This document shows, one piece after another, positions 1 through 64,000 of a DNA stretch of 64,000 nt; within the stretch, counting starts at the first letter, position 1, and each line of letters starts with the position of its first letter. Made by a program: the position numbers and the translations under genes. The notes beneath the pieces are model-generated. The model did no database searches. It saw nothing but the letters and a program-made list of their open reading frames with translations, and was not told the origin of the DNA. The DNA lies in the IMG/VR virus record IMGVR_UViG_3300027963_000035, positions 1 to 64,000 of that record, one strand, 5' to 3'.

Positions 1-216
1 CCCAAGGTTTACAAGGAACCCAAGGTTTACAAGGAACCCAAGGTTTACAAGGAACCCAAGGTTTACAAGGAACCCAAGGTTTACAAGGAACCCAAGGTTT
101 ACAAGGAACCCAAGGTTTACAAGGAACCCAAGGTTTACAAGGAACCCAAGGTTTACAAGGAACCCAAGGTTTACAAGGAACCCAAGGTTTACAAGGAACC
201 CAAGGTTTACAAGGAA
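1..216 (+). repeat. Perfect 18-bp coding tandem repeat (cccaaggtttacaaggaa) x12, Gly-X-Y collagen
   Basis: Twelve identical copies read directly from the sequence. Confidence 0.97.
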
Positions 217-917
217 CAACTGGCAGTCAGGGAATTCAGGGCGTTCAAGGTTTAACCGGCCCAGTTGCAGGATCAGCAAATCAAATAGTATATAAAAATG
301 CTAGTGATAGTCCTGCTGGAACAGGATTATTCACATTCACAGAAAGTGGATCAATATTTCAAATTGACAATATTAGAATTGATGGCAATACAATATCTGT
401 TACTAACGGCGCTAATATTACTTTATATGATAGTGCCAGTATATCATCTAATGATGGTGCTAATATTACTTTAACTGATAATATTGAAATATCATGCGGA
501 GGTGATATCGGCTTAAATGGAGCTTCTATCATCTTAACATGTGATCCTTCAGCAACTATAGAACTAAATGGGCCAGTTAATGTTAATGGCGATCTTACTT
601 TTGATAGTTATACTGAAAGTGTTGTAGCTAATGGTAATAGTGGAGCTAGTAAAACTCTAAGTTTGGCCAGTGGAACTGTTCATACTTGTACCCTAACGAA
701 CAACTGCACATTCACTATGCCAACAGCAACTGCAGGAAAGAGTTTTAGCTTATTCCTTAATAGCGGCTCTGGAAATTATATGGCCACTTTTACTGGAGTA
801 AGATGGGCTGATAGTGCCACTCCTACAGCAACTATTACTGCTAGTAAAGTTGATATATATAGTTTTATTAGTGATGGCTCTTTTTGGTATGGTAGTTTCT
901 CTCAGAATTATGGTTAA
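3..917 (+). CDS. Collagen-like tail fibre/virion protein, 5' truncated by the window edge
   Basis: The frame is open from nt 3 (caa ggt tta caa gga acc = QGLQGT repeats, Gly every third residue) through to the track ORF 663..917, which is in the same frame. It ends at TAA 915-917. Confidence 0.85.
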   Translation, partial: QGLQGTQGLQGTQGLQGTQGLQGTQGLQGTQGLQGTQGLQGTQGLQGTQGLQGTQGLQGTQGLQGTQGLQGTTGSQGIQGVQGLTGPVAGSANQIVYKNASDSPAGTGLFTFTESGSIFQIDNIRIDGNTISVTNGANITLYDSASISSNDGANITLTDNIEISCGGDIGLNGASIILTCDPSATIELNGPVNVNGDLTFDSYTESVVANGNSGASKTLSLASGTVHTCTLTNNCTFTMPTATAGKSFSLFLNSGSGNYMATFTGVRWADSATPTATITASKVDIYSFISDGSFWYGSFSQNYG

Positions 918-922
918 AAATT

Positions 923-1984
923 ATGTTTAGTATAAGACAAAATTTCACTCAACGATCCACACGACTTCCCAAAAAAAGTCAACTGTTGACTTTAAATACT
1001 GCTTATTTAGCTCAACCATTTGTAAAAGTTGTTGGTAAAAACCAGAACACATTGGGCTTGGATGTATCATACAACGCACAGCCTTTTGTTGCTGCCTATA
1101 ATAATAGATTGAACGGTCTGGAGAGGACCGTATCCAATCATATGGAAGTTGACAAATGGCTTGCTAACATCTATTGGAATGCTGGAAGTGCAAACTCCAC
1201 AACAATAGCAGCATTAAATACTTTTTGCAATGCAATAGATAATGCGGGAATAAGAATCAAATTTTATCGTCTTAATTTATTTTGTGGCAACAACCTACAA
1301 GCATGTTGTGTTCCACTATACACAAGCACATCTTATTATGATCAATCTTTAGGCTTGGCCGTAGATATGAACAACGGTTTTGTTAGTGGTGATTATAATG
1401 AAACGGGATCTAATGGAGGATTGTTGGGAGATGGAACAAGCAAGCATTTAAGAACAGGACTAAGACCAGATAAGTTGCCATCTGGATTTGAATATAATTG
1501 TCACTTATCTGCTTATCGTAAAACAGCCGGCAATACTCAAGCCCTTATGGGATCATATTATTACGATACTTCAATTACTGCCAATAGGCATAATTATGAA
1601 ATATCTCAAAATAGCATTAGTCTTAATACAACTGGAGGACCAACAATTCCAACAATAAGTGGTTATCCTGCGTTTCAACTGGGAATTCGCTACTCTTCTT
1701 CAAATGCTATAGCCTATACTAATTCAACTGCCGGAACACCCTACACAGCTTCTATAACAGCATTTGCTACAAATGTGCCTTTCACAATATTCGGTAGAAA
1801 TTTAATCACAGGATCTCCGCCATCAGATGGAGGACAATCTGCTTTTGGAACATACACTGTCACTTTTCTAACAACATCTTTACTTGCAGGATACTCTATA
1901 GGATCCTCATTATCTTCATCAGAAGCAGTAGCATTTTATAATGCAATTCAAGCATTTCAAACATCTTTAGGTAGGAACGTATAA
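923..1984 (+). CDS. Virion structural/tail-associated protein, probable lectin-like beta-sandwich
   Basis: 353 aa ORF, rich in S/T/G/N, lying between fibre genes. It has a duplicated YxAQPFV N-terminal motif. Confidence 0.55.
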   Translation: MFSIRQNFTQRSTRLPKKSQLLTLNTAYLAQPFVKVVGKNQNTLGLDVSYNAQPFVAAYNNRLNGLERTVSNHMEVDKWLANIYWNAGSANSTTIAALNTFCNAIDNAGIRIKFYRLNLFCGNNLQACCVPLYTSTSYYDQSLGLAVDMNNGFVSGDYNETGSNGGLLGDGTSKHLRTGLRPDKLPSGFEYNCHLSAYRKTAGNTQALMGSYYYDTSITANRHNYEISQNSISLNTTGGPTIPTISGYPAFQLGIRYSSSNAIAYTNSTAGTPYTASITAFATNVPFTIFGRNLITGSPPSDGGQSAFGTYTVTFLTTSLLAGYSIGSSLSSSEAVAFYNAIQAFQTSLGRNV

Positions 1985-4900
1985 TGCCAACATTTTTTTT
2001 AGACTACGAAAATGGAAACGACAATTACTCAGGAACTAGCTTTGCTTTACTAGCAAGTGCGGCAGACGGAGCAACAACAGCAGGATCCAGTTCTGTTTTT
2101 GGAACGTTCTCTTCAGCAAGTGCAAATTTTTTAAATAATGGAACATTGGCCCCAACAAAAAATCTTGCTTGGTATTCTAATTGCATGTACTTGAATAGCA
2201 CAGCCACAGCATCATTTATAGAAAAAGATTTAACAATCGGGCCCAGCGGAGTAGATGCCTCCGTATATAAATTGATGGAAGACAGTCAAACTAGCTCAGG
2301 ACATTGGTGGGCCAGCACCACATGGTACAATCCATTTGCTGCAACAACTCAGTATACGGTATCTGTGTATGTTAAGGCTGCTGAGAAAAATAAGGTAATT
2401 TTAAGACTAGACAATGATGCCAAGGCCGCAAGGTTTAATCTTAGTAGTGGAACAGTAGAGCAGACCGGGGCAAGTGCAACATCATCAATAAGCAGCATAG
2501 GAAACGGATGGTATAGAATATCCATAACAGCTACCACTACTGGAGCATCAGATAATATTCAAATTATTCTCATACCAAGTAGCAATACCGGGTTGGCTAT
2601 TACCTCCTATGACGGAGATAGCATTAGTGGAATATATTTATGCGGCTTACAAATAGAACAAGCATCATCAGCAACAGCATATGAAAAACCTCCGGAACAA
2701 TATTTGAGTTTATTTAATGGAACAAGCTATATAGCATACCATATAGTTCAAAGGATAAGTTCTACTAGCTTAAGAATAAACCAAACTCCAACATCAGCAA
2801 CAGCAGTATCGTCCCAAAGCAGTAGGCAATATTATATTGGTGGAAGATGGAAAACCTTTTCTAGCACAGGAGCATCGGCCACAAGATTGGCAAGTGATGA
2901 CACTTTACGAATAATGAGTAGTACCGATCCCACTAGTATTGGCAGTGGTACTTGGGTGGGTTCAAAAATGCAAGGAAGTTCTAGTATAAATAGTACCACA
3001 AATGCATCTCCTATTGTTGTAAGTTGTGCTAGTAGTATGGCTACTTTAGGAATAAGCAATGGAGATACTGTTGTATTAACTGGCCATACAACTAACACTA
3101 ATGCTAACGGAACATGGGAGGTCACTAGTGTTAGTGGATCTACTTGCGCTCTTGTAGGATCAACAGGAAACGGAGTTGGAGGAACTGTTGGATTTTTAAG
3201 AAAAGTTTCCAATCAAAGAGTAATATTATCATCATCCCCAATAGTTAATATTGCTAGTCACGGAAATAGAGGCAACGGAAGAACAGCATGGACAGCACAG
3301 ACTGCCGACATAACAACATCTTTGGCTACTACTGATGTTTTGGGTGGCATTAAAGAGGGCGACTGCTCAGATTCCATAGCGGTTGGAGCAAACTTCACCA
3401 CGGGATTGGCATCATACAAAGCTACCGGAACTTTGAATCTTAGCGGATACCAACAAATCAGTTTTTGGATAAAACAAATATCAGGCACAATCGGAGCATC
3501 TGGAGCATTGTCTTTAAAGTTATGCTCTGACACAGCAGGGGCAACAGCAGTAAACACATTCAACATTGAAAACTTGACGGTACTCAATAGATGGACTCCA
3601 ATAACCATAGATCTTGCTACCAACTTAGGATCAAGCATTCAGAGTATAGGATTCTATGTGAATACTGACAACGGCGCTCAAACATTCGTATTATCTAATA
3701 TTATTGCTTGCAAAGCAAGTTCTAGTGCAGATAGTCTCAATCTTTGTTCTTTGATTGGTAAAAATACTAGCGGAGAAACTTGGTGTGGAATCCAAAGTAT
3801 TAATGGAACAAGAGTAATGCTAGATACTAGTGGACAATTTGGACCTGTCACGATTGGATCCACTAACATACAGATACCAGGATATTACGGAACTAGTGAA
3901 ACAGTAACAACATATAAAAGAGAAACAATAAAGGTACCATTAGCGGCGGCAACTTCATCACAATCCTCTTTATTAAACTTTCAAATCGGAGGTCGAGCAC
4001 CACAATCTGCAGGAGTAGGTAATCCAATAATTTACTCTTTTGGTTGGAATAGAACTGATATGAGCACCAGAACAGGAGAAAGTTGGTTTGATGGAAGAAA
4101 TGGATTTGGTTTTGGAAATTATTCTTACTATATTGGGATGTTAACAGTAGATAGAGCTTGCTTTGTTAGATTTTATTATGGACTATTCTTGCCGGGCAAT
4201 ATGTATTCTATAGCTACTAACTGTCATTGCAATAATTGCGATCAATATGGCTTGTATGCTAGAGAACATATACGTTTCACATACGATACAATTTATTGTT
4301 GCTATTCTGGTGCTGGAGGACTTTTTGCATTCAGTCAGCCAGGACAAACAATTTTTAGAAATATGGTTGTATGTAGTAATAATGGAGCAGGTATCACATA
4401 CTACAATGCTATTTATAGTATATTAGATACTTTCACAATTAAAAATAATATTAATGGAATAGGTATTATTCAAGCTCATAATTTAACTGCAAATAATGGG
4501 ACGATATCCGATAGTTGGCAATATGGAGTAGACAATAATGGTCTTGGACATAGTAATGTTTTCAAAAATATTACATTTTCGACCAATACTACAGCATCTC
4601 ATAGAACTAATACTGGCGGACCATCATACTTTATTAATTGTGCTATGAATGATACTACTGAAGTTAGTGTTGCGAGTGTAGGATATGGTAATAATTCTAA
4701 GGTATTCTCTCACAACCATGACCAAACAAATAATCTTCACTATATATGGTGCGAATTCGGATTGATATACAGCACAACATCAGTGAGATACAGCAATAAT
4801 GGAATAGCCTGGGCGATGGCTCCTACAAACGTTAACGTAAGATCAATTAACTTTCCTTTAGATCTTAGTTTAGCAACAGTTGCTGTAAGTGCTAATAGTC

Positions 4901-5151
4901 AGGTTACTGTTAAGGCTTGGATGAGAAGAAGTGCTTTTGGCTTAGTTATGAGATTAAGAGTGAAAGGTGGACAAATAGCAGGAGTAACCAATGACGTGAC
5001 AGGCTATATGACTGCTGCGGCTAATACTTGGGAGCAAGTTTCTTTAAGCTTCACTCCTACTGAAGCTGGTGTTGTCGAAATACTAGCAGAGTGCTGGGGA
5101 GGCAGTACATTTACTGGATATGTTGATGATCTTACTATAATACAAATATGA
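1984..5151 (+). CDS. Tail fibre/receptor-binding protein with carbohydrate-binding modules and a beta-helix region
   Basis: 1055 aa, S/T/G-rich. It has CBM-like segments (GWYRISIT, NTWEQVSLSFTP) and Asn/Gly beta-helix-like repeats. Its start overlaps the upstream stop (TAATG). Confidence 0.75.
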   Translation: MPTFFLDYENGNDNYSGTSFALLASAADGATTAGSSSVFGTFSSASANFLNNGTLAPTKNLAWYSNCMYLNSTATASFIEKDLTIGPSGVDASVYKLMEDSQTSSGHWWASTTWYNPFAATTQYTVSVYVKAAEKNKVILRLDNDAKAARFNLSSGTVEQTGASATSSISSIGNGWYRISITATTTGASDNIQIILIPSSNTGLAITSYDGDSISGIYLCGLQIEQASSATAYEKPPEQYLSLFNGTSYIAYHIVQRISSTSLRINQTPTSATAVSSQSSRQYYIGGRWKTFSSTGASATRLASDDTLRIMSSTDPTSIGSGTWVGSKMQGSSSINSTTNASPIVVSCASSMATLGISNGDTVVLTGHTTNTNANGTWEVTSVSGSTCALVGSTGNGVGGTVGFLRKVSNQRVILSSSPIVNIASHGNRGNGRTAWTAQTADITTSLATTDVLGGIKEGDCSDSIAVGANFTTGLASYKATGTLNLSGYQQISFWIKQISGTIGASGALSLKLCSDTAGATAVNTFNIENLTVLNRWTPITIDLATNLGSSIQSIGFYVNTDNGAQTFVLSNIIACKASSSADSLNLCSLIGKNTSGETWCGIQSINGTRVMLDTSGQFGPVTIGSTNIQIPGYYGTSETVTTYKRETIKVPLAAATSSQSSLLNFQIGGRAPQSAGVGNPIIYSFGWNRTDMSTRTGESWFDGRNGFGFGNYSYYIGMLTVDRACFVRFYYGLFLPGNMYSIATNCHCNNCDQYGLYAREHIRFTYDTIYCCYSGAGGLFAFSQPGQTIFRNMVVCSNNGAGITYYNAIYSILDTFTIKNNINGIGIIQAHNLTANNGTISDSWQYGVDNNGLGHSNVFKNITFSTNTTASHRTNTGGPSYFINCAMNDTTEVSVASVGYGNNSKVFSHNHDQTNNLHYIWCEFGLIYSTTSVRYSNNGIAWAMAPTNVNVRSINFPLDLSLATVAVSANSQVTVKAWMRRSAFGLVMRLRVKGGQIAGVTNDVTGYMTAAANTWEQVSLSFTPTEAGVVEILAECWGGSTFTGYVDDLTIIQI

Positions 5152-5160
5152 GGTAAAAAT

Positions 5161-5340
5161 ATGGATTATAAAATTACTGAAGTCTTTCTTGATGAAGCCA
5201 ATAAATATATAACAAGAGTGGTTGTCGATGAAAACTCAACTCAGTTCTTTAAATTTGACCATTATCCAACTCAAGAAGAAGTTAATGAATTAGTTGGTGG
5301 CTATTTAGAATCTTTAAAAAACGATCAAATAATACTATAA
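5161..5340 (+). CDS. Small protein (59 aa, MDYKITEVFLDEANK...) downstream of the fibre; possible fibre chaperone
   Basis: Read by hand (below the ORF-track cutoff). A GAGGT Shine-Dalgarno lies at 5150-5154 and the stop is TAA 5338-5340. Confidence 0.7.
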   Translation: MDYKITEVFLDEANKYITRVVVDENSTQFFKFDHYPTQEEVNELVGGYLESLKNDQIIL

Positions 5341-5374
5341 TAATTTAAATACCTGCCTGCGTTAGAATATTATT

Positions 5375-6175
5375 ATGAAAAAGTTTAGTTTTATAAGTGG
5401 TTTACCAAGAAGTGGTAGTACTCTTTTATGTAATATATTGGCACAAAATAACGATCTTTTTGTTAGTAAAGCTACTAGCGGGTGCCATGACGTTCTTTTT
5501 GGAGTCAGAAACCAATGGGACAAGTTAATAGAGCACCAAGCAGAAGGCGTTGACCATGATCAGTTAAAAAGAGTTTTAAAATCAATTTTAGAAAACTACC
5601 ACACAACTAATAAAAATTTTATAATAGATAAAGGCAGAGGCTGGCTTAGTCTTATAGAGATGGTGCAATTCATTATTGATGAAAAACCTAAAATAATAGC
5701 CCCGGTAAGAAATATAAGCGATATACTATCTAGTTTTGAAAAACTATGGAGAAAAAGCACTGGCTTCTCTCAGTGGAATTTTGAACAAAATGAATACTTC
5801 AAGGCTCAAACTGTAGAGGGACGATGTGAAATATGGAGCAGTGCAGCTCAACCTGTAGGATTAGCTTACAATAGAATTAAAGATGCTATATCAAGAGGTT
5901 ATAAAAATGATATTTTATTTTTGGAATTTGAGGAGTTGACCAACTACCCAGGTCAAACTATGAAGAAAATTTATGATTATTTAGAATTGCCATATTATAT
6001 TCACAATTTTACTAACATAGTACAGGTGACAAAAGAGGATGATTCCGGTGTTCATAGAATACCGGGTTTGCATAACATAAGACCCGTTTTGGATCCGGTG
6101 CCCAGTGATGCTGACAAAGTTTTAGGAAATTTTTTATTAAACAAATACTCTAATTTAGAAATATGGAGAAATTAA
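5375..6175 (+). CDS. Sulfotransferase (PAPS-dependent)
   Basis: 5'-PSB loop ISGLPRSGSTLL, 3'-PB-like VRNISDILSS, and FEELTNYPGQTMKKIYDYLEL. Confidence 0.9.
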   Translation: MKKFSFISGLPRSGSTLLCNILAQNNDLFVSKATSGCHDVLFGVRNQWDKLIEHQAEGVDHDQLKRVLKSILENYHTTNKNFIIDKGRGWLSLIEMVQFIIDEKPKIIAPVRNISDILSSFEKLWRKSTGFSQWNFEQNEYFKAQTVEGRCEIWSSAAQPVGLAYNRIKDAISRGYKNDILFLEFEELTNYPGQTMKKIYDYLELPYYIHNFTNIVQVTKEDDSGVHRIPGLHNIRPVLDPVPSDADKVLGNFLLNKYSNLEIWRN

Positions 6176-6176
6176 T

Positions 6177-6629
6177 ATGGGAATATTAGATAACAACAGC
6201 CAGCAACCGTCAGAGATGGTTGCGAATAGAATTAAAAATCAAACTCGTCAAACATATGTTATGATGGTAAATGCTTTTAACGAAGGAGCTAGGATATTTT
6301 GGCGAAATCCACGAGGATTACTACCAATAGAGATAACTACAGCTTTAGGCAAAGATGCAAAAGAAGTTTTTGAACTTCATGGTAAATTAGGTCAATTATT
6401 ATGGTCTATAAAACCAGAAGATATATCTGAAGGTTTGTCTTTAGTTGGAAGTTTTTCTTATAATGAAGATGGAACTGTAACTGTAGAACCACCTGCTACT
6501 GAACCACCTGCTACTGAACCACCTGCTACTGAACCACCTGCTACTGAACCACCTGCTACTGAACCACCTGCTACTGAACCACCTGCTACTGAACCACCTG
6601 CTACTGAACCACCTGAGCTTGGTCAATAA
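6177..6629 (+). CDS. Hypothetical protein with a C-terminal (EPPAT)n tail
   Basis: 150 aa ORF coupled to its neighbours. Confidence 0.7.
   Translation: MGILDNNSQQPSEMVANRIKNQTRQTYVMMVNAFNEGARIFWRNPRGLLPIEITTALGKDAKEVFELHGKLGQLLWSIKPEDISEGLSLVGSFSYNEDGTVTVEPPATEPPATEPPATEPPATEPPATEPPATEPPATEPPATEPPELGQ
6486..6615 (+). repeat. 15-bp coding tandem repeat gaaccacctgctact x8 plus a partial copy (EPPAT)
   Basis: Identical copies read directly from the sequence. Confidence 0.95.
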
Positions 6630-6631
6630 TT

Positions 6632-7612
6632 ATGTTAGTTAAAAACTGTGTGGAGAATGGGGGCTTTATAGCTCCTTTGATTGTTCCTATTGATTCTATG
6701 ATAGGTCCATCATTAACCAATCCTACTATATATATTAATAAAATTGGAGAGATTTTTGTCAACCTCAGGAATCTTAATTATGTGCTATATCATAGCGAGA
6801 ATGGAGTTTTTGAGCACAGTTGGGGACCACTTTGTTATCTTCATCAAGAAAATGATCAAAGGTTGGTAACAAATAATATTTTATGTAAATTAGATGAAAA
6901 CTTTAATATAAAAGATAGTAAAATTATAGACACCACTTTTTTGGATGAAAATCCTATGTGGGAATTCGTTGGATTGGAAGACGGAAGATTAGTTGAGTGG
7001 GATGATAAGTTATTTTTAAGCGGAGTCAGAAGAGATACTACGGTAAACGGCGTTGGAAGAATGGAGTTGTCTGAGATAGTTTATAAAAAAGATAAGTTAA
7101 TAGAAAAGAGTAGATTACGTATTCCCGCACCGGGCATTGACAATAGTTATTGTGAAAAAAATTGGATGCCAGTTTTAAATAAAAAGTATACTTATGTTAA
7201 ATGGACAAACCCAACGGAAGTTGTTGAAGTAAATCCTGAAGATAAAACATGCAAAACAATCGTATTGAATGAATATAAAAAGTTAGAAACCGGAGATCTT
7301 AGAGGTGGCTCCCAGCTTTTATTTTTAAACGATAATTATTTGGCCATAGTTCATGAAGTAAATTTATATAGCTCAGAAGCTGGAAGAAAAAATGCAATAT
7401 ACACACATAGATTTGTTGTGTGGAATAAAGATTTTGAAATTATTGAGATCTCAGATTCTTTTTCATTTATGGGGGCAAAAATTGAATTCTGTTGTGGCAT
7501 GGCCGACTATAAAGATAAATTATTAATAACTTTTGGATTCCAAGATAATGCGGCCTATATTTTGGGAATGCCAAAAAATATATTAGGAAAATTTTTAAAA
7601 ACTTATGAATAA
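6632..7612 (+). CDS. Five-bladed beta-propeller glycosidase/phosphorylase-like protein (GH130/GH43-like)
   Basis: Motifs GLEDGRL, CEKNWMP, LRGGSQL and IEFCCGM, typical of viral GH130-like proteins found beside glycosyltransferases. Confidence 0.7.
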   Translation: MLVKNCVENGGFIAPLIVPIDSMIGPSLTNPTIYINKIGEIFVNLRNLNYVLYHSENGVFEHSWGPLCYLHQENDQRLVTNNILCKLDENFNIKDSKIIDTTFLDENPMWEFVGLEDGRLVEWDDKLFLSGVRRDTTVNGVGRMELSEIVYKKDKLIEKSRLRIPAPGIDNSYCEKNWMPVLNKKYTYVKWTNPTEVVEVNPEDKTCKTIVLNEYKKLETGDLRGGSQLLFLNDNYLAIVHEVNLYSSEAGRKNAIYTHRFVVWNKDFEIIEISDSFSFMGAKIEFCCGMADYKDKLLITFGFQDNAAYILGMPKNILGKFLKTYE

Positions 7613-8867
7613 AGAATTATTAGATTACATAAAAGACTCTGATAAAGATAAAACTAATTTTAATCTAGCATTGTGGTATGAAAACCAAAAACACCTTGCA
7701 CCGGCCTGTAGTTATTATTTAAGGTGCGCAGAACTTACTAAAGATGAAAATTTAGCATATGAATGCTTATTAAGACTTTACTTGTGTTACTATAATTTAT
7801 CAAATAGAGGTTATACTTGTGAAAATTTATTAAAAAGTGCTATTAATTTGAAGCCAAAAAGCCCAGAGGCATATTTTTTCTTAAGTCAATTTTTTGAAAG
7901 AAAACAAAATTGGATGGATGGATACTTATATGCTTCGATAGCTCTGGAGACTACAAATTGTCTCCCTTCTAATTTAATAACTACTTTTGAGTATTCATCA
8001 AAATACATGCTTGTTTTTCAAAAGGCGGTTTGTTCTTGGTGGTATGGAAAGCCAAAAGAAGCAAGAAAACTTCTTAGAAAATTAAAAGATGAATATGGAG
8101 ATCAACTTAATGAAACTTATTTAAAGTTGGTAGAAACGAACCTGATCACATTGGGCTCTGGCTCTGTTGAGCAGAGTTCTGCTACTTATTCCAAAAATTC
8201 TGATTTTGATTTGAGTTTTAAGTTTGAAGGATCTGACAATATTGAAAGAAATTTCTCTCAGGTTTATCAAGATCTTTTTGTTCTTGCTGCTTTGAATGGA
8301 AAGAAAAATGGAACCTACTTAGAGATAGGTTCTGCCCATTCTCTTCATAATAGTAACACAGCTTTACTGGAAAGAGAATTTGGATGGACTGGCGTTGGCA
8401 TAGAGATGAAACGTGAGTTAGTTGATATGCATGATAGAGAAAGAACCAATAAAGTTTTATGCGAAAATGCTCTAAAGATAAATTATGAAGAACTTTTGAG
8501 AAATAATTTTTCCAATAATGTTATTGATTATTTACAAATAGATATTGAACCTTGTAAAAACACATTTGAAGCATTACTATTAATTCCATTCGATAAATAT
8601 AAGTTCAAAGTAATAACATATGAACACGATCACTATGTCGATATAACAAGAAGCTTCAGAGATAAATCTAGAAGATATTTGAGAAGCATGGGATATACTC
8701 TTGTCTTTAATGATATATCTCCTTATGAAGATTGTAGTTTTGAAGATTGGTGGGTTCATAAAGATTTAATTGATAATTCAATATTTAAAAAATTAATTTC
8801 TACTCCTAAGCGTGAAATTAATTTAGCTAAAGATATAATGCTTAAAAAAAAAAAAATAATAAACTAA
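7605..8867 (+). CDS. TPR-like N-terminus plus FkbM-family SAM methyltransferase
   Basis: Helical TPR-like repeats, followed by YLEIGS, GVGIE, IDYLQIDIEP and VITYEHD. It ends just after an A13 run. Confidence 0.75.
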   Translation: MNKELLDYIKDSDKDKTNFNLALWYENQKHLAPACSYYLRCAELTKDENLAYECLLRLYLCYYNLSNRGYTCENLLKSAINLKPKSPEAYFFLSQFFERKQNWMDGYLYASIALETTNCLPSNLITTFEYSSKYMLVFQKAVCSWWYGKPKEARKLLRKLKDEYGDQLNETYLKLVETNLITLGSGSVEQSSATYSKNSDFDLSFKFEGSDNIERNFSQVYQDLFVLAALNGKKNGTYLEIGSAHSLHNSNTALLEREFGWTGVGIEMKRELVDMHDRERTNKVLCENALKINYEELLRNNFSNNVIDYLQIDIEPCKNTFEALLLIPFDKYKFKVITYEHDHYVDITRSFRDKSRRYLRSMGYTLVFNDISPYEDCSFEDWWVHKDLIDNSIFKKLISTPKREINLAKDIMLKKKKIIN

Positions 8868-10165
8868 AAGGAATAGGTCCTGTTAATTTTATTGGTATTG
8901 AAGAATCTTTAGAAAGAAGAGAAAATCTTAAAAAACAATTTTTGAGTCATGGAATAACAAATTTAATTCCTCATATATTTAAAAGGTATCATGAATATAA
9001 TTATAAGTTGAATGGAAATCTCGTTGATAAATTACATGAAAATAGTAAAGGCCCCATAACATCTCACATCAAAGCTCTAAAAAAATGGTATGACTCTACA
9101 AAAGAAGATTATACATTTTTTTGTGAAGATGATCTTTCATTAGAACCTGTGTCTTATTGGAACTTTACATGGGAAGAGTTTATCGATAGTCTTCCAAATA
9201 ATTGGGAGTGCGTTCAATTATCTTGGATACGCCCAAATAATGTCGATGTAGAATTTAGACAAAGACTAGCGGATGATTGGGGTGCAGCGGCATATTTGAT
9301 AAAAAGAGAGTATGCTAAAAAGATAATAGACAGTTATTATGTCAATGAAAATGAATTTAATCTGGACATAAATAATAATTTAATCCCCATTGTAGAAAAC
9401 ATAGTTTTTTCTGGGTTGGGTACAGTCTATAATATTCCAATATTTGTAGAAGACGTAAAAAATGTAAAATCAACATATCTTGGTAAAGATCCTACAGAAA
9501 TAAATGGACAGGGAGAATATCACTGGGATTCTTATAATTGGATAATTAATTGGTGGAAGAATAAGGGTCAATATATCAATCTTAATGATATGATTAAAAA
9601 AATTCCTCATATTTATGATAAGCCTCAGTTTGGAGAAAATTGGTTCACATACGCCAAACTATACAGAGATATGGTTCTTAGTTCATCCTCGGGCAGTCGA
9701 TTTGTTGAAGTTGGGTCTTGGAAGGGAAAATCTTCTAGCTTTATGGCTGTGGAAATTGCAAATTCAAATAAGAATATAGAATTTTATTGTGTTGATACTT
9801 GGATGGGAAGCTCGGAGCACAAGGAAATAAAAGAAATAGACTCTTTATATGAAACCTTTATCCAGAATATGAAACCACTGGAAGGGTATTACATTCCAAT
9901 TAAAAAACCTTCTATTGAAGCCGCAAATCAATTTCAAGATCATTCTTTGGACTTCGTGTTTATAGATGCATCTCATGAATATGAGGATGTTAAAAATGAT
10001 ATAAAGGCTTGGCTTCCAAAAGTAAAGAAAAATGGAATACTAGCTGGTCACGATTATTACACTGGTGAACAAAACTATCATCCTGGTGTAAAAAAGGCTG
10101 TCCATGAATGTTTAAATAACTTTATAACTTATGATGATTGTTTTGTATATAAAAATAATTTATAA
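8846..10165 (+). CDS. Glycosyltransferase family 25-like domain fused to a class I (Methyltransf_24-like) methyltransferase; no in-frame ATG start
   Basis: The frame is open from 8846, and the GT25-like N-motif (VNFIGIEESLERRENL) lies upstream of the track start 8942. It also has FFCEDD (DxD-like) and WGAAAYLI, then VEVGSWKGKSS, DFVFIDASH and LAGHDY. Confidence 0.7.
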   Translation, partial: KKKNNKLKGIGPVNFIGIEESLERRENLKKQFLSHGITNLIPHIFKRYHEYNYKLNGNLVDKLHENSKGPITSHIKALKKWYDSTKEDYTFFCEDDLSLEPVSYWNFTWEEFIDSLPNNWECVQLSWIRPNNVDVEFRQRLADDWGAAAYLIKREYAKKIIDSYYVNENEFNLDINNNLIPIVENIVFSGLGTVYNIPIFVEDVKNVKSTYLGKDPTEINGQGEYHWDSYNWIINWWKNKGQYINLNDMIKKIPHIYDKPQFGENWFTYAKLYRDMVLSSSSGSRFVEVGSWKGKSSSFMAVEIANSNKNIEFYCVDTWMGSSEHKEIKEIDSLYETFIQNMKPLEGYYIPIKKPSIEAANQFQDHSLDFVFIDASHEYEDVKNDIKAWLPKVKKNGILAGHDYYTGEQNYHPGVKKAVHECLNNFITYDDCFVYKNNL

Positions 10166-10181
10166 TTTAATATATATTCAT

Positions 10182-10451
10182 ATGAAAAAGTTTAAAGATT
10201 ACATTAAAGATAAAAAAGACCACAATGTTATATTGACCGGATTAAATGTTGACGAAAATTTTTGGAATAATTTTCTTTTGGTTATCAATAATAGTCAAGG
10301 ATTATCTGATCTTTTAGGAGTTTCTAAAAATAAGATTTCAACTTGGAACAAAAAAATAAGAGATGCTTTAAAAGAACATGAAAATAGAGATCAAAAAGTT
10401 TTAAGAAATAAAAAGATCATCAGAACTGGTCTTAAAAATTCTTCCAAATAA
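10182..10451 (+). CDS. Hypothetical protein with a CTS-like N-terminus (MKKFKDYIKD)
   Basis: Internal ATG of track ORF 10131..10451. Confidence 0.6.
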   Translation: MKKFKDYIKDKKDHNVILTGLNVDENFWNNFLLVINNSQGLSDLLGVSKNKISTWNKKIRDALKEHENRDQKVLRNKKIIRTGLKNSSK

Positions 10452-11175
10452 ATTCTTTTTTATTCTTATTTGATATTTTCTTTCTATTCCAATCTTTGTA
10501 TAGCTTTTTATATAATAAACTATCACTACCACTTAGTATTATTTTGCTATTGGACTTCATTAAAACTTTAGATAAGTCTATGTGCTCTTCTTCTGTCATG
10601 TAATCTTTATATGGACACTGTGATTTTCTATTTTTAACATATCTTGGTGGATCACAATACATCAAAACATTCTCGCTATTAAATATTCCAATTATTTCTA
10701 TAGCCGTATTATTAAAAACAAAAACGTCGGATAATTTTAGAGATATCTGATTCAAGTTCTCCACATTAGTGTTCCAGCTTTCAATATTTTCTATTTTTTT
10801 TCTTTTATTTTTTGAATAACAATAGTTTTTGCACAATCCCCCTCTGCTTGTTCTGTATAGGATATACTGATTTATGGCGTAATCTACATTGTTCTTAAAC
10901 TTATTACGTTTTAATTCTTTTTTGAAAGTTTGTTGATTATAGTTGATTTTTTTAAGTTTGCTTATTGCTTTTTTCCCATCATCTCTCATCACTGTTAAGA
11001 AGTTACTTATTCCATTATTTAAATCATTTAATACTGTTATTTCTGAATTTTCTTTTTTGAGAAACACATTGCAGCATCCGCAAAAAGGCTCGCAATAAAT
11101 GAGATCCTTATGGTTTTCTGGCATTTCTTCTAATATTATATCGGAAAGTTTTCTAGATTTCATTTGGCCTTTCAT
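10432..11175 (-). CDS. Dam-family DNA adenine methyltransferase with divergent motifs
   Basis: YCEPFCG (motif I), VLNDLN and MYCDPPRY (motif IV variant). Confidence 0.8.
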   Translation of the reverse strand: MKGQMKSRKLSDIILEEMPENHKDLIYCEPFCGCCNVFLKKENSEITVLNDLNNGISNFLTVMRDDGKKAISKLKKINYNQQTFKKELKRNKFKNNVDYAINQYILYRTSRGGLCKNYCYSKNKRKKIENIESWNTNVENLNQISLKLSDVFVFNNTAIEIIGIFNSENVLMYCDPPRYVKNRKSQCPYKDYMTEEEHIDLSKVLMKSNSKIILSGSDSLLYKKLYKDWNRKKISNKNKKEFIWKNF

Positions 11176-11371
11176 CTTCTTCTATTTTATTTACAAAAGC
11201 ATTACAAGCTGTACAGCTAACATTAAAATGTCCGTAACCCTTAAGTTTTCCAGGCCAATACCAGCCCAACGGATTCTTTTCATGACAATTAACACATAAA
11301 ACACTCATTATCTTTTTTTCTTTTGCCGTGTTTTCGTCTATATAAAAGTAGCAATCTTCTTGAATTTTCAT
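11153..11371 (-). CDS. Small Cys-rich (zinc-ribbon-like) hypothetical protein
   Basis: CVNC...CTAC pairs; start overlaps the dam-like gene. Confidence 0.55.
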   Translation of the reverse strand: MKIQEDCYFYIDENTAKEKKIMSVLCVNCHEKNPLGWYWPGKLKGYGHFNVSCTACNAFVNKIEEDERPNEI

Positions 11372-11458
11372 GAGTTTTTACTTTATTATGTAATAGAGTC
11401 GATTTTTTTCAATTTTTGCTCTTATTTTTTACCGTAAAACCAATAACTATATTACATT

Positions 11459-13969
11459 ATGGCATGGTCAGACTATTTTAAATTGTTTACATTTGGTTTC
11501 CAAAAGGATCCAAGTTCTAAGGTACAAGATACTAAAAATCTTACTGGGGCAGGCATCGCTCAAGCGGATGCCCTGCAGACATTTGCCGGTGATGATGTAG
11601 TTAATAATCCAGGTGGACTGATGGCATATCGTCAAACAAACGATATGATCGATATAACCACCCTAACGAATAGAACTGCTAGATACAAGGAATATGAGAG
11701 GCTTAGAAATCTACCCGAGATAGAAACTGTTGTTACGGTAATATCCGATGAAGCATGTGTTAGCGGAAACACAGAAATAAGCACTCCTTTTGGACTTAAA
11801 AAAATTGAAGACTTGGTAAAAAACAACCCAGATGAAAGATTTCTAGTTTATTGCTACGATGAAATTTCTAAAGATTATACCCTTGGCTGGGCATATAATC
11901 CAAGATTGGTTAAGAAAGAGAAAACAATAACCATAATATTGGATGATGGAAGCAAATTCACAGCTACTAGTGATCACAAAGTTTTAAACCGAAATGGGGA
12001 TTGGGTGGAAACAGGCTCCTTGAAAGAAGGAGACACACTCATGGCATTCTATAGATTGCCTGTAAATAATTATCAAACTAAATTAAATAAAAATCAGTTC
12101 CCCAGAGTATTTACATACAACAAAGGTTGGACTCACGAGAGAATGTTCGTTGATGAATGGCGAACAGGAAAAGTAGAAGAAGAAAATAAAAAGACATCAA
12201 AAATACTTCACATGTTAAGTAAAGGATTGGCTTTAAATAAAACATGTGAGTTAATCGGAATGACAGTTCCGGGTGTAATTGCTAATTTAAAGAGGATTGG
12301 GTTCACTACCACCGAAGTTCATAGATTAAGTAAGAAACAAGACCGCCGCAGAGTTATAGGTGTTTTCAAAAATGAAACAGAAGAAAATGTATATGATATA
12401 AGTGTAGAAAAACATAAGTGCTTTTGCACAGATAGTGTGGTCTTACATAATTGTCAAAAAGACACAGAAGGTAACATATGCAAATTGGAAATATCAAATG
12501 AAGAAGTTAGAAAAGAATTAGAATTCTTATTCTTCCATCGACAGATGTTGAATATAAATAAAAATGGGTGGAGCTGGTTTAAGAATCTTTGTGTGAATGG
12601 AGATCACTTCTTAGAACTGATAATAGATCCAGATAATCCGGAGGACGGATTATATAAAGCCATATCCCTGCCAGCAGAGACTATGTATCGCATAGAAACT
12701 ATCCGGGGTAAATTAATAGAATTCCAACAGAGTAAAGAAGGGCCGGACTATAGTGCTTTGATGAACCCCATACCATTGGGTCAAGATAATTTCGATCTTC
12801 AAAAATCTACTGCCATAAGATTCAACTTAAATCAAATCGTTCATTTCAGAATAGGAGAAGATAGAAAATTATTTTATCCTTATGGAGTGAGTTTGATAGA
12901 ACCAGCCAGAAGCCCTGCTCATCAATTAAGATTGATGGAAGATGCCATGGTCACATATAGATTAGCTAGAGCACCTGAGAGAAGAGTGTTTTATGTAGAT
13001 GTTGGTCAATTACCACCATTTAAAGTTGATAGCTTAATCGATAGAATGAAGGACCAGTTCAGAAAAAGAAAAATAGCCATGGGAAGCGGTTCCAGTGCTA
13101 ATCAAGTAGATGAAAGATGGCAGCCACCTGCAGTAGATGAAGATTATTGGTTGCCATTAAGGCCGGGCAGTAACACCAGAATAGAAACTCTTCCTGGGGC
13201 ACAGAATTTAGGTGAAGTTGATGATGCAATTTATTTTAGAAATAAACTTTTTGTGAGTTTAAATTTTCCAAAAAGTTATTTTAGTGGAGAGGACGTCAAT
13301 GCTACGAGAATGACTTTATCCGCACAGGATGTTAAATTTGCAAGAATGATCGAGAGATTACAATCTTCTTTTGAAGATGGGCTCTACGACATAGCAGATA
13401 GACACCTATATCTTCGTGGATTTCCTCAAGAACTCTATAAAGATCTTAAAATAAAGATGACTCCTCCAAGCGATTGGAGAGAATTAAGTAGAGCTGAAGT
13501 TGTTAATTCTAGATTAAATGTTGCCACACAACTTAAAACAGCAAATTTAATGAGCGATTATGATATTTACACTCAGTGGCTTCAATACAATGATCAAGAA
13601 ACTTCTGAGATGCTTAGTAGATTAAAGATTCAAAAACTAGAAGAATTAAAGATTCAAGTTTTATCTCAAAATCCTCAATTATTGGGGGTGGGCATTCCTC
13701 AAGAAAATAACGGAGATGAAACTGAGTTATCCGCAGTCCCTGGCGGCCCCGCACAAAATTTAGAGGCTCCTTCCGAAGATAGTGGAGAAACTGAAACTGA
13801 AACTCCTCAAGAAGAGCCCGCTCCATCTGAGGAGGAAACCTCAGAGGATAATAATGCCAAACCCCTCCCAGAACCAGATAAGCAGGATGTTGAAAAATAC
13901 GGTCTAGAAATAAAGGATTATGAAACAGAAATGGATAGTGAAAATCCAGACTACTCTATAGACGGTTAA
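11459..13969 (+). CDS. gp20: Portal vertex protein (T4 gp20-like), intein-containing
   Basis: Conserved gp20 motifs LMEDAMVTYRLARAPERRVFYVDVGQLP, EDYWLP, IETLPGAQNLGEVDD and VKFARMIERLQ, with an acidic C-terminal tail. Confidence 0.95.
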   Translation: MAWSDYFKLFTFGFQKDPSSKVQDTKNLTGAGIAQADALQTFAGDDVVNNPGGLMAYRQTNDMIDITTLTNRTARYKEYERLRNLPEIETVVTVISDEACVSGNTEISTPFGLKKIEDLVKNNPDERFLVYCYDEISKDYTLGWAYNPRLVKKEKTITIILDDGSKFTATSDHKVLNRNGDWVETGSLKEGDTLMAFYRLPVNNYQTKLNKNQFPRVFTYNKGWTHERMFVDEWRTGKVEEENKKTSKILHMLSKGLALNKTCELIGMTVPGVIANLKRIGFTTTEVHRLSKKQDRRRVIGVFKNETEENVYDISVEKHKCFCTDSVVLHNCQKDTEGNICKLEISNEEVRKELEFLFFHRQMLNINKNGWSWFKNLCVNGDHFLELIIDPDNPEDGLYKAISLPAETMYRIETIRGKLIEFQQSKEGPDYSALMNPIPLGQDNFDLQKSTAIRFNLNQIVHFRIGEDRKLFYPYGVSLIEPARSPAHQLRLMEDAMVTYRLARAPERRVFYVDVGQLPPFKVDSLIDRMKDQFRKRKIAMGSGSSANQVDERWQPPAVDEDYWLPLRPGSNTRIETLPGAQNLGEVDDAIYFRNKLFVSLNFPKSYFSGEDVNATRMTLSAQDVKFARMIERLQSSFEDGLYDIADRHLYLRGFPQELYKDLKIKMTPPSDWRELSRAEVVNSRLNVATQLKTANLMSDYDIYTQWLQYNDQETSEMLSRLKIQKLEELKIQVLSQNPQLLGVGIPQENNGDETELSAVPGGPAQNLEAPSEDSGETETETPQEEPAPSEEETSEDNNAKPLPEPDKQDVEKYGLEIKDYETEMDSENPDYSIDG
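11756..12451 (+). mobile_element. Intein (232 aa) in the portal protein with a degenerate central endonuclease/HTH remnant
   Basis: N-junction DEA|CVSGNTEI, block B TSDHKVL, block F VYDISVE and C-junction VVLHN|CQKD (Cys +1). Confidence 0.93.
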
Positions 13970-16521
13970 CTATACAAGGTATAACTTATACCTGGAAAAT
14001 AGGCAGATCTGTTGGCCCCTCCCAATAAAGAGGTGAGATCAGAATAGCTGCCGCCTGTATCATTGACAGTGTTTCTTGAGGTGCCTCTAATAAATTGAAT
14101 TGCAGTTAATTGATTTATATTTCTGTTGGTTGTGGCGTGGGATGCTATCATGCCACATACTTGTGGACTAGCCATGCTTGTTCCGCTTAATTTTGACACA
14201 TAGTATGTAATTGGTTTTCCGATACTTCTAATATCAGGAATACTTGGATATCCGGGAAAAATACTGTGTGTCGTTGAAGCTATCATATCCCCAGGTGAAT
14301 AAACATCTACTCTGGGTCCTGTATTGCTCCAAGTATTTTTTGTTTCTGCTACCAATCTACTTAAAGATCCTACGCTAATTACATTTGGGCAAGCCGTTGG
14401 ACTTGATCCTCTGTGATAATACGTCTCATACATGAATTCAGTAAAATATATTGGGTCCACTCCTTCTGGTAGATACCAACCAAATCCTGGGACTACCACA
14501 TTTAGTTTATTGTCATAATCCGGTCCTCCTGGCACATCTATTTTGGTAGAATTATTGCCCGCCGCCCCTACAACAACTACTCCAGAATTCATCAGGTCTG
14601 TTAAATCTGCTTCCATAGTAATAGTTCTTATTCCTATGTCTATGAATCTTTTACCTTGCATCAATGGATCCGAGTAAGCATAAGATATTAATCCAAAATT
14701 ATTTAATTGTTCTTTTGAAAACCCTCCTCCATTTGTAAATACCACATTTGGTGGTGAGGTATATCCGGAACCTTGATGTGTTATATTTATTCCTATGATT
14801 TTTCCTTGATTTACCCCGGTGCCCAGCACCGCTCTTGCCTCTGCCTTATTTCCGGTTTTAACTCCATCCACCACAGAATTTCCGCCATAAAAGCTAACAA
14901 TTGGATCGGAGGTGTAGCCTTCTCCACACAACCAGGTGTATTTTATACTTTCAACAACATATCTTTCATATATTGTTCCATTTATATTATCTTGAACTAT
15001 CTTATAAGTTGGTTCTCCGTGATAGTCTATAAAAATATCGCCGTTTTTAATTGTACTCAAATCACCATCTGTGTGATTATCCTCAAATGCAAGTATGCTT
15101 ATTTGAGCTGGGGTGGAAGGATTTCCTCCGCTTAATATAACTTCTGGAAAATTTAAATACCCTGATCCTCCATTATTAACAATGGGTTCATTCAAAACCC
15201 CAGACTTTATTTTACATGTTGCCCGTGCTGTTCTTCCTCCATTTGGAGGAGGAGGGAAAGTTATAGTAGGAGGCGTAGTATATCCACTTCCCCTGTTTTG
15301 CATCTCTATATAATAAATTCCAGACCCCTCAACCATCCTAATCGATCCTCTACCTCTTGCCGTTTGGCCTCCCGCAGGAGCAGGGCTGAATGTTATCGGA
15401 ACCCACTCAACCCACGAAGTTGGATATCGCTCGCAGGCAGCGCAAGGATACCCCTCCCCAGGATCGGTTATTGTTATTTCATATATTGTTCCATTTCCAA
15501 CTGGTGCTTTTGCTCTGGCTTGTCCTCCCCCGTAAAATGACACTGTCGGTTCATTTGTATAATTTTTTCCCTGATTTGTAATGGCTCCAGAAACAACCTT
15601 GCCAGAATCAACAGTTGTTGTTGCTGTGGCCCCAGAATAATTTCTTGTAGAAGTATATTTTACGCCTCTGTATGTTACGTCTATAATATTTCTGACATCA
15701 ATTCCACCAATGCCAACCCCGTAGCTATGATTTGTTATAGTGGGATTTTTTGTTCCTTTTTTAATATTTACTGGTTTATTTTCGTGCCAGACTTTAATAG
15801 CATGTAAATATAGATCATGCGGACCATCTGACCTCCAATCTCGGCCGTCGACCATCTCTGCGTGATATGGTGATATGTTATATATATTTGCTTTTGGTGC
15901 CCAACCCTGAGTATTTCCGGCTATTGTTCCTCCTACATGAGCACCGTGATTGTTATCTTCTGTTTCTAGATAATTGTCTGGATTTACATATGGTTCATAA
16001 TTGTATTTTTCATATGGCCGGAAATTATCCGGAACCCCATATGGATATAAAACATTGAACCAATCTATTTGGTTTACTCTGCTTCCGCCTGTTCCATCTT
16101 TTCTTAATGCAAACTCTGGATTATTTGGGTCTATGTGTCCATCTACTACAACAACATCTACATCTTCTCCTGTTGGTATTCTGTAGATTGCTGCTACTGC
16201 ATCTGACGGCGCAGCTTGCATTCTTATATTTTTTTCTTCACCATAATCACGACCAGGATCTAGAATCAGGGGTTTTATTTTATAAGGGATTTTCTGTTGA
16301 ATTGCTTCCACTCTTGGATCTTTTTCAAGTTTTTCTGCTTCTTCTTCTGTTAATCTAAAAGATAAAACTCTTCTTTGTAAATTTGTGTTATTTAAAGCTA
16401 AACATTTTTTTTCCGGAATATATTCATCTCCCGAGTCTTTTTTCATGTCATCTAAGAATGAAGTCTTATCTTTTATGTCTTTTAATACTAAATTATATAT
16501 TTTTTCTTTCATGTTATTCAC
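13966..16521 (-). CDS. Subtilisin-like (S8) serine protease with inserted virion-protein-type repeats
   Basis: Catalytic motifs DVVVVDG, HGAHVGG, AAGN and GTSMASP. About 350 aa of G-x-GYT-x-x-P-x-V-x-F-x-GG repeats are inserted between the His and Asn motifs. Confidence 0.9.
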   Translation of the reverse strand: MNNMKEKIYNLVLKDIKDKTSFLDDMKKDSGDEYIPEKKCLALNNTNLQRRVLSFRLTEEEAEKLEKDPRVEAIQQKIPYKIKPLILDPGRDYGEEKNIRMQAAPSDAVAAIYRIPTGEDVDVVVVDGHIDPNNPEFALRKDGTGGSRVNQIDWFNVLYPYGVPDNFRPYEKYNYEPYVNPDNYLETEDNNHGAHVGGTIAGNTQGWAPKANIYNISPYHAEMVDGRDWRSDGPHDLYLHAIKVWHENKPVNIKKGTKNPTITNHSYGVGIGGIDVRNIIDVTYRGVKYTSTRNYSGATATTTVDSGKVVSGAITNQGKNYTNEPTVSFYGGGQARAKAPVGNGTIYEITITDPGEGYPCAACERYPTSWVEWVPITFSPAPAGGQTARGRGSIRMVEGSGIYYIEMQNRGSGYTTPPTITFPPPPNGGRTARATCKIKSGVLNEPIVNNGGSGYLNFPEVILSGGNPSTPAQISILAFEDNHTDGDLSTIKNGDIFIDYHGEPTYKIVQDNINGTIYERYVVESIKYTWLCGEGYTSDPIVSFYGGNSVVDGVKTGNKAEARAVLGTGVNQGKIIGINITHQGSGYTSPPNVVFTNGGGFSKEQLNNFGLISYAYSDPLMQGKRFIDIGIRTITMEADLTDLMNSGVVVVGAAGNNSTKIDVPGGPDYDNKLNVVVPGFGWYLPEGVDPIYFTEFMYETYYHRGSSPTACPNVISVGSLSRLVAETKNTWSNTGPRVDVYSPGDMIASTTHSIFPGYPSIPDIRSIGKPITYYVSKLSGTSMASPQVCGMIASHATTNRNINQLTAIQFIRGTSRNTVNDTGGSYSDLTSLLGGANRSAYFPGISYTLYS

Positions 16522-17734
16522 CCCATCCTGAAATATTATTTTGATTTATCATTCTTAATAATCCCCAATTAATATAATTTTGATCAATATCTCTAGATCT
16601 ATTATAATTTGATATTGAACTAACCTGCATGTTGTCGAAAATACAATTGGCGCCCAAAGCCCTTATGCCTATACCACCATATCCTGGGATGCTTGTATTA
16701 ACGGCAGAAACTATTTGTGTATTATTAAAATACAGTGTTAAAGAACTTCCCAATGTTTTAAAAGCTAGTACGCCTACGGTGTTTGTAGAATTTATTGGTG
16801 ATGAACTTAGTAATGACCATGATCCATTGTTGGACCATATTTGACCGTAATATGTAGTTCCATTTTTTGCAATCATTCCCAAATACATATACCCATCACC
16901 AAATACTCCATATGGATCGGCTGTATATCTAGTTATAATTCCTCCTCCTGAACCCACAGGCATATATGATCTTGCTGCTCCCGTAGGTATCGATGAATTT
17001 ATTAAATCCACATAACAACTAATAAAAGAATCTTTTTCTCTTATTCCATTAAGTGTCATTAAAGAGATGGATGGATCCACGCCCACTGCAGAATTATTAG
17101 ATATTATAAAATTTCCTATGCGTTCACGCCAATAACCTGATATGTAAGGGTTATTTTGTCTGTTGAAATCATCATAGAATGGCAAGGATGCTTCCACTAT
17201 TGCTGGAGGAGCTATTGTTAGAGTAGGAGTGCTGGTTAATGTGGGCGTGCTTGTTTTGGTAGGAGTTAATGTTGGGGTTGATGTTGGGGTGGGAGTGGAA
17301 GTTCTGGTTGGTGTTAAAGTGGGGGTGGAAGTTTTAGTTGGAGTTAATGTTTTAGTATTGGTTGGTGTAGGAGTATTTGTTAAAGTAGGAGTAGGCGTTT
17401 TAGTTGGAGTTAAAGTTGGAGTACTTGTTTTTGTCACTGTGGGAGTGGGAGTGACTTGCATTAAGGTCATACCTCCTATCCAACTGGATGAGCATGCTGG
17501 TATTACTGTCCATCCTACCCCGTTCCAGAAACAATGATAATTGTCTACGCAACTGGTGTAGTTTGATCTGTTTTGTGTTCCTGGTGCGGTTTGAGATGCC
17601 GATGATACTTTGTAGTTTCTCGCTGATTCAATTTTTGCTATGTAATCTAAATTTCTCTGATCCCAGGATAAAGAATTGGGTGCACCGTATCTCGCTCTTA
17701 AATTAAAAGGATCACTAAAAACAATGTTCGCCAT
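16514..17734 (-). CDS. Virion/adhesin protein: Pro-Thr linker plus C-terminal concanavalin-like lectin domain
   Basis: A long (TPT)n linker followed by FYDDFNR...GGIGIRA...IFDN, a LamG/ConA-type sandwich. Confidence 0.65.
   Translation of the reverse strand: MANIVFSDPFNLRARYGAPNSLSWDQRNLDYIAKIESARNYKVSSASQTAPGTQNRSNYTSCVDNYHCFWNGVGWTVIPACSSSWIGGMTLMQVTPTPTVTKTSTPTLTPTKTPTPTLTNTPTPTNTKTLTPTKTSTPTLTPTRTSTPTPTSTPTLTPTKTSTPTLTSTPTLTIAPPAIVEASLPFYDDFNRQNNPYISGYWRERIGNFIISNNSAVGVDPSISLMTLNGIREKDSFISCYVDLINSSIPTGAARSYMPVGSGGGIITRYTADPYGVFGDGYMYLGMIAKNGTTYYGQIWSNNGSWSLLSSSPINSTNTVGVLAFKTLGSSLTLYFNNTQIVSAVNTSIPGYGGIGIRALGANCIFDNMQVSSISNYNRSRDIDQNYINWGLLRMINQNNISGWGE
17218..17455 (-). repeat. Imperfect coding Pro/Thr low-complexity repeat (TPTLTPTKTS...)
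   Basis: Seen in the translation. Confidence 0.85.
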
Positions 17735-17743
17735 TTAAAAAAC

Positions 17744-18151
17744 CTATTTCTCGCCTTTCCATGAAATTCTTTTACTTGATTTTTTTTTATTTTTATTTTT
17801 ATTACAGGCTGATAAAACAGGTCGGCACGCAGGATATTCTCTTTCTGTTCCTTTGCCTGTTTTTTTTCTTCCACAAGGTACTAATTTTCCTTTTTTACTA
17901 GCCTTACAATCTATCCATCCACCTGTTTTTCTGCTGAACCAACCATGAAGTCCCTGTTCTTTTTCTTTATTGAAAATTGATTCTTCAAGATTTTCATTTT
18001 TTGAGTTGCCCCAATTTTTGGCTCCTTTTTTTCTACACTGGACCAATGCGCCTGACGAATATGCAGATGGAAAAACTGAATATCTACTTTTAACCTTATA
18101 ATAACAAGCGTCTTTTTCTTCGTTTATTAGCCATTCTTTAAAATTTTTCAT
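17744..18151 (-). CDS. Basic Cys-containing protein with a CTS-like N-terminus (MKNFKEWLINE)
   Basis: DACYYKVKSRYSVFPSAYSSGALVQCRKKG-type module, recalled from T4-like cyanophage hypothetical proteins. Confidence 0.65.
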   Translation of the reverse strand: MKNFKEWLINEEKDACYYKVKSRYSVFPSAYSSGALVQCRKKGAKNWGNSKNENLEESIFNKEKEQGLHGWFSRKTGGWIDCKASKKGKLVPCGRKKTGKGTEREYPACRPVLSACNKNKNKKKSSKRISWKGEK

Positions 18152-18212
18152 AGTACTTTATATATTAAAAATTCAAACATAAAAAATAACAAAATTATTA
18201 ATATCTACTTAT

Positions 18213-18887
18213 ATGAATGATGCGATTATAATAAGCGATATTCATTTAGGCAGTGATGTCTGTCAAGCTAAAAAATTGATAAGTTTTTTTGTTACGATTG
18301 AGGATGGAACGAATCCTACAAAATCTATTATTTTAAATGGAGATTTATTCGATAGTTGGGACTTTAGAAAATTAAAGAAAAGTCACTGGAGGGTTTTATC
18401 TTACATAAGAAAACTTTCAAAAAAAGTTAATATAATTTGGGTAGCAGGAAATCATGACGGGCCAGCAGAAGTTATATCTCATTTATTAGGAGTGGAATTT
18501 TTAGAAGAATATATTCTTTATAGTGGAGATAAAAAGATACTTGTTCTCCATGGAGACCGATTCGATAGCGTGATATCCAATCAACCAATGTTAGTTTACT
18601 TTGCTGATAAAATTTATAAATTGATACAAAAAATAGATAAAAGTTTTTATCTTGCAAAGCTTGCAAAAAAAAGTAGTAAAACTTTTATGAGAAATGCTGA
18701 GATCATAGAAAAAAAGTCTATTGAACATATGAAGAAAATAGGCTGCAATGTTGTTTGTTGCGGACATGTGCATTATGCAAACTCTAAACCCCACACAGGT
18801 TATTATAATAGCGGAAGTTGGACGGAATTACCTTGCAATTATTTGACTGTTAAAAATGGTGTTATAAATCTCTATAATTATTTTTAA
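18213..18887 (+). CDS. Metallophosphoesterase, UDP-2,3-diacylglucosamine hydrolase (LpxH/YbbF)-like
   Basis: ISDIHLG, LNGDLFD, GNHD, HGDRFD, CGHVH and NSGSW. Confidence 0.85.
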   Translation: MNDAIIISDIHLGSDVCQAKKLISFFVTIEDGTNPTKSIILNGDLFDSWDFRKLKKSHWRVLSYIRKLSKKVNIIWVAGNHDGPAEVISHLLGVEFLEEYILYSGDKKILVLHGDRFDSVISNQPMLVYFADKIYKLIQKIDKSFYLAKLAKKSSKTFMRNAEIIEKKSIEHMKKIGCNVVCCGHVHYANSKPHTGYYNSGSWTELPCNYLTVKNGVINLYNYF

Positions 18888-18889
18888 TA

Positions 18890-19180
18890 TTATTTAAAAT
18901 AATTCTCTAAAACTACTGTTGGGTTATCGCCCAATATTTCCAATAATCTTGCTTCAACTTGTGCTTGAGTATAATCACCAGCAGTAGTATAGGAATCATT
19001 TTCCCATAACACTATTTGTTTTTTAAGTGGAGGTATTGATGCCTTGGCTATTTTTTGATTTTCATTATCAATTATTGTAATATTTAATTCTTTTAAAACT
19101 AAAGGAGGAATACTTCTTTTTCTTCCATTTTTTAACACTACGTCGGGCATGTTTATTGTGATTGGATTTTGTAGTTTCAT
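18890..19180 (-). CDS. Small tail-fibre-associated protein (paralogue of 23110..23382)
   Basis: Shares LWExxSYxxxGxYTQxQxEARxLExLG with 23110..23382. Confidence 0.7.
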   Translation of the reverse strand: MKLQNPITINMPDVVLKNGRKRSIPPLVLKELNITIIDNENQKIAKASIPPLKKQIVLWENDSYTTAGDYTQAQVEARLLEILGDNPTVVLENYFK

Positions 19181-19182
19181 TT

Positions 19183-19887
19183 TTATTTTCCTTTAAATAA
19201 TCTGGGCATATCCACTTCATCATTAATGTTTGTTGGTTCTGTTGTGGTTGGTTCTGTTGTGGTTGGTTCTGTTGTGGTTGGTTCTGTTGTGGTTGGTTCT
19301 GTTGTGGTTGGTTCTGTTGTGGTTGGTTCTGTTGTGGTTGGTGTGTATTCTACACTCGCATTCTCATATAGTTCCACGTCCTTAAAATAGTATTTTCTTA
19401 AATTGTCTATTTGCTTCTGCGTGAGATTCGGCTTCTCGCCGTCCTCGCTTTCGTTTTCCTGCTCGGGCGGCGTCATCCCAAGCGCCTCCGAAAGTGCGTT
19501 TATTCCCTCTGGGAACTTGAAGCACTTTATGTCCTTTTGGTGTTTTATCCTGTTGCTCTGCGGTTCGATGTGAACGTTCATTATGCATTCGCCCCTGAAA
19601 AGGTCTTCTATCACCTCGTCCACGGTCCTTCCAAAATTTGCCCTTGAAAATCCGCTCCTGAACCTTTCCACCGGGTCCCTTATGAGGGCATAGGCGTCCC
19701 CGTCAGGAAAGCTGCTGGACGGGCAGATGAATTGTGGCTTGGGATCCGTTTTGTTAGGATGTTTTTTCTCGAGCCTTGGGAGGAGCTCAGGGTAGAACTG
19801 TTTGATTATTGCCCTTGCGAAACTTGTGCTTCCCGACCTAGGGATGAAGGCGAGGTATTTGTTGCTTGGTGTCTTGAAGTAGTTCAT
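19183..19887 (-). CDS. Sulfotransferase (Sulfotransfer_2-like) with a C-terminal (PTTTE)n tail
   Basis: FIPRSGSTSF, LIRDPVERFRSG and HIEPQ. The start at 19887 overlaps the upstream stop (TAATG). Confidence 0.85.
   Translation of the reverse strand: MNYFKTPSNKYLAFIPRSGSTSFARAIIKQFYPELLPRLEKKHPNKTDPKPQFICPSSSFPDGDAYALIRDPVERFRSGFSRANFGRTVDEVIEDLFRGECIMNVHIEPQSNRIKHQKDIKCFKFPEGINALSEALGMTPPEQENESEDGEKPNLTQKQIDNLRKYYFKDVELYENASVEYTPTTTEPTTTEPTTTEPTTTEPTTTEPTTTEPTTTEPTNINDEVDMPRLFKGK
19235..19339 (-). repeat. 15-bp coding tandem repeat x7 (PTTTE)
   Basis: ggttctgttgtggtt x7 on the + strand. Confidence 0.95.
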
Positions 19888-22800
19888 TAGCAGTCGCTCC
19901 CCGTTTCTATATACCATCCAGGACCACCTTGTCCCTGTTCCCAGGAGAAGTGGTTGTTTATCATATAGTTGATTGCATCTTGTACGTCGCATCCGTAGGT
20001 TACCGCTTGGATATAATTCTTACTCCCACCGGCAGTGCTGTCACCCAGAGACTCAAAGAATTTTATCCATGCGGTAGTGTCCATGTTGTTTTCAGGATTA
20101 TCCCCGTAGTAGTTTATTATTCTGAATTTTGCCTTTCCATTGTATCCCGCCCATGTTCCGAAGCCATAGGCCAAAACCGACTCTAGGGACGGGGTCCCGC
20201 CATTGTTTGAAATGTCTATGTAGCTCAGGTTTCTCAGTCCGCTTACGTTCACGCTCGTTATGTTTGGCCCCGATATACCCAGGGTTTCGAGTGACTTCAG
20301 GCTAAGTACATCTAGTACATCTAGCTCTGTGTTTTGAATGTCTAGTTCAGCTATTCTGTTCATTCCTCTGAGGCTTCCAACTTCCGTGATGAAGTTCAGG
20401 GCTTGGTAGGTAACGAACGATGTTATTCGTTCCCAAGTAGGATTCCCATCCATACTACATGGTTGAATGGTTATGTTTCGAAAACCCGTCATTTCAAATT
20501 GATTTATTATGTAGCTCAAATCTACATAAGGTGTGGACTCTATGGTTGATATGTCTCCATTAATTTTTACATATGAGCATCCACCCACTATGAACGTCTT
20601 GTACCCCGTATGGTCTGCGTTCACCGTGAGGCTCAGTATGTCGGGGTAGCAGTCCCCGGTGGTGTTGCATATTATCCTTCCCTCGACCCTCGTCCCGCTC
20701 TCTCCGACTCCGTGGTTCAAGCCAAGAAGATCTCCCCATGTTGTGGCAGTCACGTTGTACTGGGTCATTCCGCTTTCGCCGTTGAGCGTCAGGTCGTTAA
20801 GGACGAGGAAGTCTCCAAGGGTTGAATTCCCGTAGAGGGCGCAGCCACCAACGTAGAAGTCCGACCTCAGGTTGGGCGGATCATATCCGTCGATCGGACG
20901 ATACTGGCCTTCGCTCCACCCCTCCCAATCAGGTGATCCGTAAGTGTTATACAGCCAGTCTGAATTAAGCCCCGGGCTGTAGCTCATGTTGCCGTGGGAG
21001 TTGTCGTAGAAATACACATCGCCAGGGCATGCTACGCTTCCCAGCGTTGAATTGTCGTGGCAATATATTTTGCCTTCTATGAGTGGAGGCTTGAATGTAT
21101 TTGTTAGGATCACGTCGTCGTATAGGTGGACGTCACCCAGGAAAGTGCCCGCACCGCCAACAATGCCCGTGCCGTATATTTTTGTTTTTCCGTTTATGGT
21201 TCCAAAATAATAAGTTCCATTGTTTCCATCATAAGCGTAGTTTGCTGCGGAGGTTAAAATGGCGTCCCCGTTTATGGTTCCGCCATTTTGACCTCCATCC
21301 ATATATATATCGCCCGTTACTGTGCCAATATTCCATGAACTATAGAATTCGGCATTTCCTCCGATATTTCCCGAGTTGTTTCCATATTGGAACGCTGCAT
21401 TCCCTGTGACGTTCATTGTAGAGTTGAAATTACTGAAGATTGCGTTACCGTTGACGGTTCCTCCGCCGCTTTGCTCGTAAAAAATTGCGTTTCCGTTTAT
21501 TGTTGGTGACCCGCCGCTGACTGACCCCGCAAAGCCACATATTAAGCTGCCATTTACGGTCATCGATCCTACGAGCCTGTATTTTGTAATTAAGTTACCG
21601 TGAACTAAAGAGTTAAATGGCAAATTTCCGTAGTCTGATGCATCTGTGACGTATGTGTTGCCATACAATGTGCAATTAGAAAATCCTGAGTATTCTATTC
21701 CGGAAGAACCGCCGCAGTAAGAGATTATTCCGTTTGTGGCGTGTATGGTGGAGTTGCTGAACAACGTACTTAATCCTGAATCCCCGTTAGACGTCAGTAT
21801 AAGCTTCCTTACTGTAATGTTGACTCCGCTGATTGAGGCATTTTGTGCATAGACTATATCTTTTTCCCCGGGTAGCGATGTGCTCTGCACAGTATGCTCC
21901 TCATCAACCCACCAGTTATTAAGGTTGGTCCAACTGTTGTCGTTGGCGATGTTGTTGAAGTAGAGCGTCCTTGAATCCAAGGATGGGTGGTCTTCAACAA
22001 TCACGGAAAGTGCTTCTGTTGGTGGGAGGAATTCGCCACTGTATACGGCTCTTCCCTTTATGACTCTGAACTCCTTGAGGTATCCGTACAAATAAAAGGC
22101 CCCCATTCCGTCCTCTTCCCAGGCTCCTATCCTCAGCATGTTGGATCTTCCAAGGTCCGCTGAGACCCCGGTGAGCTGGAAGACCCTTTCTCCGTTAACG
22201 AATATGTTGAATTCCCCGCCCTTCCTTGTCATTGCGATGTGAGCTTCCTGGTCGATGGGAATGTTTTCATCCGGATACCAGTTGTATGTTTCTCCGTTTA
22301 TCACCAGGCTTTCTGCTCCATAAGTCCTGAGCTTTATTTTCCCGCCCAGGTTGAATATTGTTCCTATGGTGCCCCAGCCGTCGTATGGGATGTAGATTTT
22401 CGACTCTATTGTGAAGTCTCCCCTTCCGAATCCGAAGTCCTTTTCGTCCTTAGTCTCAAGGTAGCTTCCATTCCCGTCGAAGAAGCACTTAGATTCCTTG
22501 ATCCTTGTATTTCCCTTGACTTTTATATGCTTGTTTTCAATGGAGCAATCGGTGAATATTGTGCTGTTTTCCCTGCCGTCCATGTGCAGGAGCAATGAGA
22601 CCTTTTCCGTCTTGCTCAGTCCTAGTATGTTTCCGCCGCCTAGTCCCTTTGCTTTGCCTGAGCAGGTGGTTTCTGATGAGTTTATGTAAACCACATCAGA
22701 GTCTATTAAACTTATTGATGCCGAATTTACTGCGCCGGCCTTGCAGTCCGTTAGCACGGTCGATCCGCCACTTATTTCTCCGATTTCAACGGTTTTATTG

Positions 22801-23099
22801 CTTATTATGCTTATTTTGTGTGGAGCCCCTATTATCCCTCCCAAAATGCTTGATTGACTGTCTACCCCACGAACAGCAATCCTTGAGGGCCAATCGTAGC
22901 CATCCAGGCCCATACTTGCGATATCCACCCCGAGGAAATCGCCCGCACCAAAATCAAGCACCTTGAGTCCCGTCCCTGCATAGGCCACTTCGAATGCCTT
23001 CTGTGCTGTCAAGTATGGATTTCCACTGCTCCCGTCTCCTGTGGAGTCGTTGCCTGTGGTTCTTACGTATATCGGTGTGTATTGCTCTAGGTTTGCCAT
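19887..23099 (-). CDS. Tail fibre/adhesin: LamG domain, beta-helix repeats and leucine-rich-repeat C-terminus
   Basis: SLLLHMDG...HIAMTR...GYLKEFRVIKG (LamG), GNAIF/GNAEF repeats and LxxLxI LRR-like repeats. Confidence 0.8.
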   Translation of the reverse strand: MANLEQYTPIYVRTTGNDSTGDGSSGNPYLTAQKAFEVAYAGTGLKVLDFGAGDFLGVDIASMGLDGYDWPSRIAVRGVDSQSSILGGIIGAPHKISIISNKTVEIGEISGGSTVLTDCKAGAVNSASISLIDSDVVYINSSETTCSGKAKGLGGGNILGLSKTEKVSLLLHMDGRENSTIFTDCSIENKHIKVKGNTRIKESKCFFDGNGSYLETKDEKDFGFGRGDFTIESKIYIPYDGWGTIGTIFNLGGKIKLRTYGAESLVINGETYNWYPDENIPIDQEAHIAMTRKGGEFNIFVNGERVFQLTGVSADLGRSNMLRIGAWEEDGMGAFYLYGYLKEFRVIKGRAVYSGEFLPPTEALSVIVEDHPSLDSRTLYFNNIANDNSWTNLNNWWVDEEHTVQSTSLPGEKDIVYAQNASISGVNITVRKLILTSNGDSGLSTLFSNSTIHATNGIISYCGGSSGIEYSGFSNCTLYGNTYVTDASDYGNLPFNSLVHGNLITKYRLVGSMTVNGSLICGFAGSVSGGSPTINGNAIFYEQSGGGTVNGNAIFSNFNSTMNVTGNAAFQYGNNSGNIGGNAEFYSSWNIGTVTGDIYMDGGQNGGTINGDAILTSAANYAYDGNNGTYYFGTINGKTKIYGTGIVGGAGTFLGDVHLYDDVILTNTFKPPLIEGKIYCHDNSTLGSVACPGDVYFYDNSHGNMSYSPGLNSDWLYNTYGSPDWEGWSEGQYRPIDGYDPPNLRSDFYVGGCALYGNSTLGDFLVLNDLTLNGESGMTQYNVTATTWGDLLGLNHGVGESGTRVEGRIICNTTGDCYPDILSLTVNADHTGYKTFIVGGCSYVKINGDISTIESTPYVDLSYIINQFEMTGFRNITIQPCSMDGNPTWERITSFVTYQALNFITEVGSLRGMNRIAELDIQNTELDVLDVLSLKSLETLGISGPNITSVNVSGLRNLSYIDISNNGGTPSLESVLAYGFGTWAGYNGKAKFRIINYYGDNPENNMDTTAWIKFFESLGDSTAGGSKNYIQAVTYGCDVQDAINYMINNHFSWEQGQGGPGWYIETGSDC

Positions 23100-23109
23100 T
23101 TTTTTTACT

Positions 23110-23382
23110 TTATTTGGTTGGTTCTACGTATAGCTTTGCGAGTTCTTTTGCTGGTTTGCTACCGAGCAGTTCGAGGTATCTGGCCTCCGCTTGCTCCTGT
23201 GTGTAGTTTCCTATGGCGTCGTAAGACGCCCCTTCCCACAAGGTCAATGTCTTGTAGAAACGGGAGGATTGCGCCTTGCATACTTTGGTTTTTTGAATGT
23301 CAATTACCACAAGGGGCAGCTCGCTCACATTTATTTTCTTTCCTTTTACTTGCACTTCTAGTGGCGGGTCGAATTTGATCAT
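23110..23382 (-). CDS. Small tail-fibre-associated protein
   Basis: Paralogue of 18890..19180; directly follows a fibre gene. Confidence 0.7.
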   Translation of the reverse strand: MIKFDPPLEVQVKGKKINVSELPLVVIDIQKTKVCKAQSSRFYKTLTLWEGASYDAIGNYTQEQAEARYLELLGSKPAKELAKLYVEPTK

Positions 23383-23394
23383 GTTTTGTCCTTT

Positions 23395-26202
23395 TTATCC
23401 GAGGAATCCTGGTCCGTTTATTGCCTGTTTATTTGTGTATGTTTTTATTAATCCTTCTGTGCCGTATTCACCTGCCCTGGTGTCGATGTTTGATATTGTG
23501 CTGTCTATTGCCATGGCGTGGCCCCCATGACCCCCACCCGCTATAGGCCCGGCTAAATCCATCAAGTTTATTTCGCTGTTTATTATTGTTGCCTTTCCTC
23601 CAATTCCGCCCTTCTGATCTTCGGCAAACCAGTCACCGTGCGGAAGGCCTCCTTTAGATTCTATTTCTTCCACCACACTATCCAATATAAATATTGTTCC
23701 TCCATGTCTTCCAAAACCACTATTCTCGCTCGACAACGGCCTTCCCCCGTTTGAATATATTGTGTTGATATTGCATCCTAATATGATGGCATCTCCCCCA
23801 TCCCCTGCAGGATCTCCTCCTTGACCTGGATTTAGATTGATTTCTTTTATTGTGGAATTTATGCCGGTGAATACACCTCCACGTCCGTTTCCCGTCCAGT
23901 ATGGCTCAGAGGCCGCACCATCACCTCCCGTTAAACTAATGGCCGACACAAGTGCGTTGTTTAACCTTATTTCTCCTCCATTGCCCGCTCCTAAAGTGGC
24001 ATCTGAATCGCCCCCGTTTGAATTTATGTTTAATATGCTAACTTCTCCGTATGTTAATATATCGATATTTCTTCCATTGGTTGATGTTGTTATTGCCACA
24101 TCTTCGTCGTAGTCCCATACTGCGTCCCGTCCATTGAAAATTATATTGCCCATGGCTGAAGCCGGTTTAAATTTGGCCGGCAGTTTCCATGTCCCAACAA
24201 GTTCAGATGGACCGTATTGGTTATTTGTAGGATATACGCTTATATTGTTGGGCCCCGATGTAAAAGTTAAGTACGCCAGACCTTTTTTGGATGTGCTCCC
24301 TTCGGCCCACTCTACAATGTAGACTCCTTGCAAACTAGTATTTGAGAATGCATTCGAATTGTTAAGTAAAAATTTATTCTCTAGATTGGTGGCCCCAATA
24401 AAACGTATTCCGCCACCTCCTACATTCGGAGTTCCATCTGTTGCGAATCCATCCGAGAGCAAGTTTGCGCCTCCCAATTCGGTGGCATATTGAAGATCTT
24501 CTTCTGATATTATTACTTCTTTCCATGGCGATCCATCTGCGTTGGCATTATTTCCTCTTAACGCTATATTGTTTGGCCACTCTGTGGCTTCCCCGTGATT
24601 TCTGCCTGGTCCAGCGTCTGCGATCCAGACATCGTCTTGGGGATACAAGGCCTTAACATCTATCAGATAATTCTTGGGAGTGTCAAAATTCCACAGAAAG
24701 CTGGCTGTGTGTAATCCTACCGTGGATCCAAAATCATCCGGGGAACTGGGCGTGAACGTACTTGTGTAGACTGCGGCTTCGTTGAATATTCTTATTCCGC
24801 TTATGTATCCGTCAAAAAAATCGCCATTATCGTAATCGTAGCCTATATCTAATCCGCATTCATAGTCGAAGTATTCGACGTCGACTCCTCCATGAACCCC
24901 AAAAGCATATCCTCCAGTAAAATTATATGTTGATTCTAAATTTCCATTTAAGTATATCTTAAACACTCCTCCATTTGCAACCATTGCAAAATGAGTCCAT
25001 TCATTTAACTCTATGTTGGAGAAGGTATTTCCTACTGAGGAGGCTACACCGGCGTTCGTCCTAGAAACAGAAATTACATTATTAGTGCCATATGCTGACA
25101 ACCCCAAAGAATCTCTTGTGCAGATATTTACCTTCCATAATGGATGAGTTTGTGAATTAGATCCTTGATTAAACAAGTTGCTCAGAAGTGTGTAGCTTCC
25201 ACTTGTTTCGCTTTTCATATAGAACCAAAATTCCACAGTAAAAGTTTCCTGTATGTTTGCTCCTTGCACAGGAAGAACATTTAAGTAATCTGTTGATCCA
25301 TTGAAACTAGCACATTTTACCCCGTCTACGGTTGTTAATTTTGGAACCAAATGATACGCAGTCACAAATCCCTTTTGAATTGTGTTATATGGACTTTGTG
25401 GTGTGGATATGTCATTATTGTTATTTCCACTATTTGAGTCTACGTATATCACTCCATCATAATTTTTCGAATAATCATTGAAAACTGTGTTTTCTGATAT
25501 TGTTCCCGTGTTATACGAATAGTCGTTGAAAACTGTGTTTTCTGGTGTTGTTCCTGTGTTATATGAATAATTGTTGAAAATCACATTTAATGTTGTTGCG
25601 CATTCGTCGCCGCAATATTGTATTAAATTTTGTTCATTGGTTGAATGATCATTGAATACAATCGAACCAATATAAATACCTCCATAATTACGACTATAAT
25701 CATTGAATGTGATATGGGCAAGGTAGAGACCCGCTGACAACCTGCTATGATCATTGAATACGACCTCTGTGTCCCATTCGTCTCCATCATTTAATGTTGA
25801 TTCTGCAAGTGAATAGTCATTGAATGTGACTTTTCCATGAATATAAAAATCGCCTGCGATAGAATAATCATTGAAGACTGCATTCCCGGTTATGGTGGGG
25901 AGAAGGCCTGCGGTCGGGGACGCAGCATAACTATGATTATTGAAGGTCGCAGTTCCAAGAACAATCACCGACGTTTGAAAAGGTTTATAGGCCCCGCTGG
26001 GCTCTTTTTCCGAGTTGTTTGTCAGATTGTTGACAGTGGGCGCACTTCCTGAATTACTTGTCAGCCGTTCGTATATTTCAACATCATCACTGCTTGTTGG
26101 AAGCTGGGTTGCGGGGGTAGAGAAAGAATCATCAAGCCACCAGTTTCCCAGCGTTGACCAGTCTTCGTTTCCAACGGCGTTGTTATAATAAAGAGTTGCC
26201 AT
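23395..26202 (-). CDS. Tail fibre/adhesin: beta-helix (FNDYS repeats), LamG domain and Gly-rich C-terminus
   Basis: Start reassigned to MATLYYNN (26202), just after the upstream gene. It has FNDxSxN repeats and FTVEFWF...WTHFA...DGYISGIRI (LamG). Confidence 0.8.
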   Translation of the reverse strand: MATLYYNNAVGNEDWSTLGNWWLDDSFSTPATQLPTSSDDVEIYERLTSNSGSAPTVNNLTNNSEKEPSGAYKPFQTSVIVLGTATFNNHSYAASPTAGLLPTITGNAVFNDYSIAGDFYIHGKVTFNDYSLAESTLNDGDEWDTEVVFNDHSRLSAGLYLAHITFNDYSRNYGGIYIGSIVFNDHSTNEQNLIQYCGDECATTLNVIFNNYSYNTGTTPENTVFNDYSYNTGTISENTVFNDYSKNYDGVIYVDSNSGNNNNDISTPQSPYNTIQKGFVTAYHLVPKLTTVDGVKCASFNGSTDYLNVLPVQGANIQETFTVEFWFYMKSETSGSYTLLSNLFNQGSNSQTHPLWKVNICTRDSLGLSAYGTNNVISVSRTNAGVASSVGNTFSNIELNEWTHFAMVANGGVFKIYLNGNLESTYNFTGGYAFGVHGGVDVEYFDYECGLDIGYDYDNGDFFDGYISGIRIFNEAAVYTSTFTPSSPDDFGSTVGLHTASFLWNFDTPKNYLIDVKALYPQDDVWIADAGPGRNHGEATEWPNNIALRGNNANADGSPWKEVIISEEDLQYATELGGANLLSDGFATDGTPNVGGGGIRFIGATNLENKFLLNNSNAFSNTSLQGVYIVEWAEGSTSKKGLAYLTFTSGPNNISVYPTNNQYGPSELVGTWKLPAKFKPASAMGNIIFNGRDAVWDYDEDVAITTSTNGRNIDILTYGEVSILNINSNGGDSDATLGAGNGGEIRLNNALVSAISLTGGDGAASEPYWTGNGRGGVFTGINSTIKEINLNPGQGGDPAGDGGDAIILGCNINTIYSNGGRPLSSENSGFGRHGGTIFILDSVVEEIESKGGLPHGDWFAEDQKGGIGGKATIINSEINLMDLAGPIAGGGHGGHAMAIDSTISNIDTRAGEYGTEGLIKTYTNKQAINGPGFLG

Positions 26203-26209
26203 AAAATAA

Positions 26210-26665
26210 TTAGTATCCCGGGATAAAGGCCACAACGTCCCACTTGTCTCTGCCGGCATGATAAGTGGCCGCAAACAGATCGGTCTTTCCTGTGACTTCG
26301 CTAACCGGAAGAGGATCTGTTGCTCCGTCTGGTAGTGCGAATTTATTGCCTAATGTTAGTGTATATCCCGCATCTATCCAATTCATTCTTATCTTGATGG
26401 TTTTTCCGTCGACGGCACTGCCCGTCCAGGTAGGGTTGCTTATCGTCACGTTGTTGTCCACATCTACGTCGAATATGTCGCCGGAACTGGCGTTTATTGA
26501 TATCGATGTGTCAGTGCCTAGGTCTACCACTGTAGGCTTATAGAGAGATGCAATATCTCCTAATTTTATTTTTTCTGTTAGTGTTCCTGCGGCATTTGTT
26601 GCTGGCACAACTGCATCTTTATTTGCTGAGCCCAATGGTAATTCTGATATTTTTATATCTGCCAT
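26210..26665 (-). CDS. Tail/fibre-associated structural protein
   Basis: 151 aa with an MADIKISELP N-terminus typical of phage fibre proteins and an AAGGA Shine-Dalgarno. Confidence 0.65.
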   Translation of the reverse strand: MADIKISELPLGSANKDAVVPATNAAGTLTEKIKLGDIASLYKPTVVDLGTDTSISINASSGDIFDVDVDNNVTISNPTWTGSAVDGKTIKIRMNWIDAGYTLTLGNKFALPDGATDPLPVSEVTGKTDLFAATYHAGRDKWDVVAFIPGY

Positions 26666-26874
26666 TTTAATTCCTTTTTATTAAATAACATATATATCTA
26701 TACATAATTAAGGAAAATATGTTCAGTAATCTAAAATTAGAACCCACGGCGATGGAGACCCAGCTTCAACGTTAACAACTACGGTGAAGACTGTGATTTG
26801 CCCCAGAACCGCTGATTTTTTTTAAAAACTTTAAATAAAAAAAAGAAAAGTGCAAAATTACCCGTAAAAATAGG

Positions 26875-26933
26875 CTCAAAAAAATTTTTGGATAGGGGCT
26901 TGCGAGGGTTCAAGGAGTCGCTATACTGAGCCC
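26875..26933 (+). promoter_or_regulatory. Sigma70-type promoter resembling rrn P1
   Basis: A/T tract (UP-like) at about 26877-26889, -35 TTGCGA 26900-26905, 16-bp spacer, -10 TATACT 26922-26927 and GC-rich discriminator GAGCCC. Confidence 0.7.
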
Positions 26934-26941
26934 ATCAACGA

Positions 26942-26984
26942 CGTCGGAAACGATGAGTTGAAGAAAAAACTTGCTCTTTGACAA
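26942..26984 (+). promoter_or_regulatory. boxB-like GNRA hairpin plus boxA (TGCTCTTTGACA) antitermination leader
   Basis: cgtcg-GAAA-cgatg at 26942-26955. TGCTCTTTGACA at 26972-26983 matches the E. coli rrn boxA TGCTCTTTAACA at 11 of 12 positions. Confidence 0.7.
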
Positions 26985-27801
26985 TTTGAAACAAAGTCCT
27001 TGCTAACACTGAAAGGTGTTGGCGAAAAAATTAAGCCACAAGGACAATCGATGGAAACTGAAAAGTTTCCACGATCTCAAAAGCCTAATCCGTAAAAAGA
27101 AGGGCTGGGATATTACTAGTTTGCTGCAAAGCAAAAAGAGGTAGTATACGATAAAGAAGAAACCTTGAACTAAAAAATCAAGGGGGATTTTTGTCGGAAC
27201 TTTGTGGTGGGCTTCGGTAAGAGGATGTTTGACTTGTATAAATTTAAAAATTAGAAATAATTTTTAAAGACAAGAAGTCAGAACTAACGACGTTGAGGAA
27301 TTTGGGAACGCATTAGTCTTGAGAAAGACTATCCCACTGAAATCAAATGTAGCGGTCCTCTTAGTATCACGGGATAAGTTAAGGAGACAGGCAGTGTCTT
27401 TAACAACCCCTCTATTTTATTATGGAGCAACCGTGGCGACGGTGAATAGTGATATTGAGTCTGGGTGCTGAAAAGCAAAAACAACCCTAGAAACGACGTG
27501 GTGGCTCAAACACGTTAAACAAATGAGAGTGTTGTGGTGAATGTTCGGTACGAGTAAATCCAGATACTGCTAGATCAACCACTAAAGGGGTCACTGGTAA
27601 CAGGTGATATTTTGTGGGTAGTTTAGCTTTAAAAGAAATATGAGTGGCGAACGGACTACGACTGTCACATATAGGTAAAACGGTGGATGAAAAACATCCA
27701 ATGGTAGAGGAGACCTATAAGAACTGCTGTTAAAGTGACGGACTATTTTATGCGATTCATTCCTCTGTATATGAGTGGATCGTAAACTTCTTCTATCTAC
27801 T

Positions 27802-27843
27802 AAAGCCGGTTGAAACTAGAAATGGTTTCAACCGGCTTTTTTT
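27802..27843 (+). terminator. Rho-independent terminator ending the ncRNA
   Basis: 15-bp perfect stem aaagccggttgaaac / gtttcaaccggcttt followed by a T run. Confidence 0.92.
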
Positions 27844-27867
27844 GTTTATATTTTACTATTTTAGTTT

Positions 27868-28080
27868 GTGGAAGAGTATTTTTACATAAGAAGTGTTTTA
27901 AAATATTGGAACTTGGAATATCCATATACTCCAATGGGCAATGTATTAGATATCAATAAAGATATAAAATCATTAATAAAAAATTGCTATAGTTTAAATT
28001 GGACTCCACAAAGGTGTTGTTCAAGAATATATGAGATGTTCTTTTCTTCGGGAAGTCTCACCCTTAAAAAAGATGAATAA
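27868..28080 (+). CDS. Hypothetical protein (70 aa)
   Basis: ORF fills the gap between the terminator and the next gene. Confidence 0.45.
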   Translation: MEEYFYIRSVLKYWNLEYPYTPMGNVLDINKDIKSLIKNCYSLNWTPQRCCSRIYEMFFSSGSLTLKKDE

Positions 28081-28143
28081 AACTTAAAATTCAACATATT
28101 GTATTATATAAGGTATATAAGGTATATACAATAAAGGATCAAT

Positions 28144-30558
28144 ATGTTGAACATCCAGAACACAATGTCTAGGCTAAATTCTGATCACGCAGAAATAACT
28201 GCAATGGCACCGGATCTGAATTATTTCACAGATGAAGTTGAAAACTACATAAGTTGTCAATGTAATACTAGTAGAGTGAACGGCATTGCCCAACATGATG
28301 ATGGTGATATGCTTTTGGTCGGAGAAGGGTTTGTAGATGGCACGCCAGACAATAACTGGGAATGTTGCTACTCAGAGGTGGTAAAAATAAGCCAAAACGG
28401 TATCCAAGATGAAACATTTCCCGCTACAAGATTTAGTGATTCTGTCTATACTGTTGCCGTCCAACCTAATGGAAAAATATTATTAGGTGGTTGGTTCTAC
28501 AATCATTCTGTAGACGGATCTATTACAACACAAACTTCACACTATATTGCCAAATTTGATTCAAATGGTGTCTTTGACGCCAGTTTTGATTCTACATTAA
28601 ATGGCGCAATAGATGGAGTTGTGAATAAAATTCTAGCCTTAAGTGACAATACTTCGGTAGTGGCGGGCCGGTTCACTTCTAGAATTATGATCCTAAATGA
28701 TGATGGAACTCAAGTCCCGATAGAAGCAAACTCTAACTTTGACGCAGTATATGATGTTGCAATAGACTCTGAGGAAAGATTAATTGCAGTAGGATATAAT
28801 TTAGAAAGAAAACATATTATCAGATATGTATATGATAGTGGAACTTCAACATGGATTGAAGATGATACATTTATTCCTCCTGTTTTCAATAACGATAGTT
28901 TCTTGAAAACAGTTGCGGTTCAAGATGATAATAAGATAATAGTGGGCGGAAATTTTAGTGTAATCTCAGATACTGGAATAACCACAACACTATATAGCAT
29001 ATGTAGAATAAATGAAAATGGCTATATAGATACATCTTTTGGTTTAGACGCACAAGGAGCACAAAATCCTGGAATTGCTTACTACATCCCAGCTGGATAT
29101 TATGGCGAGGAAAATTTCTATCCTCCCTATATAACAAAGATTGAACTTTTAGATGATGGAAAAATGATTGTTGGTGGTAATTTCAATGCTTTCGGATATC
29201 CCGGAGACACACCATCAGTTAGAAATAACATCTGTAAAATTAATTCAGATGGATCACTGGACAGTTCTTTTGGCGGAGCAAATGATTTCTATGGAAATAA
29301 TCGATCTAGTAATCAAATAGATAATAATTCATACTACCCATCAGTAAATGATATATATCAAGTATCTTCTGGCGATATATGGGTTGGTGGATATTTTATT
29401 AAACCAAAAAGATACTATGTTAAATTAAATTCATCGGGAACGCCAGGTTCCTTTGGATCCGATTATATGCCATTAGTAACTGGTATTGATGATGGCGGAT
29501 TTGATATGTATGATGGCGGTAATTTCTTTAATACCAATCTAACTCAAATCTATGATGATATTAAAGAAGATGAAGTAGATTATGATCTTTCCATTCCTTC
29601 CACTCACACCCAGATGCCCAATGAAGTTTCTTTTGGTCCTCAATGGGCAGCAGGAGGTGCTTCAAAGAATATTTATTCACCAATATATTTCGACAGCACA
29701 ATAGAAGACGGAACAGATTATTTCGGAGAAGGAAGTCAATATTTCACTTCCATGTATCCTGGTATGTTTGTTTTAGTGGCCACAAATATAGATATAACTC
29801 AGTTTAGTATAACTGGAGATATCGGCGCAGACGGAGGAACTAGTTATTCAGTGGATGTTTTGTCAATAACATCTAGATCGAATGATTACACCGTATTTGC
29901 TAAGACCGTAGAAGCAGCACAAGAGGAAGAGGAAGTGGCGCCCACTCATTTAATAATTGTTCCGGGTAATAGTGATGGAATAACTCATCTTTATGACGAA
30001 TCTACAAATTATGACGATCACGCAGTCGATGGAATAACCGGTATAAAAGAAATATATGTAATAGTAATGTCTAAGCTTGATGGAAGTTTTATGACAACAT
30101 CTGAGATGGGAGATATAGCACAAAAATTCTTAGATACCATAACCGAAGAAGCCACCGTCACTACTACCACTACTACTGAGCCTTTTATTGTTGAAGCGGA
30201 AGAACCTAAATCTTGTGGTAGTACTATTTGCAACATTAATATAAGATGTTTGAAACATAATAAAGATTTAAAAATAGGATCCACTTTGAATTCTTGTGGA
30301 TGTTCTACTTGGAAATTTATTGATCCAGGTACTAAGTTAAAAGGAGGAGTACTAAGCGGATCATCAAAGAAGGGAGCATGGATTCCTGCATCAACAGTCT
30401 GTTCGCAGATGCTTTATTCGTATCCTTCAAAGGTTGTTTCTGCTGCACCGGTGACAACCACCACGACGGCCCCAACCACAACAGTGGCTCCCACAACCAC
30501 AACAGTGGCTCCCACAACCACAACAGTGGCTCCCACAACCACAACAGTGGCTCCCTGA
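28144..30558 (+). CDS. Beta-propeller (delta-60/DUF5122-like repeat) protein with Cys-rich and Thr-rich C-terminus
   Basis: Repeats VAVQPNGKILLGG, AVQDDNKIIVGGNF and DGKMIVGGNF...DGSLDSSF; TTTTVAP tail. Confidence 0.8.
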   Translation: MLNIQNTMSRLNSDHAEITAMAPDLNYFTDEVENYISCQCNTSRVNGIAQHDDGDMLLVGEGFVDGTPDNNWECCYSEVVKISQNGIQDETFPATRFSDSVYTVAVQPNGKILLGGWFYNHSVDGSITTQTSHYIAKFDSNGVFDASFDSTLNGAIDGVVNKILALSDNTSVVAGRFTSRIMILNDDGTQVPIEANSNFDAVYDVAIDSEERLIAVGYNLERKHIIRYVYDSGTSTWIEDDTFIPPVFNNDSFLKTVAVQDDNKIIVGGNFSVISDTGITTTLYSICRINENGYIDTSFGLDAQGAQNPGIAYYIPAGYYGEENFYPPYITKIELLDDGKMIVGGNFNAFGYPGDTPSVRNNICKINSDGSLDSSFGGANDFYGNNRSSNQIDNNSYYPSVNDIYQVSSGDIWVGGYFIKPKRYYVKLNSSGTPGSFGSDYMPLVTGIDDGGFDMYDGGNFFNTNLTQIYDDIKEDEVDYDLSIPSTHTQMPNEVSFGPQWAAGGASKNIYSPIYFDSTIEDGTDYFGEGSQYFTSMYPGMFVLVATNIDITQFSITGDIGADGGTSYSVDVLSITSRSNDYTVFAKTVEAAQEEEEVAPTHLIIVPGNSDGITHLYDESTNYDDHAVDGITGIKEIYVIVMSKLDGSFMTTSEMGDIAQKFLDTITEEATVTTTTTTEPFIVEAEEPKSCGSTICNINIRCLKHNKDLKIGSTLNSCGCSTWKFIDPGTKLKGGVLSGSSKKGAWIPASTVCSQMLYSYPSKVVSAAPVTTTTTAPTTTVAPTTTTVAPTTTTVAPTTTTVAP
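30469..30555 (+). repeat. 21-bp coding tandem repeat (PTTTTVA) x~4
   Basis: cccacaaccacaacagtggct: three exact copies and one degenerate copy. Confidence 0.9.
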
Positions 30559-30619
30559 TCAATTATTTTATAAACAATACTATATAATTTATACCAACAA
30601 ACATAAAGGAATAACAAAC

Positions 30620-31057
30620 ATGTCAGACTCTAATTTAGAACTCAGTCCAATTCTCAAAAACTTAGCCTCAGAAGGTGGATTAGATACAGCCATATTAAAC
30701 GGAAACAGTATCCAAAGAACTTTAAACATGGTTGACTTTGATGGAAAAAAAATAGTTTCTAAAAAAGACGGAGATGTAATAACAGTTTCTGATGGTGGAG
30801 AATACTTGGCCCAAATTATTCCAAGTGAATTTGTTGAAGCAAGAGGAGATTGTTCTGACTCGGAAACCCTTTGCGATAGTGTTTGTGTTAATTTAATGAC
30901 TGATGAGAGTAATTGCGGAAGTTGTGGTAACGAGTGCCCAGTAGGATATACCTGTGTAAGCGGGGTTTGCATTGCACCAACACCAACACCAACACCAACT
31001 CGCACAGTTACTCCAACTCCAACAAGAACTCCAACCCCAACACCAACTCGTGCGTAA
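30620..31057 (+). CDS. Protein with a Stig1-like Cys-rich module and Pro-Thr tail
   Basis: CVNLMTDESNCGSCGNECPVGYTCVSGVC followed by (PT)n. Confidence 0.7.
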   Translation: MSDSNLELSPILKNLASEGGLDTAILNGNSIQRTLNMVDFDGKKIVSKKDGDVITVSDGGEYLAQIIPSEFVEARGDCSDSETLCDSVCVNLMTDESNCGSCGNECPVGYTCVSGVCIAPTPTPTPTRTVTPTPTRTPTPTPTRA

Positions 31058-31349
31058 AAAATTCCTAGAATGGTTAGAAGAAAAAGACCCAGAAGTCTAT
31101 AATGAAATACTAGGAACACTTGCTCTTGCTGGTGGTGCTGGCATGTTAATTGCCCCCAAGGCCACTAAATATGTAGCCAAAAAGGTTTTTGATGTTGGTG
31201 CCAATGTCACAGGCCACGCTCTTAAAAAAGGAATAGATCTCACAGCAGATGCCATAAAAGGTGGCACTAAACTTGCTGGTAAAGGGATTTATCATGGATC
31301 AAAAATGGCTGCAAAAGGCATAAAAAATGCCATTAGCAAAAAAGAATAA
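31050..31349 (+). CDS. CTS-like protein (MRKKFLEWLEE) with a Gly/Ala-rich hydrophobic segment
   Basis: GTG start at 31050 overlaps the upstream stop; same frame as track ORF 30972..31349. Confidence 0.6.
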   Translation: MRKKFLEWLEEKDPEVYNEILGTLALAGGAGMLIAPKATKYVAKKVFDVGANVTGHALKKGIDLTADAIKGGTKLAGKGIYHGSKMAAKGIKNAISKKE

Positions 31350-31801
31350 TGAATTTCAAAGAATATATACAAATCAGAGAAATTGAAAATTCACTCAATG
31401 AAGTGAGTATGACCGCAGTATCAAAAGGCTTATCCAAATTAATAGATACCCCAGAAAATATAGTATCGGCTTTATATAAGGCTTACAGAGTCATGAAAGC
31501 CACAGCATTCCTCGCTGCTTTAATTTATATGGGGTTTAGACTTGAAATGGTGAGAGCATTGCTTCCTTGGTTAGCACCATTTATAGACAAAGCTGGGGCT
31601 CTTGTATTGGCATCTGGGGCCGGTTTCTTAGAACAATCCTTCTCTAAGTTATCATCATTATACCCAGAACTTGTAGATTGGCTCTCAGAGCAAATCGGCA
31701 CCAAAGCAGTATTCAAAGCTGGTGAAGATGCCTATCAAATAAATAAAAAGGTATTAGGTCCAAGTTTTAGACCATATTCTGGACCAACTGGGAAGTTTTA
31801 A
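31349..31801 (+). CDS. CTS-like protein (MNFKEYIQIRE) with hydrophobic helices
   Basis: 150 aa ORF, translationally coupled to the upstream gene. Confidence 0.65.
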   Translation: MNFKEYIQIREIENSLNEVSMTAVSKGLSKLIDTPENIVSALYKAYRVMKATAFLAALIYMGFRLEMVRALLPWLAPFIDKAGALVLASGAGFLEQSFSKLSSLYPELVDWLSEQIGTKAVFKAGEDAYQINKKVLGPSFRPYSGPTGKF

Positions 31802-31824
31802 GTGGTTAAATAGTATATAAATCT

Positions 31825-32541
31825 ATGAAAACATTTATTGAGTGGCTAGAATTAAACGAGGCTCGATTTTTTTCTAATTTGTTTGGAGCCAAGAAACAAG
31901 TTGCTCCACAAAATGTGAATCAAGAAACACCAGAAGAAAAAGAACGTAGAAGACAGTCTGATGCTCACGATGATGCAATGAGGATGTTGGTTCCTGGTTA
32001 TAAGCCCTCTGAAAATAAGACCAGTATATCACAACCTAACCTACCAAAAATCTCACAACCTCAACAACAAAATAAACTATCAAAGGCTTTGGATTTGCCT
32101 AAATCTGGGGGTAAAACGCTATTTGATCAACTATATGATTTAGTGGGAGACAAAATACTACCGATTCAGAGAATGAGATCTGAGTCTGATTATTCTCTGA
32201 AGAATTCATCAAATAGTTCTAGATTACGTGAGGCCTATTCATGGCTGTCTCGGGCTAAAAATTACGGAGATGACAATTACGGACTGTCGGTCTCTGAAAT
32301 CGACAAGGCAATTAATATCATAGAGAAGATGTTCAAGGATGAGCTGGGAGCAGTTGCCTTCCCAGACGAAGAAGTAGTTGTTCCGTATGCCAAACCAGAT
32401 TGGAATCCGAAGGATTATCACATCAGTGACGCAGGGATAAGTAGTCTTGAAGAGCCTGCGAAGGTAATAGTAAAAGGTTTCAGATATAGTGGAAGGACTA
32501 CACCCGCTATAATTAGTATAAAAGCCTTTAAAAATTCCTAA
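31825..32541 (+). CDS. CTS-like protein (MKTFIEWLELNE) with a weakly GrpE-like C-terminus
   Basis: 238 aa ORF. Confidence 0.65.
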   Translation: MKTFIEWLELNEARFFSNLFGAKKQVAPQNVNQETPEEKERRRQSDAHDDAMRMLVPGYKPSENKTSISQPNLPKISQPQQQNKLSKALDLPKSGGKTLFDQLYDLVGDKILPIQRMRSESDYSLKNSSNSSRLREAYSWLSRAKNYGDDNYGLSVSEIDKAINIIEKMFKDELGAVAFPDEEVVVPYAKPDWNPKDYHISDAGISSLEEPAKVIVKGFRYSGRTTPAIISIKAFKNS

Positions 32542-32609
32542 AAGAGGAAAAGTATTTAAACTTAAATTTTGTCATTTGTACTCCTATACATTAAACAATA
32601 GGAGTGCAA

Positions 32610-33332
32610 ATGACAAGAAAGAAAACAAGTCCCGTCTGGATTTTAAATAAAAAAGAAATTCAAGAGCTTTTAAATAATTCTAATAGTTTCGTTGAAGTTT
32701 TAGAAAAAATAGGATTAGATGCACATAGCGGAAATCATAGAACTCTTAAAGAAAGAATAAAACAAGATTCGCTTGATATTAAAGAGCTGGAAAAGAGGAG
32801 GAAAGATAGGATAGGACAGTTTTCGATTAAAAATAAAATACCTTTAGATGAAATAATGGTAGAGAATTCAAGTTATGGAACAAACCATCTCAAAAAAAGA
32901 ATATTAGATGAAAAAATGTTAGATTATGCTTGTGAAAAATGTAAAAACAATGGTAATTGGCTAGGCAATAAGTTGGTCCTACAACTAGAACATAAAAATG
33001 GAAATTCTAAAGATCACAGGCTGGATAATCTTTGCTTTTTATGTCCAAACTGTCACACACAAACATCAACTTATGCCGGTAAGAATAGCAGCTTAAAAAA
33101 AAGTAGAATATGTATTGAATGTAAGGGCCCAACTAAAGGTAAGGGAACTAAGTGTAGAAGGTGTGCTTCTCAAAAACAACCAAAAAAGTTTTTTGTTACA
33201 AAAGAAGAGCTTCAAAAGTTAGTTGAAATATATCCTCTTACAACAATAGGAAGAAAATTTGGAGTGTGTGGCAACTCAATAAAGAAAAGATGCAGATCTT
33301 TCGGAATAGAAAATAGTAGAAAGAAAAAATAA
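32610..33332 (+). CDS. HNH homing endonuclease with flanking HTH/Zn modules
   Basis: CEKC...LQLEHKNGNSKDHRLDNLCFLCPNCH; AGGAG Shine-Dalgarno at 32600-32604. Confidence 0.9.
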   Translation: MTRKKTSPVWILNKKEIQELLNNSNSFVEVLEKIGLDAHSGNHRTLKERIKQDSLDIKELEKRRKDRIGQFSIKNKIPLDEIMVENSSYGTNHLKKRILDEKMLDYACEKCKNNGNWLGNKLVLQLEHKNGNSKDHRLDNLCFLCPNCHTQTSTYAGKNSSLKKSRICIECKGPTKGKGTKCRRCASQKQPKKFFVTKEELQKLVEIYPLTTIGRKFGVCGNSIKKRCRSFGIENSRKKK

Positions 33333-33348
33333 GCGGGATAAGAGAGTC

Positions 33349-33756
33349 TTAAAAACCTATTTTCTCTACTTTTTTAACGTCTTTATTTTTACGTAAACTC
33401 TCAATAAAAGACTTAACATTTTTTAGTTTCTCTATCTTAACTTCATAAGTATTATCGGAATTTTGTTTAACACTAACAACAGTTCCTCCACTAGCCGATA
33501 CCATTTCTGAGATACTCTCTGGGTTGTCTAAAACAACCATAACACTCTCTGAAGAACTATTATATGAAACGCCAACAATTAAAAATAAACAAAAAGTGAG
33601 TGCAAATAAGAGAGGATTAAACCAATTTATTGAAGACTTTGGTGAGTCCACTATTCTTCCCATGTCAACAACAAGATCTTCGTCTGTCCCTCCACTCTTT
33701 CTAAGAGAGTCCAGGTACCCAGGCAGATTCTCAAGATTCATTGGTTGTTTGCTCAT
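33349..33756 (-). CDS. Single-pass membrane protein, hypothetical
   Basis: Hydrophobic segment LLFALTFCLFLIVGV. Confidence 0.6.
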   Translation of the reverse strand: MSKQPMNLENLPGYLDSLRKSGGTDEDLVVDMGRIVDSPKSSINWFNPLLFALTFCLFLIVGVSYNSSSESVMVVLDNPESISEMVSASGGTVVSVKQNSDNTYEVKIEKLKNVKSFIESLRKNKDVKKVEKIGF

Positions 33757-33792
33757 AATATTATATATAATAATTGCATATATAATTTAACT

Positions 33793-33966
33793 ATGTCAAA
33801 TTACACTGTGGATCTATCGCCGCCACTCTTCACCAATGTAGCTGCAGGTCAACAAGAAGTTGATTTAGAAGGTAGAACACCACAAGAAAAAGCAGAGCTT
33901 ATCAGAAGTATGCTCGATAACTTAAATGATGATCATCCATTAGTGGTTAATATTAGGAGTATGTAG
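33793..33966 (+). CDS. Small hypothetical protein
   Basis: Internal ATG of track ORF 33745..33966. Confidence 0.4.
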   Translation: MSNYTVDLSPPLFTNVAAGQQEVDLEGRTPQEKAELIRSMLDNLNDDHPLVVNIRSM

Positions 33967-34446
33967 AAGAAGTTTGTAAACCAAAGCATCCCAAGAAAGT
34001 TTCTTCTCCTTTAGTAAGATATCCACTCTACCACCATTAAGAGTATCATCTGGATAATTTAATGTAATGTTTTTAAGTTCCGGTAATATCCCAAATTCCC
34101 GAGCCATATCAACTGCTAAATTTTTATAATACACATTATATTTAATCATTTCTTTTATTGCTTTTTTTCGTAAATGAAAATATTTATGTTGTCTAAGATG
34201 CATTATTAATAATGAAAATCTACTCCAATCTTTTTTATCAAAATTTTGAAATTCTAAGTTTGGAAACAACTTTATAAATTTAGAGATTGTTTCTTTATCG
34301 TTAAAAACATCGTCCCTACTTGTTTGGTGTTTTTTAACAAAATCATCCACTATTTTTTGCGACCAGCCGGATGCCTTTATATCAGCAGCAAAAACACTTC
34401 TTAATTTTTGATCATTTTGTTCAAGATCAAATAATTCTTTATTCAT
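33940..34446 (-). CDS. Hypothetical helical protein (weakly DUF6624-like)
   Basis: ELFDLEQNDQKLR...LLIMH pattern. Confidence 0.55.
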   Translation of the reverse strand: MNKELFDLEQNDQKLRSVFAADIKASGWSQKIVDDFVKKHQTSRDDVFNDKETISKFIKLFPNLEFQNFDKKDWSRFSLLIMHLRQHKYFHLRKKAIKEMIKYNVYYKNLAVDMAREFGILPELKNITLNYPDDTLNGGRVDILLKEKKLSWDALVYKLLLHTPNINH

Positions 34447-34485
34447 TATAACAGGTATCTTTATGCGTGTTCAATAAAATTAAAC

Positions 34486-34959
34486 TTAAGATTGTTGAGA
34501 TAATTTATAATAATTTGCTAATTCGCTCTCTAGGCCATTGATGTATTCAACTATTTTATTATAGTTTCCTTGCTTAACATCATCAACTACCCACTGTGGT
34601 GCTGTGTTGCTATTTAAATCACGATTATTCATTATAAAAGCAAGAGCAGAGTTTATTATTCTAAATTCAAAGTTATTTGCAAAAGTAATCTTTCTGTCGA
34701 AAGGCATTAAGTTTTCTGCTACCATTTTGAAATGTCTTTTTATATGATCTAAAAGAACATCTGGTTTAGCTTGATTTTGTTTTGAACCTACAACTCTTTC
34801 TAATTCTTTTAATATTTGCCTGCTCTGCCCTATAGCCTTTACAAATGCATCTTTTAATCGGGGATCAGTATTGGCTCCACCTTGAGCTGGTTGTTTGGTG
34901 GCTACAAAACCTTGTTGTTGTGGATAGTTCTCGTTTAACCATTCATAAAATGTTTTCAT
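34486..34959 (-). CDS. CTS-like protein (MKTFYEWLNE)
   Basis: 157 aa ORF with an AAGGA Shine-Dalgarno. Confidence 0.7.
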   Translation of the reverse strand: MKTFYEWLNENYPQQQGFVATKQPAQGGANTDPRLKDAFVKAIGQSRQILKELERVVGSKQNQAKPDVLLDHIKRHFKMVAENLMPFDRKITFANNFEFRIINSALAFIMNNRDLNSNTAPQWVVDDVKQGNYNKIVEYINGLESELANYYKLSQQS

Positions 34960-34993
34960 AATTTTTCCTTTTCAAAATATATCTTATATCTGA

Positions 34994-35404
34994 TTAACCC
35001 CCATATGGCCAATCTTCTCTTTGTCTTCTCGTGTCAGTGACTGGAAGTCGCCATTCCCCAGTTTTAGGATCACGTATTAATCCTCTAGCTTCCTTTTTCT
35101 TCCGTTCAAGAGCTTCTTCCTCTTTCTTTTTTCTCAAATATTCTGCATTTGCACCCATTGATGCTTCATGGTCTTTTTTTGCCTGAGCCATCCATTGTCT
35201 TTTCTCTTTTTCTTCTTCTGCTTTTTTCATTCTCAAATATTCTGGGCTTCTTTTGTATCTTTTTTGTTCTGCTTCATCTTCTTCAGCAGTAGTTTTACCC
35301 ATAAGTCCCATATTTTGTAATGGTTTTCTAATGAACCCTGGTGTGTAATCCGCCATGTTTTCTTCTATGTTTTTTTCTTTGAGCCATTCATTAAAGCTTT
35401 TCAT
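34994..35404 (-). CDS. CTS-like charged coiled-coil protein (MKSFNEWLKE)
   Basis: 136 aa ORF with an AGGAG Shine-Dalgarno. Confidence 0.7.
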   Translation of the reverse strand: MKSFNEWLKEKNIEENMADYTPGFIRKPLQNMGLMGKTTAEEDEAEQKRYKRSPEYLRMKKAEEEKEKRQWMAQAKKDHEASMGANAEYLRKKKEEEALERKKKEARGLIRDPKTGEWRLPVTDTRRQREDWPYGG

Positions 35405-35453
35405 AATAACTCCTAAAATAAGATAATTTATATATACTTTAAAAAGCTATTTT

Positions 35454-35960
35454 CTACCAATTTTGTCCGATGTACTTGATGGTTTCGATTCCGCTTTTTG
35501 ATTTTGTTGTAATCCATCTTTCTTTTCTATCATTTGTTTCGTCTTTAATCACTTCGCCTTGAATTATTCCTTGTTGAAGCAACTCTTCGGGTCCCAACTT
35601 AACCATGGCCTGGGGAACTTGATTAGCTCTACCAATGAATTTTGTACTTTTGACTCCGTTGGCCCATCTGGTTTCGATGCTTCTAGCACCAGTTCTGTCG
35701 GTTATATCTTTGATAATTTCACCTTCAATCACTCCTTTTTGGAGCAATTCTTCTGGGCTAAGATTGACCATGTTTTGGGAGAGACGCCCACCAGACGATT
35801 TACGCTCTGGTTTAGAGGGAGAATATGTTTTTTTCTCATCTTGTCCTAGTTGATGACCAATCAAGGCGCCAACTGGACCACCAAGAAGAAATCCTGCTCC
35901 TGCTGCCGCTGGCTTGGATACTTCATTTTTTCCTGCCCGCCACTCTTGGAAACTTTTCAT
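35454..35960 (-). CDS. CTS-like protein (MKSFQEW) with a glycine zipper and an internal duplication
   Basis: GAGFLLGGPVGALIG, and two copies of MVxLxPEELLQxGxIxGExIKD. Confidence 0.7.
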   Translation of the reverse strand: MKSFQEWRAGKNEVSKPAAAGAGFLLGGPVGALIGHQLGQDEKKTYSPSKPERKSSGGRLSQNMVNLSPEELLQKGVIEGEIIKDITDRTGARSIETRWANGVKSTKFIGRANQVPQAMVKLGPEELLQQGIIQGEVIKDETNDRKERWITTKSKSGIETIKYIGQNW

Positions 35961-36069
35961 GATATTTTCCTTTCGTAATCTGATATCATATGTAGTTAGT
36001 GCGTGTAATTTTACCGCTATTTTTCTGGCGTGGGGGGATAAATATATATACTGTTTAATATATAAATAT

Positions 36070-37629
36070 ATGAAAAATTACCAAGAAGCAATAGTTGATG
36101 CTCCGAGCCAATCACTCTCTGATATTTTTGACCCCGAAGGAAAACTAAAGTCAGAGGTTGTTAATACTATTATCAAAGGTATCCAGGAGATAAAAAATCA
36201 ATTCCCCAATCTACCAATAGATGATTATTTCGTTGTGGGAGCAGCCGTAACTTACCAGTATTCTCCAAAATCTGATATTGATACAACAATCTCTGTCCCT
36301 CGTGCTCCTGATGATGTTTTTAAACAAGCAAACGATTGGATAGGTTCAAATTTAGATCCTAAATATAAATTTGGCGCTCGTCCATATCAATTCAAAGTTT
36401 CCAAGGGCACAAGAGGCCAATTGCAATCCTTCGATGCAGTATATGATGTTAAAAGCCAAATTAAAACAGGTAAACCAACTTGGATAAAAAAACCAGATCC
36501 AAATAAAACAAGTATGGATTTCAAAAAATTTATATCAAACCAAGAAAGCGAAGAACACGAGTTATATAAATCAATCGAGAAAACAATTAAACCATCAATT
36601 GAAAATTTATTAAAATTAATTAAAGCATCAGGTGGAGTTCTAAACGATCAAATTAAACAGCAAACTGCTGCAGTCTTGGACCGATACAAAATAATTAAAA
36701 AATTAAGATCGAAGTCCTATGACGGGCCAGCTGATTTAAGAGATCAAGATAAGATGAGCAAAAATTGGGGCGTAGGCAATATAGTATATAAATTTCTAGA
36801 CAGAGAGGGTTATGTTGATTTATTTGGAATTTTAAAAGAATTAGTAAAAAATCAATTTCAAAACTTTACATCTATTGTTGGAAAATTAATAAGCTCCCTA
36901 CAGCATGTCGTCAGTAGTTCGATTGGTTTTGGTGTAGGTCATATGAAACAACCACAAATGCAACCACGACCACGAACACAAATGCAACCACGAACAACAC
37001 GACAAGCTCCAAGGCCGCAATTGCAACAATCTTCACAACTGCAAACGGCTTCTATGTTATATAATTCTCCAATGTTATCAGAAGAAAACAATAAGAAAGT
37101 GTTAATAATTGATGTTGAATCCACTTGTGATACTAGTCCAATAACAAATGAAATAATAGAGATAGGATTATCAGATACATCTGGGGCAAAATTTCCTCCT
37201 CTATTCATAAAGCCTGAAAAATCTGAGGTAACAAAATTTTGCACAAAATTAACTTCAATAACACCCGATCAAATAGATAAGCTGGGATTAAGTCCACAAG
37301 AAGCATATAGAAAATTAAATAAAATATTTTCCATGTATGACAAATGGGCATCATATGGAGATTACGACAAAGAGATGCTTTTAAAAATGGAAAGTTTATA
37401 CGGACTAACTATTAATATGCCCGAACACGAAAACGTAAGACTTTTATTTGCACAAAAAGTATTTAATTCAAATAATCCTCAAGTTGCTCCTAAAAATCCA
37501 AAAGACGCACTTGAAATGCTTGGGATGTCTTTCAAGGGATTCAACCATAGAGGTGCAGATGATGCTATGAACATTGCAAATCTTTACAATGTTTTACAAG
37601 ATTATAAAGGCGCAAAGAATCCTCTTTAG
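36070..37629 (+). CDS. Nucleotidyltransferase (Pol-beta fold) fused to a DEDDh 3'-5' exonuclease
   Basis: VGAAVTYQYSPKSDIDTTI (hG[S/A]...DxD), a Q/P/R linker, then IIDVEST, YGDYD and HRGADDA. The start at 36070 follows TATAAATA. Confidence 0.8.
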   Translation: MKNYQEAIVDAPSQSLSDIFDPEGKLKSEVVNTIIKGIQEIKNQFPNLPIDDYFVVGAAVTYQYSPKSDIDTTISVPRAPDDVFKQANDWIGSNLDPKYKFGARPYQFKVSKGTRGQLQSFDAVYDVKSQIKTGKPTWIKKPDPNKTSMDFKKFISNQESEEHELYKSIEKTIKPSIENLLKLIKASGGVLNDQIKQQTAAVLDRYKIIKKLRSKSYDGPADLRDQDKMSKNWGVGNIVYKFLDREGYVDLFGILKELVKNQFQNFTSIVGKLISSLQHVVSSSIGFGVGHMKQPQMQPRPRTQMQPRTTRQAPRPQLQQSSQLQTASMLYNSPMLSEENNKKVLIIDVESTCDTSPITNEIIEIGLSDTSGAKFPPLFIKPEKSEVTKFCTKLTSITPDQIDKLGLSPQEAYRKLNKIFSMYDKWASYGDYDKEMLLKMESLYGLTINMPEHENVRLLFAQKVFNSNNPQVAPKNPKDALEMLGMSFKGFNHRGADDAMNIANLYNVLQDYKGAKNPL

Positions 37630-37853
37630 TAATTGTGTTAGTCGTATTTCTTGATAGTGTGTTATACCAAACCCCTCTTAATTTTTTCTATAAATCTGTT
37701 CATATTTTTCTTGTTGTAAACATGACCAAATAGGTTCATCTCAGTCCAGACTTCAAAGGGGATGTTACAACTTATTTTTCTGTTTCGGATGGAGCTGGTG
37801 CGTGAGATAATTAAAATACAATTTAAAGTTTGCTCACGAGAAGGAGCGAAATT

Positions 37854-38642
37854 TTATGTGGTGCAATATTTATTTTTAAATTCCTCCTCATCATAAATAT
37901 CTGCTTTTAATATGTTATCTGGCCCCGGGATAGGACGAAGATTCTCTAGTGAATTTATCTTTTTAATATCAAGTATTCCATGATCTAAAAATGCTTTAAT
38001 TGGAAATATATGATCTACATGCCATGCCTTATCTTTGCATTTTTCATAATCTGGGTGATTTAATATATGCTCTTGTAATTGTTGTGGAGTATAACCCAAT
38101 AGTTCGTGTGTATGGCGTGTTTTATGTTTTCCTGTGGCCTCCATGAATCTTTTAATATGTTGGCCGCACATTTTACGGAACCTTTTACGCAAACTAACAG
38201 CCTCTCTATCTGGATCATACATATGACAATTAGCCCCAGATATTTTTAATGAGCCGCACTTTTTACAATTAGGATATCTTTTAAAATTACCTAAATATGC
38301 TTCTGATTCTCTACCGCATTTACAAACATATTTGATTCTCGTCCTAGTTTTATAAATCCAAGATTCAACTAATTTACATCCATTTTTTTCACATATTTCT
38401 TTTATATCGTTGTCTTTTGTTTTAAATTTATTTGAGAGAATTTTAGGTTTGCAGTTTTCGACGCATCTTTTCCCATTTTGAACGTTAGCTAATCGCATCA
38501 TTGTTTCGTTTCCGCAAATACATATGCACCTCATGGGCTCATTATTATTTTTATAATTTGTTTCCAATAATTTAAATCCTTTTTCTTCAAAAATATGTTT
38601 TACTTGACTATAAGAAAACTTATTTGCTCCTCCGCTTGACAT
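37854..38642 (-). CDS. HNH homing endonuclease with Zn-ribbon repeats
   Basis: CICGN/CKCG repeats, then LLGYT...WHVDHIFP...NLRP...DNILK; GAGG Shine-Dalgarno. Confidence 0.8.
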   Translation of the reverse strand: MSSGGANKFSYSQVKHIFEEKGFKLLETNYKNNNEPMRCICICGNETMMRLANVQNGKRCVENCKPKILSNKFKTKDNDIKEICEKNGCKLVESWIYKTRTRIKYVCKCGRESEAYLGNFKRYPNCKKCGSLKISGANCHMYDPDREAVSLRKRFRKMCGQHIKRFMEATGKHKTRHTHELLGYTPQQLQEHILNHPDYEKCKDKAWHVDHIFPIKAFLDHGILDIKKINSLENLRPIPGPDNILKADIYDEEEFKNKYCTT

Positions 38643-38685
38643 TTTTTCCTCACTTTTAAGTTTGATTGTGTATAGCGTATTATAC

Positions 38686-38717
38686 AAAAAAACCTTGGCT
38701 GTTTCCAGCCAAGGTTT
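38686..38717 (-). terminator. Intrinsic terminator after the major capsid gene
   Basis: On the minus strand: aaaccttggctg-GAAA-cagccaaggttt followed by a T run. Confidence 0.88.
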
Positions 38718-38749
38718 AGTTTTTTAGAACCTATATCGCAAGTCCATGT

Positions 38750-40174
38750 TCAGACAATGAAGTTAGCGATGTTAAGTCTGGCATAAAATTTTGCTCCTTC
38801 TCGAAGCAACTTCTTCCCATACCTTGTTAACAGACCCTTACGTGGTGTGAAGGAATCTGGATCAAGGACTACTGGAGTCTGGGTGAGTGGCACGTATGGG
38901 CAGTAGAAGTATCCGCTGTCCATGTAGCTGTCGCCCTTATATCCCATTAGGATTTGACCTGTTGGGAACAGTGGGTCCTTGTAGAGTCTCCAACGATTGT
39001 TCACAGTTCCGACATACTGGATGCCGAGTGAGCTAGTGAAAGTCTCTGAAGGAGCTGGAGCGAAACCGGCTGTGGCTGTTTCGAATACTGAAGCAACTTC
39101 TGGACTTGTTACTAACCAATTGGCACCACCACGTAGTGTCTTACGATGAATTACGTTGCTGACTTCAACAACCTTAACGTATAGACTCTCGTAGCGTTCC
39201 TTGACTGTATCACCGAGGGCGGTGCTATAGTCCCAAGCACTGACGGTACCGGCGTTATTGCGGAGGTCACCTAGAACTTCACGGTCGATTTCTAGATTGA
39301 TTTCCTGAGCAAGAACGGCAGTTAGCTCAGCCTCGGCGTCGAGGTTGTGCTGTGAACGTAGATCTTGCTGAGCCTCATAACTCCAAACTGCCTTCAGTTT
39401 ACGAGTCTTGGCGGCAATCTCTTCGCTCTCGATGGCGAGATTGATCTCGGGCATATCACTGTTGCCTTCCATGTTGTATTCATATGATACAACTACGGTG
39501 TTGGCACTTGGATCATTATTCCAAGTTAGACTAACAGCACCAGTTGTTGGATTAAGTGTACCACTTGTTACCTTGTTACTTGGGCTGCCAACGTCGGTGA
39601 CACTCATTGTGCCGCCAGCTGAAACAACGAAAGTATTGACAACAACTGTACCATCATAAACTGTACCGGTCATTGTGCCAGCGATAACTGGAACGTGCTC
39701 AACAGTGAAAGCAGTGGTTGTGCCACCGGCGTCAGTATGGCTCTCGTTCTGAACGAACTGATGAGAGTAGAAGACGTCGAGATTGGCTGTACCATCGGCT
39801 AACTGCTGTAGTGAGTTAACGTCATCACCTGGGAATCCGCCCTTAGCGGCTCCACGGACAGCACCCTTGTTGCTGCCATATCTAAAACGGAGATAGTAAA
39901 CTAGACCGGTTGGGCCGAGCAATGGCTGGACCGAGACGATCTTGTTTGCAATCAACTGTGGGTAAACTCTGCGAACAAGTGGGATGCTGATTCTTTTGAA
40001 TTGAGCAACGTCACCTGTGTCGGTTGAAACTTCATTGATGAGTCTCTGGTTCTCGAGAAGAACAGCTGTGGTGGATCGGACGTAACGATCTTCGATGCCC
40101 TCCAACAAGCCGGTTTTCTTCCAACGACCTTCTAACTCCTTCGCTTCGTTGAGAAATTTAGCATTTATATTCAT
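38750..40174 (-). CDS. gp23: Major capsid protein (T4 gp23-like)
   Basis: SVQPLLGPTGLVYYLR, AKTRKLKAVWSYEAQQDL, EINLEIDRE and YCPYVPL. Confidence 0.97.
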   Translation of the reverse strand: MNINAKFLNEAKELEGRWKKTGLLEGIEDRYVRSTTAVLLENQRLINEVSTDTGDVAQFKRISIPLVRRVYPQLIANKIVSVQPLLGPTGLVYYLRFRYGSNKGAVRGAAKGGFPGDDVNSLQQLADGTANLDVFYSHQFVQNESHTDAGGTTTAFTVEHVPVIAGTMTGTVYDGTVVVNTFVVSAGGTMSVTDVGSPSNKVTSGTLNPTTGAVSLTWNNDPSANTVVVSYEYNMEGNSDMPEINLAIESEEIAAKTRKLKAVWSYEAQQDLRSQHNLDAEAELTAVLAQEINLEIDREVLGDLRNNAGTVSAWDYSTALGDTVKERYESLYVKVVEVSNVIHRKTLRGGANWLVTSPEVASVFETATAGFAPAPSETFTSSLGIQYVGTVNNRWRLYKDPLFPTGQILMGYKGDSYMDSGYFYCPYVPLTQTPVVLDPDSFTPRKGLLTRYGKKLLREGAKFYARLNIANFIV

Positions 40175-40219
40175 TTTTCTTACTTTCTTTTAATAGATTG
40201 ATTAGCCAGTAGAATCCGT

Positions 40220-41116
40220 TCAGTCTTCTATCTTTTTAATACCAGCTAAAATGTGCAAATCGTTAAAGTCGTGTTGAGTACCATTATTTTCCGCAATAAC
40301 AGCTTCACCAGCGACTACTTGTCCTCTCCCCATTACATTCTTGCTCTTTTCAGCTCTTTCTTTCATTTCATTAACAGTTTTTACCTGTTTTTCATTCTCT
40401 ACAGCCTTGACTTGTTCGGTCACAACTGTTTGTGCGTGGCGAACAGCCTCGGTTAGTTTTGTGTTCTCTGTCGATAGTCTTATGCTTCTGGCCTCTAATA
40501 GCTTGATTTGGCCCTTGAGATCATCAATCTGCTTCTTGGCTTCATCAACCTTAGCAGAACTGACACTTGCATAATCTTCGTCACTTAGATATTCACTTGT
40601 GATATCAACAATCTTGTCGAAAGCACTTCTGTGCTCGACAGTTCTTGGATCAGCAAGGACATCCTTCTTGGCTTGTTCATAGATTTCGGCACCCTTGAAC
40701 TGTAGAAATTGATCTACTTTGTCAACGATGTACTCTTTCATCTCGGCAAGCTTCTTGTCGTATTCTTCATAGAGGGAAACTTCAAGACTACCATTCTTGC
40801 TTCTCTCCTCTTTGAGCATTTCATAAGCTTCTTCGTAGCCCTCTTCGAGAGCTGCTTCATACTCTTCACCTTGAACTTCAAGACGATTTCTGAGTTCAGA
40901 GATGATAGCATAAGCTTCGGTATAACCTTCTTCTGCTGTCTTTTCAGCTGACTTTAGTTCATTGGAAACTTCGGCGTAGGCCTCCTCCAATTTGGAATTA
41001 AATTCAGTCTCTAGTTCTGACTTTGCATCCTTTAACATTTCTTCGACTGCTGAGCTTACCTCTTGAATCTGATCAGCAGGTAAGAGTTTTTCTAGTGCTT
41101 CTTTAATTTTGTTCAT
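40220..41116 (-). CDS. gp22: Prohead core scaffold protein (T4 gp22-like)
   Basis: Acidic coiled coil located between the protease and the capsid gene, with KVDQFL and an ATGA overlap with gp21. Confidence 0.8.
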   Translation of the reverse strand: MNKIKEALEKLLPADQIQEVSSAVEEMLKDAKSELETEFNSKLEEAYAEVSNELKSAEKTAEEGYTEAYAIISELRNRLEVQGEEYEAALEEGYEEAYEMLKEERSKNGSLEVSLYEEYDKKLAEMKEYIVDKVDQFLQFKGAEIYEQAKKDVLADPRTVEHRSAFDKIVDITSEYLSDEDYASVSSAKVDEAKKQIDDLKGQIKLLEARSIRLSTENTKLTEAVRHAQTVVTEQVKAVENEKQVKTVNEMKERAEKSKNVMGRGQVVAGEAVIAENNGTQHDFNDLHILAGIKKIED

Positions 41117-41802
41117 GAGCCTAAACCTCGCTTTAATGAATTGGTTGAATTTTCGATTATTGTTCCTAAACAAGCAATTAACGCTTCTTTATTAACAGTA
41201 TATATGCTGCTGCTTTCATTTTTTGCAGGAATTTCTTCCACCGCAGAAGAAATTTCTACACTTTCTTTCTTATCCTTCTTATCAGTAACCTTCTCTTGAA
41301 AAGCTGCGAAAGTGCTAGGATCAGCTACTGCGTCGAATGTTATAAGTTTATAACTTTCACCGATAACTAATACTCCATTTTCATTTACTTTTCCATTACC
41401 AACGCCTCTGCTGCTAATGCCAACTCTAACACCGTCGTTCAAAAGACTTCTCAGTATTTTTCCGTGAGGTGTGTTGAGTATTTCGCCTTCGCCCATGAGG
41501 ACATTGCCGTCCCACCAAAGCTTGGTGATGACATGGCTAGCCTTTTCAAAATGTATAATGCTGTCGGTTGGGTGATCTAACTCACCAATTAAACCTCTGT
41601 GCTTTACACATTCGTTAAGTTTTTTGACGTTCTCACTGAGAACTTCAAAAGGATATATTCTTTTGTTTTTATTAATAGCTTCAGCTTCTTGGAACTTGCC
41701 ACGGAATCTGGTTAAGCCTTTGTCCGTGACACTTTCATTTAGGTCCATGTTGAACCCACCACCGCTGCAGCTATCTACGAATAGCATTTGATCTTTTGAC
41801 AT
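41113..41802 (-). CDS. gp21: Prohead maturation protease (T4 gp21-like)
   Basis: NKNKRIYP, GELDHP, VGISSRGVG and FDAVADPS. Confidence 0.95.
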   Translation of the reverse strand: MSKDQMLFVDSCSGGGFNMDLNESVTDKGLTRFRGKFQEAEAINKNKRIYPFEVLSENVKKLNECVKHRGLIGELDHPTDSIIHFEKASHVITKLWWDGNVLMGEGEILNTPHGKILRSLLNDGVRVGISSRGVGNGKVNENGVLVIGESYKLITFDAVADPSTFAAFQEKVTDKKDKKESVEISSAVEEIPAKNESSSIYTVNKEALIACLGTIIENSTNSLKRGLGS

Positions 41803-41820
41803 TGTTTTTCTCCTTTATAT

Positions 41821-43608
41821 TTATTTGGCAAAAGGATTCTGAAGACCTGGCCAAGTATCTTTACCTTGGTTTGTTCCGAGATCTTCACCATCCTTATCAA
41901 CTCCTTTTTCGCCCTTCATCGTGAATTCCATTGCATTTGGAATATAAGGATTAGTTAATGATGGATAGACGTGGTCACCGCCAACGTTGCCCCAACCATT
42001 ATCTTTCATCTCATCATCTAAATCGTTTACAATAGTCTTGCCATCGCTAACTGGAGCTGGGCTATCGACTACACTCTTGTCCTCAAGATCAGCAGCTGGG
42101 CTGTAACTTTTTCTTGCCTTTTCACTAAGCGATGGGTGATCCCCATTAACACTCATTGTTGGCATACTGTCAGCCCAATCTTCGCATCCGAGATTACTCT
42201 CATAGATATCCTTGAGGTAGTTGGCAACAAACTCAGCAAGTTGAACATCTGGTTCTTCTTCTTGGTTGACAACTAGGATGCACTCATCGAGTAGTTCCGA
42301 AGCTTCAGCAACAACTTCTTTGTCGCCAAGTTTTTCGGCTAATACTTTGAGGTTCTCTAGAGCCTCAACTAGATCTTCGAAAACCTTGAGATCAGCACTG
42401 GCTGATTCATCAAGATACTTGTAGAACTTGTCAGCAACTTCTTTGAATCCTGGATACTTGTCTTCGCACTCTTCACAAACTGTGGCACCAGCTAAATTTG
42501 TGATTTTGTTAACACGATCTGAATAAGCATTGTGAGCGGTTCTTAGTAGACCCTCAGCAATGAAATTGCAGGTATTATCATCAAAATTTCTGGCTCCAAC
42601 TGTCTCAAGGGCTTCTTTAACCATTGAAGATAGTTCTTCTTGAGTGACATAAACTAGTTCTGGAAAATTCTTAACAGCATTCTCTAAACTTGTCTCAAGC
42701 ATGTTGTTATCAGAAATATTGTTGTACTTCTTGATTTGAGCAACACTCTTGACGAAGTTTTCATTCTTTACAAGGCATTTGCCTTTGCTTCTGAGAACCT
42801 TGACTTCGGTGTCGAGAGTCTTCCAATCGAAACTTAATACTTTGCCTTCATTTACTTTGCTTACTGTTGGAACTTTGATTCCAACGATATCACCTTTATC
42901 GTTTTGTTCAACGATGCATTCTTTGTAAACATGGCCCATTTCTTTGTGATTTACATAACCAAGAACGTTCTCTGTTAGGCTGGTCCATTCCTTCATAGTC
43001 TTAACAACATAAATTCTGGCTCTTGGATTGCTGATGTTCTTAAGACGACGCTTGGCACTGGCTGTCTTCATCTTGAGGTAGTTCTTGAGGCTAGCACGCT
43101 TTCTCTTTGTTTTCATCATTGAGCGAATACGTTTGGCAACAAGGCTTCTTGGCTGCTTCTTGTGGAACAATTTGCTCCTCTTGCCAGTTGGCTTGCTTAA
43201 CTTAACTTTGAAACCTTCTGAAATTAGGTTTCTTCTTACTGATGGCATATTGAGATACTCGCTAAGAACTTCTGAAGCGACTTCTTCTTTATTCTCAAGA
43301 AGATTATCAATCATGTCAGAGATGAGTTTCTTTGACTCATTCTTTTCTGTCTCTTCATCGATTACTAGTTCTTCGATGTTTTCTAGAGCAAGATTATCGT
43401 TGGTTAGTTTGTAGTTGGCACGAACGATATCTTCGTTTACTGTCTTGTAAACAACTTCTGACTCATTAAAGAACATGAGTTCAAGTTTTTCTGTTTCAAG
43501 AATTGTTGCAAGAAGCTCCTCAGCTTCGATTAGCTCCTTCTCAACTCTGGATACTGACTCATTCTCCATTTTCTTGAATTCATCATAATTGATTAATTTA
43601 CGCTTCAT
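41821..43608 (-). CDS. Large acidic head-associated/prohead core protein (putative)
   Basis: Directly upstream of gp21. Glu-rich with many L/I-x-E sites and a basic insert; AGGGAG Shine-Dalgarno before ATG 43608. Confidence 0.6.
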   Translation of the reverse strand: MKRKLINYDEFKKMENESVSRVEKELIEAEELLATILETEKLELMFFNESEVVYKTVNEDIVRANYKLTNDNLALENIEELVIDEETEKNESKKLISDMIDNLLENKEEVASEVLSEYLNMPSVRRNLISEGFKVKLSKPTGKRSKLFHKKQPRSLVAKRIRSMMKTKRKRASLKNYLKMKTASAKRRLKNISNPRARIYVVKTMKEWTSLTENVLGYVNHKEMGHVYKECIVEQNDKGDIVGIKVPTVSKVNEGKVLSFDWKTLDTEVKVLRSKGKCLVKNENFVKSVAQIKKYNNISDNNMLETSLENAVKNFPELVYVTQEELSSMVKEALETVGARNFDDNTCNFIAEGLLRTAHNAYSDRVNKITNLAGATVCEECEDKYPGFKEVADKFYKYLDESASADLKVFEDLVEALENLKVLAEKLGDKEVVAEASELLDECILVVNQEEEPDVQLAEFVANYLKDIYESNLGCEDWADSMPTMSVNGDHPSLSEKARKSYSPAADLEDKSVVDSPAPVSDGKTIVNDLDDEMKDNGWGNVGGDHVYPSLTNPYIPNAMEFTMKGEKGVDKDGEDLGTNQGKDTWPGLQNPFAK

Positions 43609-43775
43609 TAGTTTCTCCCTAAGATAATTTTGTTTTTGCAAAAAGGTTCGATACTAGTTTAGTATATTGTTGAATAAAACCTTAAATGTATATACACTTT
43701 TGCCTTTAAAAATTTTTCAAAAAAAACATATATACATTTTAGTGTTAGTTAAACAAACAAAATTAAAGGAAAAAT

Positions 43776-44126
43776 ATGAAAAGTTTTCAAGAATATTTAA
43801 AAGATAATAATAGTGTTTCTGAAGTCACAGGTATGAATGTTGGAAAAACAGCCTATGGCACCGCTAGTTTCAGCAACAGCGAAGCAGAGCAGCTCACTCA
43901 CATGATGAAGGTTGTTGATATGGCAATCGCTGAGAACCCACAGAGATTTATGAATGCTCTAAGAGGCATTGCTTCAAACAACCCAGAAATGGAACTATTG
44001 ATCTCAAATATTAATCTTCCAAAACTCAAGATGGCTGCTAAGAAACATGTTGAAGAGAATGAGGCTGCTGAAGATCATGATTCAATGGGTGGAGATGAGT
44101 CAAAATATCTACCAAAAGGCATGTAA
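43776..44126 (+). CDS. CTS-like protein (MKSFQEYLKD)
   Basis: 116 aa ORF with an AAGGA Shine-Dalgarno. Confidence 0.7.
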   Translation: MKSFQEYLKDNNSVSEVTGMNVGKTAYGTASFSNSEAEQLTHMMKVVDMAIAENPQRFMNALRGIASNNPEMELLISNINLPKLKMAAKKHVEENEAAEDHDSMGGDESKYLPKGM

Positions 44127-44408
44127 TTGAAAAGTTATAAGGAATACCTCCTGGCAGAAGGTGCTAAAAAAGATTCTGACAAGAGGTCTAAAGATAAAGA
44201 TGATACGAGTCAAAACTCTGCCATAATGGAGTTGGCAGAGAAGCTTCAGAGTGTTTTTAAGAAATATAGCTTGATAACTAGACGAGCTGCTTGGAATAAA
44301 CTTAACACAAAAAAGGGGGATGAGGCAATTGATGACCTCATCAAGAACCCCGCAAGATCCTTAAATGCTTTTAAAAAGCTATCTAATCAAGGAAATCAAG
44401 GAAAATAA
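44127..44408 (+). CDS. CTS-like protein (MKSYKEYLLAE)
   Basis: TTG start abutting the upstream stop. Confidence 0.65.
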   Translation: MKSYKEYLLAEGAKKDSDKRSKDKDDTSQNSAIMELAEKLQSVFKKYSLITRRAAWNKLNTKKGDEAIDDLIKNPARSLNAFKKLSNQGNQGK

Positions 44409-44467
44409 AGCTTAAAATTATTTTTTGAACCCCAGAACCATAAATAATTATAGATCAAGGAGGATCT

Positions 44468-45142
44468 ATGAAAAGGATTTCATGGGTTTTATTAATTCTG
44501 TTTTTAGGGTCTTTCGGCCAGATTGACTGTCTTTATCCAAATCCCCTTTTTGCTAGTAACATTAACCCTGTTGCTAGTTATGAGGGGGAGGAAGATGAAG
44601 ATCTTTCGAATGTCCAGGTCCCTATACCATTCGAAGATCGTGTGCCAAACAGAACTGGTATCCAGTGCGTTTGGTGCAGCTTCGAAACAATTGCAAGGTA
44701 TGCGAAGGAAACACGGTTGTATGATTTAACAAGAATGAAAGAATACCAAAGCTATGCAGGCCCCAGTGCTGCTAGGGCTATGCTTGAAAGATTCAGCGTT
44801 AAGCATGAAATGACAACGAAGGGTGATAGAAATTTATTGATAAAAGGCTGCCAAATTGAACGTAGAGGCGCTGTTTTTGCTGTTCCTGGCCACATGATGA
44901 CAATGGTTCATTATGATGAAAAGGCCGGAGTAGTAAAATATATCAATAATAGCGATCCTCAACTTAAGATTAGAACTTGGAATATGAACGAGTTCAACAA
45001 AAGGTGGGATGGCTGGGCAGCTATCATCTATGCAAAAGAAGACATAATACCTAACAAATACAGGGTATTAGAATTGCCAATAATCGACAGGAATGTGTTG
45101 CAAAGAGAATATAGCAAAGACTATATTTTAATGCCAAGATAA
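44468..45142 (+). CDS. Secreted papain-fold cysteine peptidase (C39-like)
   Basis: Signal-peptide-like N-terminus, QCVWCS (Cys) and GHMMTMVHYD...NNSDP (His/Asp); GGAGG Shine-Dalgarno. Confidence 0.7.
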   Translation: MKRISWVLLILFLGSFGQIDCLYPNPLFASNINPVASYEGEEDEDLSNVQVPIPFEDRVPNRTGIQCVWCSFETIARYAKETRLYDLTRMKEYQSYAGPSAARAMLERFSVKHEMTTKGDRNLLIKGCQIERRGAVFAVPGHMMTMVHYDEKAGVVKYINNSDPQLKIRTWNMNEFNKRWDGWAAIIYAKEDIIPNKYRVLELPIIDRNVLQREYSKDYILMPR

Positions 45143-45149
45143 CGAATGG

Positions 45150-45185
45150 AGCCGATCAATTATTTTTTAGTTGATCGGCTTTTTT
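45150..45185 (+). terminator. Intrinsic terminator
   Basis: agccgatcaa / ttgatcggct stem followed by TTTTT. Confidence 0.8.
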
Positions 45186-45716
45186 CTTCATTTTAGTCTT
45201 GTATTTTAGATTTTCCTGACGTCGGGAAAATGGTGTGGGTGGTAGGTCATTTATGCTCATGTGAGGATCGGCAGAATACTCGCTTGCTTTTGGACTGCGC
45301 TCATTTTCTGGATCTGGCATACTCTGATTTACGAATCCTTCTTTTTTATTATAGTCGAGGTGATGAAACACATCATCCATATACTCGCCTGCTAAATTTA
45401 GTTTTGATTTAATCCAGTCTTTTAGTTCTTTTTCTTTATCAAGTATCTTTTCTATTTCTTTTGCTTTTTCATGGATGCTTCTCAAATCTCCCATTGCCAT
45501 TTTGTTATTGTCTTCGTTCTGTTGTTTATAGTATTTTAAATAATCAAGAACGGTATTAAGATAATCCTCGGTGTGAGTTAGTTTTGCTTTAACCCAATCT
45601 TCGAGTTCTACATTTGGCTTGACTATACCTAATAATTTTTCACTGTATTGAACTATCTTGTGAACATCATTTTTTGAATGTTCGAGATTTTCTAAGAATG
45701 TTTTGAAGTTAAGCAT
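45156..45716 (-). CDS. CTS-like protein with a duplicated helical module
   Basis: LEDWVKAKLTHTEDYLNTVLDYL and LKDWIKSKLNLAGEYMDDVFHHL. Confidence 0.7.
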   Translation of the reverse strand: MLNFKTFLENLEHSKNDVHKIVQYSEKLLGIVKPNVELEDWVKAKLTHTEDYLNTVLDYLKYYKQQNEDNNKMAMGDLRSIHEKAKEIEKILDKEKELKDWIKSKLNLAGEYMDDVFHHLDYNKKEGFVNQSMPDPENERSPKASEYSADPHMSINDLPPTPFSRRQENLKYKTKMKKKADQLKNN

Positions 45717-46365
45717 ATTTTATCTATTGTTTTCTCTCTATTATTTTATGCAGAAAAAAGAACTATTATTGGTGATTACACACTATAGAGAAAATAATGT
45801 TTTAGTTGATACATTGAATACTAATAAGAGAATACAAAAAATAGACCTACAGTTATACAAAGATATAAATAATCTTTTTTCTCTAGGATCTATTAGAAGC
45901 GGATATAGAAAAAATCCCCATATTTATATGGATCCTCTTTACTATAATCATCAATTCTGTTTTGCTCCTTTATTAAATTTTTGTAAATTTATTTATCTTG
46001 TAAATAAGCCAAGATTAGTGATGCCAAATCTAATCGGGAACAAAACGTACAGCTCAGAGTCGTGTTTAAACTATTATTGTTTTAGGCTTCGCAAGATCTA
46101 TGAAATGATAAGAAAAACTCCCAAGCAAAACTTTAAAGTCTATTTTGACGAGGAGTTTACCCTACCTGAAACTTACAAAAAAATTCAAGAGTTCTTAGAT
46201 TTAAAAGAAGAATTTAATATCAGAAAAGAAAATAGTGTTGCTGACTTTAATATCAGCAACACTATTCTTGAAAAAGCAAATGAGTGTTATGAAAAATATA
46301 GGTTTAAAATCAAGGGGCTACAGGGGCAGGAGCAGGAGCACCGCCTCTTGGAGCCATTGGCATAG
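45703..46365 (-). CDS. Hypothetical protein, possibly a degenerate sulfotransferase fold
   Basis: C-terminal FDEEFTLPETYKKIQEFLDL resembles sulfotransferase C-termini; no PSB loop seen; start uncertain. Confidence 0.45.
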
Positions 46366-46825
46366 AAACTTGGGCATCCTGCATTTTTGGAATGTTCTCT
46401 TTCTCCTTCATTAGTCCCTTTAGAATTCCGCCAAGATAAGAAGCAACTGTTTGTCTTGGATTGGTCGAAGATGGCATACTTGCAGTTTGTGGATTTTTTT
46501 GAAGTTGATTCACAAGATCGTTTAAAACTCTTGCCGCAGAATCAAACTTCGAAGCAGGGCCGGCTAATGTATCGGCGGCTTGAGCAGCACCACCTTTGAT
46601 ACCGCCACCGTCCCAAACATTTTTTCCAAATTGCTTGGCAGCACTCCAGGCATTTTTGCCAAATGCCTTTAGGCTATCCATGAAACCTTCGTCAAGTTCC
46701 ATCTCGGGAGCGTTTTCTAAAATATATTCGGCGGGATTGATGTCCATCTCAACCATAAGTCCTGCAATGCTCTCAACTAGTGTGTCGATATTTTTTTGTT
46801 CAATAAACTCATTAAATGTTTTCAT
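46310..46825 (-). CDS. CTS-like protein (MKTFNEFIEQ)
   Basis: 171 aa ORF with a GAGGA Shine-Dalgarno. Confidence 0.7.
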   Translation of the reverse strand: MKTFNEFIEQKNIDTLVESIAGLMVEMDINPAEYILENAPEMELDEGFMDSLKAFGKNAWSAAKQFGKNVWDGGGIKGGAAQAADTLAGPASKFDSAARVLNDLVNQLQKNPQTASMPSSTNPRQTVASYLGGILKGLMKEKENIPKMQDAQVSMPMAPRGGAPAPAPVAP

Positions 46826-46909
46826 TATATTCCTCTTGATTAAAAGATTATAGATTATATACTACTCTAGTCTAAATTTTTATCCATTTTTTGAAAGAAA
46901 CAAAATTTT

Positions 46910-47335
46910 ATGATTAATGCTTTGGTTGAAAGAATAAATCAAGACCTTAAAAATGAGTGGAAACATCATTGCTTTTATCTTCATAATGCAAGTAATATAG
47001 TTGGATTGCACGCAAAGGAATACAAAGAGTGGCTGTTGGAACAAGCTGCCAGTGAAATGCAACACATCGTCCAATTCTCTGATCTTATTACTGGGCTTGG
47101 GGGCTCTCCTGTAAAGGTGCCGAACGATTTTCCATCCTTGAGCGATCCAAGAGAAATTCTCGAATACGCAGCAAAAATGGAAGAAGAGGTTATAAATAAC
47201 TATTATCAGAGAATAGCTGATGCTGAAAAAATAAACGATCTTAATAGTTATTGGGTAGTTATATTTTTGGAAAAACAGATGGAAGATAGCAGGAAAGATT
47301 TGGATGAGATAAGACAGATGCTAAAAGGAATATAA
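46910..47335 (+). CDS. Ferritin/bacterioferritin-like diiron protein
   Basis: NEWKH, ASEMQH, KMEEEV and EDSRKDLDE: four-helix-bundle ExxH pattern. Confidence 0.8.
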   Translation: MINALVERINQDLKNEWKHHCFYLHNASNIVGLHAKEYKEWLLEQAASEMQHIVQFSDLITGLGGSPVKVPNDFPSLSDPREILEYAAKMEEEVINNYYQRIADAEKINDLNSYWVVIFLEKQMEDSRKDLDEIRQMLKGI

Positions 47336-47625
47336 TGGTTTTTTCTTTAGATTTTGACAACACTTTCACAGAAGATCCAATATTTTGGAAGTGGTTTATT
47401 CTTAAGGCAACCTCTAGAGGCCACCGAGTTTTTTGTGTAACTGCCCGGACAGAAGAACAAAAAAATATAGATGAAGTACAGGGTAGCTTTGGGTCTTCTT
47501 TGGAATTAATAGAAGATGTGATATTCTGCAATCATCTTCCTAAAAAAGATGTTGTCGATAAACTTGGTGTGAATATTGATGTCTGGATAGACGACAAGCC
47601 AGAAACAATTATATTCGGTTTATAA
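47335..47625 (+). CDS. Minimal HAD-superfamily phosphatase
   Basis: LDFDNT (DxD), VTAR and WIDDKP. Confidence 0.75.
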   Translation: MVFSLDFDNTFTEDPIFWKWFILKATSRGHRVFCVTARTEEQKNIDEVQGSFGSSLELIEDVIFCNHLPKKDVVDKLGVNIDVWIDDKPETIIFGL

Positions 47626-48412
47626 TTCTCTTTGCAATCTTGGACACATACTCTAAAGAAGGGGTGTGGTCCATTTTAGATAAAAGATTTATTGGATTAT
47701 CGGATGCCATGGAGAAATTCATATCATTACTTTTATATAGTTTTTTATTAAACATGGGATTAACTCCATGCCTATAGCTTATTATATCTTTTAATTGACT
47801 CTCTATTAGATTTCCTTCGATATCATTACTGGCTAATATTTTACTGACTTTATGTTTGCACAAAGTCGCAAATAATGCCACTTTATCAACTTGATATTTG
47901 TTTGGATCCAATCCCACCATTTGACATAATATTGCCATATCCTTAAAGAAATTTAATGATAATTCATTAAAAACAAACACTTCACCCAGATTAAGCCATT
48001 TATCCATTTCATTTTTTGATAGTCTAATTAATTTGGCATATCTTTTATTATAAACAAAGTCAGGATCAATAGAAAATATAAATTGTTTATCTTGTATTTT
48101 TATATCTTTTTGTATGACTGTATCGGGATCTAGTACGGTCACGGGTAAACTTAGTATGTTGTTCTCCATAAGAGTGTAAAGAGAACCCCATTTATTTAAT
48201 TTGAGTATACCTGTTTCTCTGCCTATATTTTTATGAATATATTTATTGGCATGTGTTGAAAGATTTTTATTATTTTTAAGATACTCTTTGTCTGCCTGAG
48301 CCACCGATATATATAGATTGTCCTCTAGACCCAATACCTTGAAGCTTTCTATCAATAATTCTAGTTGCCAATTATGGTAGTAAGAATCTTCTACCGAGAC
48401 AAAATAATTCAT
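47609..48412 (-). CDS. GT-A glycosyltransferase resembling plant GT95/GT96 (Hyp-arabinosyl/Ser-galactosyl transferases)
   Basis: FVSVEDSYYHNWQLELLIESF, LNKWG and VLDPD parallel the recalled SGT1/HPAT motifs FSVEC-x-x-YFDWQ...HSF, NKP and ILDAD. Confidence 0.6.
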   Translation of the reverse strand: MNYFVSVEDSYYHNWQLELLIESFKVLGLEDNLYISVAQADKEYLKNNKNLSTHANKYIHKNIGRETGILKLNKWGSLYTLMENNILSLPVTVLDPDTVIQKDIKIQDKQFIFSIDPDFVYNKRYAKLIRLSKNEMDKWLNLGEVFVFNELSLNFFKDMAILCQMVGLDPNKYQVDKVALFATLCKHKVSKILASNDIEGNLIESQLKDIISYRHGVNPMFNKKLYKSNDMNFSMASDNPINLLSKMDHTPSLEYVSKIAKRIINRI

Positions 48413-48843
48413 ATTATTTCTTGATCTGTTCCTCTGCTACAATATCTTTTTTTACTGCACATGGTTGATTCATCTACGTTACTCATTCCATCTGTGCTTA
48501 ATAGAAAGTATCTCTGATATAGTCTATAGACTTCGCTATATGCAACTCCCCATGATGCATCGTGGGAAAAATCATCGAATTTGTCTTGACTATCCAAGTT
48601 ATCTAGTAGATGATTCCAAGCACGGGCATGTGCCCATTCATGTAAAAGAGTGTCTATAGCAGAATCTTCTGGCAGATCTCTGTTAATTCTTATAAAGAAT
48701 TTCTTTTTATATTTTACACAATCTCCATCAAGACATCTTCCCATTGCCACTCTTCTAACGCTGATTTCATACGCTAAAGGGCAATGCTTTTTAAGAATTT
48801 TAACTACATCTTTGTAATCTGTAAATTTATTTTTCATTTTCAT
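48409..48843 (-). CDS. Small HExxH zinc metallopeptidase (SprT/ImmA-like)
   Basis: DTLLHEWAH and a distal H (FSHDASWG). Confidence 0.7.
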   Translation of the reverse strand: MKMKNKFTDYKDVVKILKKHCPLAYEISVRRVAMGRCLDGDCVKYKKKFFIRINRDLPEDSAIDTLLHEWAHARAWNHLLDNLDSQDKFDDFSHDASWGVAYSEVYRLYQRYFLLSTDGMSNVDESTMCSKKRYCSRGTDQEII

Positions 48844-48939
48844 GATCTCCCTATTATATCTTAATCGAGCCTGGAATAAAACACTATTGTATTTAGATTT
48901 ATTGGGATTAACTTTAATGTTTAAATATAATTAAATAAT

Positions 48940-48984
48940 TTTTTTGTCGTAAGTGCTTTTAAAATAAGGACTTACGACAAAAAA
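48940..48984. repeat. Perfect 15-bp inverted repeat in a divergent intergenic region
   Basis: ttttttgtcgtaagt (15-nt spacer) acttacgacaaaaaa. Confidence 0.9.
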
Positions 48985-48994
48985 CAATTGCTAT

Positions 48995-49023
48995 TGAAAA
49001 GCATTGAATTGTGGTGTATTCTA
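48995..49023 (+). promoter_or_regulatory. Sigma70-type promoter
   Basis: TTGAAA-17 bp-TATTCT upstream of 49068. Confidence 0.55.
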
Positions 49024-49067
49024 ATTTGTGAATTGAATAATTTATACTTTAAATAGAAAGAAATTAA

Positions 49068-49349
49068 ATGGAGATCAAAGTTTTGAAGCTCGTGAGTGGA
49101 GAAGAATTCATATGTGCATTGGAGGCAAAAGATGATTTCTATGTAGCCATCAAGCCCCAAAAGTTCCTTATGACCCAGAATGGAATCGCAAGTATGCCCT
49201 TGATTCCATACTCGAAAGATGAAAAGTATTTGATTCACAAGAGCCATGTGATATTGACATGCGAGCCAGATGATGATATCAAAAACGTCTATAACTCAGA
49301 GCACGGTACAGGCGTTGTAATTGCAAAAAATAGTATAATAAAGGGTTGA
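49068..49349 (+). CDS. Sm-like fold protein conserved in T4-like phages
   Basis: IKVLKLVSGEEFI...P-x-x-PY...P...Y-x-x-x-H/F-G pattern. Confidence 0.6.
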   Translation: MEIKVLKLVSGEEFICALEAKDDFYVAIKPQKFLMTQNGIASMPLIPYSKDEKYLIHKSHVILTCEPDDDIKNVYNSEHGTGVVIAKNSIIKG

Positions 49350-49825
49350 AAATGCCAAAAAAGATTTGTGATAAATGCAAAAAAGAAAATGGTGTAAGAG
49401 CCAGAAGATGTAAATTTTGTGATGCCGGCTTTGCATTTAAAATAAAAAAAGATAAGCCCAAGGCAACTAGAATAGACTGGAAGGAGCTCCAAAGCGGAGA
49501 CATTATAAAAGTTTTGGGTGGTGGTCCAATATGGAAAACATCCGACAGCCCTTCTTCTAAAACAGAGGTGGAGGAATATGATGATGAAGACGATGATGAC
49601 AACGAAGATGAAGATGGTTCTTCGAACTTAAAAAATAAAACACGTGACAAAATTTTAATGGGTTATCGTGGAAAGTTCAAAGTTTTTAGATTAGATCAAA
49701 ACGGAATAGTCGCCTATGGAATAGAAAAGAATTCTGGCTATTGTCATATTTGGATGGCTGAAGAAAAATTAATTGATGGTAAATTATTAAAGAGGCCTCA
49801 CAGGATAACCAAAGTTGCATGGTAA
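49346..49825 (+). CDS. Zinc-ribbon hypothetical protein with an acidic insert
   Basis: CDKC...CKFC; EEYDDEDDDDNEDED. Confidence 0.6.
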   Translation: MKMPKKICDKCKKENGVRARRCKFCDAGFAFKIKKDKPKATRIDWKELQSGDIIKVLGGGPIWKTSDSPSSKTEVEEYDDEDDDDNEDEDGSSNLKNKTRDKILMGYRGKFKVFRLDQNGIVAYGIEKNSGYCHIWMAEEKLIDGKLLKRPHRITKVAW

Positions 49826-50571
49826 ATCATGCTTATATTAAGGGGTTTAGCACTTTACCTGATTTAAAGAAGATAAACCCAGAACAGGTCTTTGAAAAAG
49901 ACAGAAAAGATTCTGAATTTATACAAAAAGAAAAAAGAATTGCTCTATCTCAGCAAGAATTCTTTTTTGAAAACCACATATCTGAAGATATATATGAGTC
50001 CTGCGAAAGGTTCATACTGGATAATTACCCCATAAGTCTACAGAGTGGAAAATATATCGATATAGCCAGAGAAATAGATGAAGATCTAATAATTCATAGG
50101 ATAAAAAATAATAAAGATTGGATGGCTAGTGGACATGTCTGCTTCCCCAGTAGTTGGAATCCGGCTGAAAAAATAGGCATGTCTTTTGATGAGTTGCATT
50201 CTCCAGTTCCAATGAGTTTAAAAAATAGCACTAAAATAGTTAATGCAATAATAAACTCTGGGATATTTGAAAGATATCTTTGGAGTGTGGTTCATGAGAG
50301 GAAATATAACTATCATCCAAGGTTTCCATTCATAAATTTTGACAAGAATGACCCTAAGGTTTTTATAAAAATAGAAAGACAAGTCACCGTAGGATTCCCA
50401 GATAAGGGTTTTTGTCTTTTTATTTTAAGACAGTACCTGATTGATGAAGAGGATATAGACAAAGAAAGCTTGATTAAAACAATAAATAATATGACAGAAG
50501 AGCAAAAAAAATATAAAGGTCTGTCAGATTCTAAAGATTTAATTGACTATCTTGGGCAAAATATTTCTTAA
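49819..50571 (+). CDS. DUF3445 / haem-dependent oxidative N-demethylase alpha-subunit-like protein
   Basis: EDLII...GHVCFPSSWNPAEKIGMSFDELHSPVP, ERYLWS and IERQ. Confidence 0.75.
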   Translation: MVNHAYIKGFSTLPDLKKINPEQVFEKDRKDSEFIQKEKRIALSQQEFFFENHISEDIYESCERFILDNYPISLQSGKYIDIAREIDEDLIIHRIKNNKDWMASGHVCFPSSWNPAEKIGMSFDELHSPVPMSLKNSTKIVNAIINSGIFERYLWSVVHERKYNYHPRFPFINFDKNDPKVFIKIERQVTVGFPDKGFCLFILRQYLIDEEDIDKESLIKTINNMTEEQKKYKGLSDSKDLIDYLGQNIS

Positions 50572-51351
50572 AGATTTTTTGTCATGTATCGTGTATTCTT
50601 TTCTTCCATACTGTACACCATTTTTGCACTGATTAAAATATACTGAATCAAAGAATAGTTTATCTGGTTCTACTAAATAAATTTCTATATCATTATTATT
50701 TAAATGTTGATTTATATCTCTTATCATTATCTCATACAAACTAATATCGAGTGCTCTAAAGGCCATTTCTAATGGCTTTAAAATTCCCTTTGCGCCTTCC
50801 CAATAAGAAAGAGTTAAAGGTCTACCCATTATCACATATATTTCGTTATATCCTAAATCTATGCATTGTTTTAATGGCGCTAATTGGCGACTGCCGGCAT
50901 CAACCCAGCCGTTTCTATCTTCTACTAGTCCTGTAATTGCAACGCTTGAAAGCACATTTTCCTTAAACTCATCTGCTGTTATTCCTTTATTGGAAACATA
51001 CATCATCTCTCCAGAATGAATATTTAACTTAGAAACTATACTTTCACATACTGGGGTGTTCTTTAATGCGTTGGAAACTATTTTTTCCATTGGTTTTTGA
51101 TTTAACATCCCTGTTTTTCTCCAGGGAAAGTAATTAATCCCAAAAACATCAAATATGTTTTTTATATTAGACCACATATCTGCAACACCTTGTGGCCCCA
51201 AATAAGCATAACTAGCTGCGCATATACTCCCAGAACTGATCCCTATTGTTAATTCTGGTTTTATATTACTCTCATATAGAGATAAAGCTATTCCCGCTTG
51301 TATACTTCCTCTAGCTCCTTCTCCCGTAAAACAAAAAGCAGTTCTTTTCAA
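50539..51351 (-). CDS. Patatin-like phospholipase
   Basis: GEGARG (oxyanion), GISSG (GxSxG) and VDAG (catalytic Asp). Confidence 0.88.
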   Translation of the reverse strand: MKRTAFCFTGEGARGSIQAGIALSLYESNIKPELTIGISSGSICAASYAYLGPQGVADMWSNIKNIFDVFGINYFPWRKTGMLNQKPMEKIVSNALKNTPVCESIVSKLNIHSGEMMYVSNKGITADEFKENVLSSVAITGLVEDRNGWVDAGSRQLAPLKQCIDLGYNEIYVIMGRPLTLSYWEGAKGILKPLEMAFRALDISLYEIMIRDINQHLNNNDIEIYLVEPDKLFFDSVYFNQCKNGVQYGRKEYTIHDKKSLRNILPKIVN

Positions 51352-52004
51352 GGTAGTTCTTTCTTTTTAACATATCTCGATAATGGTGCCGGACTTGAAC
51401 TTGGTTGTTCTGATTTAAATATATCTTTTAATCTACTATCTTCTTCTTCTGCCCGAGTATCTAATTTTTCTTTACTTGCGGCAGCAAACCAAGATCTTAA
51501 TTTATCTATTTGTTTTTGATCTATCTCTTTTTGTTTTGAAATCACATCCTCTATCTCTTTTTCTTTATATTGACTTGCAAATTTTTTATATTGTCTTTCA
51601 GATAATTTAATCCAAAGGTTTTTGGCGCCCATTGCATCCAGTTGCTGTTGATCTCTTGGTATTAGCTCCCTGCCCATTAGATCTTTTTTTAGGTATAGTT
51701 CATCTATGGATATAATTGTTAATCTTTGATTATATAGATTTAGAACCTTAACAGTAGAATTTCTTACTTCTACTATTTTTGCGATTTGATTCTTCGATAC
51801 TTCCGGACCTAAATCTACTATATCACCTATTGAGATGGCCATTCTTTTTGCATCTTCGTCTGATATATCCGTTCTTTGATATGCTGACGATCTCCTCGAC
51901 AGACTAGTTTTTTCCCTGGATAAACCACTATCCAGGGGCATGAACTCAAAGTTTTCATAAAACTCTGGGTGGTTATCTACTATCCACTCTGAGAAAAGTT
52001 TCAT
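51348..52004 (-). CDS. CTS-like protein (MKLFSEWIVD)
   Basis: 218 aa ORF. Confidence 0.65.
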   Translation of the reverse strand: MKLFSEWIVDNHPEFYENFEFMPLDSGLSREKTSLSRRSSAYQRTDISDEDAKRMAISIGDIVDLGPEVSKNQIAKIVEVRNSTVKVLNLYNQRLTIISIDELYLKKDLMGRELIPRDQQQLDAMGAKNLWIKLSERQYKKFASQYKEKEIEDVISKQKEIDQKQIDKLRSWFAAASKEKLDTRAEEEDSRLKDIFKSEQPSSSPAPLSRYVKKKELP

Positions 52005-52033
52005 GCAGTATATATGCAGCGTCTATATTAAAT

Positions 52034-52264
52034 TCATTTAATAAGCATGTAGATTAAGACTAATATCTGGGCTGCTATCACGCCAAGTAAAACCTTATCT
52101 GTTACCGATGGGTATGAATCTTTACTTTTCTTCTTGTCTGCAACCTTTGCTTCTAATTTTTTGATCATATCTACTTTTTTGGTTGCTGGTTCTAGAGATT
52201 GGGCTTTTACTACGGTGTTCTTTTTTGGTTTTGAATTTCTTTGTGGTTTATTTTTTTCGTTCAT
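52034..52264 (-). CDS. Small basic protein with a C-terminal transmembrane helix
   Basis: Lys-rich, ending VLLGVIAAQILVLIYMLIK; AAGGA Shine-Dalgarno before ATG 52264. Confidence 0.55.
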   Translation of the reverse strand: MNEKNKPQRNSKPKKNTVVKAQSLEPATKKVDMIKKLEAKVADKKKSKDSYPSVTDKVLLGVIAAQILVLIYMLIK

Positions 52265-52308
52265 GTGTTTCCTTTTCTTATAATATATAGAGTAATAATT
52301 ATCAAAAA

Positions 52309-52824
52309 TCACAGGTTCCATTTTTCTTTCAAATAATTAATTAAACTTGATTTCTTTTCTTCAAATTTTTCTTTTCTAATATCTTTTTTCTGTTTTTCGT
52401 ATTCTTTTTCTCTCTTCTCTGCTATTAGATATAATTTTTCTACTTTTGATTCCCATTCCTCATCTGGGTAGTAGCTCTCCAGTTCACCTGCGATTTCTTC
52501 ATAAACTTTTCTTGAATTATAAAAGACCTTTATCAATTTATCATCACTAAAAGCCAATATTTCTAAATTATATCCATTTCTGAGTCCATCAAAAGCGTGG
52601 CCAATACATTCTGAGTATTCGTTTTCGTCCATTGTTCTTATATCGTTTTCATTGGTGTTCCAGAAATTGTCATAAATTATATAATTGCTTTCTTCATTAT
52701 GTCTTATAATTGGTTCACCTACATTTTTGGCTATCAAATATAGCTTTCCATTGACTCCCATAAACTGTTTTTTCACAGCTTCTATTGTTCTTTTTTCTTT
52801 TATTACCTGTTCATTGAATTTCAT
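52309..52824 (-). CDS. Hypothetical protein
   Basis: 171 aa ORF preceded by two TATAAATA motifs on the minus strand. Confidence 0.65.
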   Translation of the reverse strand: MKFNEQVIKEKRTIEAVKKQFMGVNGKLYLIAKNVGEPIIRHNEESNYIIYDNFWNTNENDIRTMDENEYSECIGHAFDGLRNGYNLEILAFSDDKLIKVFYNSRKVYEEIAGELESYYPDEEWESKVEKLYLIAEKREKEYEKQKKDIRKEKFEEKKSSLINYLKEKWNL

Positions 52825-52896
52825 TTTAATTTTTTCTATTTATATGAACTATATATTTATAGAAGTATATACAACTTTAGAAAAAAGGAGTTTTCT

Positions 52897-54264
52897 ATGT
52901 GGGGCTTATTTAAAAAAGTATTTGGTAAGAAATTAATCTCTGATAATCCTTCTGCTCCCATTCAATTTTGGGTAAATGATCCAACTTTACCTGAGCTAGT
53001 AAAAGAAATACCGGCTAATTCAACTCCTTCTTTGCCCATGAAGGTCGATGGGTATAAGGGTTCGGGTCATAAAGTAGGCACCCCCGAGTGGAGAGCCGCC
53101 AGTTGTTATGGAATTTTAGTTAATACCATGGACAATATTATTCCAAAGATTAAAAAATTTCCACAAAAGTGGGCCGCAACAAAACAATTAACTGTCTACC
53201 CTGTGGCCGGCAAGGAATTAAATGCATTCTACGATAGAAGAAGTTTAAAGTTTTTTTATGAATTTGATCCGGTTGCAAAGAAGAACATCTATTCCGCAGA
53301 CTCTGCTGACATAGTTTCTCATGAATTGGGTCACGCTCTACTAGACTCTATCCGCCCAGATTTTTGGAACGTTCAATCTTATGAAATATGGGCTTTACAT
53401 GAAAGTTTTGGAGATATAGTTGCTATAACAAGCATATTAGAAAATGAAGATGTTATTAAATATATAATAAAGGAAACTAAAGGAGACTTATCTAAAAGCA
53501 ACTCAGTGTCAAAGCTTGCCGAGCAATTTGCAAAGATTTTATTTAATTTAACAAAAGGGAAAGGCGGATATAATCCTCATTCATTGAGAGACGCCGCTAA
53601 TGAATTTTATTATGTTGCCCCTGAAAATTTAAGGAATGAGACCCCGTATAACATTCTCAGCAGAGAGTGTCATAGTTTTAGTAGAGTTTGGACAGGCGCC
53701 TGGTATGAATGTTTAGTTGAGATTTACAACGATAGTGTCAAAAATGGATCCTCTCCTATTCAAGCTTTAATATTTGCAAGGAACATAACTTTTCATTATT
53801 TCGTAACTGCGGTATCCCAAACCCCCATCACAAACAGATTGTTTGATGCTTTGGCGCAAAAAATGATAGCTATAGATGCCGATAACGGATCAAAGTTATC
53901 ATCAATTTTAACCCGAGTTTTTACAAAAAGAAATATATTATCCACTAATGTTAAATCTTTGTCTTTAAATGATATCTCAATCCAGAGTTCCGGTGAGCCC
54001 ATAAAGAAAATAAGAATTTCAGATTATTTTGAAAGATCTATGGTGTTAAATCAAAAACTATATGATTTAGAAATCGAAATTCCCTCTGAAAATAGGGTAG
54101 AATTTAATAAGGATGGCATTGTTTCCCTGTGTGTTAGGAACGATTTTCAAGAGAACGCCAATATTGCAATTATGTGCATCAACACTCTAAGTGCGGGAAA
54201 TCTAATAGATAACTTGTTTGTTATTGAAAATAATAAGCTAGTTCGCCAGAAATTCATAAATTAA
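52897..54264 (+). CDS. Zinc metalloprotease, thermolysin/fungalysin (M4/M36)-like
   Basis: LNAFYD, VSHELGHALLD and ALHESFGD; AAGGAG Shine-Dalgarno. Confidence 0.88.
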   Translation: MWGLFKKVFGKKLISDNPSAPIQFWVNDPTLPELVKEIPANSTPSLPMKVDGYKGSGHKVGTPEWRAASCYGILVNTMDNIIPKIKKFPQKWAATKQLTVYPVAGKELNAFYDRRSLKFFYEFDPVAKKNIYSADSADIVSHELGHALLDSIRPDFWNVQSYEIWALHESFGDIVAITSILENEDVIKYIIKETKGDLSKSNSVSKLAEQFAKILFNLTKGKGGYNPHSLRDAANEFYYVAPENLRNETPYNILSRECHSFSRVWTGAWYECLVEIYNDSVKNGSSPIQALIFARNITFHYFVTAVSQTPITNRLFDALAQKMIAIDADNGSKLSSILTRVFTKRNILSTNVKSLSLNDISIQSSGEPIKKIRISDYFERSMVLNQKLYDLEIEIPSENRVEFNKDGIVSLCVRNDFQENANIAIMCINTLSAGNLIDNLFVIENNKLVRQKFIN

Positions 54265-54441
54265 TTTTTTAAAATAAACATACTATATATAATTTTGTGT
54301 CAAAACTACTTTATTCCTATGGGTTTATAGTTATTCATATAGTTTTAATCTTAGTGTTTTGATATTGAATTTTAGAAATAAGTTGTTAAAATGACATCGC
54401 ACTTAATTTTAATTTAATAATCATTAAAGAGAAAGGCAGAA

Positions 54442-54819
54442 ATGGCAAGAGTTATCGACTTCGAAACAATGGAAATTGTGAATTTTTGTTATTTCTTGGA
54501 AGCCTCTGACGATTACGATGATTACGATGATAATGATGAATGGTATAAAGAAGACGAAGACGATAATTATGATAACGATGAAGATGATAAGGAATATGAT
54601 TATGAGTGGTATAAAGGAGAGGACGATGAAGATGAGGATGAAGACGACGATCATGAATACGAATATTTAGATGAAGATGAAGATGAAGATGAAGATGAAG
54701 ATGAAGATGAAGATGAAGATGAATGGTACAAAGACGATGAGGATGATTATGAAGATGAAGAGGAAGAAGATTATGAAGATGAAGAAGATGAAGAAGACGA
54801 TGATGATTATGAATACTAA
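54442..54819 (+). CDS. Extremely acidic low-complexity protein (Asp/Glu/Tyr-rich)
   Basis: About 70% D/E after residue 19, three EWYK motifs and gatgaa x9 at 54670-54723. Confidence 0.7.
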   Translation: MARVIDFETMEIVNFCYFLEASDDYDDYDDNDEWYKEDEDDNYDNDEDDKEYDYEWYKGEDDEDEDEDDDHEYEYLDEDEDEDEDEDEDEDEDEWYKDDEDDYEDEEEEDYEDEEDEEDDDDYEY

Positions 54820-54835
54820 ATGAATAGATAATTCT

Positions 54836-56608
54836 ATGGCCGATTATAGCGAATACTATTATAAGCTTTACGATAAAAGATATTACACTCTTCATCCTTA
54901 TGAATTAGCAATTAATCCTGAAGAGACAATCGAAGAAACAAATCTTTATGATCTTGAGACACAAAAAAAAGAACTATTAAAATGTGTCGATAGTTTTGAA
55001 TATTTTTGTCACAAATATATTAGAATATTGCATCCAACAAAAGGACTTGTTCCTTTTGTTTTGTTTAATTACCAAAGAAAAGTAATTAAAGATTACGAGA
55101 ACAATAGATTTAATATAATCTCTAAATTCAGACAGGGAGGATTGACCACTGTCACTCTCTTGTGGGGCTTGTGGAGATGTATGTTTAAACTCGATCAGCA
55201 GGTTATGCTTCTTTCTAAAACTGATCGTGAAGCCACAGAAACTGGCATGATAGTAGATAGAGCAGTAGAAAATCTTCCGGTTTGGTTGATCCCTAAAAAA
55301 ACAAGTAAATGGAATGATCATTTAAAAATGTTTGTTGACACAGGCGGAGCTTTAAAGTTCTATTCTCCGGAAGCTGCTCGTGGTAAAAGCGTAACATTTT
55401 TAATTATAGACGAAGCGGCGTTTATTCCTGAGATGGAAAAGCATTGGAAGGCTATGTGGCCTGTATTAAGTACGGGTGGCAGTTGCACTCTGGTTTCTAC
55501 TGTTAATGGCGTTGGAAATTGGTATGAACAAACCTACAACGACGCTCGAGAAGGCCGAAATATGTTCCATGTAATAGATTTGGATTACTGGGAGCACCCT
55601 GAGTATAATGATCCTAAGTGGGTTGAAGAGCAAAAAGCTCAATTGGGCGAAAAAGGTTTTCTACAAGAAGTTCTTAGAGAATTTTTAGGATCCGGAGAAA
55701 CATATATCCCTTCTGCTCTAATCAGAGAAATGTCTGAGTTTACAATTCACAATAATCCTATTAAAAAGTTATTTCCAAAATGGGTCAATAAAACAGGAAG
55801 GGCCGCACAGCTAGATGGAGCAGATAACAATAAAGGAGCGCTCTGGGTGTGGAAAGAGCCTGTCGATGGAAAAGAATATATCATAGGAGCAGACTGTGCT
55901 GAGGGAATGGGAGAAAACGCAGATAGTAGTTGCTTCCATGTTCTTGAGATGGATACTTTGGAACAAGTTGCTGAGTTTTATAGTAATTTAGTCCCCCCTC
56001 ACATATTCGCACAAATATTAAAAGAGGTGGGCGTGTATTACAATACCGCACTTGTTATTGTTGAAGCAATGTCCCCTGGGGGAGCAGTATTAAGTTCGCT
56101 TGAAAATACTTTATATTACGAGAATATATTTTATGAAACTAAAAAAAGTGGCACTCAAACTCCTGGTTTAAAAGTGAACAGAGTTAATAGGCCATTATTG
56201 CTTGAGGCTATGCAGAACAGAATCTTAAACAAAGCCATTAAAATAAATAGTTCGAGATTCACTGCAGAATTACAAACATTTCAATACAATCCAGTGACCA
56301 AGAAGGCCGAGGCCCAAAAAGGGAAGCACGATGATGCCATAACTGCTCTTTGTGCTGCTATTTATGTAAGAGACAAACTAATAAACGATGTGCCAATTGG
56401 TGCTGATGCACCTAAGGAAATGCTTAATAAAATACAGGATGATGTGTATCAAGAAATTAAAAGAGAGCTATTCAATAGTTCTTATGAAGATTTTGTAGAA
56501 GAAGAAATAAGTTTCACCTCAAACGACAGTCTAAGTTCGGCTGACGAAGAAACTCTTATTAATATTTATAGAAAAAATTCAAAACTACTTGATGAATTTG
56601 GATGGTAA
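54836..56608 (+). CDS. gp17: Terminase large subunit (T4 gp17-like)
   Basis: SKFRQGGLTT (Walker A), LIIDEAAF (Walker B), STVNG, GADCAEG and HDD (nuclease). Confidence 0.95.
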   Translation: MADYSEYYYKLYDKRYYTLHPYELAINPEETIEETNLYDLETQKKELLKCVDSFEYFCHKYIRILHPTKGLVPFVLFNYQRKVIKDYENNRFNIISKFRQGGLTTVTLLWGLWRCMFKLDQQVMLLSKTDREATETGMIVDRAVENLPVWLIPKKTSKWNDHLKMFVDTGGALKFYSPEAARGKSVTFLIIDEAAFIPEMEKHWKAMWPVLSTGGSCTLVSTVNGVGNWYEQTYNDAREGRNMFHVIDLDYWEHPEYNDPKWVEEQKAQLGEKGFLQEVLREFLGSGETYIPSALIREMSEFTIHNNPIKKLFPKWVNKTGRAAQLDGADNNKGALWVWKEPVDGKEYIIGADCAEGMGENADSSCFHVLEMDTLEQVAEFYSNLVPPHIFAQILKEVGVYYNTALVIVEAMSPGGAVLSSLENTLYYENIFYETKKSGTQTPGLKVNRVNRPLLLEAMQNRILNKAIKINSSRFTAELQTFQYNPVTKKAEAQKGKHDDAITALCAAIYVRDKLINDVPIGADAPKEMLNKIQDDVYQEIKRELFNSSYEDFVEEEISFTSNDSLSSADEETLINIYRKNSKLLDEFGW

Positions 56609-56871
56609 ATATGACTCCTAATTATGAAAAAATTATTTATTATTTAAATTTAGCTTATGCTAATTGCGGAGATTCATTTAAAGCAGAAGATATTAAACAT
56701 TCTATTAAATTATTAATATCTAATGTTAATCAACTGGATATTAAAAACAAAAATAAGATAAAAAAACAACAACAGGAAGTAAATAAGCCTGGTAATAAAT
56801 ATAAATATCCTGTAGAATCTATTCAAGCAATAGATGAAATGATAGAAAAAGAAAAGAGAGAAAATTTATGA
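56602..56871 (+). CDS. Hypothetical protein
   Basis: 89 aa ORF coupled to the terminase. Confidence 0.55.
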   Translation: MVNMTPNYEKIIYYLNLAYANCGDSFKAEDIKHSIKLLISNVNQLDIKNKNKIKKQQQEVNKPGNKYKYPVESIQAIDEMIEKEKRENL

Positions 56872-57404
56872 GTTTCCACTTAATGAAGATAGATAATTTT
56901 TTAATTTTAGACAAAAATAATAAAGTTAGATATCAGCAAAGAGATATCAAAAACACTTTTCACCAACAAGGGGAAGAATACATCCTCAATGCTTTATTCA
57001 AGGGTTCAGAGAATCTGGTTACTAACGGTTATTATATTGGGTTGGACGCCAGACCCACCTTAAATAGAACAGATACTCTCAGCAATATAATTGGCGAACC
57101 ACTGGTTCAAGGAAACAACTATCAGCGACAGAACGTTTCTTTTTTGAATTGGCAAATAATCAACCCTAATACTTCTGCAACCACCACTGCGTCACCGACT
57201 CTTACTCCTTATTATGCAAAAAGTGGCCCCGTTATTTTTTCATCTCTAAATTCTGGATGGAACTCTGTCACTAACATATTTCTAGCAACAACTATTGGTA
57301 GCGGAGGCAAGTTGATTTCATCTGCTACTTTGGGAACAACAGTTTCTGTTGCTATTGGTGAGAGCGTTGTTATGGAGATGAGCATTAGTCTGTATGATTA
57401 CTAG
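56868..57404 (+). CDS. Putative virion structural (tail/baseplate-type) protein
   Basis: GEEYILNALF...YYIGLD...YQRQNVSF...W...VIF...IFLAT pattern. Confidence 0.55.
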   Translation: MSFHLMKIDNFLILDKNNKVRYQQRDIKNTFHQQGEEYILNALFKGSENLVTNGYYIGLDARPTLNRTDTLSNIIGEPLVQGNNYQRQNVSFLNWQIINPNTSATTTASPTLTPYYAKSGPVIFSSLNSGWNSVTNIFLATTIGSGGKLISSATLGTTVSVAIGESVVMEMSISLYDY

Positions 57405-57447
57405 GCCAACTCAATGTTTAAATCGATTGAGGCCGAAAAATTGATTA

Positions 57448-59604
57448 TTATATTCTTTGATAACAATTAGATAACCCCACCTCAAGATTTGCTGTCCCAC
57501 TATAACTAGGGGGTTCGCAATCGCACCCTGCCAAGAAGCAAGTCATTCGGTCGGTGCCCAAACTGCCGGCAGTACTTTCCCAATGTGCGAATCCAATATA
57601 AGGTATTCTCCATATCCATTCGCACATATCTGGACACTCTGGTGGGAGGGCTTCACATTTACAATCTTTGCCTCGTTTTTCATTTTCTTTACAAGGTGGG
57701 AATCTGGGCTTCCCAGATGCGTCTTTTGCTTCATCGCAAGGACAATAACAATCAAGGTCGTCCCATAAAGGTTTTCCTCCCACTTTCGGACAGTCTTCTT
57801 TTCTTACCGCATTGGATGCCCCGGGAGCATAAACCGTGTTATCACAATCACAAGCGCATTTTCCTATGTCAAACTTAAATCCTTTAGATTCACATTTTTC
57901 TTTAATTTCATCTTTGGGGCAGACGCACATACAATAATCATCTTTTTTATAGTTTTTATTTAGAATTTTTTTGCAATCTGGAGAATCCGGATTTGATACA
58001 CACTTACACTTACACTCAGACTCATCCCATACAGCAGAACCAAGTTCATTGACATAATTGCAATAGACACACCTGCCCATACACTCAGAATATCCGAAAC
58101 CTTTAACACTTACCTCGCCCGGTGGAAAATCCCCATATCCAGGAATTTTACCTTCACTAGGGTCTGGCCATGGATCGCCCGGTTGCCAATCTCCCCAACC
58201 ACCTGCTGGAGGACAACACTCTCCTTCTTGACCAGGTTCGGCCCATTCTGGCGGTATATTCAATGGTCTTCTGGGGCCTCCGTCTGGGCACGGCGGAAGA
58301 GGGAGATTTTGATTATCGCTGCTATAGGTGATACCAGAAACAATAAAATTAAAACTATTTAAAAGCAAATAGTGTGTGGCTCCTGATGGGCCTAAAGCAT
58401 TTAATGAATTATCTGCTTGAGTTATTATTTCATTAATATCACCTAATAAATCTGAATTACTAAAAGTAAGATCTGCAGAAAACACGTCTCCAGCAGCCCA
58501 TCTTCCTAATATTGAATCTTCATTCATGGTTCCGCTGAAAAAGGTTGTGTTTCCATTTTGGGATGGAATTGTTATGATGCTTGTTGTTGTGAATGAACCC
58601 GAGCTTCCTCCAAAGAAAGAGAAACTCCCGTTCATTTTTGTGAAATTTTCTGAATTTTTTAATTGACTCGGCAGGAAATCATTAGTAAGCAAGTCTGCGT
58701 CACCAGTTAAATTAAAACTAATATCATTTATCATAAGATTCTGTAGTTGATCTGATGCTGGCTTGTAAACTTTTATTGATATTTTGTCTGATGTTGAAGA
58801 AGTGTTTATATCATAAATATCATCAAGAATCTTGATGCTCAATAATCCTCTGAATGTGTCTATGACAATTGGTGGTCCAACTGTTGTTGTTACTATAACT
58901 TGATCTAAATAAATTTCTAATATATTGTTTCCAGGATTGGTTACCGATATGTTTTCTTGATATGTTTCAAACCCATCGGCAGATATTATTAAATCAAATT
59001 GAAGAGGTTCTTCTAAACATGGTTTTATACTATCTCTTACTCCTATGCATACCATGTTGTTATGAGGAATAAAATTATTATTTAATAAATCTAAAAATGA
59101 ATCAGGATAATCTACTCCTCCCCATTTTATATTTTGTATATCTACGGAAATATTTTCTGGTATGATATTATTGTCATTCCTGACCACTAGTGTTATGGTT
59201 GTTTTTGGGAAATCATAATTATTCATTTCTACTTCTATGTTTATTAGTGTACCTTGGTTTTGATCTAATATAATTTCATTATCAAATTTTTCAAACCATA
59301 ATACTTGATTTTCTTTATTTGTTACATAATATCCTTTGATATTAACTGTTTGTCCTAAATTTTTCCATATTATTCTATTTTTATATTTATATTTTATATA
59401 ATTTGCTGGGGTTTGATTCGTTGGTTCCCATAATAGTGGATTTAAAAATTTTGGAGAATAACCAATGAACGATGCTTCTTCAAATTCAATAGAAGATGGA
59501 ATATCCTCACAATCCAAAAGATCATTTATGAATAATTTTGCGGTTAAGTTGGTTGAATTTAATAATTCTTTTAATAATTTTGAATTTAATGGTATTGTGC
59601 TCAT
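57448..59604 (-). CDS. Putative virion protein with a Cys-rich C-terminal repeat region
   Basis: N-terminal ~235 aa paralogous to 59607..60356; C-terminal CxC repeats. Confidence 0.7.
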   Translation of the reverse strand: MSTIPLNSKLLKELLNSTNLTAKLFINDLLDCEDIPSSIEFEEASFIGYSPKFLNPLLWEPTNQTPANYIKYKYKNRIIWKNLGQTVNIKGYYVTNKENQVLWFEKFDNEIILDQNQGTLINIEVEMNNYDFPKTTITLVVRNDNNIIPENISVDIQNIKWGGVDYPDSFLDLLNNNFIPHNNMVCIGVRDSIKPCLEEPLQFDLIISADGFETYQENISVTNPGNNILEIYLDQVIVTTTVGPPIVIDTFRGLLSIKILDDIYDINTSSTSDKISIKVYKPASDQLQNLMINDISFNLTGDADLLTNDFLPSQLKNSENFTKMNGSFSFFGGSSGSFTTTSIITIPSQNGNTTFFSGTMNEDSILGRWAAGDVFSADLTFSNSDLLGDINEIITQADNSLNALGPSGATHYLLLNSFNFIVSGITYSSDNQNLPLPPCPDGGPRRPLNIPPEWAEPGQEGECCPPAGGWGDWQPGDPWPDPSEGKIPGYGDFPPGEVSVKGFGYSECMGRCVYCNYVNELGSAVWDESECKCKCVSNPDSPDCKKILNKNYKKDDYCMCVCPKDEIKEKCESKGFKFDIGKCACDCDNTVYAPGASNAVRKEDCPKVGGKPLWDDLDCYCPCDEAKDASGKPRFPPCKENEKRGKDCKCEALPPECPDMCEWIWRIPYIGFAHWESTAGSLGTDRMTCFLAGCDCEPPSYSGTANLEVGLSNCYQRI

Positions 59605-59606
59605 TG

Positions 59607-60356
59607 TTAGCCAGGTTCTTGAGTTGTTGTGGTTGGTTCCTCTGTTGTGGTTGTTAGATTAATTTCTATAAATTTATTTCCAACTTCTTCTATTATTATG
59701 TTTTCTTTATATTCGCTATAACCGATGGCTGTCACAGTTATATCAAAACTCAATGGATCTCCGTGGCAAATATTTATTGTATTATCAACACCTATGCACA
59801 AGATATTTTGATTGGGGGTCCAATCACTTTCCATCAAATCCATTAAAGCATAAGGATAACTTACACTTCCCCATTTAATATTATCTATAAATATATTAGT
59901 GTTTTGTGGTTTATCTATATCTCCTTTGACTACTATTGTTATTGTATTTTTCGGATAATCATAATTATTTAAATAAACCCTAATATCCACCAGGACTTTT
60001 TGATTTTGTTGTAGTTCTATTGAGTTATCAAATTTTCCAAACCAAAGCACTTCGTTTTTACCATTGGTTACAAAATATCCATTAATGACTTCACTTTGGG
60101 CAATATTTGTGTTTCCCCAAATTAAAGATTCTTGGTAATCGCATTGTGAATAATTATTAGCTGCAATATTCAATTTCCATAAATTTGAATTTAATAATTT
60201 AGAAGAATATCCATTAAAAACTGGTTCCTGGAATTCAAAATCCAAAGGCAGGTCCTCACAATCTCCGAGATCGTTTGTGAAAAGTTTGGCTTTATATTCT
60301 CCTGAAGACAATAGCTCTTTTAGAGTAACGCTTTTTGTTGGTATTATTGCACGCAT
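59607..60356 (-). CDS. Putative virion protein, paralogue of the N-terminus of 57448..59604
   Basis: LKELL...AKLFxNDLxDCEDxP...GYSxKxLN...W; Thr-rich tail. Confidence 0.7.
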   Translation of the reverse strand: MRAIIPTKSVTLKELLSSGEYKAKLFTNDLGDCEDLPLDFEFQEPVFNGYSSKLLNSNLWKLNIAANNYSQCDYQESLIWGNTNIAQSEVINGYFVTNGKNEVLWFGKFDNSIELQQNQKVLVDIRVYLNNYDYPKNTITIVVKGDIDKPQNTNIFIDNIKWGSVSYPYALMDLMESDWTPNQNILCIGVDNTINICHGDPLSFDITVTAIGYSEYKENIIIEEVGNKFIEINLTTTTEEPTTTTQEPG

Positions 60357-60376
60357 AATATAACATATATAGACTT

Positions 60377-60823
60377 TTATGTTATTAAAGATTCCATCAA
60401 ATTTTCAATTTTTTGTATTTCTACACTATGGATTAGGTTTATGTATTTTCGATCATATGATCTAAAATATAGCCATTCTGCTCCTCCATCTTTTATGTCT
60501 AAAAGTGATATTACACTTGGGGGATTACTTGTTTTATTAAAAAACTTTTTAATTTTTGCCGGCATTGTCCCAACATCTTCTTTTTCCTGTAATAAAAAGA
60601 TATCGTAACCATCTCCATTTACTTTTATATTTCTAAAAACACTTTTATATGGATGTATACGATACCGGCAAAATATCTCTCTACCAGGTTCCGACGTCTT
60701 TTCCCCTGAAAACCAAATTGGAAAATTACTTCCAATTACTTCTATTGCCTTTTTATTATTAAGGTCATATCTTTGATTTCGGTCTAGAAATATATTGTGG
60801 CTAATAGAAAGTATTTGTGACAT
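60377..60823 (-). CDS. Hypothetical protein
   Basis: 148 aa ORF. Confidence 0.6.
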   Translation of the reverse strand: MSQILSISHNIFLDRNQRYDLNNKKAIEVIGSNFPIWFSGEKTSEPGREIFCRYRIHPYKSVFRNIKVNGDGYDIFLLQEKEDVGTMPAKIKKFFNKTSNPPSVISLLDIKDGGAEWLYFRSYDRKYINLIHSVEIQKIENLMESLIT

Positions 60824-60838
60824 AATATATAATATATT

Positions 60839-61714
60839 ATGGAAAAATACTTTTTAACCTTATTTTTAATTTTAAATATATTTAATATTGCTGCCGCCCG
60901 TGAATTAGGCAATATTGACAACATGCAATTGGTCAAGCCTATTCCTTTGAATAGGACCATAGAACTCTATGGTGCGCCAGTAGAACAAAGAGGAATAGAG
61001 TATAGGAAATATTTATCCGCTTCTTTAAAGATAAGTGTAAATGATGGTGCTGGTTCGGGTACCATTATATTTTATGACAAAAATAATAATACAGCATATG
61101 TTGCAAGTTGTGGTCATTTGTGGCAACCCGGTGTTTTAAGCTCTGATAAAGCCAAAGAAAAAAGAATAACTTGTAAGGTTATTACCTGGTATCACAATGA
61201 TACTAAATTAGAATCTCCAAGAAGCTATGAATCAGAATTACTCTTTTATAGTTTTGTGAATGGTTGCGATACTTCGCTTATTAGCTTTCATCCTGATTGG
61301 GAGCCTGAATATTTTCCAATAGCTCCAAAAGATTATGTTTATAAAGAGGGCGATATGGTTCACTCTCTTGGTTGCGATGCTGCAAAAGAAGTTGCTCACT
61401 ATAATGTTGAAATAGTAAGGCTTGAAGACCAAGATTTGGTAACAATTAGGAATTCACCAAGACCAGGCAGAAGTGGCGGTGGATTAATGGACAATAATGA
61501 TTATTACATTGGAACTTGTTGGGGAACAACAGACATAGATGGAAGTGGACAAGGATTTTTTACCCCATTATCTGTAATACATGACTTTTGGTCTAAAAAT
61601 GGGTACTCTTGGTTGCTTGTAGGAGCTGATGCAAAGAAGATTAAAATAGTAGATGGATTTAATAGAAAAACAATTAATGAAGATTTGGTATTAGTGCCAA
61701 AGTTGGCGTTTTAG
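60839..61714 (+). CDS. Secreted trypsin-like (S1) serine protease
   Basis: Signal-peptide-like N-terminus, GSGTII, SCGHL (His), DTSLI (Asp) and PGRSGGGL (Ser). Confidence 0.88.
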   Translation: MEKYFLTLFLILNIFNIAAARELGNIDNMQLVKPIPLNRTIELYGAPVEQRGIEYRKYLSASLKISVNDGAGSGTIIFYDKNNNTAYVASCGHLWQPGVLSSDKAKEKRITCKVITWYHNDTKLESPRSYESELLFYSFVNGCDTSLISFHPDWEPEYFPIAPKDYVYKEGDMVHSLGCDAAKEVAHYNVEIVRLEDQDLVTIRNSPRPGRSGGGLMDNNDYYIGTCWGTTDIDGSGQGFFTPLSVIHDFWSKNGYSWLLVGADAKKIKIVDGFNRKTINEDLVLVPKLAF

Positions 61715-62466
61715 CTTGATCTATACCAAGTGCACATTTTTCTAAAGTCGCATCTATTGCAATGATTTCCAACTCTTCCTCTTACTAATTCTGGGTCTTT
61801 CTCCACTATATTGTTGTAAGTATCCAACAATAAACTTTCTGCATTTATTAGCATGTTTTCATTGAATTTAGTTGGAACTATATCTCCTCCATCCAAATAA
61901 TAAAGGGCCGCCCTTATATTTTCTGGTTTTATTCCAAAATTCTTTTGAACCACCCTAGCGTAACAAAGAAGCTGGATGTCTTTTCTTATGGTGTCTGAAT
62001 TCTTTCTCCAAAATCCTTTTTTTGTTGTTTTATAATCTATAATAAAACATTTTTCATCTTTTATTAAGATTCGGTCTATAACACCTGTGACAAATTTTTC
62101 TTTTGGTGGCTCGAGATCATACTTAAAAAAGTATTCTGTTTCTCCATCGAATCCAATTCTGTCATTTAATTTTTTAATATTTGTTAGATGTTCTTTTAAT
62201 TTATTTTTATAATCTTTTGTTAGTTCTACTTTCTTATTTTCAAGGAGCAATTCTCCCTTTAAATATGGGTGTAAAAAACTCTCTATCTCCACTTCTCCCT
62301 TGTTTTTCACGTATTCTTCTGCTATCTTATGGACAAGTTTTCCGTATAAAAAGTACTCTGGTTCTGGTTCGGGTGACTTGATTTCAAGGTGGTATTTATA
62401 TTTGTATGCTTGTTCGCATTGATCCCAAAGTTGTTTTCTGCTAACTGATATGTGTTGTATTTTCAT
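61711..62466 (-). CDS. PD-(D/E)XK RecB/Cas4-like exonuclease
   Basis: C-x-x-x-Y...GKLVH...GVIDRI...IIDYKT...QL...CNRCDFRKMC. Confidence 0.9.
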   Translation of the reverse strand: MKIQHISVSRKQLWDQCEQAYKYKYHLEIKSPEPEPEYFLYGKLVHKIAEEYVKNKGEVEIESFLHPYLKGELLLENKKVELTKDYKNKLKEHLTNIKKLNDRIGFDGETEYFFKYDLEPPKEKFVTGVIDRILIKDEKCFIIDYKTTKKGFWRKNSDTIRKDIQLLCYARVVQKNFGIKPENIRAALYYLDGGDIVPTKFNENMLINAESLLLDTYNNIVEKDPELVRGRVGNHCNRCDFRKMCTWYRSS

Positions 62467-62491
62467 AAATATATTATAGTATAGTCTAAAC

Positions 62492-63550
62492 ATGAGTGAT
62501 ATTTTTGATAACTTTAAGAAGTGGGCTGAAAAAGCACTGGGCGATATAGTTGTTCACGGATCTGAGATCAGAGTTAATTCTGTTTTCGCAGAAGATTCAA
62601 AGCACCATTTGTGGTGCTCTCCCTCTGGCGGTAAAACTAAAAGAAAGAATGGGGTATTCCATTGTTTCAAAACCGATAAGAAGGGAAGCCTGGTAAAATT
62701 AATAAAGATAGTAGATAAGTGTTCTTATGAAGATGCCTATCTCACATTAAATGGCAGAAGCAGTATAAGAGAGCTGGAGGATAAACTTTATGACTTCTTT
62801 GATAATTTGGATGATGACCAGGAATCTCCTAGTAAAGTTCAAGAAAAAAAGACAATATCCCTCCCAGAGGGAAGTAGCTTAATAAATAGTTTACCAAAAA
62901 ATAATTTTTGGAGAAATTTAGCCGTTGAGTATCTAGAGAAAAGAAAGATACCCACTGATGGCCTATACATCTGCAGAACCGCACCATATAAAGCTAGAAT
63001 AGTTATTCCTTACTATGATAGAGATGGAGACTTATTCTATTTTAATGCTAGGCATATTGGTAAGTCTAGCCTCAGATACCTGGGGCCAGATAAGAGTATA
63101 GGTATTGGTAAAGGTGATGTTTTATTTATGGCCGGTGGAAGTTGGCCCGATAAAGATAATTTCGTCTATGTGTGTGAGGGAGAGTTTGATGCTTTGAGTA
63201 TTTTCCACTCTGGGTTAAACTCAATTGCATGTGGTGGAAAAAACCTTAGCGAAAAACAAATGTCTTTGATAAAAGACTATAAAATTGTAATCTGCTTAGA
63301 TAATGATAAAGCGGGTCTCCAGGGCAGTACATCAATGAGTATGATGGCTAGCCAGAACATGCAAACAAATGGATCCGACCAAAGACTGATGTTTGTCAGT
63401 CCGCATAAGCTGTATAAAGACTGGAATGAAATGTATGTTAAAGAGGGGCCAAGGATACTTAAAAATTATATTTTGGCCTCTAGGAAAAATTTAGATTTCC
63501 AGGCACCATTCGGGACGGGCGGAGACTATTTTAAGATCAAAACAATATAA
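62492..63550 (+). CDS. DNA primase (Zn-binding plus TOPRIM)
   Basis: FHCFKT, RIVIPYYD, VCEGEFDALS and CLDNDKAG. Confidence 0.92.
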   Translation: MSDIFDNFKKWAEKALGDIVVHGSEIRVNSVFAEDSKHHLWCSPSGGKTKRKNGVFHCFKTDKKGSLVKLIKIVDKCSYEDAYLTLNGRSSIRELEDKLYDFFDNLDDDQESPSKVQEKKTISLPEGSSLINSLPKNNFWRNLAVEYLEKRKIPTDGLYICRTAPYKARIVIPYYDRDGDLFYFNARHIGKSSLRYLGPDKSIGIGKGDVLFMAGGSWPDKDNFVYVCEGEFDALSIFHSGLNSIACGGKNLSEKQMSLIKDYKIVICLDNDKAGLQGSTSMSMMASQNMQTNGSDQRLMFVSPHKLYKDWNEMYVKEGPRILKNYILASRKNLDFQAPFGTGGDYFKIKTI

Positions 63551-63561
63551 AGGAATTGATT

Positions 63562-63927
63562 ATGGACTTGGAAAAATTTAGGTATTTTATAGGTAAGCCA
63601 ATAACTGTATTCACTGTTCATATAGGAAGGAAGTTTACAGAAAATCAATTCAATGATTATTTTACTGGCATATGTCAATCGGTTCATATTGATGGAATAG
63701 AAACCTTGCACCCAATAACAGGTTGTAAAAACTTTTTCTTTTTTAGTAATATTGTTGGGATCTGCGAAGAGCAGCAACTAGACCCAGATAATCCTGAGCA
63801 TCAGGAGATAATAAGTGAATTCAATAATAATAAATCTGAAAAGCCAGTTGATAAAAACATAGTCTTCAACAATGGAGATAATATAGATATTAATAATTTA
63901 AATATGCTTTTAAAGCCACAGAGGTAA
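63562..63927 (+). CDS. Hypothetical protein
   Basis: ORF follows the primase; AAGGA Shine-Dalgarno. Confidence 0.6.
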   Translation: MDLEKFRYFIGKPITVFTVHIGRKFTENQFNDYFTGICQSVHIDGIETLHPITGCKNFFFFSNIVGICEEQQLDPDNPEHQEIISEFNNNKSEKPVDKNIVFNNGDNIDINNLNMLLKPQR

Positions 63928-64000
63928 TTAGAAATCAAAATCAAAATCTGGGTTTTCTGATTTTAATTTATCTATTGCTTTTTTAACTGCCTCGGGAGAG

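What the first reader, a model, noticed from the sequence alone, without database searches (positions are those of the whole stretch)
36070..37629. CTS-tagged nucleotidyltransferase-DEDDh exonuclease fusion
Seen in sequence: a Pol-beta-type NTase motif (G-A...SDID), a Q/P/R-rich linker ending in MLSEE (an L-x-E site), and a complete DEDDh exonuclease (DVE, DYD, H...DD). The gene has a CTS-like start and a perfect TATAAATA just upstream. Inference: a late-expressed, packaged enzyme pair, possibly split by the prohead protease, that trims and re-tails RNA 3' ends (for example repair of tRNAs cut by host anticodon or CCA nucleases) or makes and degrades nucleotide signals on entry.
Basis: partly seen in the sequence, partly recalled or inferred. 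Interest (0 to 1): 0.66.

Follow-up and report, generated by a model that had tools for sequence, protein, structure and literature searches.

The report
Capsid-tagged nucleotidyltransferase–exonuclease fusion in huge phage
A huge freshwater T4-type phage encodes one protein that joins a nucleotide-adding enzyme to an RNA-trimming exonuclease, and its wider family carries the kind of tag T4 uses to load proteins into the capsid, so it is probably injected with the DNA to rework nucleic-acid ends early in infection.

Summary
The ORF at 36070..37629 (+, 519 aa) is real and is a genuine fusion.

- **N-terminal half (aa 1-295):** a Pol-beta-superfamily nucleotidyltransferase. G57-A58, D69-x-D71 and D122/D126 are conserved, and the AF2 model has pLDDT 92.6. 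It belongs to a large, unannotated viral superfamily.
- **C-terminal half (aa 340-519):** a complete ERI1/KapD-like DEDDh exonuclease (D348, E350, D433, H493, D498).
- **Fusion:** ten fused homologues lie on other contigs. A contig from an independent sample crosses the junction without a difference.
- **Linker:** disordered and variable, but it keeps [LIV]-x-E in the nine fused proteins aligned.
- **Capsid tag:** superfamily members usually begin with a T4-CTS-like leader ending hydrophobic-x-E before S/A. Unrelated proteins in the same genomes share that leader. The window has T4-type head genes, including a Peptidase_S77 prohead protease. A distant family member in cyanophage S-CREM2 was found in purified virions. 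This protein's own leader is only six residues.
- **TATAAATA:** not enriched as an 8-mer. It is part of a recurrent start-proximal TAATATATA motif.
- **Function:** most likely 3'-end tailing and trimming of RNA by an injected enzyme. The substrate is inferred, not shown.

I rate it a new variant of known kinds.

The parts
36056..36068 (+). Probable promoter or initiation signal of a co-regulated gene class.
   Evidence: TATAAATA is not enriched: 49 copies against about 57 expected. ATATA[TA]A lies within 18 nt of 22 of 294 gene starts, against a 1.2% non-coding background. The TAATATATA core sits 5 or 7 nt before the ATG in about 10 genes, many of them leader-tagged. The closest relative, L007, keeps it.
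36070..37629 (+). ORF of 519 aa (P0001): NTase-linker-exonuclease fusion.
   Evidence: Fused homologues: P0002-P0009 and L019. An independent contig spans 36429-37166 with 0 differences.
36070..36087 (+). Short N-terminal leader MKNYQE (aa 1-6). Candidate remnant of a capsid-targeting propeptide, with a candidate cleavage site after E6 (before A7).
   Evidence: In relatives the leader is 4-59 aa and ends hydrophobic-x-E before S/A. P0005 has the full MKKFNEW-type leader upstream of the same NYQE|AIVD junction.
36088..36954 (+). Pol-beta-superfamily nucleotidyltransferase module (aa 7-295): alpha/beta catalytic core (about aa 28-140) plus a helical bundle (about aa 144-282).
   Evidence: AF2 pLDDT 92.6. 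VIA-align hits to minimal NTases: 1ylq Z 8.0, 2rff Z 7.3, 1no5 Z 6.8-7.1. Foldseek hits are all Pol-beta NTases. Relatives pass the Pfam NTP_transf_2 cut-off.
36238..36282 (+). Catalytic motifs G57-A58 (36238-36243) and D69-I70-D71 (36274-36282).
   Evidence: Invariant in A1 and in A3.
36433..36447 (+). D122 to D126 (motif D-A-V-Y-D). Candidate third carboxylate.
   Evidence: D122 is invariant in the close family. In the superfamily, position 122 is D or E in 65 of 79 and position 126 is D in 64 of 79. The geometry could not be checked.
36955..37086 (+). Disordered Q/P/R-rich linker (aa 296-339), with an imperfect 24-nt tandem repeat at 36947-37005.
   Evidence: pLDDT below 50 for aa 304-339. 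TRF result. The linker is long only in P0001-P0004 and is short or different in P0005-P0009.
37075..37083 (+). L336-S337-E338. Candidate prohead-protease site at the domain junction.
   Evidence: [LIV]-x-E is kept at this junction in all 9 aligned fused proteins: LSE, LAE, LSE, ISE, ISE, and VHE four times. It lies at the end of the disordered segment, 5 residues before the first exonuclease strand.
37087..37626 (+). DEDDh 3'-5' exonuclease domain of the ERI1/KapD type (aa 340-519). Catalytic codons: D348 (37111-37113), E350 (37117-37119), D433 (37366-37368), H493 (37546-37548), D498 (37561-37563).
   Evidence: Pfam RNase_T E 6e-12. PDB ERI1 1w0h E 3e-8, with alignment. NCBIfam KapD E 8e-11, below the equivalog cut-off. 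PADLOC Cas-associated DEDDh E 1e-9.
34486..35960 (-). Three small ORFs (34486-34959, 34994-35404, 35454-35960), each starting with an MK[TS]F.EW leader. Candidate internal (packaged) proteins, divergent from the fusion gene.
   Evidence: They have no similarity to each other beyond the leader and no convincing PHROG match: none for two, and one weak hit (E 0.006) for 34486-34959.
37854..38687 (-). HNH endonuclease gene lying between the fusion gene and the major capsid gene.
   Evidence: PHROG 559, E 2.7e-10.
38750..41802 (-). T4-type head genes: Gp23 major capsid protein (38750-40174), scaffold-position ORF (40220-41173), and Peptidase_S77 prohead protease (41113-41802).
   Evidence: Pfam Gp23 E 1e-89 and Peptidase_S77 E 2e-27. 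PHROG 138 and 207. The scaffold is assigned by position and by 49% identity to the L019 ORF in the same position.

Best explanation
The gene encodes a two-enzyme protein of a huge freshwater phage with T4-type head genes.

Shown:
- The N-terminal 295 residues form a Pol-beta-superfamily nucleotidyltransferase. It has a minimal-NTase-like catalytic core plus a helical bundle, and the catalytic Gly and Asp-x-Asp are intact.
- The C-terminal 180 residues form a complete ERI1/KapD-type DEDDh 3'-5' exonuclease.
- A disordered, evolutionarily variable linker joins them.

Inferred:
- The protein is loaded into the prohead through its N-terminal T4-CTS-like propeptide.
- The phage's Peptidase_S77 protease trims it after Glu6.
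- The same protease possibly splits it at Leu336-x-Glu338.
- It is ejected into the host with the DNA.
- There the pair remodels nucleic-acid 3' ends, most likely on RNA. The exonuclease removes damaged or unwanted 3' nucleotides, and the transferase adds nucleotides without a template. This would repair or neutralise host attacks on RNA or tRNA ends before phage genes are expressed.
For: Domains:
- Pfam RNase_T at 46.8 bits. The ERI1 alignment shows all five DEDDh residues.
- The NTase motifs are invariant.
- AF2 pLDDT 92.6. Structural neighbours of the core are minimal NTases, Z 7-8. All Foldseek hits are Pol-beta NTases.
- The A1 profile finds 1176 cluster representatives. Among long ones, 16 of 50 hit NTP_transf_2, 12 hit Polbeta and 4 hit the MTPAP palm.

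Fusion:
- Ten fused homologues at 56-86% identity lie on separate contigs.
- A contig from independent sample X4 crosses the junction.
- An NTase gene sits next to a different DEDDh exonuclease gene in L021, which is an independent pairing.

End-processing theme among relatives:
- P0178 is LigD 3'-phosphoesterase + ATP ligase + this NTase.
- P0154 is NTase + 2H phosphoesterase.
- In L004 the gene lies two genes from an Rnl2-type RNA ligase.

Packaging:
- Gp23 and Peptidase_S77 lie within 4 kb of the gene.
- The fused gene sits beside the capsid gene in L019 too. The NTase gene abuts Peptidase_S77 in L025. The related exonuclease P0039 lies inside the head module in L013.
- In 129 superfamily members the junction before the conserved core has P1 = E in 123, P1' = S/A in 123, and P3 = I/L/V in 90 plus F/Y/M in 26. 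Leader lengths have modes at 10 and 14 residues.
- The same leaders head unrelated neighbouring proteins in L010, L011 and L022. They also head 15 unrelated ORFs of this genome, against about 0.3 expected.
- T4 precedent for the CTS comes from PMC3012670 and PMC9026906.
- S-CREM2 ORF156 matches the superfamily profile (hhalign probability 98.8%, E 6e-17). It was detected in CsCl-purified virions with 6 unique peptides (PMC10665884).
Against: - This protein's own leader is only 6 residues. It has Ala at CTS position 7 and Asp at position 10. In T4, position 7 matters for targeting and Asp10 blocks processing.
- Several relatives (L001, L004, L007) do not lie near head genes.
- The hydrophobic-x-E-[SA]-[IV]-x-D motif could simply be the conserved N-terminal strand of the domain.
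- S-CREM2 ORF156 is a distant relative that lacks the canonical leader and the D122 equivalent.
- No activity, substrate, cleavage or timing has been measured.
- Other partner domains point to nucleotide or NAD chemistry rather than RNA ends: CTP_transf_like, NUDIX, P-loop kinase, PAP2, Tad6 and Acb1-like.
- The structural Z scores are middling.
- The position of the third carboxylate could not be verified, because model coordinates are not exposed.
- The genome already has two PolyA_pol/CCA-family genes. This argues against a simple CCA-adding role.
Confidence: 0.5

Rival explanations
1. Nucleotide- or NAD-centred counter-defence. The NTase acts on small nucleotides, either making a decoy or consuming or nucleotidylating a signal or metabolite. 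The exonuclease degrades linear oligonucleotide signals or their breakdown products. Together they blunt CBASS-, Thoeris- or type III CRISPR-like signalling on entry.
For: The same fold is joined in viral proteins to CTP_transf_like, NUDIX, AAA_33/Zeta kinase and PAP2, and in sequence relatives to Tad6 and an Acb1-like 2H domain. CTP_transf_like genes sit beside family members in S-CRM01, S-CREM2 and L001. Foldseek lists CD-NTases and aminoglycoside NTases among the top hits. HIGH-NTase + Nudix or kinase fusions are the NAD-salvage enzymes of jumbo phages (PMC7824862).
Against: DEDDh exonucleases need a free 3'-OH, so they cannot open cyclic signals. The exonuclease's closest relatives (ERI1, KapD, Cas-associated DEDDh) act on polynucleotides. 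The N-domain has no PADLOC or Pfam CD-NTase match. Tad6 acts by binding ThsB, not by catalysis, so that fusion says little about the NTase's chemistry.
Confidence: 0.15
2. DNA-end enzyme. The pair trims and tails the ends of the injected or replicating phage genome, or host DNA. This could protect ends from RecBCD-like nucleases or serve an end-joining or repair pathway.
For: P0178 has a LigD-like layout (3'-phosphoesterase, ATP-dependent DNA-ligase domain, then this NTase where LigD has its polymerase). The exonuclease matches PHROG 192, 'DNA polymerase exonuclease subunit', and Cas-associated DEDDh. A protein packed with the DNA is well placed to act on its ends.
Against: The best solved relatives of the exonuclease are RNA exonucleases. 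A family member neighbours an RNA ligase, not a DNA ligase, in L004. MTPAP-like palm hits among relatives point to ribonucleotidyl transferases.
Confidence: 0.12
3. An ordinary cytoplasmic phage enzyme that is never packaged. The conserved N-terminal motif is simply part of the fold, and its neighbourhood to head genes in this window is incidental.
For: The leader here is only 6 residues, and some relatives have 4-5. Residues from about 10 onward are modelled with high confidence as part of the domain. The contexts of L001, L004 and L007 are non-structural. The gene is on the opposite strand to the head genes, with an HNH gene between them.
Against: The leaders are modular. The same leader heads unrelated proteins in the same genomes, with 15 in this genome against about 0.3 expected. 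Leader ORFs are concentrated at 31.8-52 kb around the head genes. Head-gene adjacency recurs in L013, L019 and L025. A superfamily member is present in purified S-CREM2 virions.
Confidence: 0.3
4. A protein-modifying MNT-like enzyme. The NTase AMPylates a host protein, for example a HEPN RNase toxin as MNT antitoxins do, while the exonuclease acts separately.
For: The closest solved structures of the catalytic core are minimal NTases, including HI0073 and a HEPN-MNT complex chain (8xeh_E, Z 6.8). There is a weak profile hit to the AMPylase DrrA, E 0.3.
Against: The Z scores are middling and the hit list is generic. The module is about 290 aa with its own helical domain, unlike MNTs of about 100 aa. 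No HEPN partner was seen in the contexts examined. The partner domains are nucleic-acid or nucleotide enzymes.
Confidence: 0.06

Closest known systems
T4 internal proteins IPI/IPII/IPIII and their capsid targeting sequence (CTS), processed by the gp21 prohead protease (Mullaney & Black 1996, as reviewed in PMC9026906 and PMC3012670)
   Same: A short N-terminal leader of the MK-x-[FY]-x-E-[FWY]-[IL]-x-E type is shared by otherwise unrelated proteins. It ends in an [ILV]-x-E site before Ala or Ser. The genes cluster near T4-type head genes, and a Peptidase_S77 protease is present.
   Different: The cargo is a 519-aa two-enzyme protein, not a small basic protein. This protein's own leader is a 6-residue remnant with Ala7 and Asp10. 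Packaging and cleavage have not been shown for it.
Minimal nucleotidyltransferases (MNT; PDB 1ylq, 2rff, HI0073 1no5) and two-domain NTases such as KNTase/ANT(4') and AadA
   Same: Pol-beta catalytic core with hG[GS], D-x-D and a downstream acidic residue, followed (as in ANT and AadA) by a helical domain. VIA-align Z is 6.0-8.0 for the core. ANT(9), ANT(4') and AadA are the top Foldseek hits.
   Different: Sequence similarity is marginal: the best PDB profile hit has E 0.0014. The helical half has no specific match. Position 58 is Ala instead of Ser or Gly. There is no HEPN partner and no aminoglycoside context.
RlaP (RNA-ligase-associated Pol-beta NTase, Pfam PF10127), predicted to restore lost nucleotides before RNA ligation in phages (PMC7824862)
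   Same: It is a phage-borne Pol-beta NTase. One family member lies two genes from an Rnl2-type RNA ligase. The proposed role is restoring RNA ends.
   Different: The N-domain and its relatives have no PF10127 match. The genome holds no RlaP and no PF09414 ligase. Here the NTase is fused to an exonuclease and carries a CTS-like leader.
ERI1/3'hExo and Bacillus KapD DEDDh 3'-5' exonucleases
   Same: All five catalytic residues align. These are the best solved and NCBIfam matches.
   Different: There is no SAP domain. The KapD score is far below the equivalog cut-off (41.8 against 169 bits). It is fused behind an NTase.
Tail-and-trim RNA 3'-end systems (Trf4 poly(A) polymerase with exosome/Rrp6; trypanosome TUTase with U-specific exonuclease) and bacterial LigD (phosphoesterase-ligase-polymerase)
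   Same: They combine a template-independent 3' nucleotide adder with a 3' trimming or healing activity. Relative P0178 copies the LigD layout, with this NTase in the polymerase position. There is a weak profile hit to Trf4 (3nyb), E 0.58.
   Different: This is an analogy of logic only (own knowledge). No homology beyond the superfamily has been shown, and the substrate is unknown.
S-CREM2 ORF156 and S-CRM01 g125 (hypothetical proteins of cultured T4-like cyanophages)
   Same: They belong to the same NTase superfamily by profile comparison (probability 98.8%, E 6e-17). ORF156 is virion-associated by mass spectrometry.
   Different: They are about 240 aa, with no exonuclease and no canonical leader. 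The D122 equivalent is not conserved. Only about 22% of aligned positions are identical.

Membership tests
Pol-beta nucleotidyltransferase superfamily | hG[GS] motif between strand 1 and helix 2 | tested here: met
   V55-V56-G57-A58. G57 is invariant in 79 sequences. Position 58 is S in 62, A in 14 and G in 3, so this clade carries an Ala variant.
Pol-beta nucleotidyltransferase superfamily | [DE]h[DE]h carboxylate pair on strand 2 | tested here: met
   D69-I70-D71-T72 lies on the predicted strand 70-75. D69 and D71 are invariant in 79 of 79 sequences.
Pol-beta nucleotidyltransferase superfamily | Third carboxylate positioned next to the pair in the active site | tested here: inconclusive
   D122 (D or E in 65 of 79) and D126 (D in 64 of 79) are conserved 51-55 residues downstream. 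The predicted strand 3 (aa 104-111) has no acidic residue. Model coordinates are not exposed, so the distances could not be measured.
Pol-beta nucleotidyltransferase superfamily | alpha/beta NTase fold | tested here: met
   AF2 pLDDT 92.6. 1ylq Z 8.0 with rmsd 3.2 over 88 residues; 2rff Z 7.3; 1no5 Z 6.8-7.1. All top Foldseek hits are NTases, although the best E is only 2e-3.
Pfam NTP_transf_2 (PF01909) | Score at or above the gathering threshold (21 bits) | tested here: not met
   P0001 aa 1-300 scores 13.6 bits, E 0.089. Relatives found by the family profile do pass: P0098 28.6, P0154 27.4, P0142 24.8, P0097 24.1 bits. Membership therefore holds only by transitive homology.
RlaP (PF10127) | Match to the family model | tested here: not met
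   No hit at E <= 1 on the N-domain, none among 50 relatives, and none in the genome.
Class II CCA-adding / poly(A) polymerase (PF01743) | Match to the PolyA_pol head domain | tested here: not met
   No hit on P0001. The two PF01743 genes of this genome lie elsewhere, at 97226-97654 and 123985-124416.
CD-NTase (cGAS/DncV-like) | Family-level sequence or structure match | tested here: not met
   Only weak global Foldseek rows (probability 0.25-0.6, TM about 0.2). No PADLOC or Pfam CD-NTase hit.
DEDDh exonuclease (Pfam RNase_T, PF00929) | Score above the gathering threshold, and the D, E, D, H, D catalytic residues | tested here: met
   46.8 bits against a cut-off of 24. D348, E350, D433, H493 and D498 align to the ERI1 catalytic residues.
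KapD equivalog (NCBIfam NF005838) | Score at or above the curated cut-off (169 bits) | tested here: not met
   41.8 bits. It is the same subfamily neighbourhood, not an equivalog.
T4-type CTS-tagged internal protein | N-terminal leader of about 10 aa with an aromatic at positions 4 and 7, I/L at 8 and Glu at 10 | tested here: inconclusive
   P0001 has Y4 (met), A7 (not met), I8 (met) and D10 (not met; in T4, Asp10 blocks processing but not targeting). An alternative site is Y4-Q5-E6 before A7. Relatives such as P0144, P0070 and P0129 carry near-canonical leaders.
T4-type CTS-tagged internal protein | Leader shared by unrelated proteins of the same phage | tested here: met
   15 ORFs of this genome share the leader against about 0.3 expected, with no similarity beyond it. 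The same holds in L010, L011 and L022.
T4-type CTS-tagged internal protein | gp21-family prohead protease and Gp23 capsid in the same genome | tested here: met
   Peptidase_S77 E 2e-27 and Gp23 E 1e-89.
T4-type CTS-tagged internal protein | Physical presence in the virion and proteolytic removal of the leader | not testable with these tools
   There is only indirect support: distant superfamily member S-CREM2 ORF156 was detected in purified virions. No RNA or protein data exist for this phage.

The most novel reading that the evidence does not exclude
A very large, undescribed superfamily of Pol-beta nucleotidyltransferases (over 1000 clusters at 50% identity, almost absent from cultured phages) is a standard capsid-delivered enzyme platform of environmental T4-type and huge phages. 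It is tagged by a T4-like propeptide and carries interchangeable counter-defence or end-repair cargo: exonuclease, 2H/Acb1-like, Tad6, LigD-like, kinase, Nudix. In this phage, the prohead protease would release two injected enzymes. Together they would erase and rewrite RNA or tRNA 3' ends altered by host defence nucleases or toxin NTases in the first seconds of infection.
Probability: 0.15. Interest if true: 0.85.

Novelty: new variant of a known kind. Interest (0 to 1): 0.62.

Why it matters
T4's internal proteins are the textbook case of proteins injected with phage DNA to disarm the host, but the known ones are small inhibitors. This locus suggests that environmental T4-type and huge phages use the same targeting and processing logic to deliver real enzymes.

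The nucleotidyltransferase module is abundant in metagenomes: 1176 cluster representatives at E <= 1e-3. Pfam does not call this protein's N-domain above threshold, the only related PHROG (36119) has no assigned function, and cultured phages hold only distant relatives. It is fused to many different nucleic-acid and nucleotide enzymes.

If confirmed, three things follow:
- A large block of viral dark matter would gain a function.
- It would add a new class of early-acting counter-defence or RNA-repair enzyme.
- It would supply natural leader sequences for loading cargo into phage capsids.

It also gives a concrete, testable prediction of polyprotein-like processing of packaged enzymes at [ILV]-x-E sites.

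Tried and rejected
- **T4 late promoter.** TATAAATA occurs 49 times against about 57 expected. It ends 1 nt before the ATG, so I rejected it as evidence of late transcription. The recurrent TAATATATA motif is kept as an unexplained start-proximal signal.
- **Assembly artefact.** Rejected, because of the fused homologues and an independent contig across the junction.
- **C-terminal truncation by the neighbouring HNH gene.** P0002 and P0003 carry an extra C-terminal domain of about 120 aa. tblastn finds no remnant of it in this genome, and six other fused homologues end where P0001 does. I do not treat P0001 as truncated.
- **Close cultured relatives.** megablast and tblastn against 50,697 phage records gave no near relative and no N-domain hit. 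P0144 also gave none. Only distant cyanophage homologues turned up through P0090.
- **Family scans of the N-domain.** PHROG, NCBIfam and PADLOC gave nothing.
- **RlaP, class II CCA-adding and CD-NTase membership.** Not met.
- **RNA evidence.** The only runs holding the stretch are freshwater DNA metagenomes, so timing and transcript ends could not be examined.
- **Helical half of the N-domain.** It gives only generic helical-bundle matches.
- **Other copies in the genome.** None found for the NTase or the exonuclease.
Full report
**Observation.** The window holds one long ORF at 36070..37629 on the + strand, 519 aa, stored as P0001. An upstream in-frame TTG at 35914 adds only unconserved residues. 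The two closest relatives start at the same MKNYQE/MKNYKE.
- G57-A58 and S68-D69-I70-D71.
- A Q/P/R-rich stretch (aa 296-339) ending in M-L-S-E-E.
- The DEDDh residues D348, E350, D433, H493 and D498.
- A start that matches the T4 capsid targeting sequence at 6 of 10 positions.
- TATAAATA at 36061-36068.

**Genome and neighbourhood.** The window is the first 64 kb of a 251,265-bp viral record with 35.7% G+C, estimated 50% complete. The DNA occurs in freshwater metagenomes. Downstream on the minus strand lie an HNH endonuclease gene (37854-38687), a Gp23-family major capsid gene (38750-40174; Pfam E 1e-89), a scaffold-position ORF and a Peptidase_S77 prohead protease (41113-41802; E 2e-27). The capsid protein is 75% identical to that of an uncultured 595-kb phage (LR756511). 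It is no more than 36% identical to anything else in 50,697 phage records. This is therefore a huge phage with T4-type head genes and no cultured close relative.

**The N-terminal module.** Pfam gives only a sub-threshold NTP_transf_2 hit (13.6 bits, aa 39-96). PHROGs, NCBIfam and PADLOC give nothing.
- A word search found about 45 stand-alone proteins of about 300 aa covering aa 1-300, plus eight fused proteins.
- In 35 of them, G57, A58, S68, D69, D71, R104, K109, D122, K210, R213, N237 and K241 are invariant.
- An AF2 model built on that alignment has pLDDT 92.6. It shows the order strand-(G-A)-strand(D-x-D)-helix-strand, followed by a helical bundle.
- Foldseek finds only Pol-beta NTases (ANT(9), ANT(4'), AadA, CdnC/D/E, TENT5, class I CCA, MNT), all weakly; the best E is 2e-3.
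- VIA-align places aa 29-127 on minimal NTases: 1ylq Z 8.0 with rmsd 3.2 over 88 residues, 2rff Z 7.3, 1no5 Z 6.8-7.1. The helical half gives only generic matches.
- A profile search of 1.84 billion representatives found 1176 proteins at E <= 1e-3 and 304 at E <= 1e-10.
- Of 50 long hits, 16 match NTP_transf_2, 12 match Polbeta and 4 match the MTPAP palm. Several pass Pfam's threshold.
- Across 79 superfamily members, G57, D69, D71 and K241 are invariant, and R213 and N237 nearly so. Position 58 is mostly Ser. Position 122 is D or E in 65 of 79, and position 126 is D in 64 of 79.

Membership of the Pol-beta NTase superfamily is therefore well supported. I could not verify the geometry of the third carboxylate, because model coordinates are not exposed.

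**The C-terminal module.** Pfam RNase_T scores 46.8 bits against a cut-off of 24. The best solved relatives are human ERI1/3'hExo (E 3e-8) and ERI3. The alignment covers all five catalytic residues. NCBIfam's nearest model is KapD, far below its equivalog cut-off. PADLOC's nearest is the Cas-associated DEDDh. It is a complete DEDDh 3'-5' exonuclease from the branch whose solved members are RNA exonucleases.

**The fusion and its linker.**
- Eight fused homologues at 56-86% identity lie on separate metagenomic contigs. An IMG/VR contig, L019, holds another.
- A 738-nt contig from a sample not flagged as the source spans 36429-37166 with no difference. That range covers the end of the NTase, the linker and the start of the exonuclease.
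- The linker is long and Q/P-rich only in P0001-P0004. It contains a 24-nt imperfect repeat and is modelled as disordered, with pLDDT below 50 for aa 304-339 and pTM 0.58.
- Despite this variability, all nine aligned fused proteins keep [LIV]-x-E just before the exonuclease: LSE, LAE, LSE, ISE, ISE, and VHE four times.
- The related stand-alone exonuclease P0039 has Y-L-K-E in the matching position.
- P0043 joins the NTase to a second protein that keeps its own complete leader. That is a polyprotein-like arrangement.

**The leader.**
- In the family, a variable N-terminal extension of 4-59 residues precedes a conserved E-[AS]-[IV]-x-D.
- In 129 members, the residue before the core is E in 123. 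The next residue is S or A in 123. The residue three before the cut is I/L/V in 90 and F/Y/M in 26. Leader lengths have modes at 10 and 14.
- Many leaders are near-copies of the T4 CTS, of the type MK-T-F-x-E-F-I-x-E.
- The leaders are modular. In L010, L011 and L022, unrelated neighbouring genes start with the same MKLL-x-ENW-type leader.
- In this genome, 15 ORFs start with the MK-x-F-x-E-W-L type, against about 0.3 expected. They share no similarity beyond the leader. Seven of them lie at 31.8-52 kb around the head genes. Three are the immediate divergent neighbours of the fusion gene.
- In T4, the CTS is the only element shared by the diverse internal proteins. Its first 10 residues suffice for packaging. 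Residues 4 and 7 matter for targeting, and residues 8 and 10 for processing. Asp at position 10 blocks processing but not targeting (PMC3012670, PMC9026906).
- P0001 itself has only MKNYQE before the core, giving Y4, A7, I8 and D10. Its relative P0005 has a full MKKFNEW-type leader upstream of the same NYQE|AIVD junction.

The family-level case for a capsid-targeting propeptide is strong. The case for this particular protein is weaker.

**Head-gene linkage and virion evidence.**
- The fused gene lies about 1.4 kb from the capsid gene in L019.
- The NTase gene directly follows Peptidase_S77 in L025, where a leader-tagged AAA_33 kinase precedes the protease.
- P0039 lies between the Gp23 and Peptidase_S77 genes in L013.
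- Other relatives sit in non-structural contexts.
- Distant homologues exist in cultured T4-like cyanophages.
- S-CREM2 ORF156 matches the superfamily profile with hhalign probability 98.8% and E 6e-17.
- The published virion proteome of CsCl-purified S-CREM2 lists ORF156 with 6 unique peptides and 15.2% coverage. Its neighbours ORF154 (cytidylyltransferase) and ORF155 are listed too (PMC10665884).

This is the only experimental evidence bearing on packaging, and it comes from a distant relative.

**Promoter.** TATAAATA is not enriched. It ends 1 nt before the ATG, so under T4 geometry (own knowledge) the transcript would start inside the ORF. However, ATATA[TA]A lies within 18 nt upstream of 22 of 294 crude gene starts, against a 1.2% non-coding background. 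The core TAATATATA sits 5 or 7 nt before the ATG of about ten genes, more than half of them leader-tagged. The closest relative keeps it. This suggests a co-regulated class with very short or absent 5' leaders. Timing is unknown, and no RNA data exist.

**Function.**

Evidence for polynucleotide end processing:
- The specific partner here is an ERI1-type exonuclease.
- A family member is adjacent to a different DEDDh exonuclease in L021 (PDB 7t2s E 8e-19; PADLOC CBASS exonuclease effector, 96.5 bits).
- P0178 is LigD 3'-phosphoesterase + ATP ligase + this NTase.
- P0154 is NTase + 2H phosphoesterase + DUF192.
- L004 has an Rnl2-type RNA ligase two genes away.
- MTPAP-palm hits occur among relatives.

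Evidence for nucleotide or NAD chemistry:
- The fold is also fused to CTP_transf_like, NUDIX, AAA_33/Zeta kinase and PAP2, and in sequence relatives to Tad6.
- CTP_transf_like genes recur next to family members.

The genome already has two PolyA_pol/CCA-family genes, and it has no RlaP or PF09414 RNA ligase in the held half. A dedicated CCA-adding role is therefore unlikely.

I rank a 3'-end trim-and-tail activity on RNA first. Nucleotide-signal interference, DNA-end processing and MNT-like protein AMPylation are the rivals. A non-packaged cytoplasmic role is a rival to the delivery part only.

**Comparison with known systems.**
- It works like a T4 CTS-tagged internal protein in delivery logic.
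- It works like tail-and-trim RNA 3'-end machines, or the predicted RlaP NTases of phage RNA repair (PMC7824862), in chemistry.
- It is a member of the Pol-beta NTase superfamily and of the RNase_T DEDDh family.
- It is not a member of RlaP, class II CCA-adding enzymes, CD-NTases or the KapD equivalog.

**Novelty and limits.**
- The enzyme folds are known.
- The superfamily is large and, as far as the tools show, undescribed.
- New here are its systematic CTS-like leader, the NTase-ERI1 fusion and the polyprotein-like [ILV]-x-E junction. I rate it a new variant of known kinds.
- Packaging, cleavage, timing and substrate are all inferences.

Noticed in passing
whole genome G000; in the window: 17744-18151(-), 31825-32541(+), 34486-34959(-), 34994-35404(-), 35454-35960(-), 43776-44126(+), 46310-46825(-), 51348-52004(-), 10182(+): Fifteen unrelated ORFs begin with a leader of the MK[TSNKL]F.EW[LI] type, against about 0.3 expected by chance. 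Seven lie within 20 kb around the head genes. They are candidate packaged internal proteins, analogous to the T4 IP family.
   Followed up: partly
window 36056-36066 and about 20 other gene starts (e.g. 18151-, 31825+, 60839+; beyond the window 64662-, 93400+, 142009-): The motif TAATATATA(A) lies 5 or 7 nt before the ATG of a subset of genes, about 6-fold over the non-coding background. No Shine-Dalgarno sequence is evident in the gene starts inspected by eye, which suggests leaderless or near-leaderless mRNAs of a co-regulated class. In L019 the motif precedes an ATG 10 codons upstream of the leader, which does not fit neatly.
   Followed up: partly
window 37854-38687(-) and 32604-33332(+): HNH-type endonuclease genes flank the internal-protein-like cluster, and one sits between the capsid gene and the fusion gene. 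In relative L019 the fused gene has the same orientation as the head genes, with a 391-aa ORF between them. In the window it is inverted relative to them.
   Followed up: no
window 41821-43641(-): A 606-aa ORF in the position where T4-type phages have the portal gene gave no PHROG or Pfam hit at the thresholds used. It is either a very divergent portal or something else.
   Followed up: no
G000 97226-97654(-) and 123985-124416(-), outside the window: Two separate PolyA_pol (class II CCA-adding / poly(A) polymerase) family genes, 416 and 441 aa open frames, lie in one phage genome. The same genome has 5-6 tRNA genes at 144-212 kb.
   Followed up: no
L010 8001-9338 (P0043) against L011 7414-7902 and 8001-8924: P0043 fuses the NTase to a second protein that is a separate upstream gene in L011. 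The second part keeps its own initiator Met and its leader (MAKLTESYLR..MKE). This is a polyprotein-like join of two leader-tagged modules.
   Followed up: partly
L004 11100-16462: A phage-like contig carries T4-type polymerase, clamp-loader and RNA ligase genes. It also carries curli secretion genes CsgF and CsgG, a FecR-domain gene and a CHASE2-guanylate-cyclase gene.
   Followed up: no
L030 (S-CREM2 ORF154-156) and L029 (S-CRM01 g125-g127): In cultured T4-like cyanophages, a cytidylyltransferase, a small hypothetical protein and the distant NTase homologue are adjacent. In S-CREM2 all three are virion-associated by mass spectrometry. Elsewhere the same two enzyme folds occur fused in single proteins of 860-960 aa.
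   Followed up: partly
L007 5451-6410 and 4992-5411: A caspase-like Peptidase_C14 gene and a thioredoxin gene lie just upstream of the closest fused homologue (P0002). P0002 also carries an extra C-terminal domain of about 120 aa with no family match.
   Followed up: no

What the first reader, a model, noticed from the sequence alone, without database searches (positions are those of the whole stretch)
47609..48412. Plant-type protein O-glycosyltransferase (GT95/GT96-like) in a phage
Seen in sequence: FVSVEDSYYHNWQLELLIESF ... LNKWG ... VLDPDT. Established (recalled motifs): plant Ser-O-galactosyltransferase SGT1 and Hyp-O-arabinosyltransferases carry FSVEC..YFDWQ..HSF / NKP / LDAD or EPD, and they modify Ser/Pro-rich extensin-like proteins. 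Inference: this may be the initiating enzyme that O-glycosylates the phage's own Pro/Thr-rich virion linkers.
Basis: partly seen in the sequence, partly recalled or inferred. Interest (0 to 1): 0.62.

Follow-up and report, generated by a model that had tools for sequence, protein, structure and literature searches.

The report
Fast-evolving glycosyltransferase family in jumbo phages
This gene of a giant T4-like phage encodes a soluble sugar-transferring enzyme from an undescribed, phage-specific family that most resembles plant protein O-glycosyltransferases in shape, but comparison with related phages does not support the idea that its conserved job is to glycosylate the phage's Pro/Thr-rich proteins.

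Summary
The ORF (47609-48412, minus strand, 267 aa) and the quoted motifs are real. The AlphaFold2 model is confident (pLDDT 88.5) and has a GT-A fold. Its best solved matches are retaining enzymes: Skp1 alpha-galactosyltransferase AgtA (GT77, Z 14.6), glycogenin and LgtC (GT8), and GT6. D95-P-D97 follows strand 4, where DxD motifs sit. Among predicted structures, the nearest non-viral clusters carry Pfam PF23452 (HPAT, TM 0.77-0.78). By sequence the protein does not reach that model; only 3 of 81 relatives hit it weakly. The protein belongs to an unannotated family (283 representative clusters) found mainly in very large T4-like phages. It evolves much faster than the capsid protein (27-34% against 82-86% identity). 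A SprT-like zinc peptidase gene usually sits immediately upstream. The substrate idea is weakly supported. This phage has many Pro/Thr-rich repeat proteins and a prolyl-hydroxylase-type gene, but four of the five GT-carrying genomes rated at least 85% complete have neither. No DNA-hypermodification precursor genes were found. Most likely this is a cytoplasmic, metal- and UDP-sugar-dependent retaining glycosyltransferase acting on a protein acceptor that remains unidentified.

The parts
47609..48412 (-). Gene for a 267-aa soluble GT-A-fold glycosyltransferase (P0001), member of an unannotated phage family
   Evidence: ORF and translation; AF2 model pLDDT 88.5, pTM 0.88; GT-A matches at Z 14.6-12, Foldseek E 1e-7, Atlas TM 0.77-0.84; family of 283 clusters; no TM segment
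48338..48406 (-). Codons 3-25, the N-terminal strand 1 / helix 1 block YFVSVEDSYYHNWQLELLIESFK, presumed nucleotide-binding region
   Evidence: W15, Q16 and S23 are invariant; Y3, L19, L20 and F24 are >=90% conserved in 81 sequences. Strand 2-8 and helix 12-26 in the model. The nucleotide-binding role is inferred from GT-A enzymes in general.
48122..48130 (-). Codons 95-97, D-P-D, a DxD-type metal/nucleotide-sugar site directly after strand 4 (residues 91-94)
   Evidence: Position in the model. Family columns: pos 95 H46/E11/D10, pos 96 P50/S16/A10, pos 97 D65/H8 of 81.
47744..47782 (-). Codons 211-223, ISYRHGVNPMFNK, the conserved C-terminal motif (family consensus [H]-Y-x-x-G-x-P-P-x-F-x-K), possible C-terminal His metal ligand
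   Evidence: Y213 80/81, G216 81/81, P219 70/81, F221 78/81, K223 78/81; His at 212 in 54/81 (Ser here) and at 215 in 39/81 (His here). The likeness to the GT8 HxxGxxKPW motif is from recall, not tested.
48409..48843 (-). Upstream gene, overlapping the GT start by 4 nt: a 144-aa SprT-like zinc metallopeptidase (HEWAH at residues 68-72)
   Evidence: Pfam SprT-like E 0.0032, below cut-off. A homolog lies immediately upstream on the same strand in 30 of 65 loci. H68, E69, H72, W76 and H94 are invariant in 19 sequences.
47335..47625 (+). Convergent 96-aa HAD-like gene (DFDNT motif), overlapping the GT's 3' end by 17 nt; a short counterpart of the HAD_SAK_1 gene found beside the GT in relatives
   Evidence: PHROG 4919/4256, E 1e-21. 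Recovered with the HAD queries of relatives. HAD_SAK_1 lies within 1.5 kb of the GT in 22 of 65 loci.
16514..17734 (-). Candidate acceptor only (inferred, weak): 406-aa protein with a TPTPT-type linker
   Evidence: PT fraction 0.77 over 30 aa; only a PHROG of unknown function
19183..19992 (-). Candidate acceptor only (inferred, weak): 269-aa protein with (TTTEP)n repeats
   Evidence: PT fraction 0.83; no family hit
28144..30558 (+). Candidate acceptor only (inferred, weak): 804-aa beta-propeller protein with a C-terminal (TTTTVAP)n tail
   Evidence: DUF5122 repeats; PT fraction 0.77
6177..6629 (+). Candidate acceptor only (inferred, weak): 150-aa protein with (EPPAT)n repeats, directly downstream of a sulfotransferase gene
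   Evidence: sub-threshold Extensin_1 hit and the neighbouring sulfotransferase

Best explanation
The gene encodes a soluble, cytoplasmic glycosyltransferase with the GT-A fold. It belongs to the retaining-type group that includes GT8, GT77, GT6 and the HPAT-like enzymes. Shown: the fold, the conserved N-terminal block, a DxD-type site (D95-P-D97) right after strand 4, a conserved C-terminal Y-x-x-G-x-x-P-x-F-x-K motif, the absence of a membrane anchor, and membership of a large phage-specific family without annotation. Inferred mechanism: a divalent metal held by D95/D97, and perhaps H215, binds the diphosphate of a UDP-sugar. The sugar probably comes from the host pool, because the two sugar-nucleotide families searched (NTP_transferase, Epimerase) were not found in the 251 kb held. 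It is then transferred, with retention of anomeric configuration, to a hydroxyl group of an acceptor. I judge the acceptor most likely to be a protein or peptide. The nearest structural relatives mostly work on proteins or on protein-bound glycans (Skp1 AgtA, glycogenin, HPAT clusters, PqqD-HPAT fusions, GlyE, PBCV-1 A64R). The gene is also tightly paired with a SprT-like zinc peptidase that published comparative work predicts to act on host proteins. The enzyme evolves much faster than the structural core, which fits a role at the phage-host interface. The acceptor that is conserved across the family is therefore probably not the Pro/Thr-rich repeat proteins, although in this particular phage they remain possible extra or alternative acceptors.
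For: Fold: AF2 pLDDT 88.5, pTM 0.88. VIA-align Z 14.6 to AgtA 6mw8, 14.3 to glycogenin, 13.1 to LgtC, 12.9 to PBCV-1 A64R, with retaining GT-A enzymes filling nearly all of the top 14 rows. Foldseek PDB E 1e-7 to GT6 enzymes. Atlas TM 0.77-0.78 to PF23452 HPAT clusters, including a PqqD-HPAT fusion. Atlas features score 0.95 to viral clusters labelled GT77, GT8 and HPAT. Motifs and conservation. Soluble, family median pI 6.1. SprT-like gene immediately upstream in 30 of 65 loci, with an invariant HExxH. In the window's phage the SprT-GT pair lies about 49 kb from the slot it occupies beside PolyA_pol in relatives. GT 27-34% identical where MCP is 82-86% and SprT 53-61% identical in many of the same loci. 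The literature predicts SprT-like and ClpP peptidases of group 2.2 jumbo phages to target host proteins (PMC7824862). NTP_transferase and Epimerase families not found in the genome.
Against: No acceptor was identified by any test. Many of the best structural matches (LgtC, WbbM, AgtA, A64R, LARGE1) transfer to sugars, not to amino acids, so a glycan acceptor is equally compatible with the fold. About half of the loci lack the SprT-like gene, so the GT works without it. The complex prediction for GT plus SprT gave no answer. The first Asp of the DxD and the C-terminal His are not strictly conserved in the family. Fast evolution could also reflect relaxed constraint. The genome record is rated only about 50% complete, so absences of pathway genes are provisional.
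Confidence: 0.4

Rival explanations
1. One reading: this is the initiating enzyme that O-glycosylates Thr or hydroxyproline in the phage's own Pro/Thr-rich linkers, as plant HPAT/SGT1 do on extensins.
For: HPAT-labelled clusters are the nearest non-viral structural neighbours. The phage has about nine PT-rich repeat proteins. A prolyl-4-hydroxylase-type oxygenase (PF13640, E 4e-8, above cut-off) lies directly beside two of them. Three GT2 genes could extend a glycan. Virion glycosylation by phage GTs is known in mycobacteriophages (cited in PMC11256854).
Against: (PT)3-coding repeats are clearly above control in 4 of 42 GT-carrying records. Of the five records rated at least 85% complete, four (390, 436, 527 and 373 kb) have none and the fifth (533 kb) is at noise level. 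The TTT..PTTT type was clearly above control in 3 of the 20 larger records tested. The P4H-type gene is in 6 of 42 records and is missing from four of those five. The GT is not near any PT-rich gene in the window; the nearest is about 17 kb away. The window's PT-rich proteins match no known virion family. The GT's conserved neighbours are not structural genes.
Confidence: 0.15
2. It modifies a host envelope glycan (LPS/LOS core, O-antigen or capsule), as bacterial GT8 enzymes such as LgtC and WaaJ do, for example to block superinfection.
For: LgtC Z 13.1, WbbM Z 14.2 and another GT8 protein Z 12.8 are among the top PDB matches. GT8-labelled viral clusters are near in the Atlas feature search. 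Jumbo phages and cyanophages are reported to carry GT clusters proposed to remodel the host surface (PMC7824862; PMC12801897). Peripheral, anchor-less GTs are usual for LPS core synthesis (my own knowledge).
Against: The gene is not in a polysaccharide gene cluster. The two sugar-nucleotide families searched (Epimerase, NTP_transferase) were not found; flippase and polymerase genes were not searched for. The other three GTs are scattered across the genome. No Pfam GT8 hit. HPAT-type clusters are structurally closer than any GT8 structure (TM 0.77 against about 0.5).
Confidence: 0.17
3. It acts within an RNA-repair or small-molecule pathway together with its conserved neighbours, the CCA-adding-type nucleotidyltransferase and the HAD_SAK_1 phosphatase. 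It could glycosylate an RNA or nucleotide, or a phosphorylated metabolite that the HAD enzyme then dephosphorylates, as in glucosyl- or mannosyl-glycerate synthesis.
For: PolyA_pol lies within 3 kb in 55 of 65 loci and is often directly adjacent, in three different arrangements; HAD_SAK_1 lies within 1.5 kb in 22 of 65. In the window's genome a different (GT2) glycosyltransferase fills the slot next to PolyA_pol. Retaining GT-A plus phosphatase is a known two-step design for glycoside solutes (my own knowledge; mannosylglycerate synthase appears at Z 10.3).
Against: PolyA_pol belongs to a conserved backbone block ([168][436][157]<>[91][PolyA_pol], present in about 60 loci), and the GT sits in the variable slot beside it, so adjacency may be positional. 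In the window's phage the SprT-GT pair lies 49 kb from PolyA_pol. The family's median pI of 6.1 is not typical of nucleic-acid binders. I know of no RNA-directed GT of this fold class in phages.
Confidence: 0.1
4. It glycosylates hydroxylated bases in the phage DNA (hypermodification) to evade restriction, as in T4, RB69 and the 5mYOX/TET-linked systems.
For: T4-like phages commonly glycosylate their DNA. Phage GT-A enzymes acting on 5hmC exist, including GT8-like ones that add secondary sugars and resemble PBCV-1 A64R (bioRxiv 10.1101/2023.12.21.572611). A64R is at Z 12.9 here.
Against: No thymidylate-synthase-family gene (dCMP/dUMP hydroxymethylase or 5hoC synthase), no TET/JBP and no C5-methyltransferase was found in the 251 kb held, so there is no precursor base. 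The known RB69/DLP3 arabinosyltransferases are GT-B (PMC13326640). The gene is not in a nucleotide-metabolism cluster. The family pI is acidic to neutral.
Confidence: 0.05

Closest known systems
Plant and algal hydroxyproline O-arabinosyltransferases (HPAT, CAZy GT95; Pfam PF23452), with Ser O-galactosyltransferase SGT1 (GT96)
   Same: Predicted GT-A-like fold. HPAT-labelled clusters are the nearest non-viral structural neighbours (TM 0.77-0.78, about 250-258 aligned residues). PF23452 ties as the Pfam family most often touched by family members (3 of 81). Both presumably act on hydroxyl acceptors.
   Different: No significant sequence match: this protein has no Pfam hit at E<=1 and the best hit among relatives is E 0.0014. 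It is soluble, with no anchor, whereas the plant enzymes are Golgi type II membrane proteins (my own knowledge). It is a 267-aa single domain encoded by a phage. A prolyl hydroxylase partner is present in only 6 of 42 carrier records. No GT95/GT96 structure is solved (PMC8476585), so the comparison rests on predicted models alone.
Skp1 alpha-galactosyltransferase AgtA (GT77, PDB 6mw8), and glycogenin and LgtC (GT8)
   Same: Best solved-structure matches (Z 14.6, 14.3 and 13.1; 208-225 aligned residues). All are retaining, Mn-dependent, UDP-sugar-using GT-A enzymes. AgtA and glycogenin are cytoplasmic and protein-directed. The DxD sits after strand 4, and the C-terminal Y-x-x-G motif recalls the GT8 signature.
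   Different: Only 12-14% sequence identity. No Pfam GT8 or Nucleotid_trans hit. The first DxD position is mostly His in the family.
Mycobacteriophage virion glycosylation (Che8 and relatives; Freeman et al. 2023) and PBCV-1 capsid glycosyltransferase A64R
   Same: Virus-encoded GTs that decorate the virus's own structural proteins. A64R is a GT-A match at Z 12.9.
   Different: No evidence here that virion proteins are the acceptors. The gene lies away from the structural genes' own neighbourhood in relatives, and its presence does not track PT-rich proteins. The Freeman paper itself was not available to read; it is cited through PMC11256854.
Phage DNA glycosyltransferases (T4 alpha/beta-GT, RB69/DLP3 arabinosyltransferases, 5mYOX-linked GT-A enzymes)
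   Same: GTs encoded by T4-like phages. Some 5mYOX-linked enzymes are GT-A, and a few are GT8-like.
   Different: The T4, RB69 and DLP3 enzymes are GT-B. The genes that make the precursor bases are absent here.

Membership tests
GT-A fold nucleotide-sugar glycosyltransferases (superfamily) | Single Rossmann-like alpha/beta/alpha domain with the GT-A strand order | tested here: met
   Confident model. 126 PDB chains at Z>=8, with GT-A enzymes filling the top of the list and covering residues 1-267. 278 Foldseek hits at E<=1e-3.
GT-A fold nucleotide-sugar glycosyltransferases (superfamily) | DxD-type acidic motif at the end of strand 4 | tested here: met
   D95-P-D97 follows strand 91-94. In the family the motif reads [H/E/D]-[P/S/A]-D, with D97 in 65 of 81.
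GT-A fold nucleotide-sugar glycosyltransferases (superfamily) | C-terminal His as second metal ligand (typical of many retaining GT-A enzymes) | tested here: inconclusive
   His at column 212 in 54 of 81 (Ser in this protein) and at 215 in 39 of 81 (His in this protein). No coordinates were available to check the geometry.
GT-A fold nucleotide-sugar glycosyltransferases (superfamily) | Binds and transfers from a nucleotide sugar | not testable with these tools
   Needs a biochemical assay.
   No hit at E<=1 for P0001, and none in the whole genome. 3 of 81 relatives hit weakly, best E 0.0014. 20 further members gave no hit.
   Atlas shape search: TM 0.77-0.78 to four clusters in which 55-100% of members carry PF23452. 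Both sides are predicted models.
   No HPAT sequences could be fetched. 401 genomes of one bacterial phylum held none, and the word-indexed search returned only in-family proteins.
   No hydrophobic anchor (max 19-residue hydropathy 1.2). A P4H-type gene is present in this genome but in only 6 of 42 carrier records. PT/P-rich repeats are found in a minority of carriers.
GT8 (Pfam PF01501) and GT77 (Pfam PF03407) | Sequence match to the family model | tested here: not met
   No hit for this protein or for the 81 relatives at E<=1. Only the Atlas feature search places partly labelled viral clusters nearby.
GT8 (Pfam PF01501) and GT77 (Pfam PF03407) | Structural similarity to solved members | tested here: met
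   Z 14.6 (GT77 AgtA), 14.3 and 14.2 (glycogenin), 13.1 (LgtC), 12.8, 12.6.
Phage DNA base glycosyltransferases | Genome encodes the hydroxylated-pyrimidine precursor pathway (ThyA-family hydroxymethylase or 5hoC synthase, or C5-MT plus TET/5mYOX) | tested here: not met
   PF00303, PF12851 and PF00145 gave no match in the 251 kb held. Caveat: the record is rated about 50% complete.

The most novel reading that the evidence does not exclude
This jumbo phage runs a plant-like extensin-type pathway on its own Pro/Thr-rich proteins. A phage prolyl-4-hydroxylase-type enzyme makes hydroxyproline, the HPAT-like glycosyltransferase starts O-glycans on Hyp or Thr, three GT2 enzymes extend them, and a sulfotransferase encoded next to an (EPPAT)n protein may sulfate them. 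The result would be mucin- or extensin-like glycoprotein decorations. In relatives without such repeats the same enzyme family would serve other acceptors.
Probability: 0.13. Interest if true: 0.8.

Novelty: new variant of a known kind. Interest (0 to 1): 0.5.

Why it matters
Phage-encoded glycosyltransferases are known mainly for DNA glucosylation, seroconversion of the host and, recently, virion glycosylation in mycobacteriophages. This is a sizeable family (283 representative clusters) with no Pfam, PHROG-function or NCBIfam label. It is confined largely to very large T4-like phages, structurally nearest to the plant HPAT type, cytoplasmic, fast-evolving and usually paired with a zinc peptidase. 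If it glycosylates a host or phage protein, it would add protein O-glycosylation to the phage host-takeover or counter-defence repertoire. It would also give a soluble, tractable relative for the structurally unsolved GT95/GT96 enzymes.

Tried and rejected
- Sequence annotation of P0001 gave nothing useful. Pfam had no hit at E<=1. PHROGs gave only a weak partial hit to a family of unknown function. NCBIfam had none. PDB by sequence and by profile had none. tblastn and megablast against 50,697 phage records found no match.
- Attempts to get real HPAT sequences for a profile-profile test failed. PF23452 was absent from the own genome, from three MAGs and from 401 genomes of one phylum. 'Relatives' cannot be drawn for a virus record. 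The word-indexed profile search returned only in-family proteins. Two guesses at which family members touch the HPAT model failed.
- Complex prediction for GT plus SprT-like peptidase returned 'no answer' (score 0.00). It is not evidence either way.
- Promoter timing was uninformative. TATAAATA occurs at about chance frequency genome-wide (49 seen, roughly 55 expected), and sigma-70-like sites are not enriched.
- A GT-negative control set of related phages could not be built. Most of the 80 capsid-matched contigs are short fragments, so only the one-sided test (GT present, PT-linkers absent) was possible.
- The idea that adjacency to the CCA-adding-type gene proves a shared pathway was downgraded once PolyA_pol proved to be part of a conserved backbone block, with the GT in the variable slot beside it.
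- BFVD gave only uncharacterised or GT8/GT6/GT34-like viral GTs.
- The Freeman et al. 2023 paper on virion glycosylation is not held.
Full report
**1. The observation.** The window has an ORF at exactly 47609..48412 on the minus strand (ATG start, 267 aa).
- FVSVEDSYYHNWQLELLIESF at residues 4-24
- LNKWG at residues 72-76
- VLDPDT at residues 93-98

It is a real gene. The word-indexed search found 14 relatives, from 94% down to 26% identity, with E-values from 1e-161 to 1e-16. The exhaustive profile search found 283 representative clusters at E<=1e-3 and 186 at E<=1e-30. All listed hits are single-domain proteins of about 190-360 aa. None carries a name or a Pfam label.

**2. What genome this is.** The window is the first 64 kb of a 251,265-bp virus record with 35.7% GC. 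It encodes a T4-type portal (Pfam Portal_T4, E 3e-75, interrupted by an intein) and a gp23 major capsid protein (E 1e-89). A 323-kb IMG/VR contig carries a 100% identical copy of the GT and a 97% identical capsid gene.

**3. Fold.** AlphaFold2 with the 15-sequence alignment gave a confident model: mean pLDDT 88.5, pTM 0.88, with only residues 227-237 poor.
- VIA-align against 48,161 PDB representatives put GT-A enzymes at the top, over the whole length. The rows were Skp1 alpha-galactosyltransferase AgtA (GT77, Z 14.6, 208 aligned, rmsd 3.9), glycogenin (Z 14.3 and 14.2), WbbM (14.2), BoGT6a (13.3), the UGGT catalytic domain (13.2), LgtC (13.1) and PBCV-1 A64R (12.9). Nearly all of the top 14 rows are, to my knowledge, retaining enzymes.
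- Foldseek against the PDB agreed (GT6 ABO transferases, E 1e-7).
- BFVD showed only uncharacterised phage proteins and GT8/GT6/GT34-like giant-virus GTs.
- D95-P-D97 lies directly after strand 91-94 and before strand 98-100, which is the canonical DxD place.

**4. Family signature (81 diverse members).**
- W15, Q16, S23 and G216 are invariant.
- Y3, L19, L20, F24, L33, N50, Y213, F221, K223 and P240 are at least 90% conserved.
- The 'DxD' reads [H 46 / E 11 / D 10]-[P 50 / S 16 / A 10]-[D 65 / H 8].
- The C-terminal motif reads [H]-Y-x-x-G-x-P-P-x-F-x-K. It recalls the GT8 HxxGxxKPW signature; that likeness is from my own recall and was not tested.
- The protein has no hydrophobic anchor. Its pI is 8.6 and the family median is 6.1.

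**5. Is it GT95/GT96?**
- By sequence, no. P0001 has no Pfam hit at E<=1, and PF23452 finds nothing in the genome. Only 3 of 81 relatives touch PF23452, with a best E of 0.0014, below the cut-off. Even so, it ties as the family most often hit.
- By shape, it is the nearest named family. In the ESM Atlas search the two best rows are viral clusters of hypothetical proteins (TM 0.84). Four of the other eight rows carry PF23452: a bacterial cluster, two Chlorophyta clusters fused to ShK or PAN domains, and a PqqD-HPAT fusion (TM 0.75-0.78, 246-257 aligned residues).
- The Atlas feature search independently places the protein next to viral clusters partly labelled Nucleotid_trans (GT77), GT8 and HPAT, all at score 0.95.
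- GT95 and GT96 have no solved structure (PMC8476585). That explains why the PDB search returns GT8/GT77 instead.
- I could not fetch HPAT sequences for a profile-profile test.

Verdict: the protein works like, and looks most like, the HPAT / GT8 / GT77 group of retaining GT-A enzymes. Membership of GT95/GT96 is not established, and one defining test (the Pfam model) is not met.

**6. Gene neighbourhood.**

In the window:
- The GT start overlaps by 4 nt the end of a 144-aa SprT-like zinc peptidase gene (48409-48843; HEWAH motif).
- A 96-aa HAD-like gene (47335-47625) converges on the GT's 3' end.

Across 65 loci from viral contigs, metagenomes and three MAGs:
- A SprT-like gene lies immediately upstream on the same strand in 30 loci. 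Its HExxH is conserved in all 25 upstream partners examined (20 distinct sequences), and H68, E69, H72, W76 and H94 are invariant in the 19-sequence alignment.
- A HAD_SAK_1 gene lies within 1.5 kb in 22 loci.
- A ClpP gene lies within 1.5 kb downstream in 18 loci.
- A PolyA_pol-family (CCA-adding type) gene lies within 3 kb in 55 loci.

Closer comparison showed that [168 aa][436 aa][157 aa]<>[91 aa][PolyA_pol] is a conserved backbone block of this clade. The GT sits in a variable slot just beyond it. In the window's genome that slot holds a GT2-type transferase (95852-96715), and the SprT-GT pair sits 49 kb away. So the SprT-GT pair stays together as a unit, while the link to PolyA_pol may be positional.

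Published comparative work on jumbo phages predicts two things for the T4-like group 2.2. The CCA-adding enzyme and the 'Swiss-army-knife' HAD phosphatase should act in tRNA repair. ClpP and SprT-like peptidases should target host proteins (PMC7824862). This neighbourhood is therefore a host-conflict region, not a virion module.

**7. Rate of evolution.** On the same contigs, identity to the window's proteins is as follows:

| Capsid protein | GT |
|---|---|
| 86% | 34% |
| 84% | 31% |
| 82% | 27% |
| 82% | 28% |
| 82% | 30% |
| 84% | 29% |

The SprT partner is 53-61% identical in many of the same loci. The GT is the fastest-evolving gene of the set, yet it keeps its catalytic motifs.

Pro/Thr-rich repeats are real and abundant in this phage.
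- In the window: (EPPAT)n at 6177-6629, TPTPT-type at 16514-17734, (TTTEP)n at 19183-19992, (TTTTVAP)n at 28144-30558, and a PT-rich STIG1-like ORF at 30620-31057.
- Elsewhere in the genome there are four more large PT-rich proteins.
- The genome also has a prolyl-4-hydroxylase-type oxygenase (PF13640, above cut-off) directly beside two of them. It has three GT2 genes and a sulfotransferase next to the EPPAT protein.

This local picture is suggestive, but the comparative test goes the other way.

| Feature | GT-carrying records with it | The five records rated at least 85% complete |
|---|---|---|
| (PT)3-coding repeats | 6 of 42 by raw tally, 4 clearly above control | none in the 390-, 436-, 527- and 373-kb records; noise level (2 against 3 control) in the 533-kb record |
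| TTT..PTTT repeats | 3 of the 20 larger records tested, clearly above control | none in the same four; noise level in the 533-kb record |
| P4H-type gene | 6 of 42 | absent from the same four; present in the 533-kb record |

None of the window's PT-rich proteins matches a known virion family, and none lies near the GT. The family's conserved function therefore cannot be the glycosylation of PT-rich linkers. That role remains possible only as a lineage-specific use.

**9. The DNA rival.**
- Known phage DNA arabinosyltransferases are GT-B (PMC13326640).
- GT-A enzymes that glycosylate 5hmC do exist. They are described next to C5-methyltransferase and 5mYOX genes, and database mining also found such GTs beside ThyS (bioRxiv 10.1101/2023.12.21.572611).
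- The 251 kb held contain no thymidylate-synthase-family, TET/JBP or C5-methyltransferase gene.
- The record is rated about 50% complete, so this absence is provisional. With the neutral family pI, it still makes DNA modification unlikely.

**10. Conclusion.**
- Shown: a real, conserved gene; a GT-A fold of the retaining GT8/GT77/HPAT-like kind; a DxD-type site; a soluble protein; a phage-specific unannotated family; a conserved pairing with a SprT-like peptidase; fast evolution.
- Inferred: metal- and UDP-sugar-dependent transfer with retention, to a hydroxyl of a protein acceptor at the phage-host interface (confidence about 0.4).
- The complex prediction for GT plus SprT gave no answer and is not used as evidence.
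- Nothing in the paper library links HPAT-type enzymes with phages.

I rate it a new variant of a known kind, of moderate interest.

Noticed in passing
window 11459-13969 (+): The T4-type portal protein gene (gp20; Pfam Portal_T4, E 3e-75) is interrupted by an intein (Intein_splicing, residues about 115-331, E 1.5e-11).
   Followed up: no
window 5375-6175 (+) and 6177-6629 (+): A sulfotransferase gene (Sulfotransfer_3 E 2e-14, Sulfotransfer_1 E 1.6e-12) lies directly upstream of the (EPPAT)n repeat protein. The repeat protein gives a weak, sub-threshold Extensin_1 hit. This may be a modification enzyme and substrate pair.
   Followed up: partly
window 30620-31057 (+), overlapping an alternative ORF at 30589-31119 (-): The plus-strand ORF combines a STIG1-like Cys-rich domain (PF04885, E 1.9e-8, above cut-off), a domain known from plants, with a TPTPT linker. 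The minus-strand ORF has no hit, so the plus strand is probably the real gene.
   Followed up: partly
genome G000 119100-119735 (-), beside 114690-116078 (+) and 116085-119096 (+); L073: A prolyl-4-hydroxylase-type 2OG-Fe(II) oxygenase (PF13640) lies 4 nt from the end of a 1003-aa PT-rich protein gene and next to a second, 462-aa one. The closely related 323-kb contig G404 shows PT-repeat matches a few hundred bases from its P4H-type gene as well.
   Followed up: partly
genome G000 95852-96715 (+) and 96704-97909 (-); L009: A GT2-family glycosyltransferase converges on, and overlaps, a PolyA_pol/CCA-adding-type gene. It fills the same syntenic slot that the HPAT-like GT occupies in relatives such as L002, L034 and L051. 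This could be non-orthologous replacement or coincidence. Two more GT2 genes lie at 167567-168388 and 184392-185084.
   Followed up: partly
loci L014-L072 and L074-L153: The GT is 27-34% identical where the capsid protein is 82-86% identical on the same contigs. The clade's genomes appear to be about 340-530 kb; five GT-carrying records of 373-533 kb are rated 85-100% complete.
   Followed up: yes
window about 48,930-48,975 (intergenic, between divergent genes): A strong hairpin (stem GTCGTAAGT...ACTTACGAC) flanked by T and A runs, resembling a bidirectional terminator, sits in what should be a divergent promoter region upstream of the SprT-GT operon.
   Followed up: no
window 46910-47335 (+), 49819-50571 (+), 50539-51351 (-), 13966-16521 (-): Auxiliary genes lie around the finding: ferritin-like (E 1e-19), haem-dependent oxidative N-demethylase alpha-subunit-like (E 2e-22), patatin-like phospholipase (E 3.5e-7) and an 851-aa protein with an S8 subtilase domain.
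   Followed up: no
window 19887-23099 (-) and 23395-26274 (-): Two about 1000-aa Laminin_G_3 (concanavalin-like lectin) proteins lie in a stretch of raised GC (0.47 against 0.35). Both hit PHROG 3545 of unknown function. They may be fibre or decoration proteins.
   Followed up: no
L011, L012, L013 (MAG contigs): Family members with the same SprT/HAD/PolyA_pol neighbourhood lie on contigs binned as Neisseriaceae, Bacteriovoracaceae and Chloracidobacterium MAGs. These are probably phage contigs binned with bacteria. If so, the 'bacterial' labels on some Atlas clusters near this family could be misleading.
   Followed up: no
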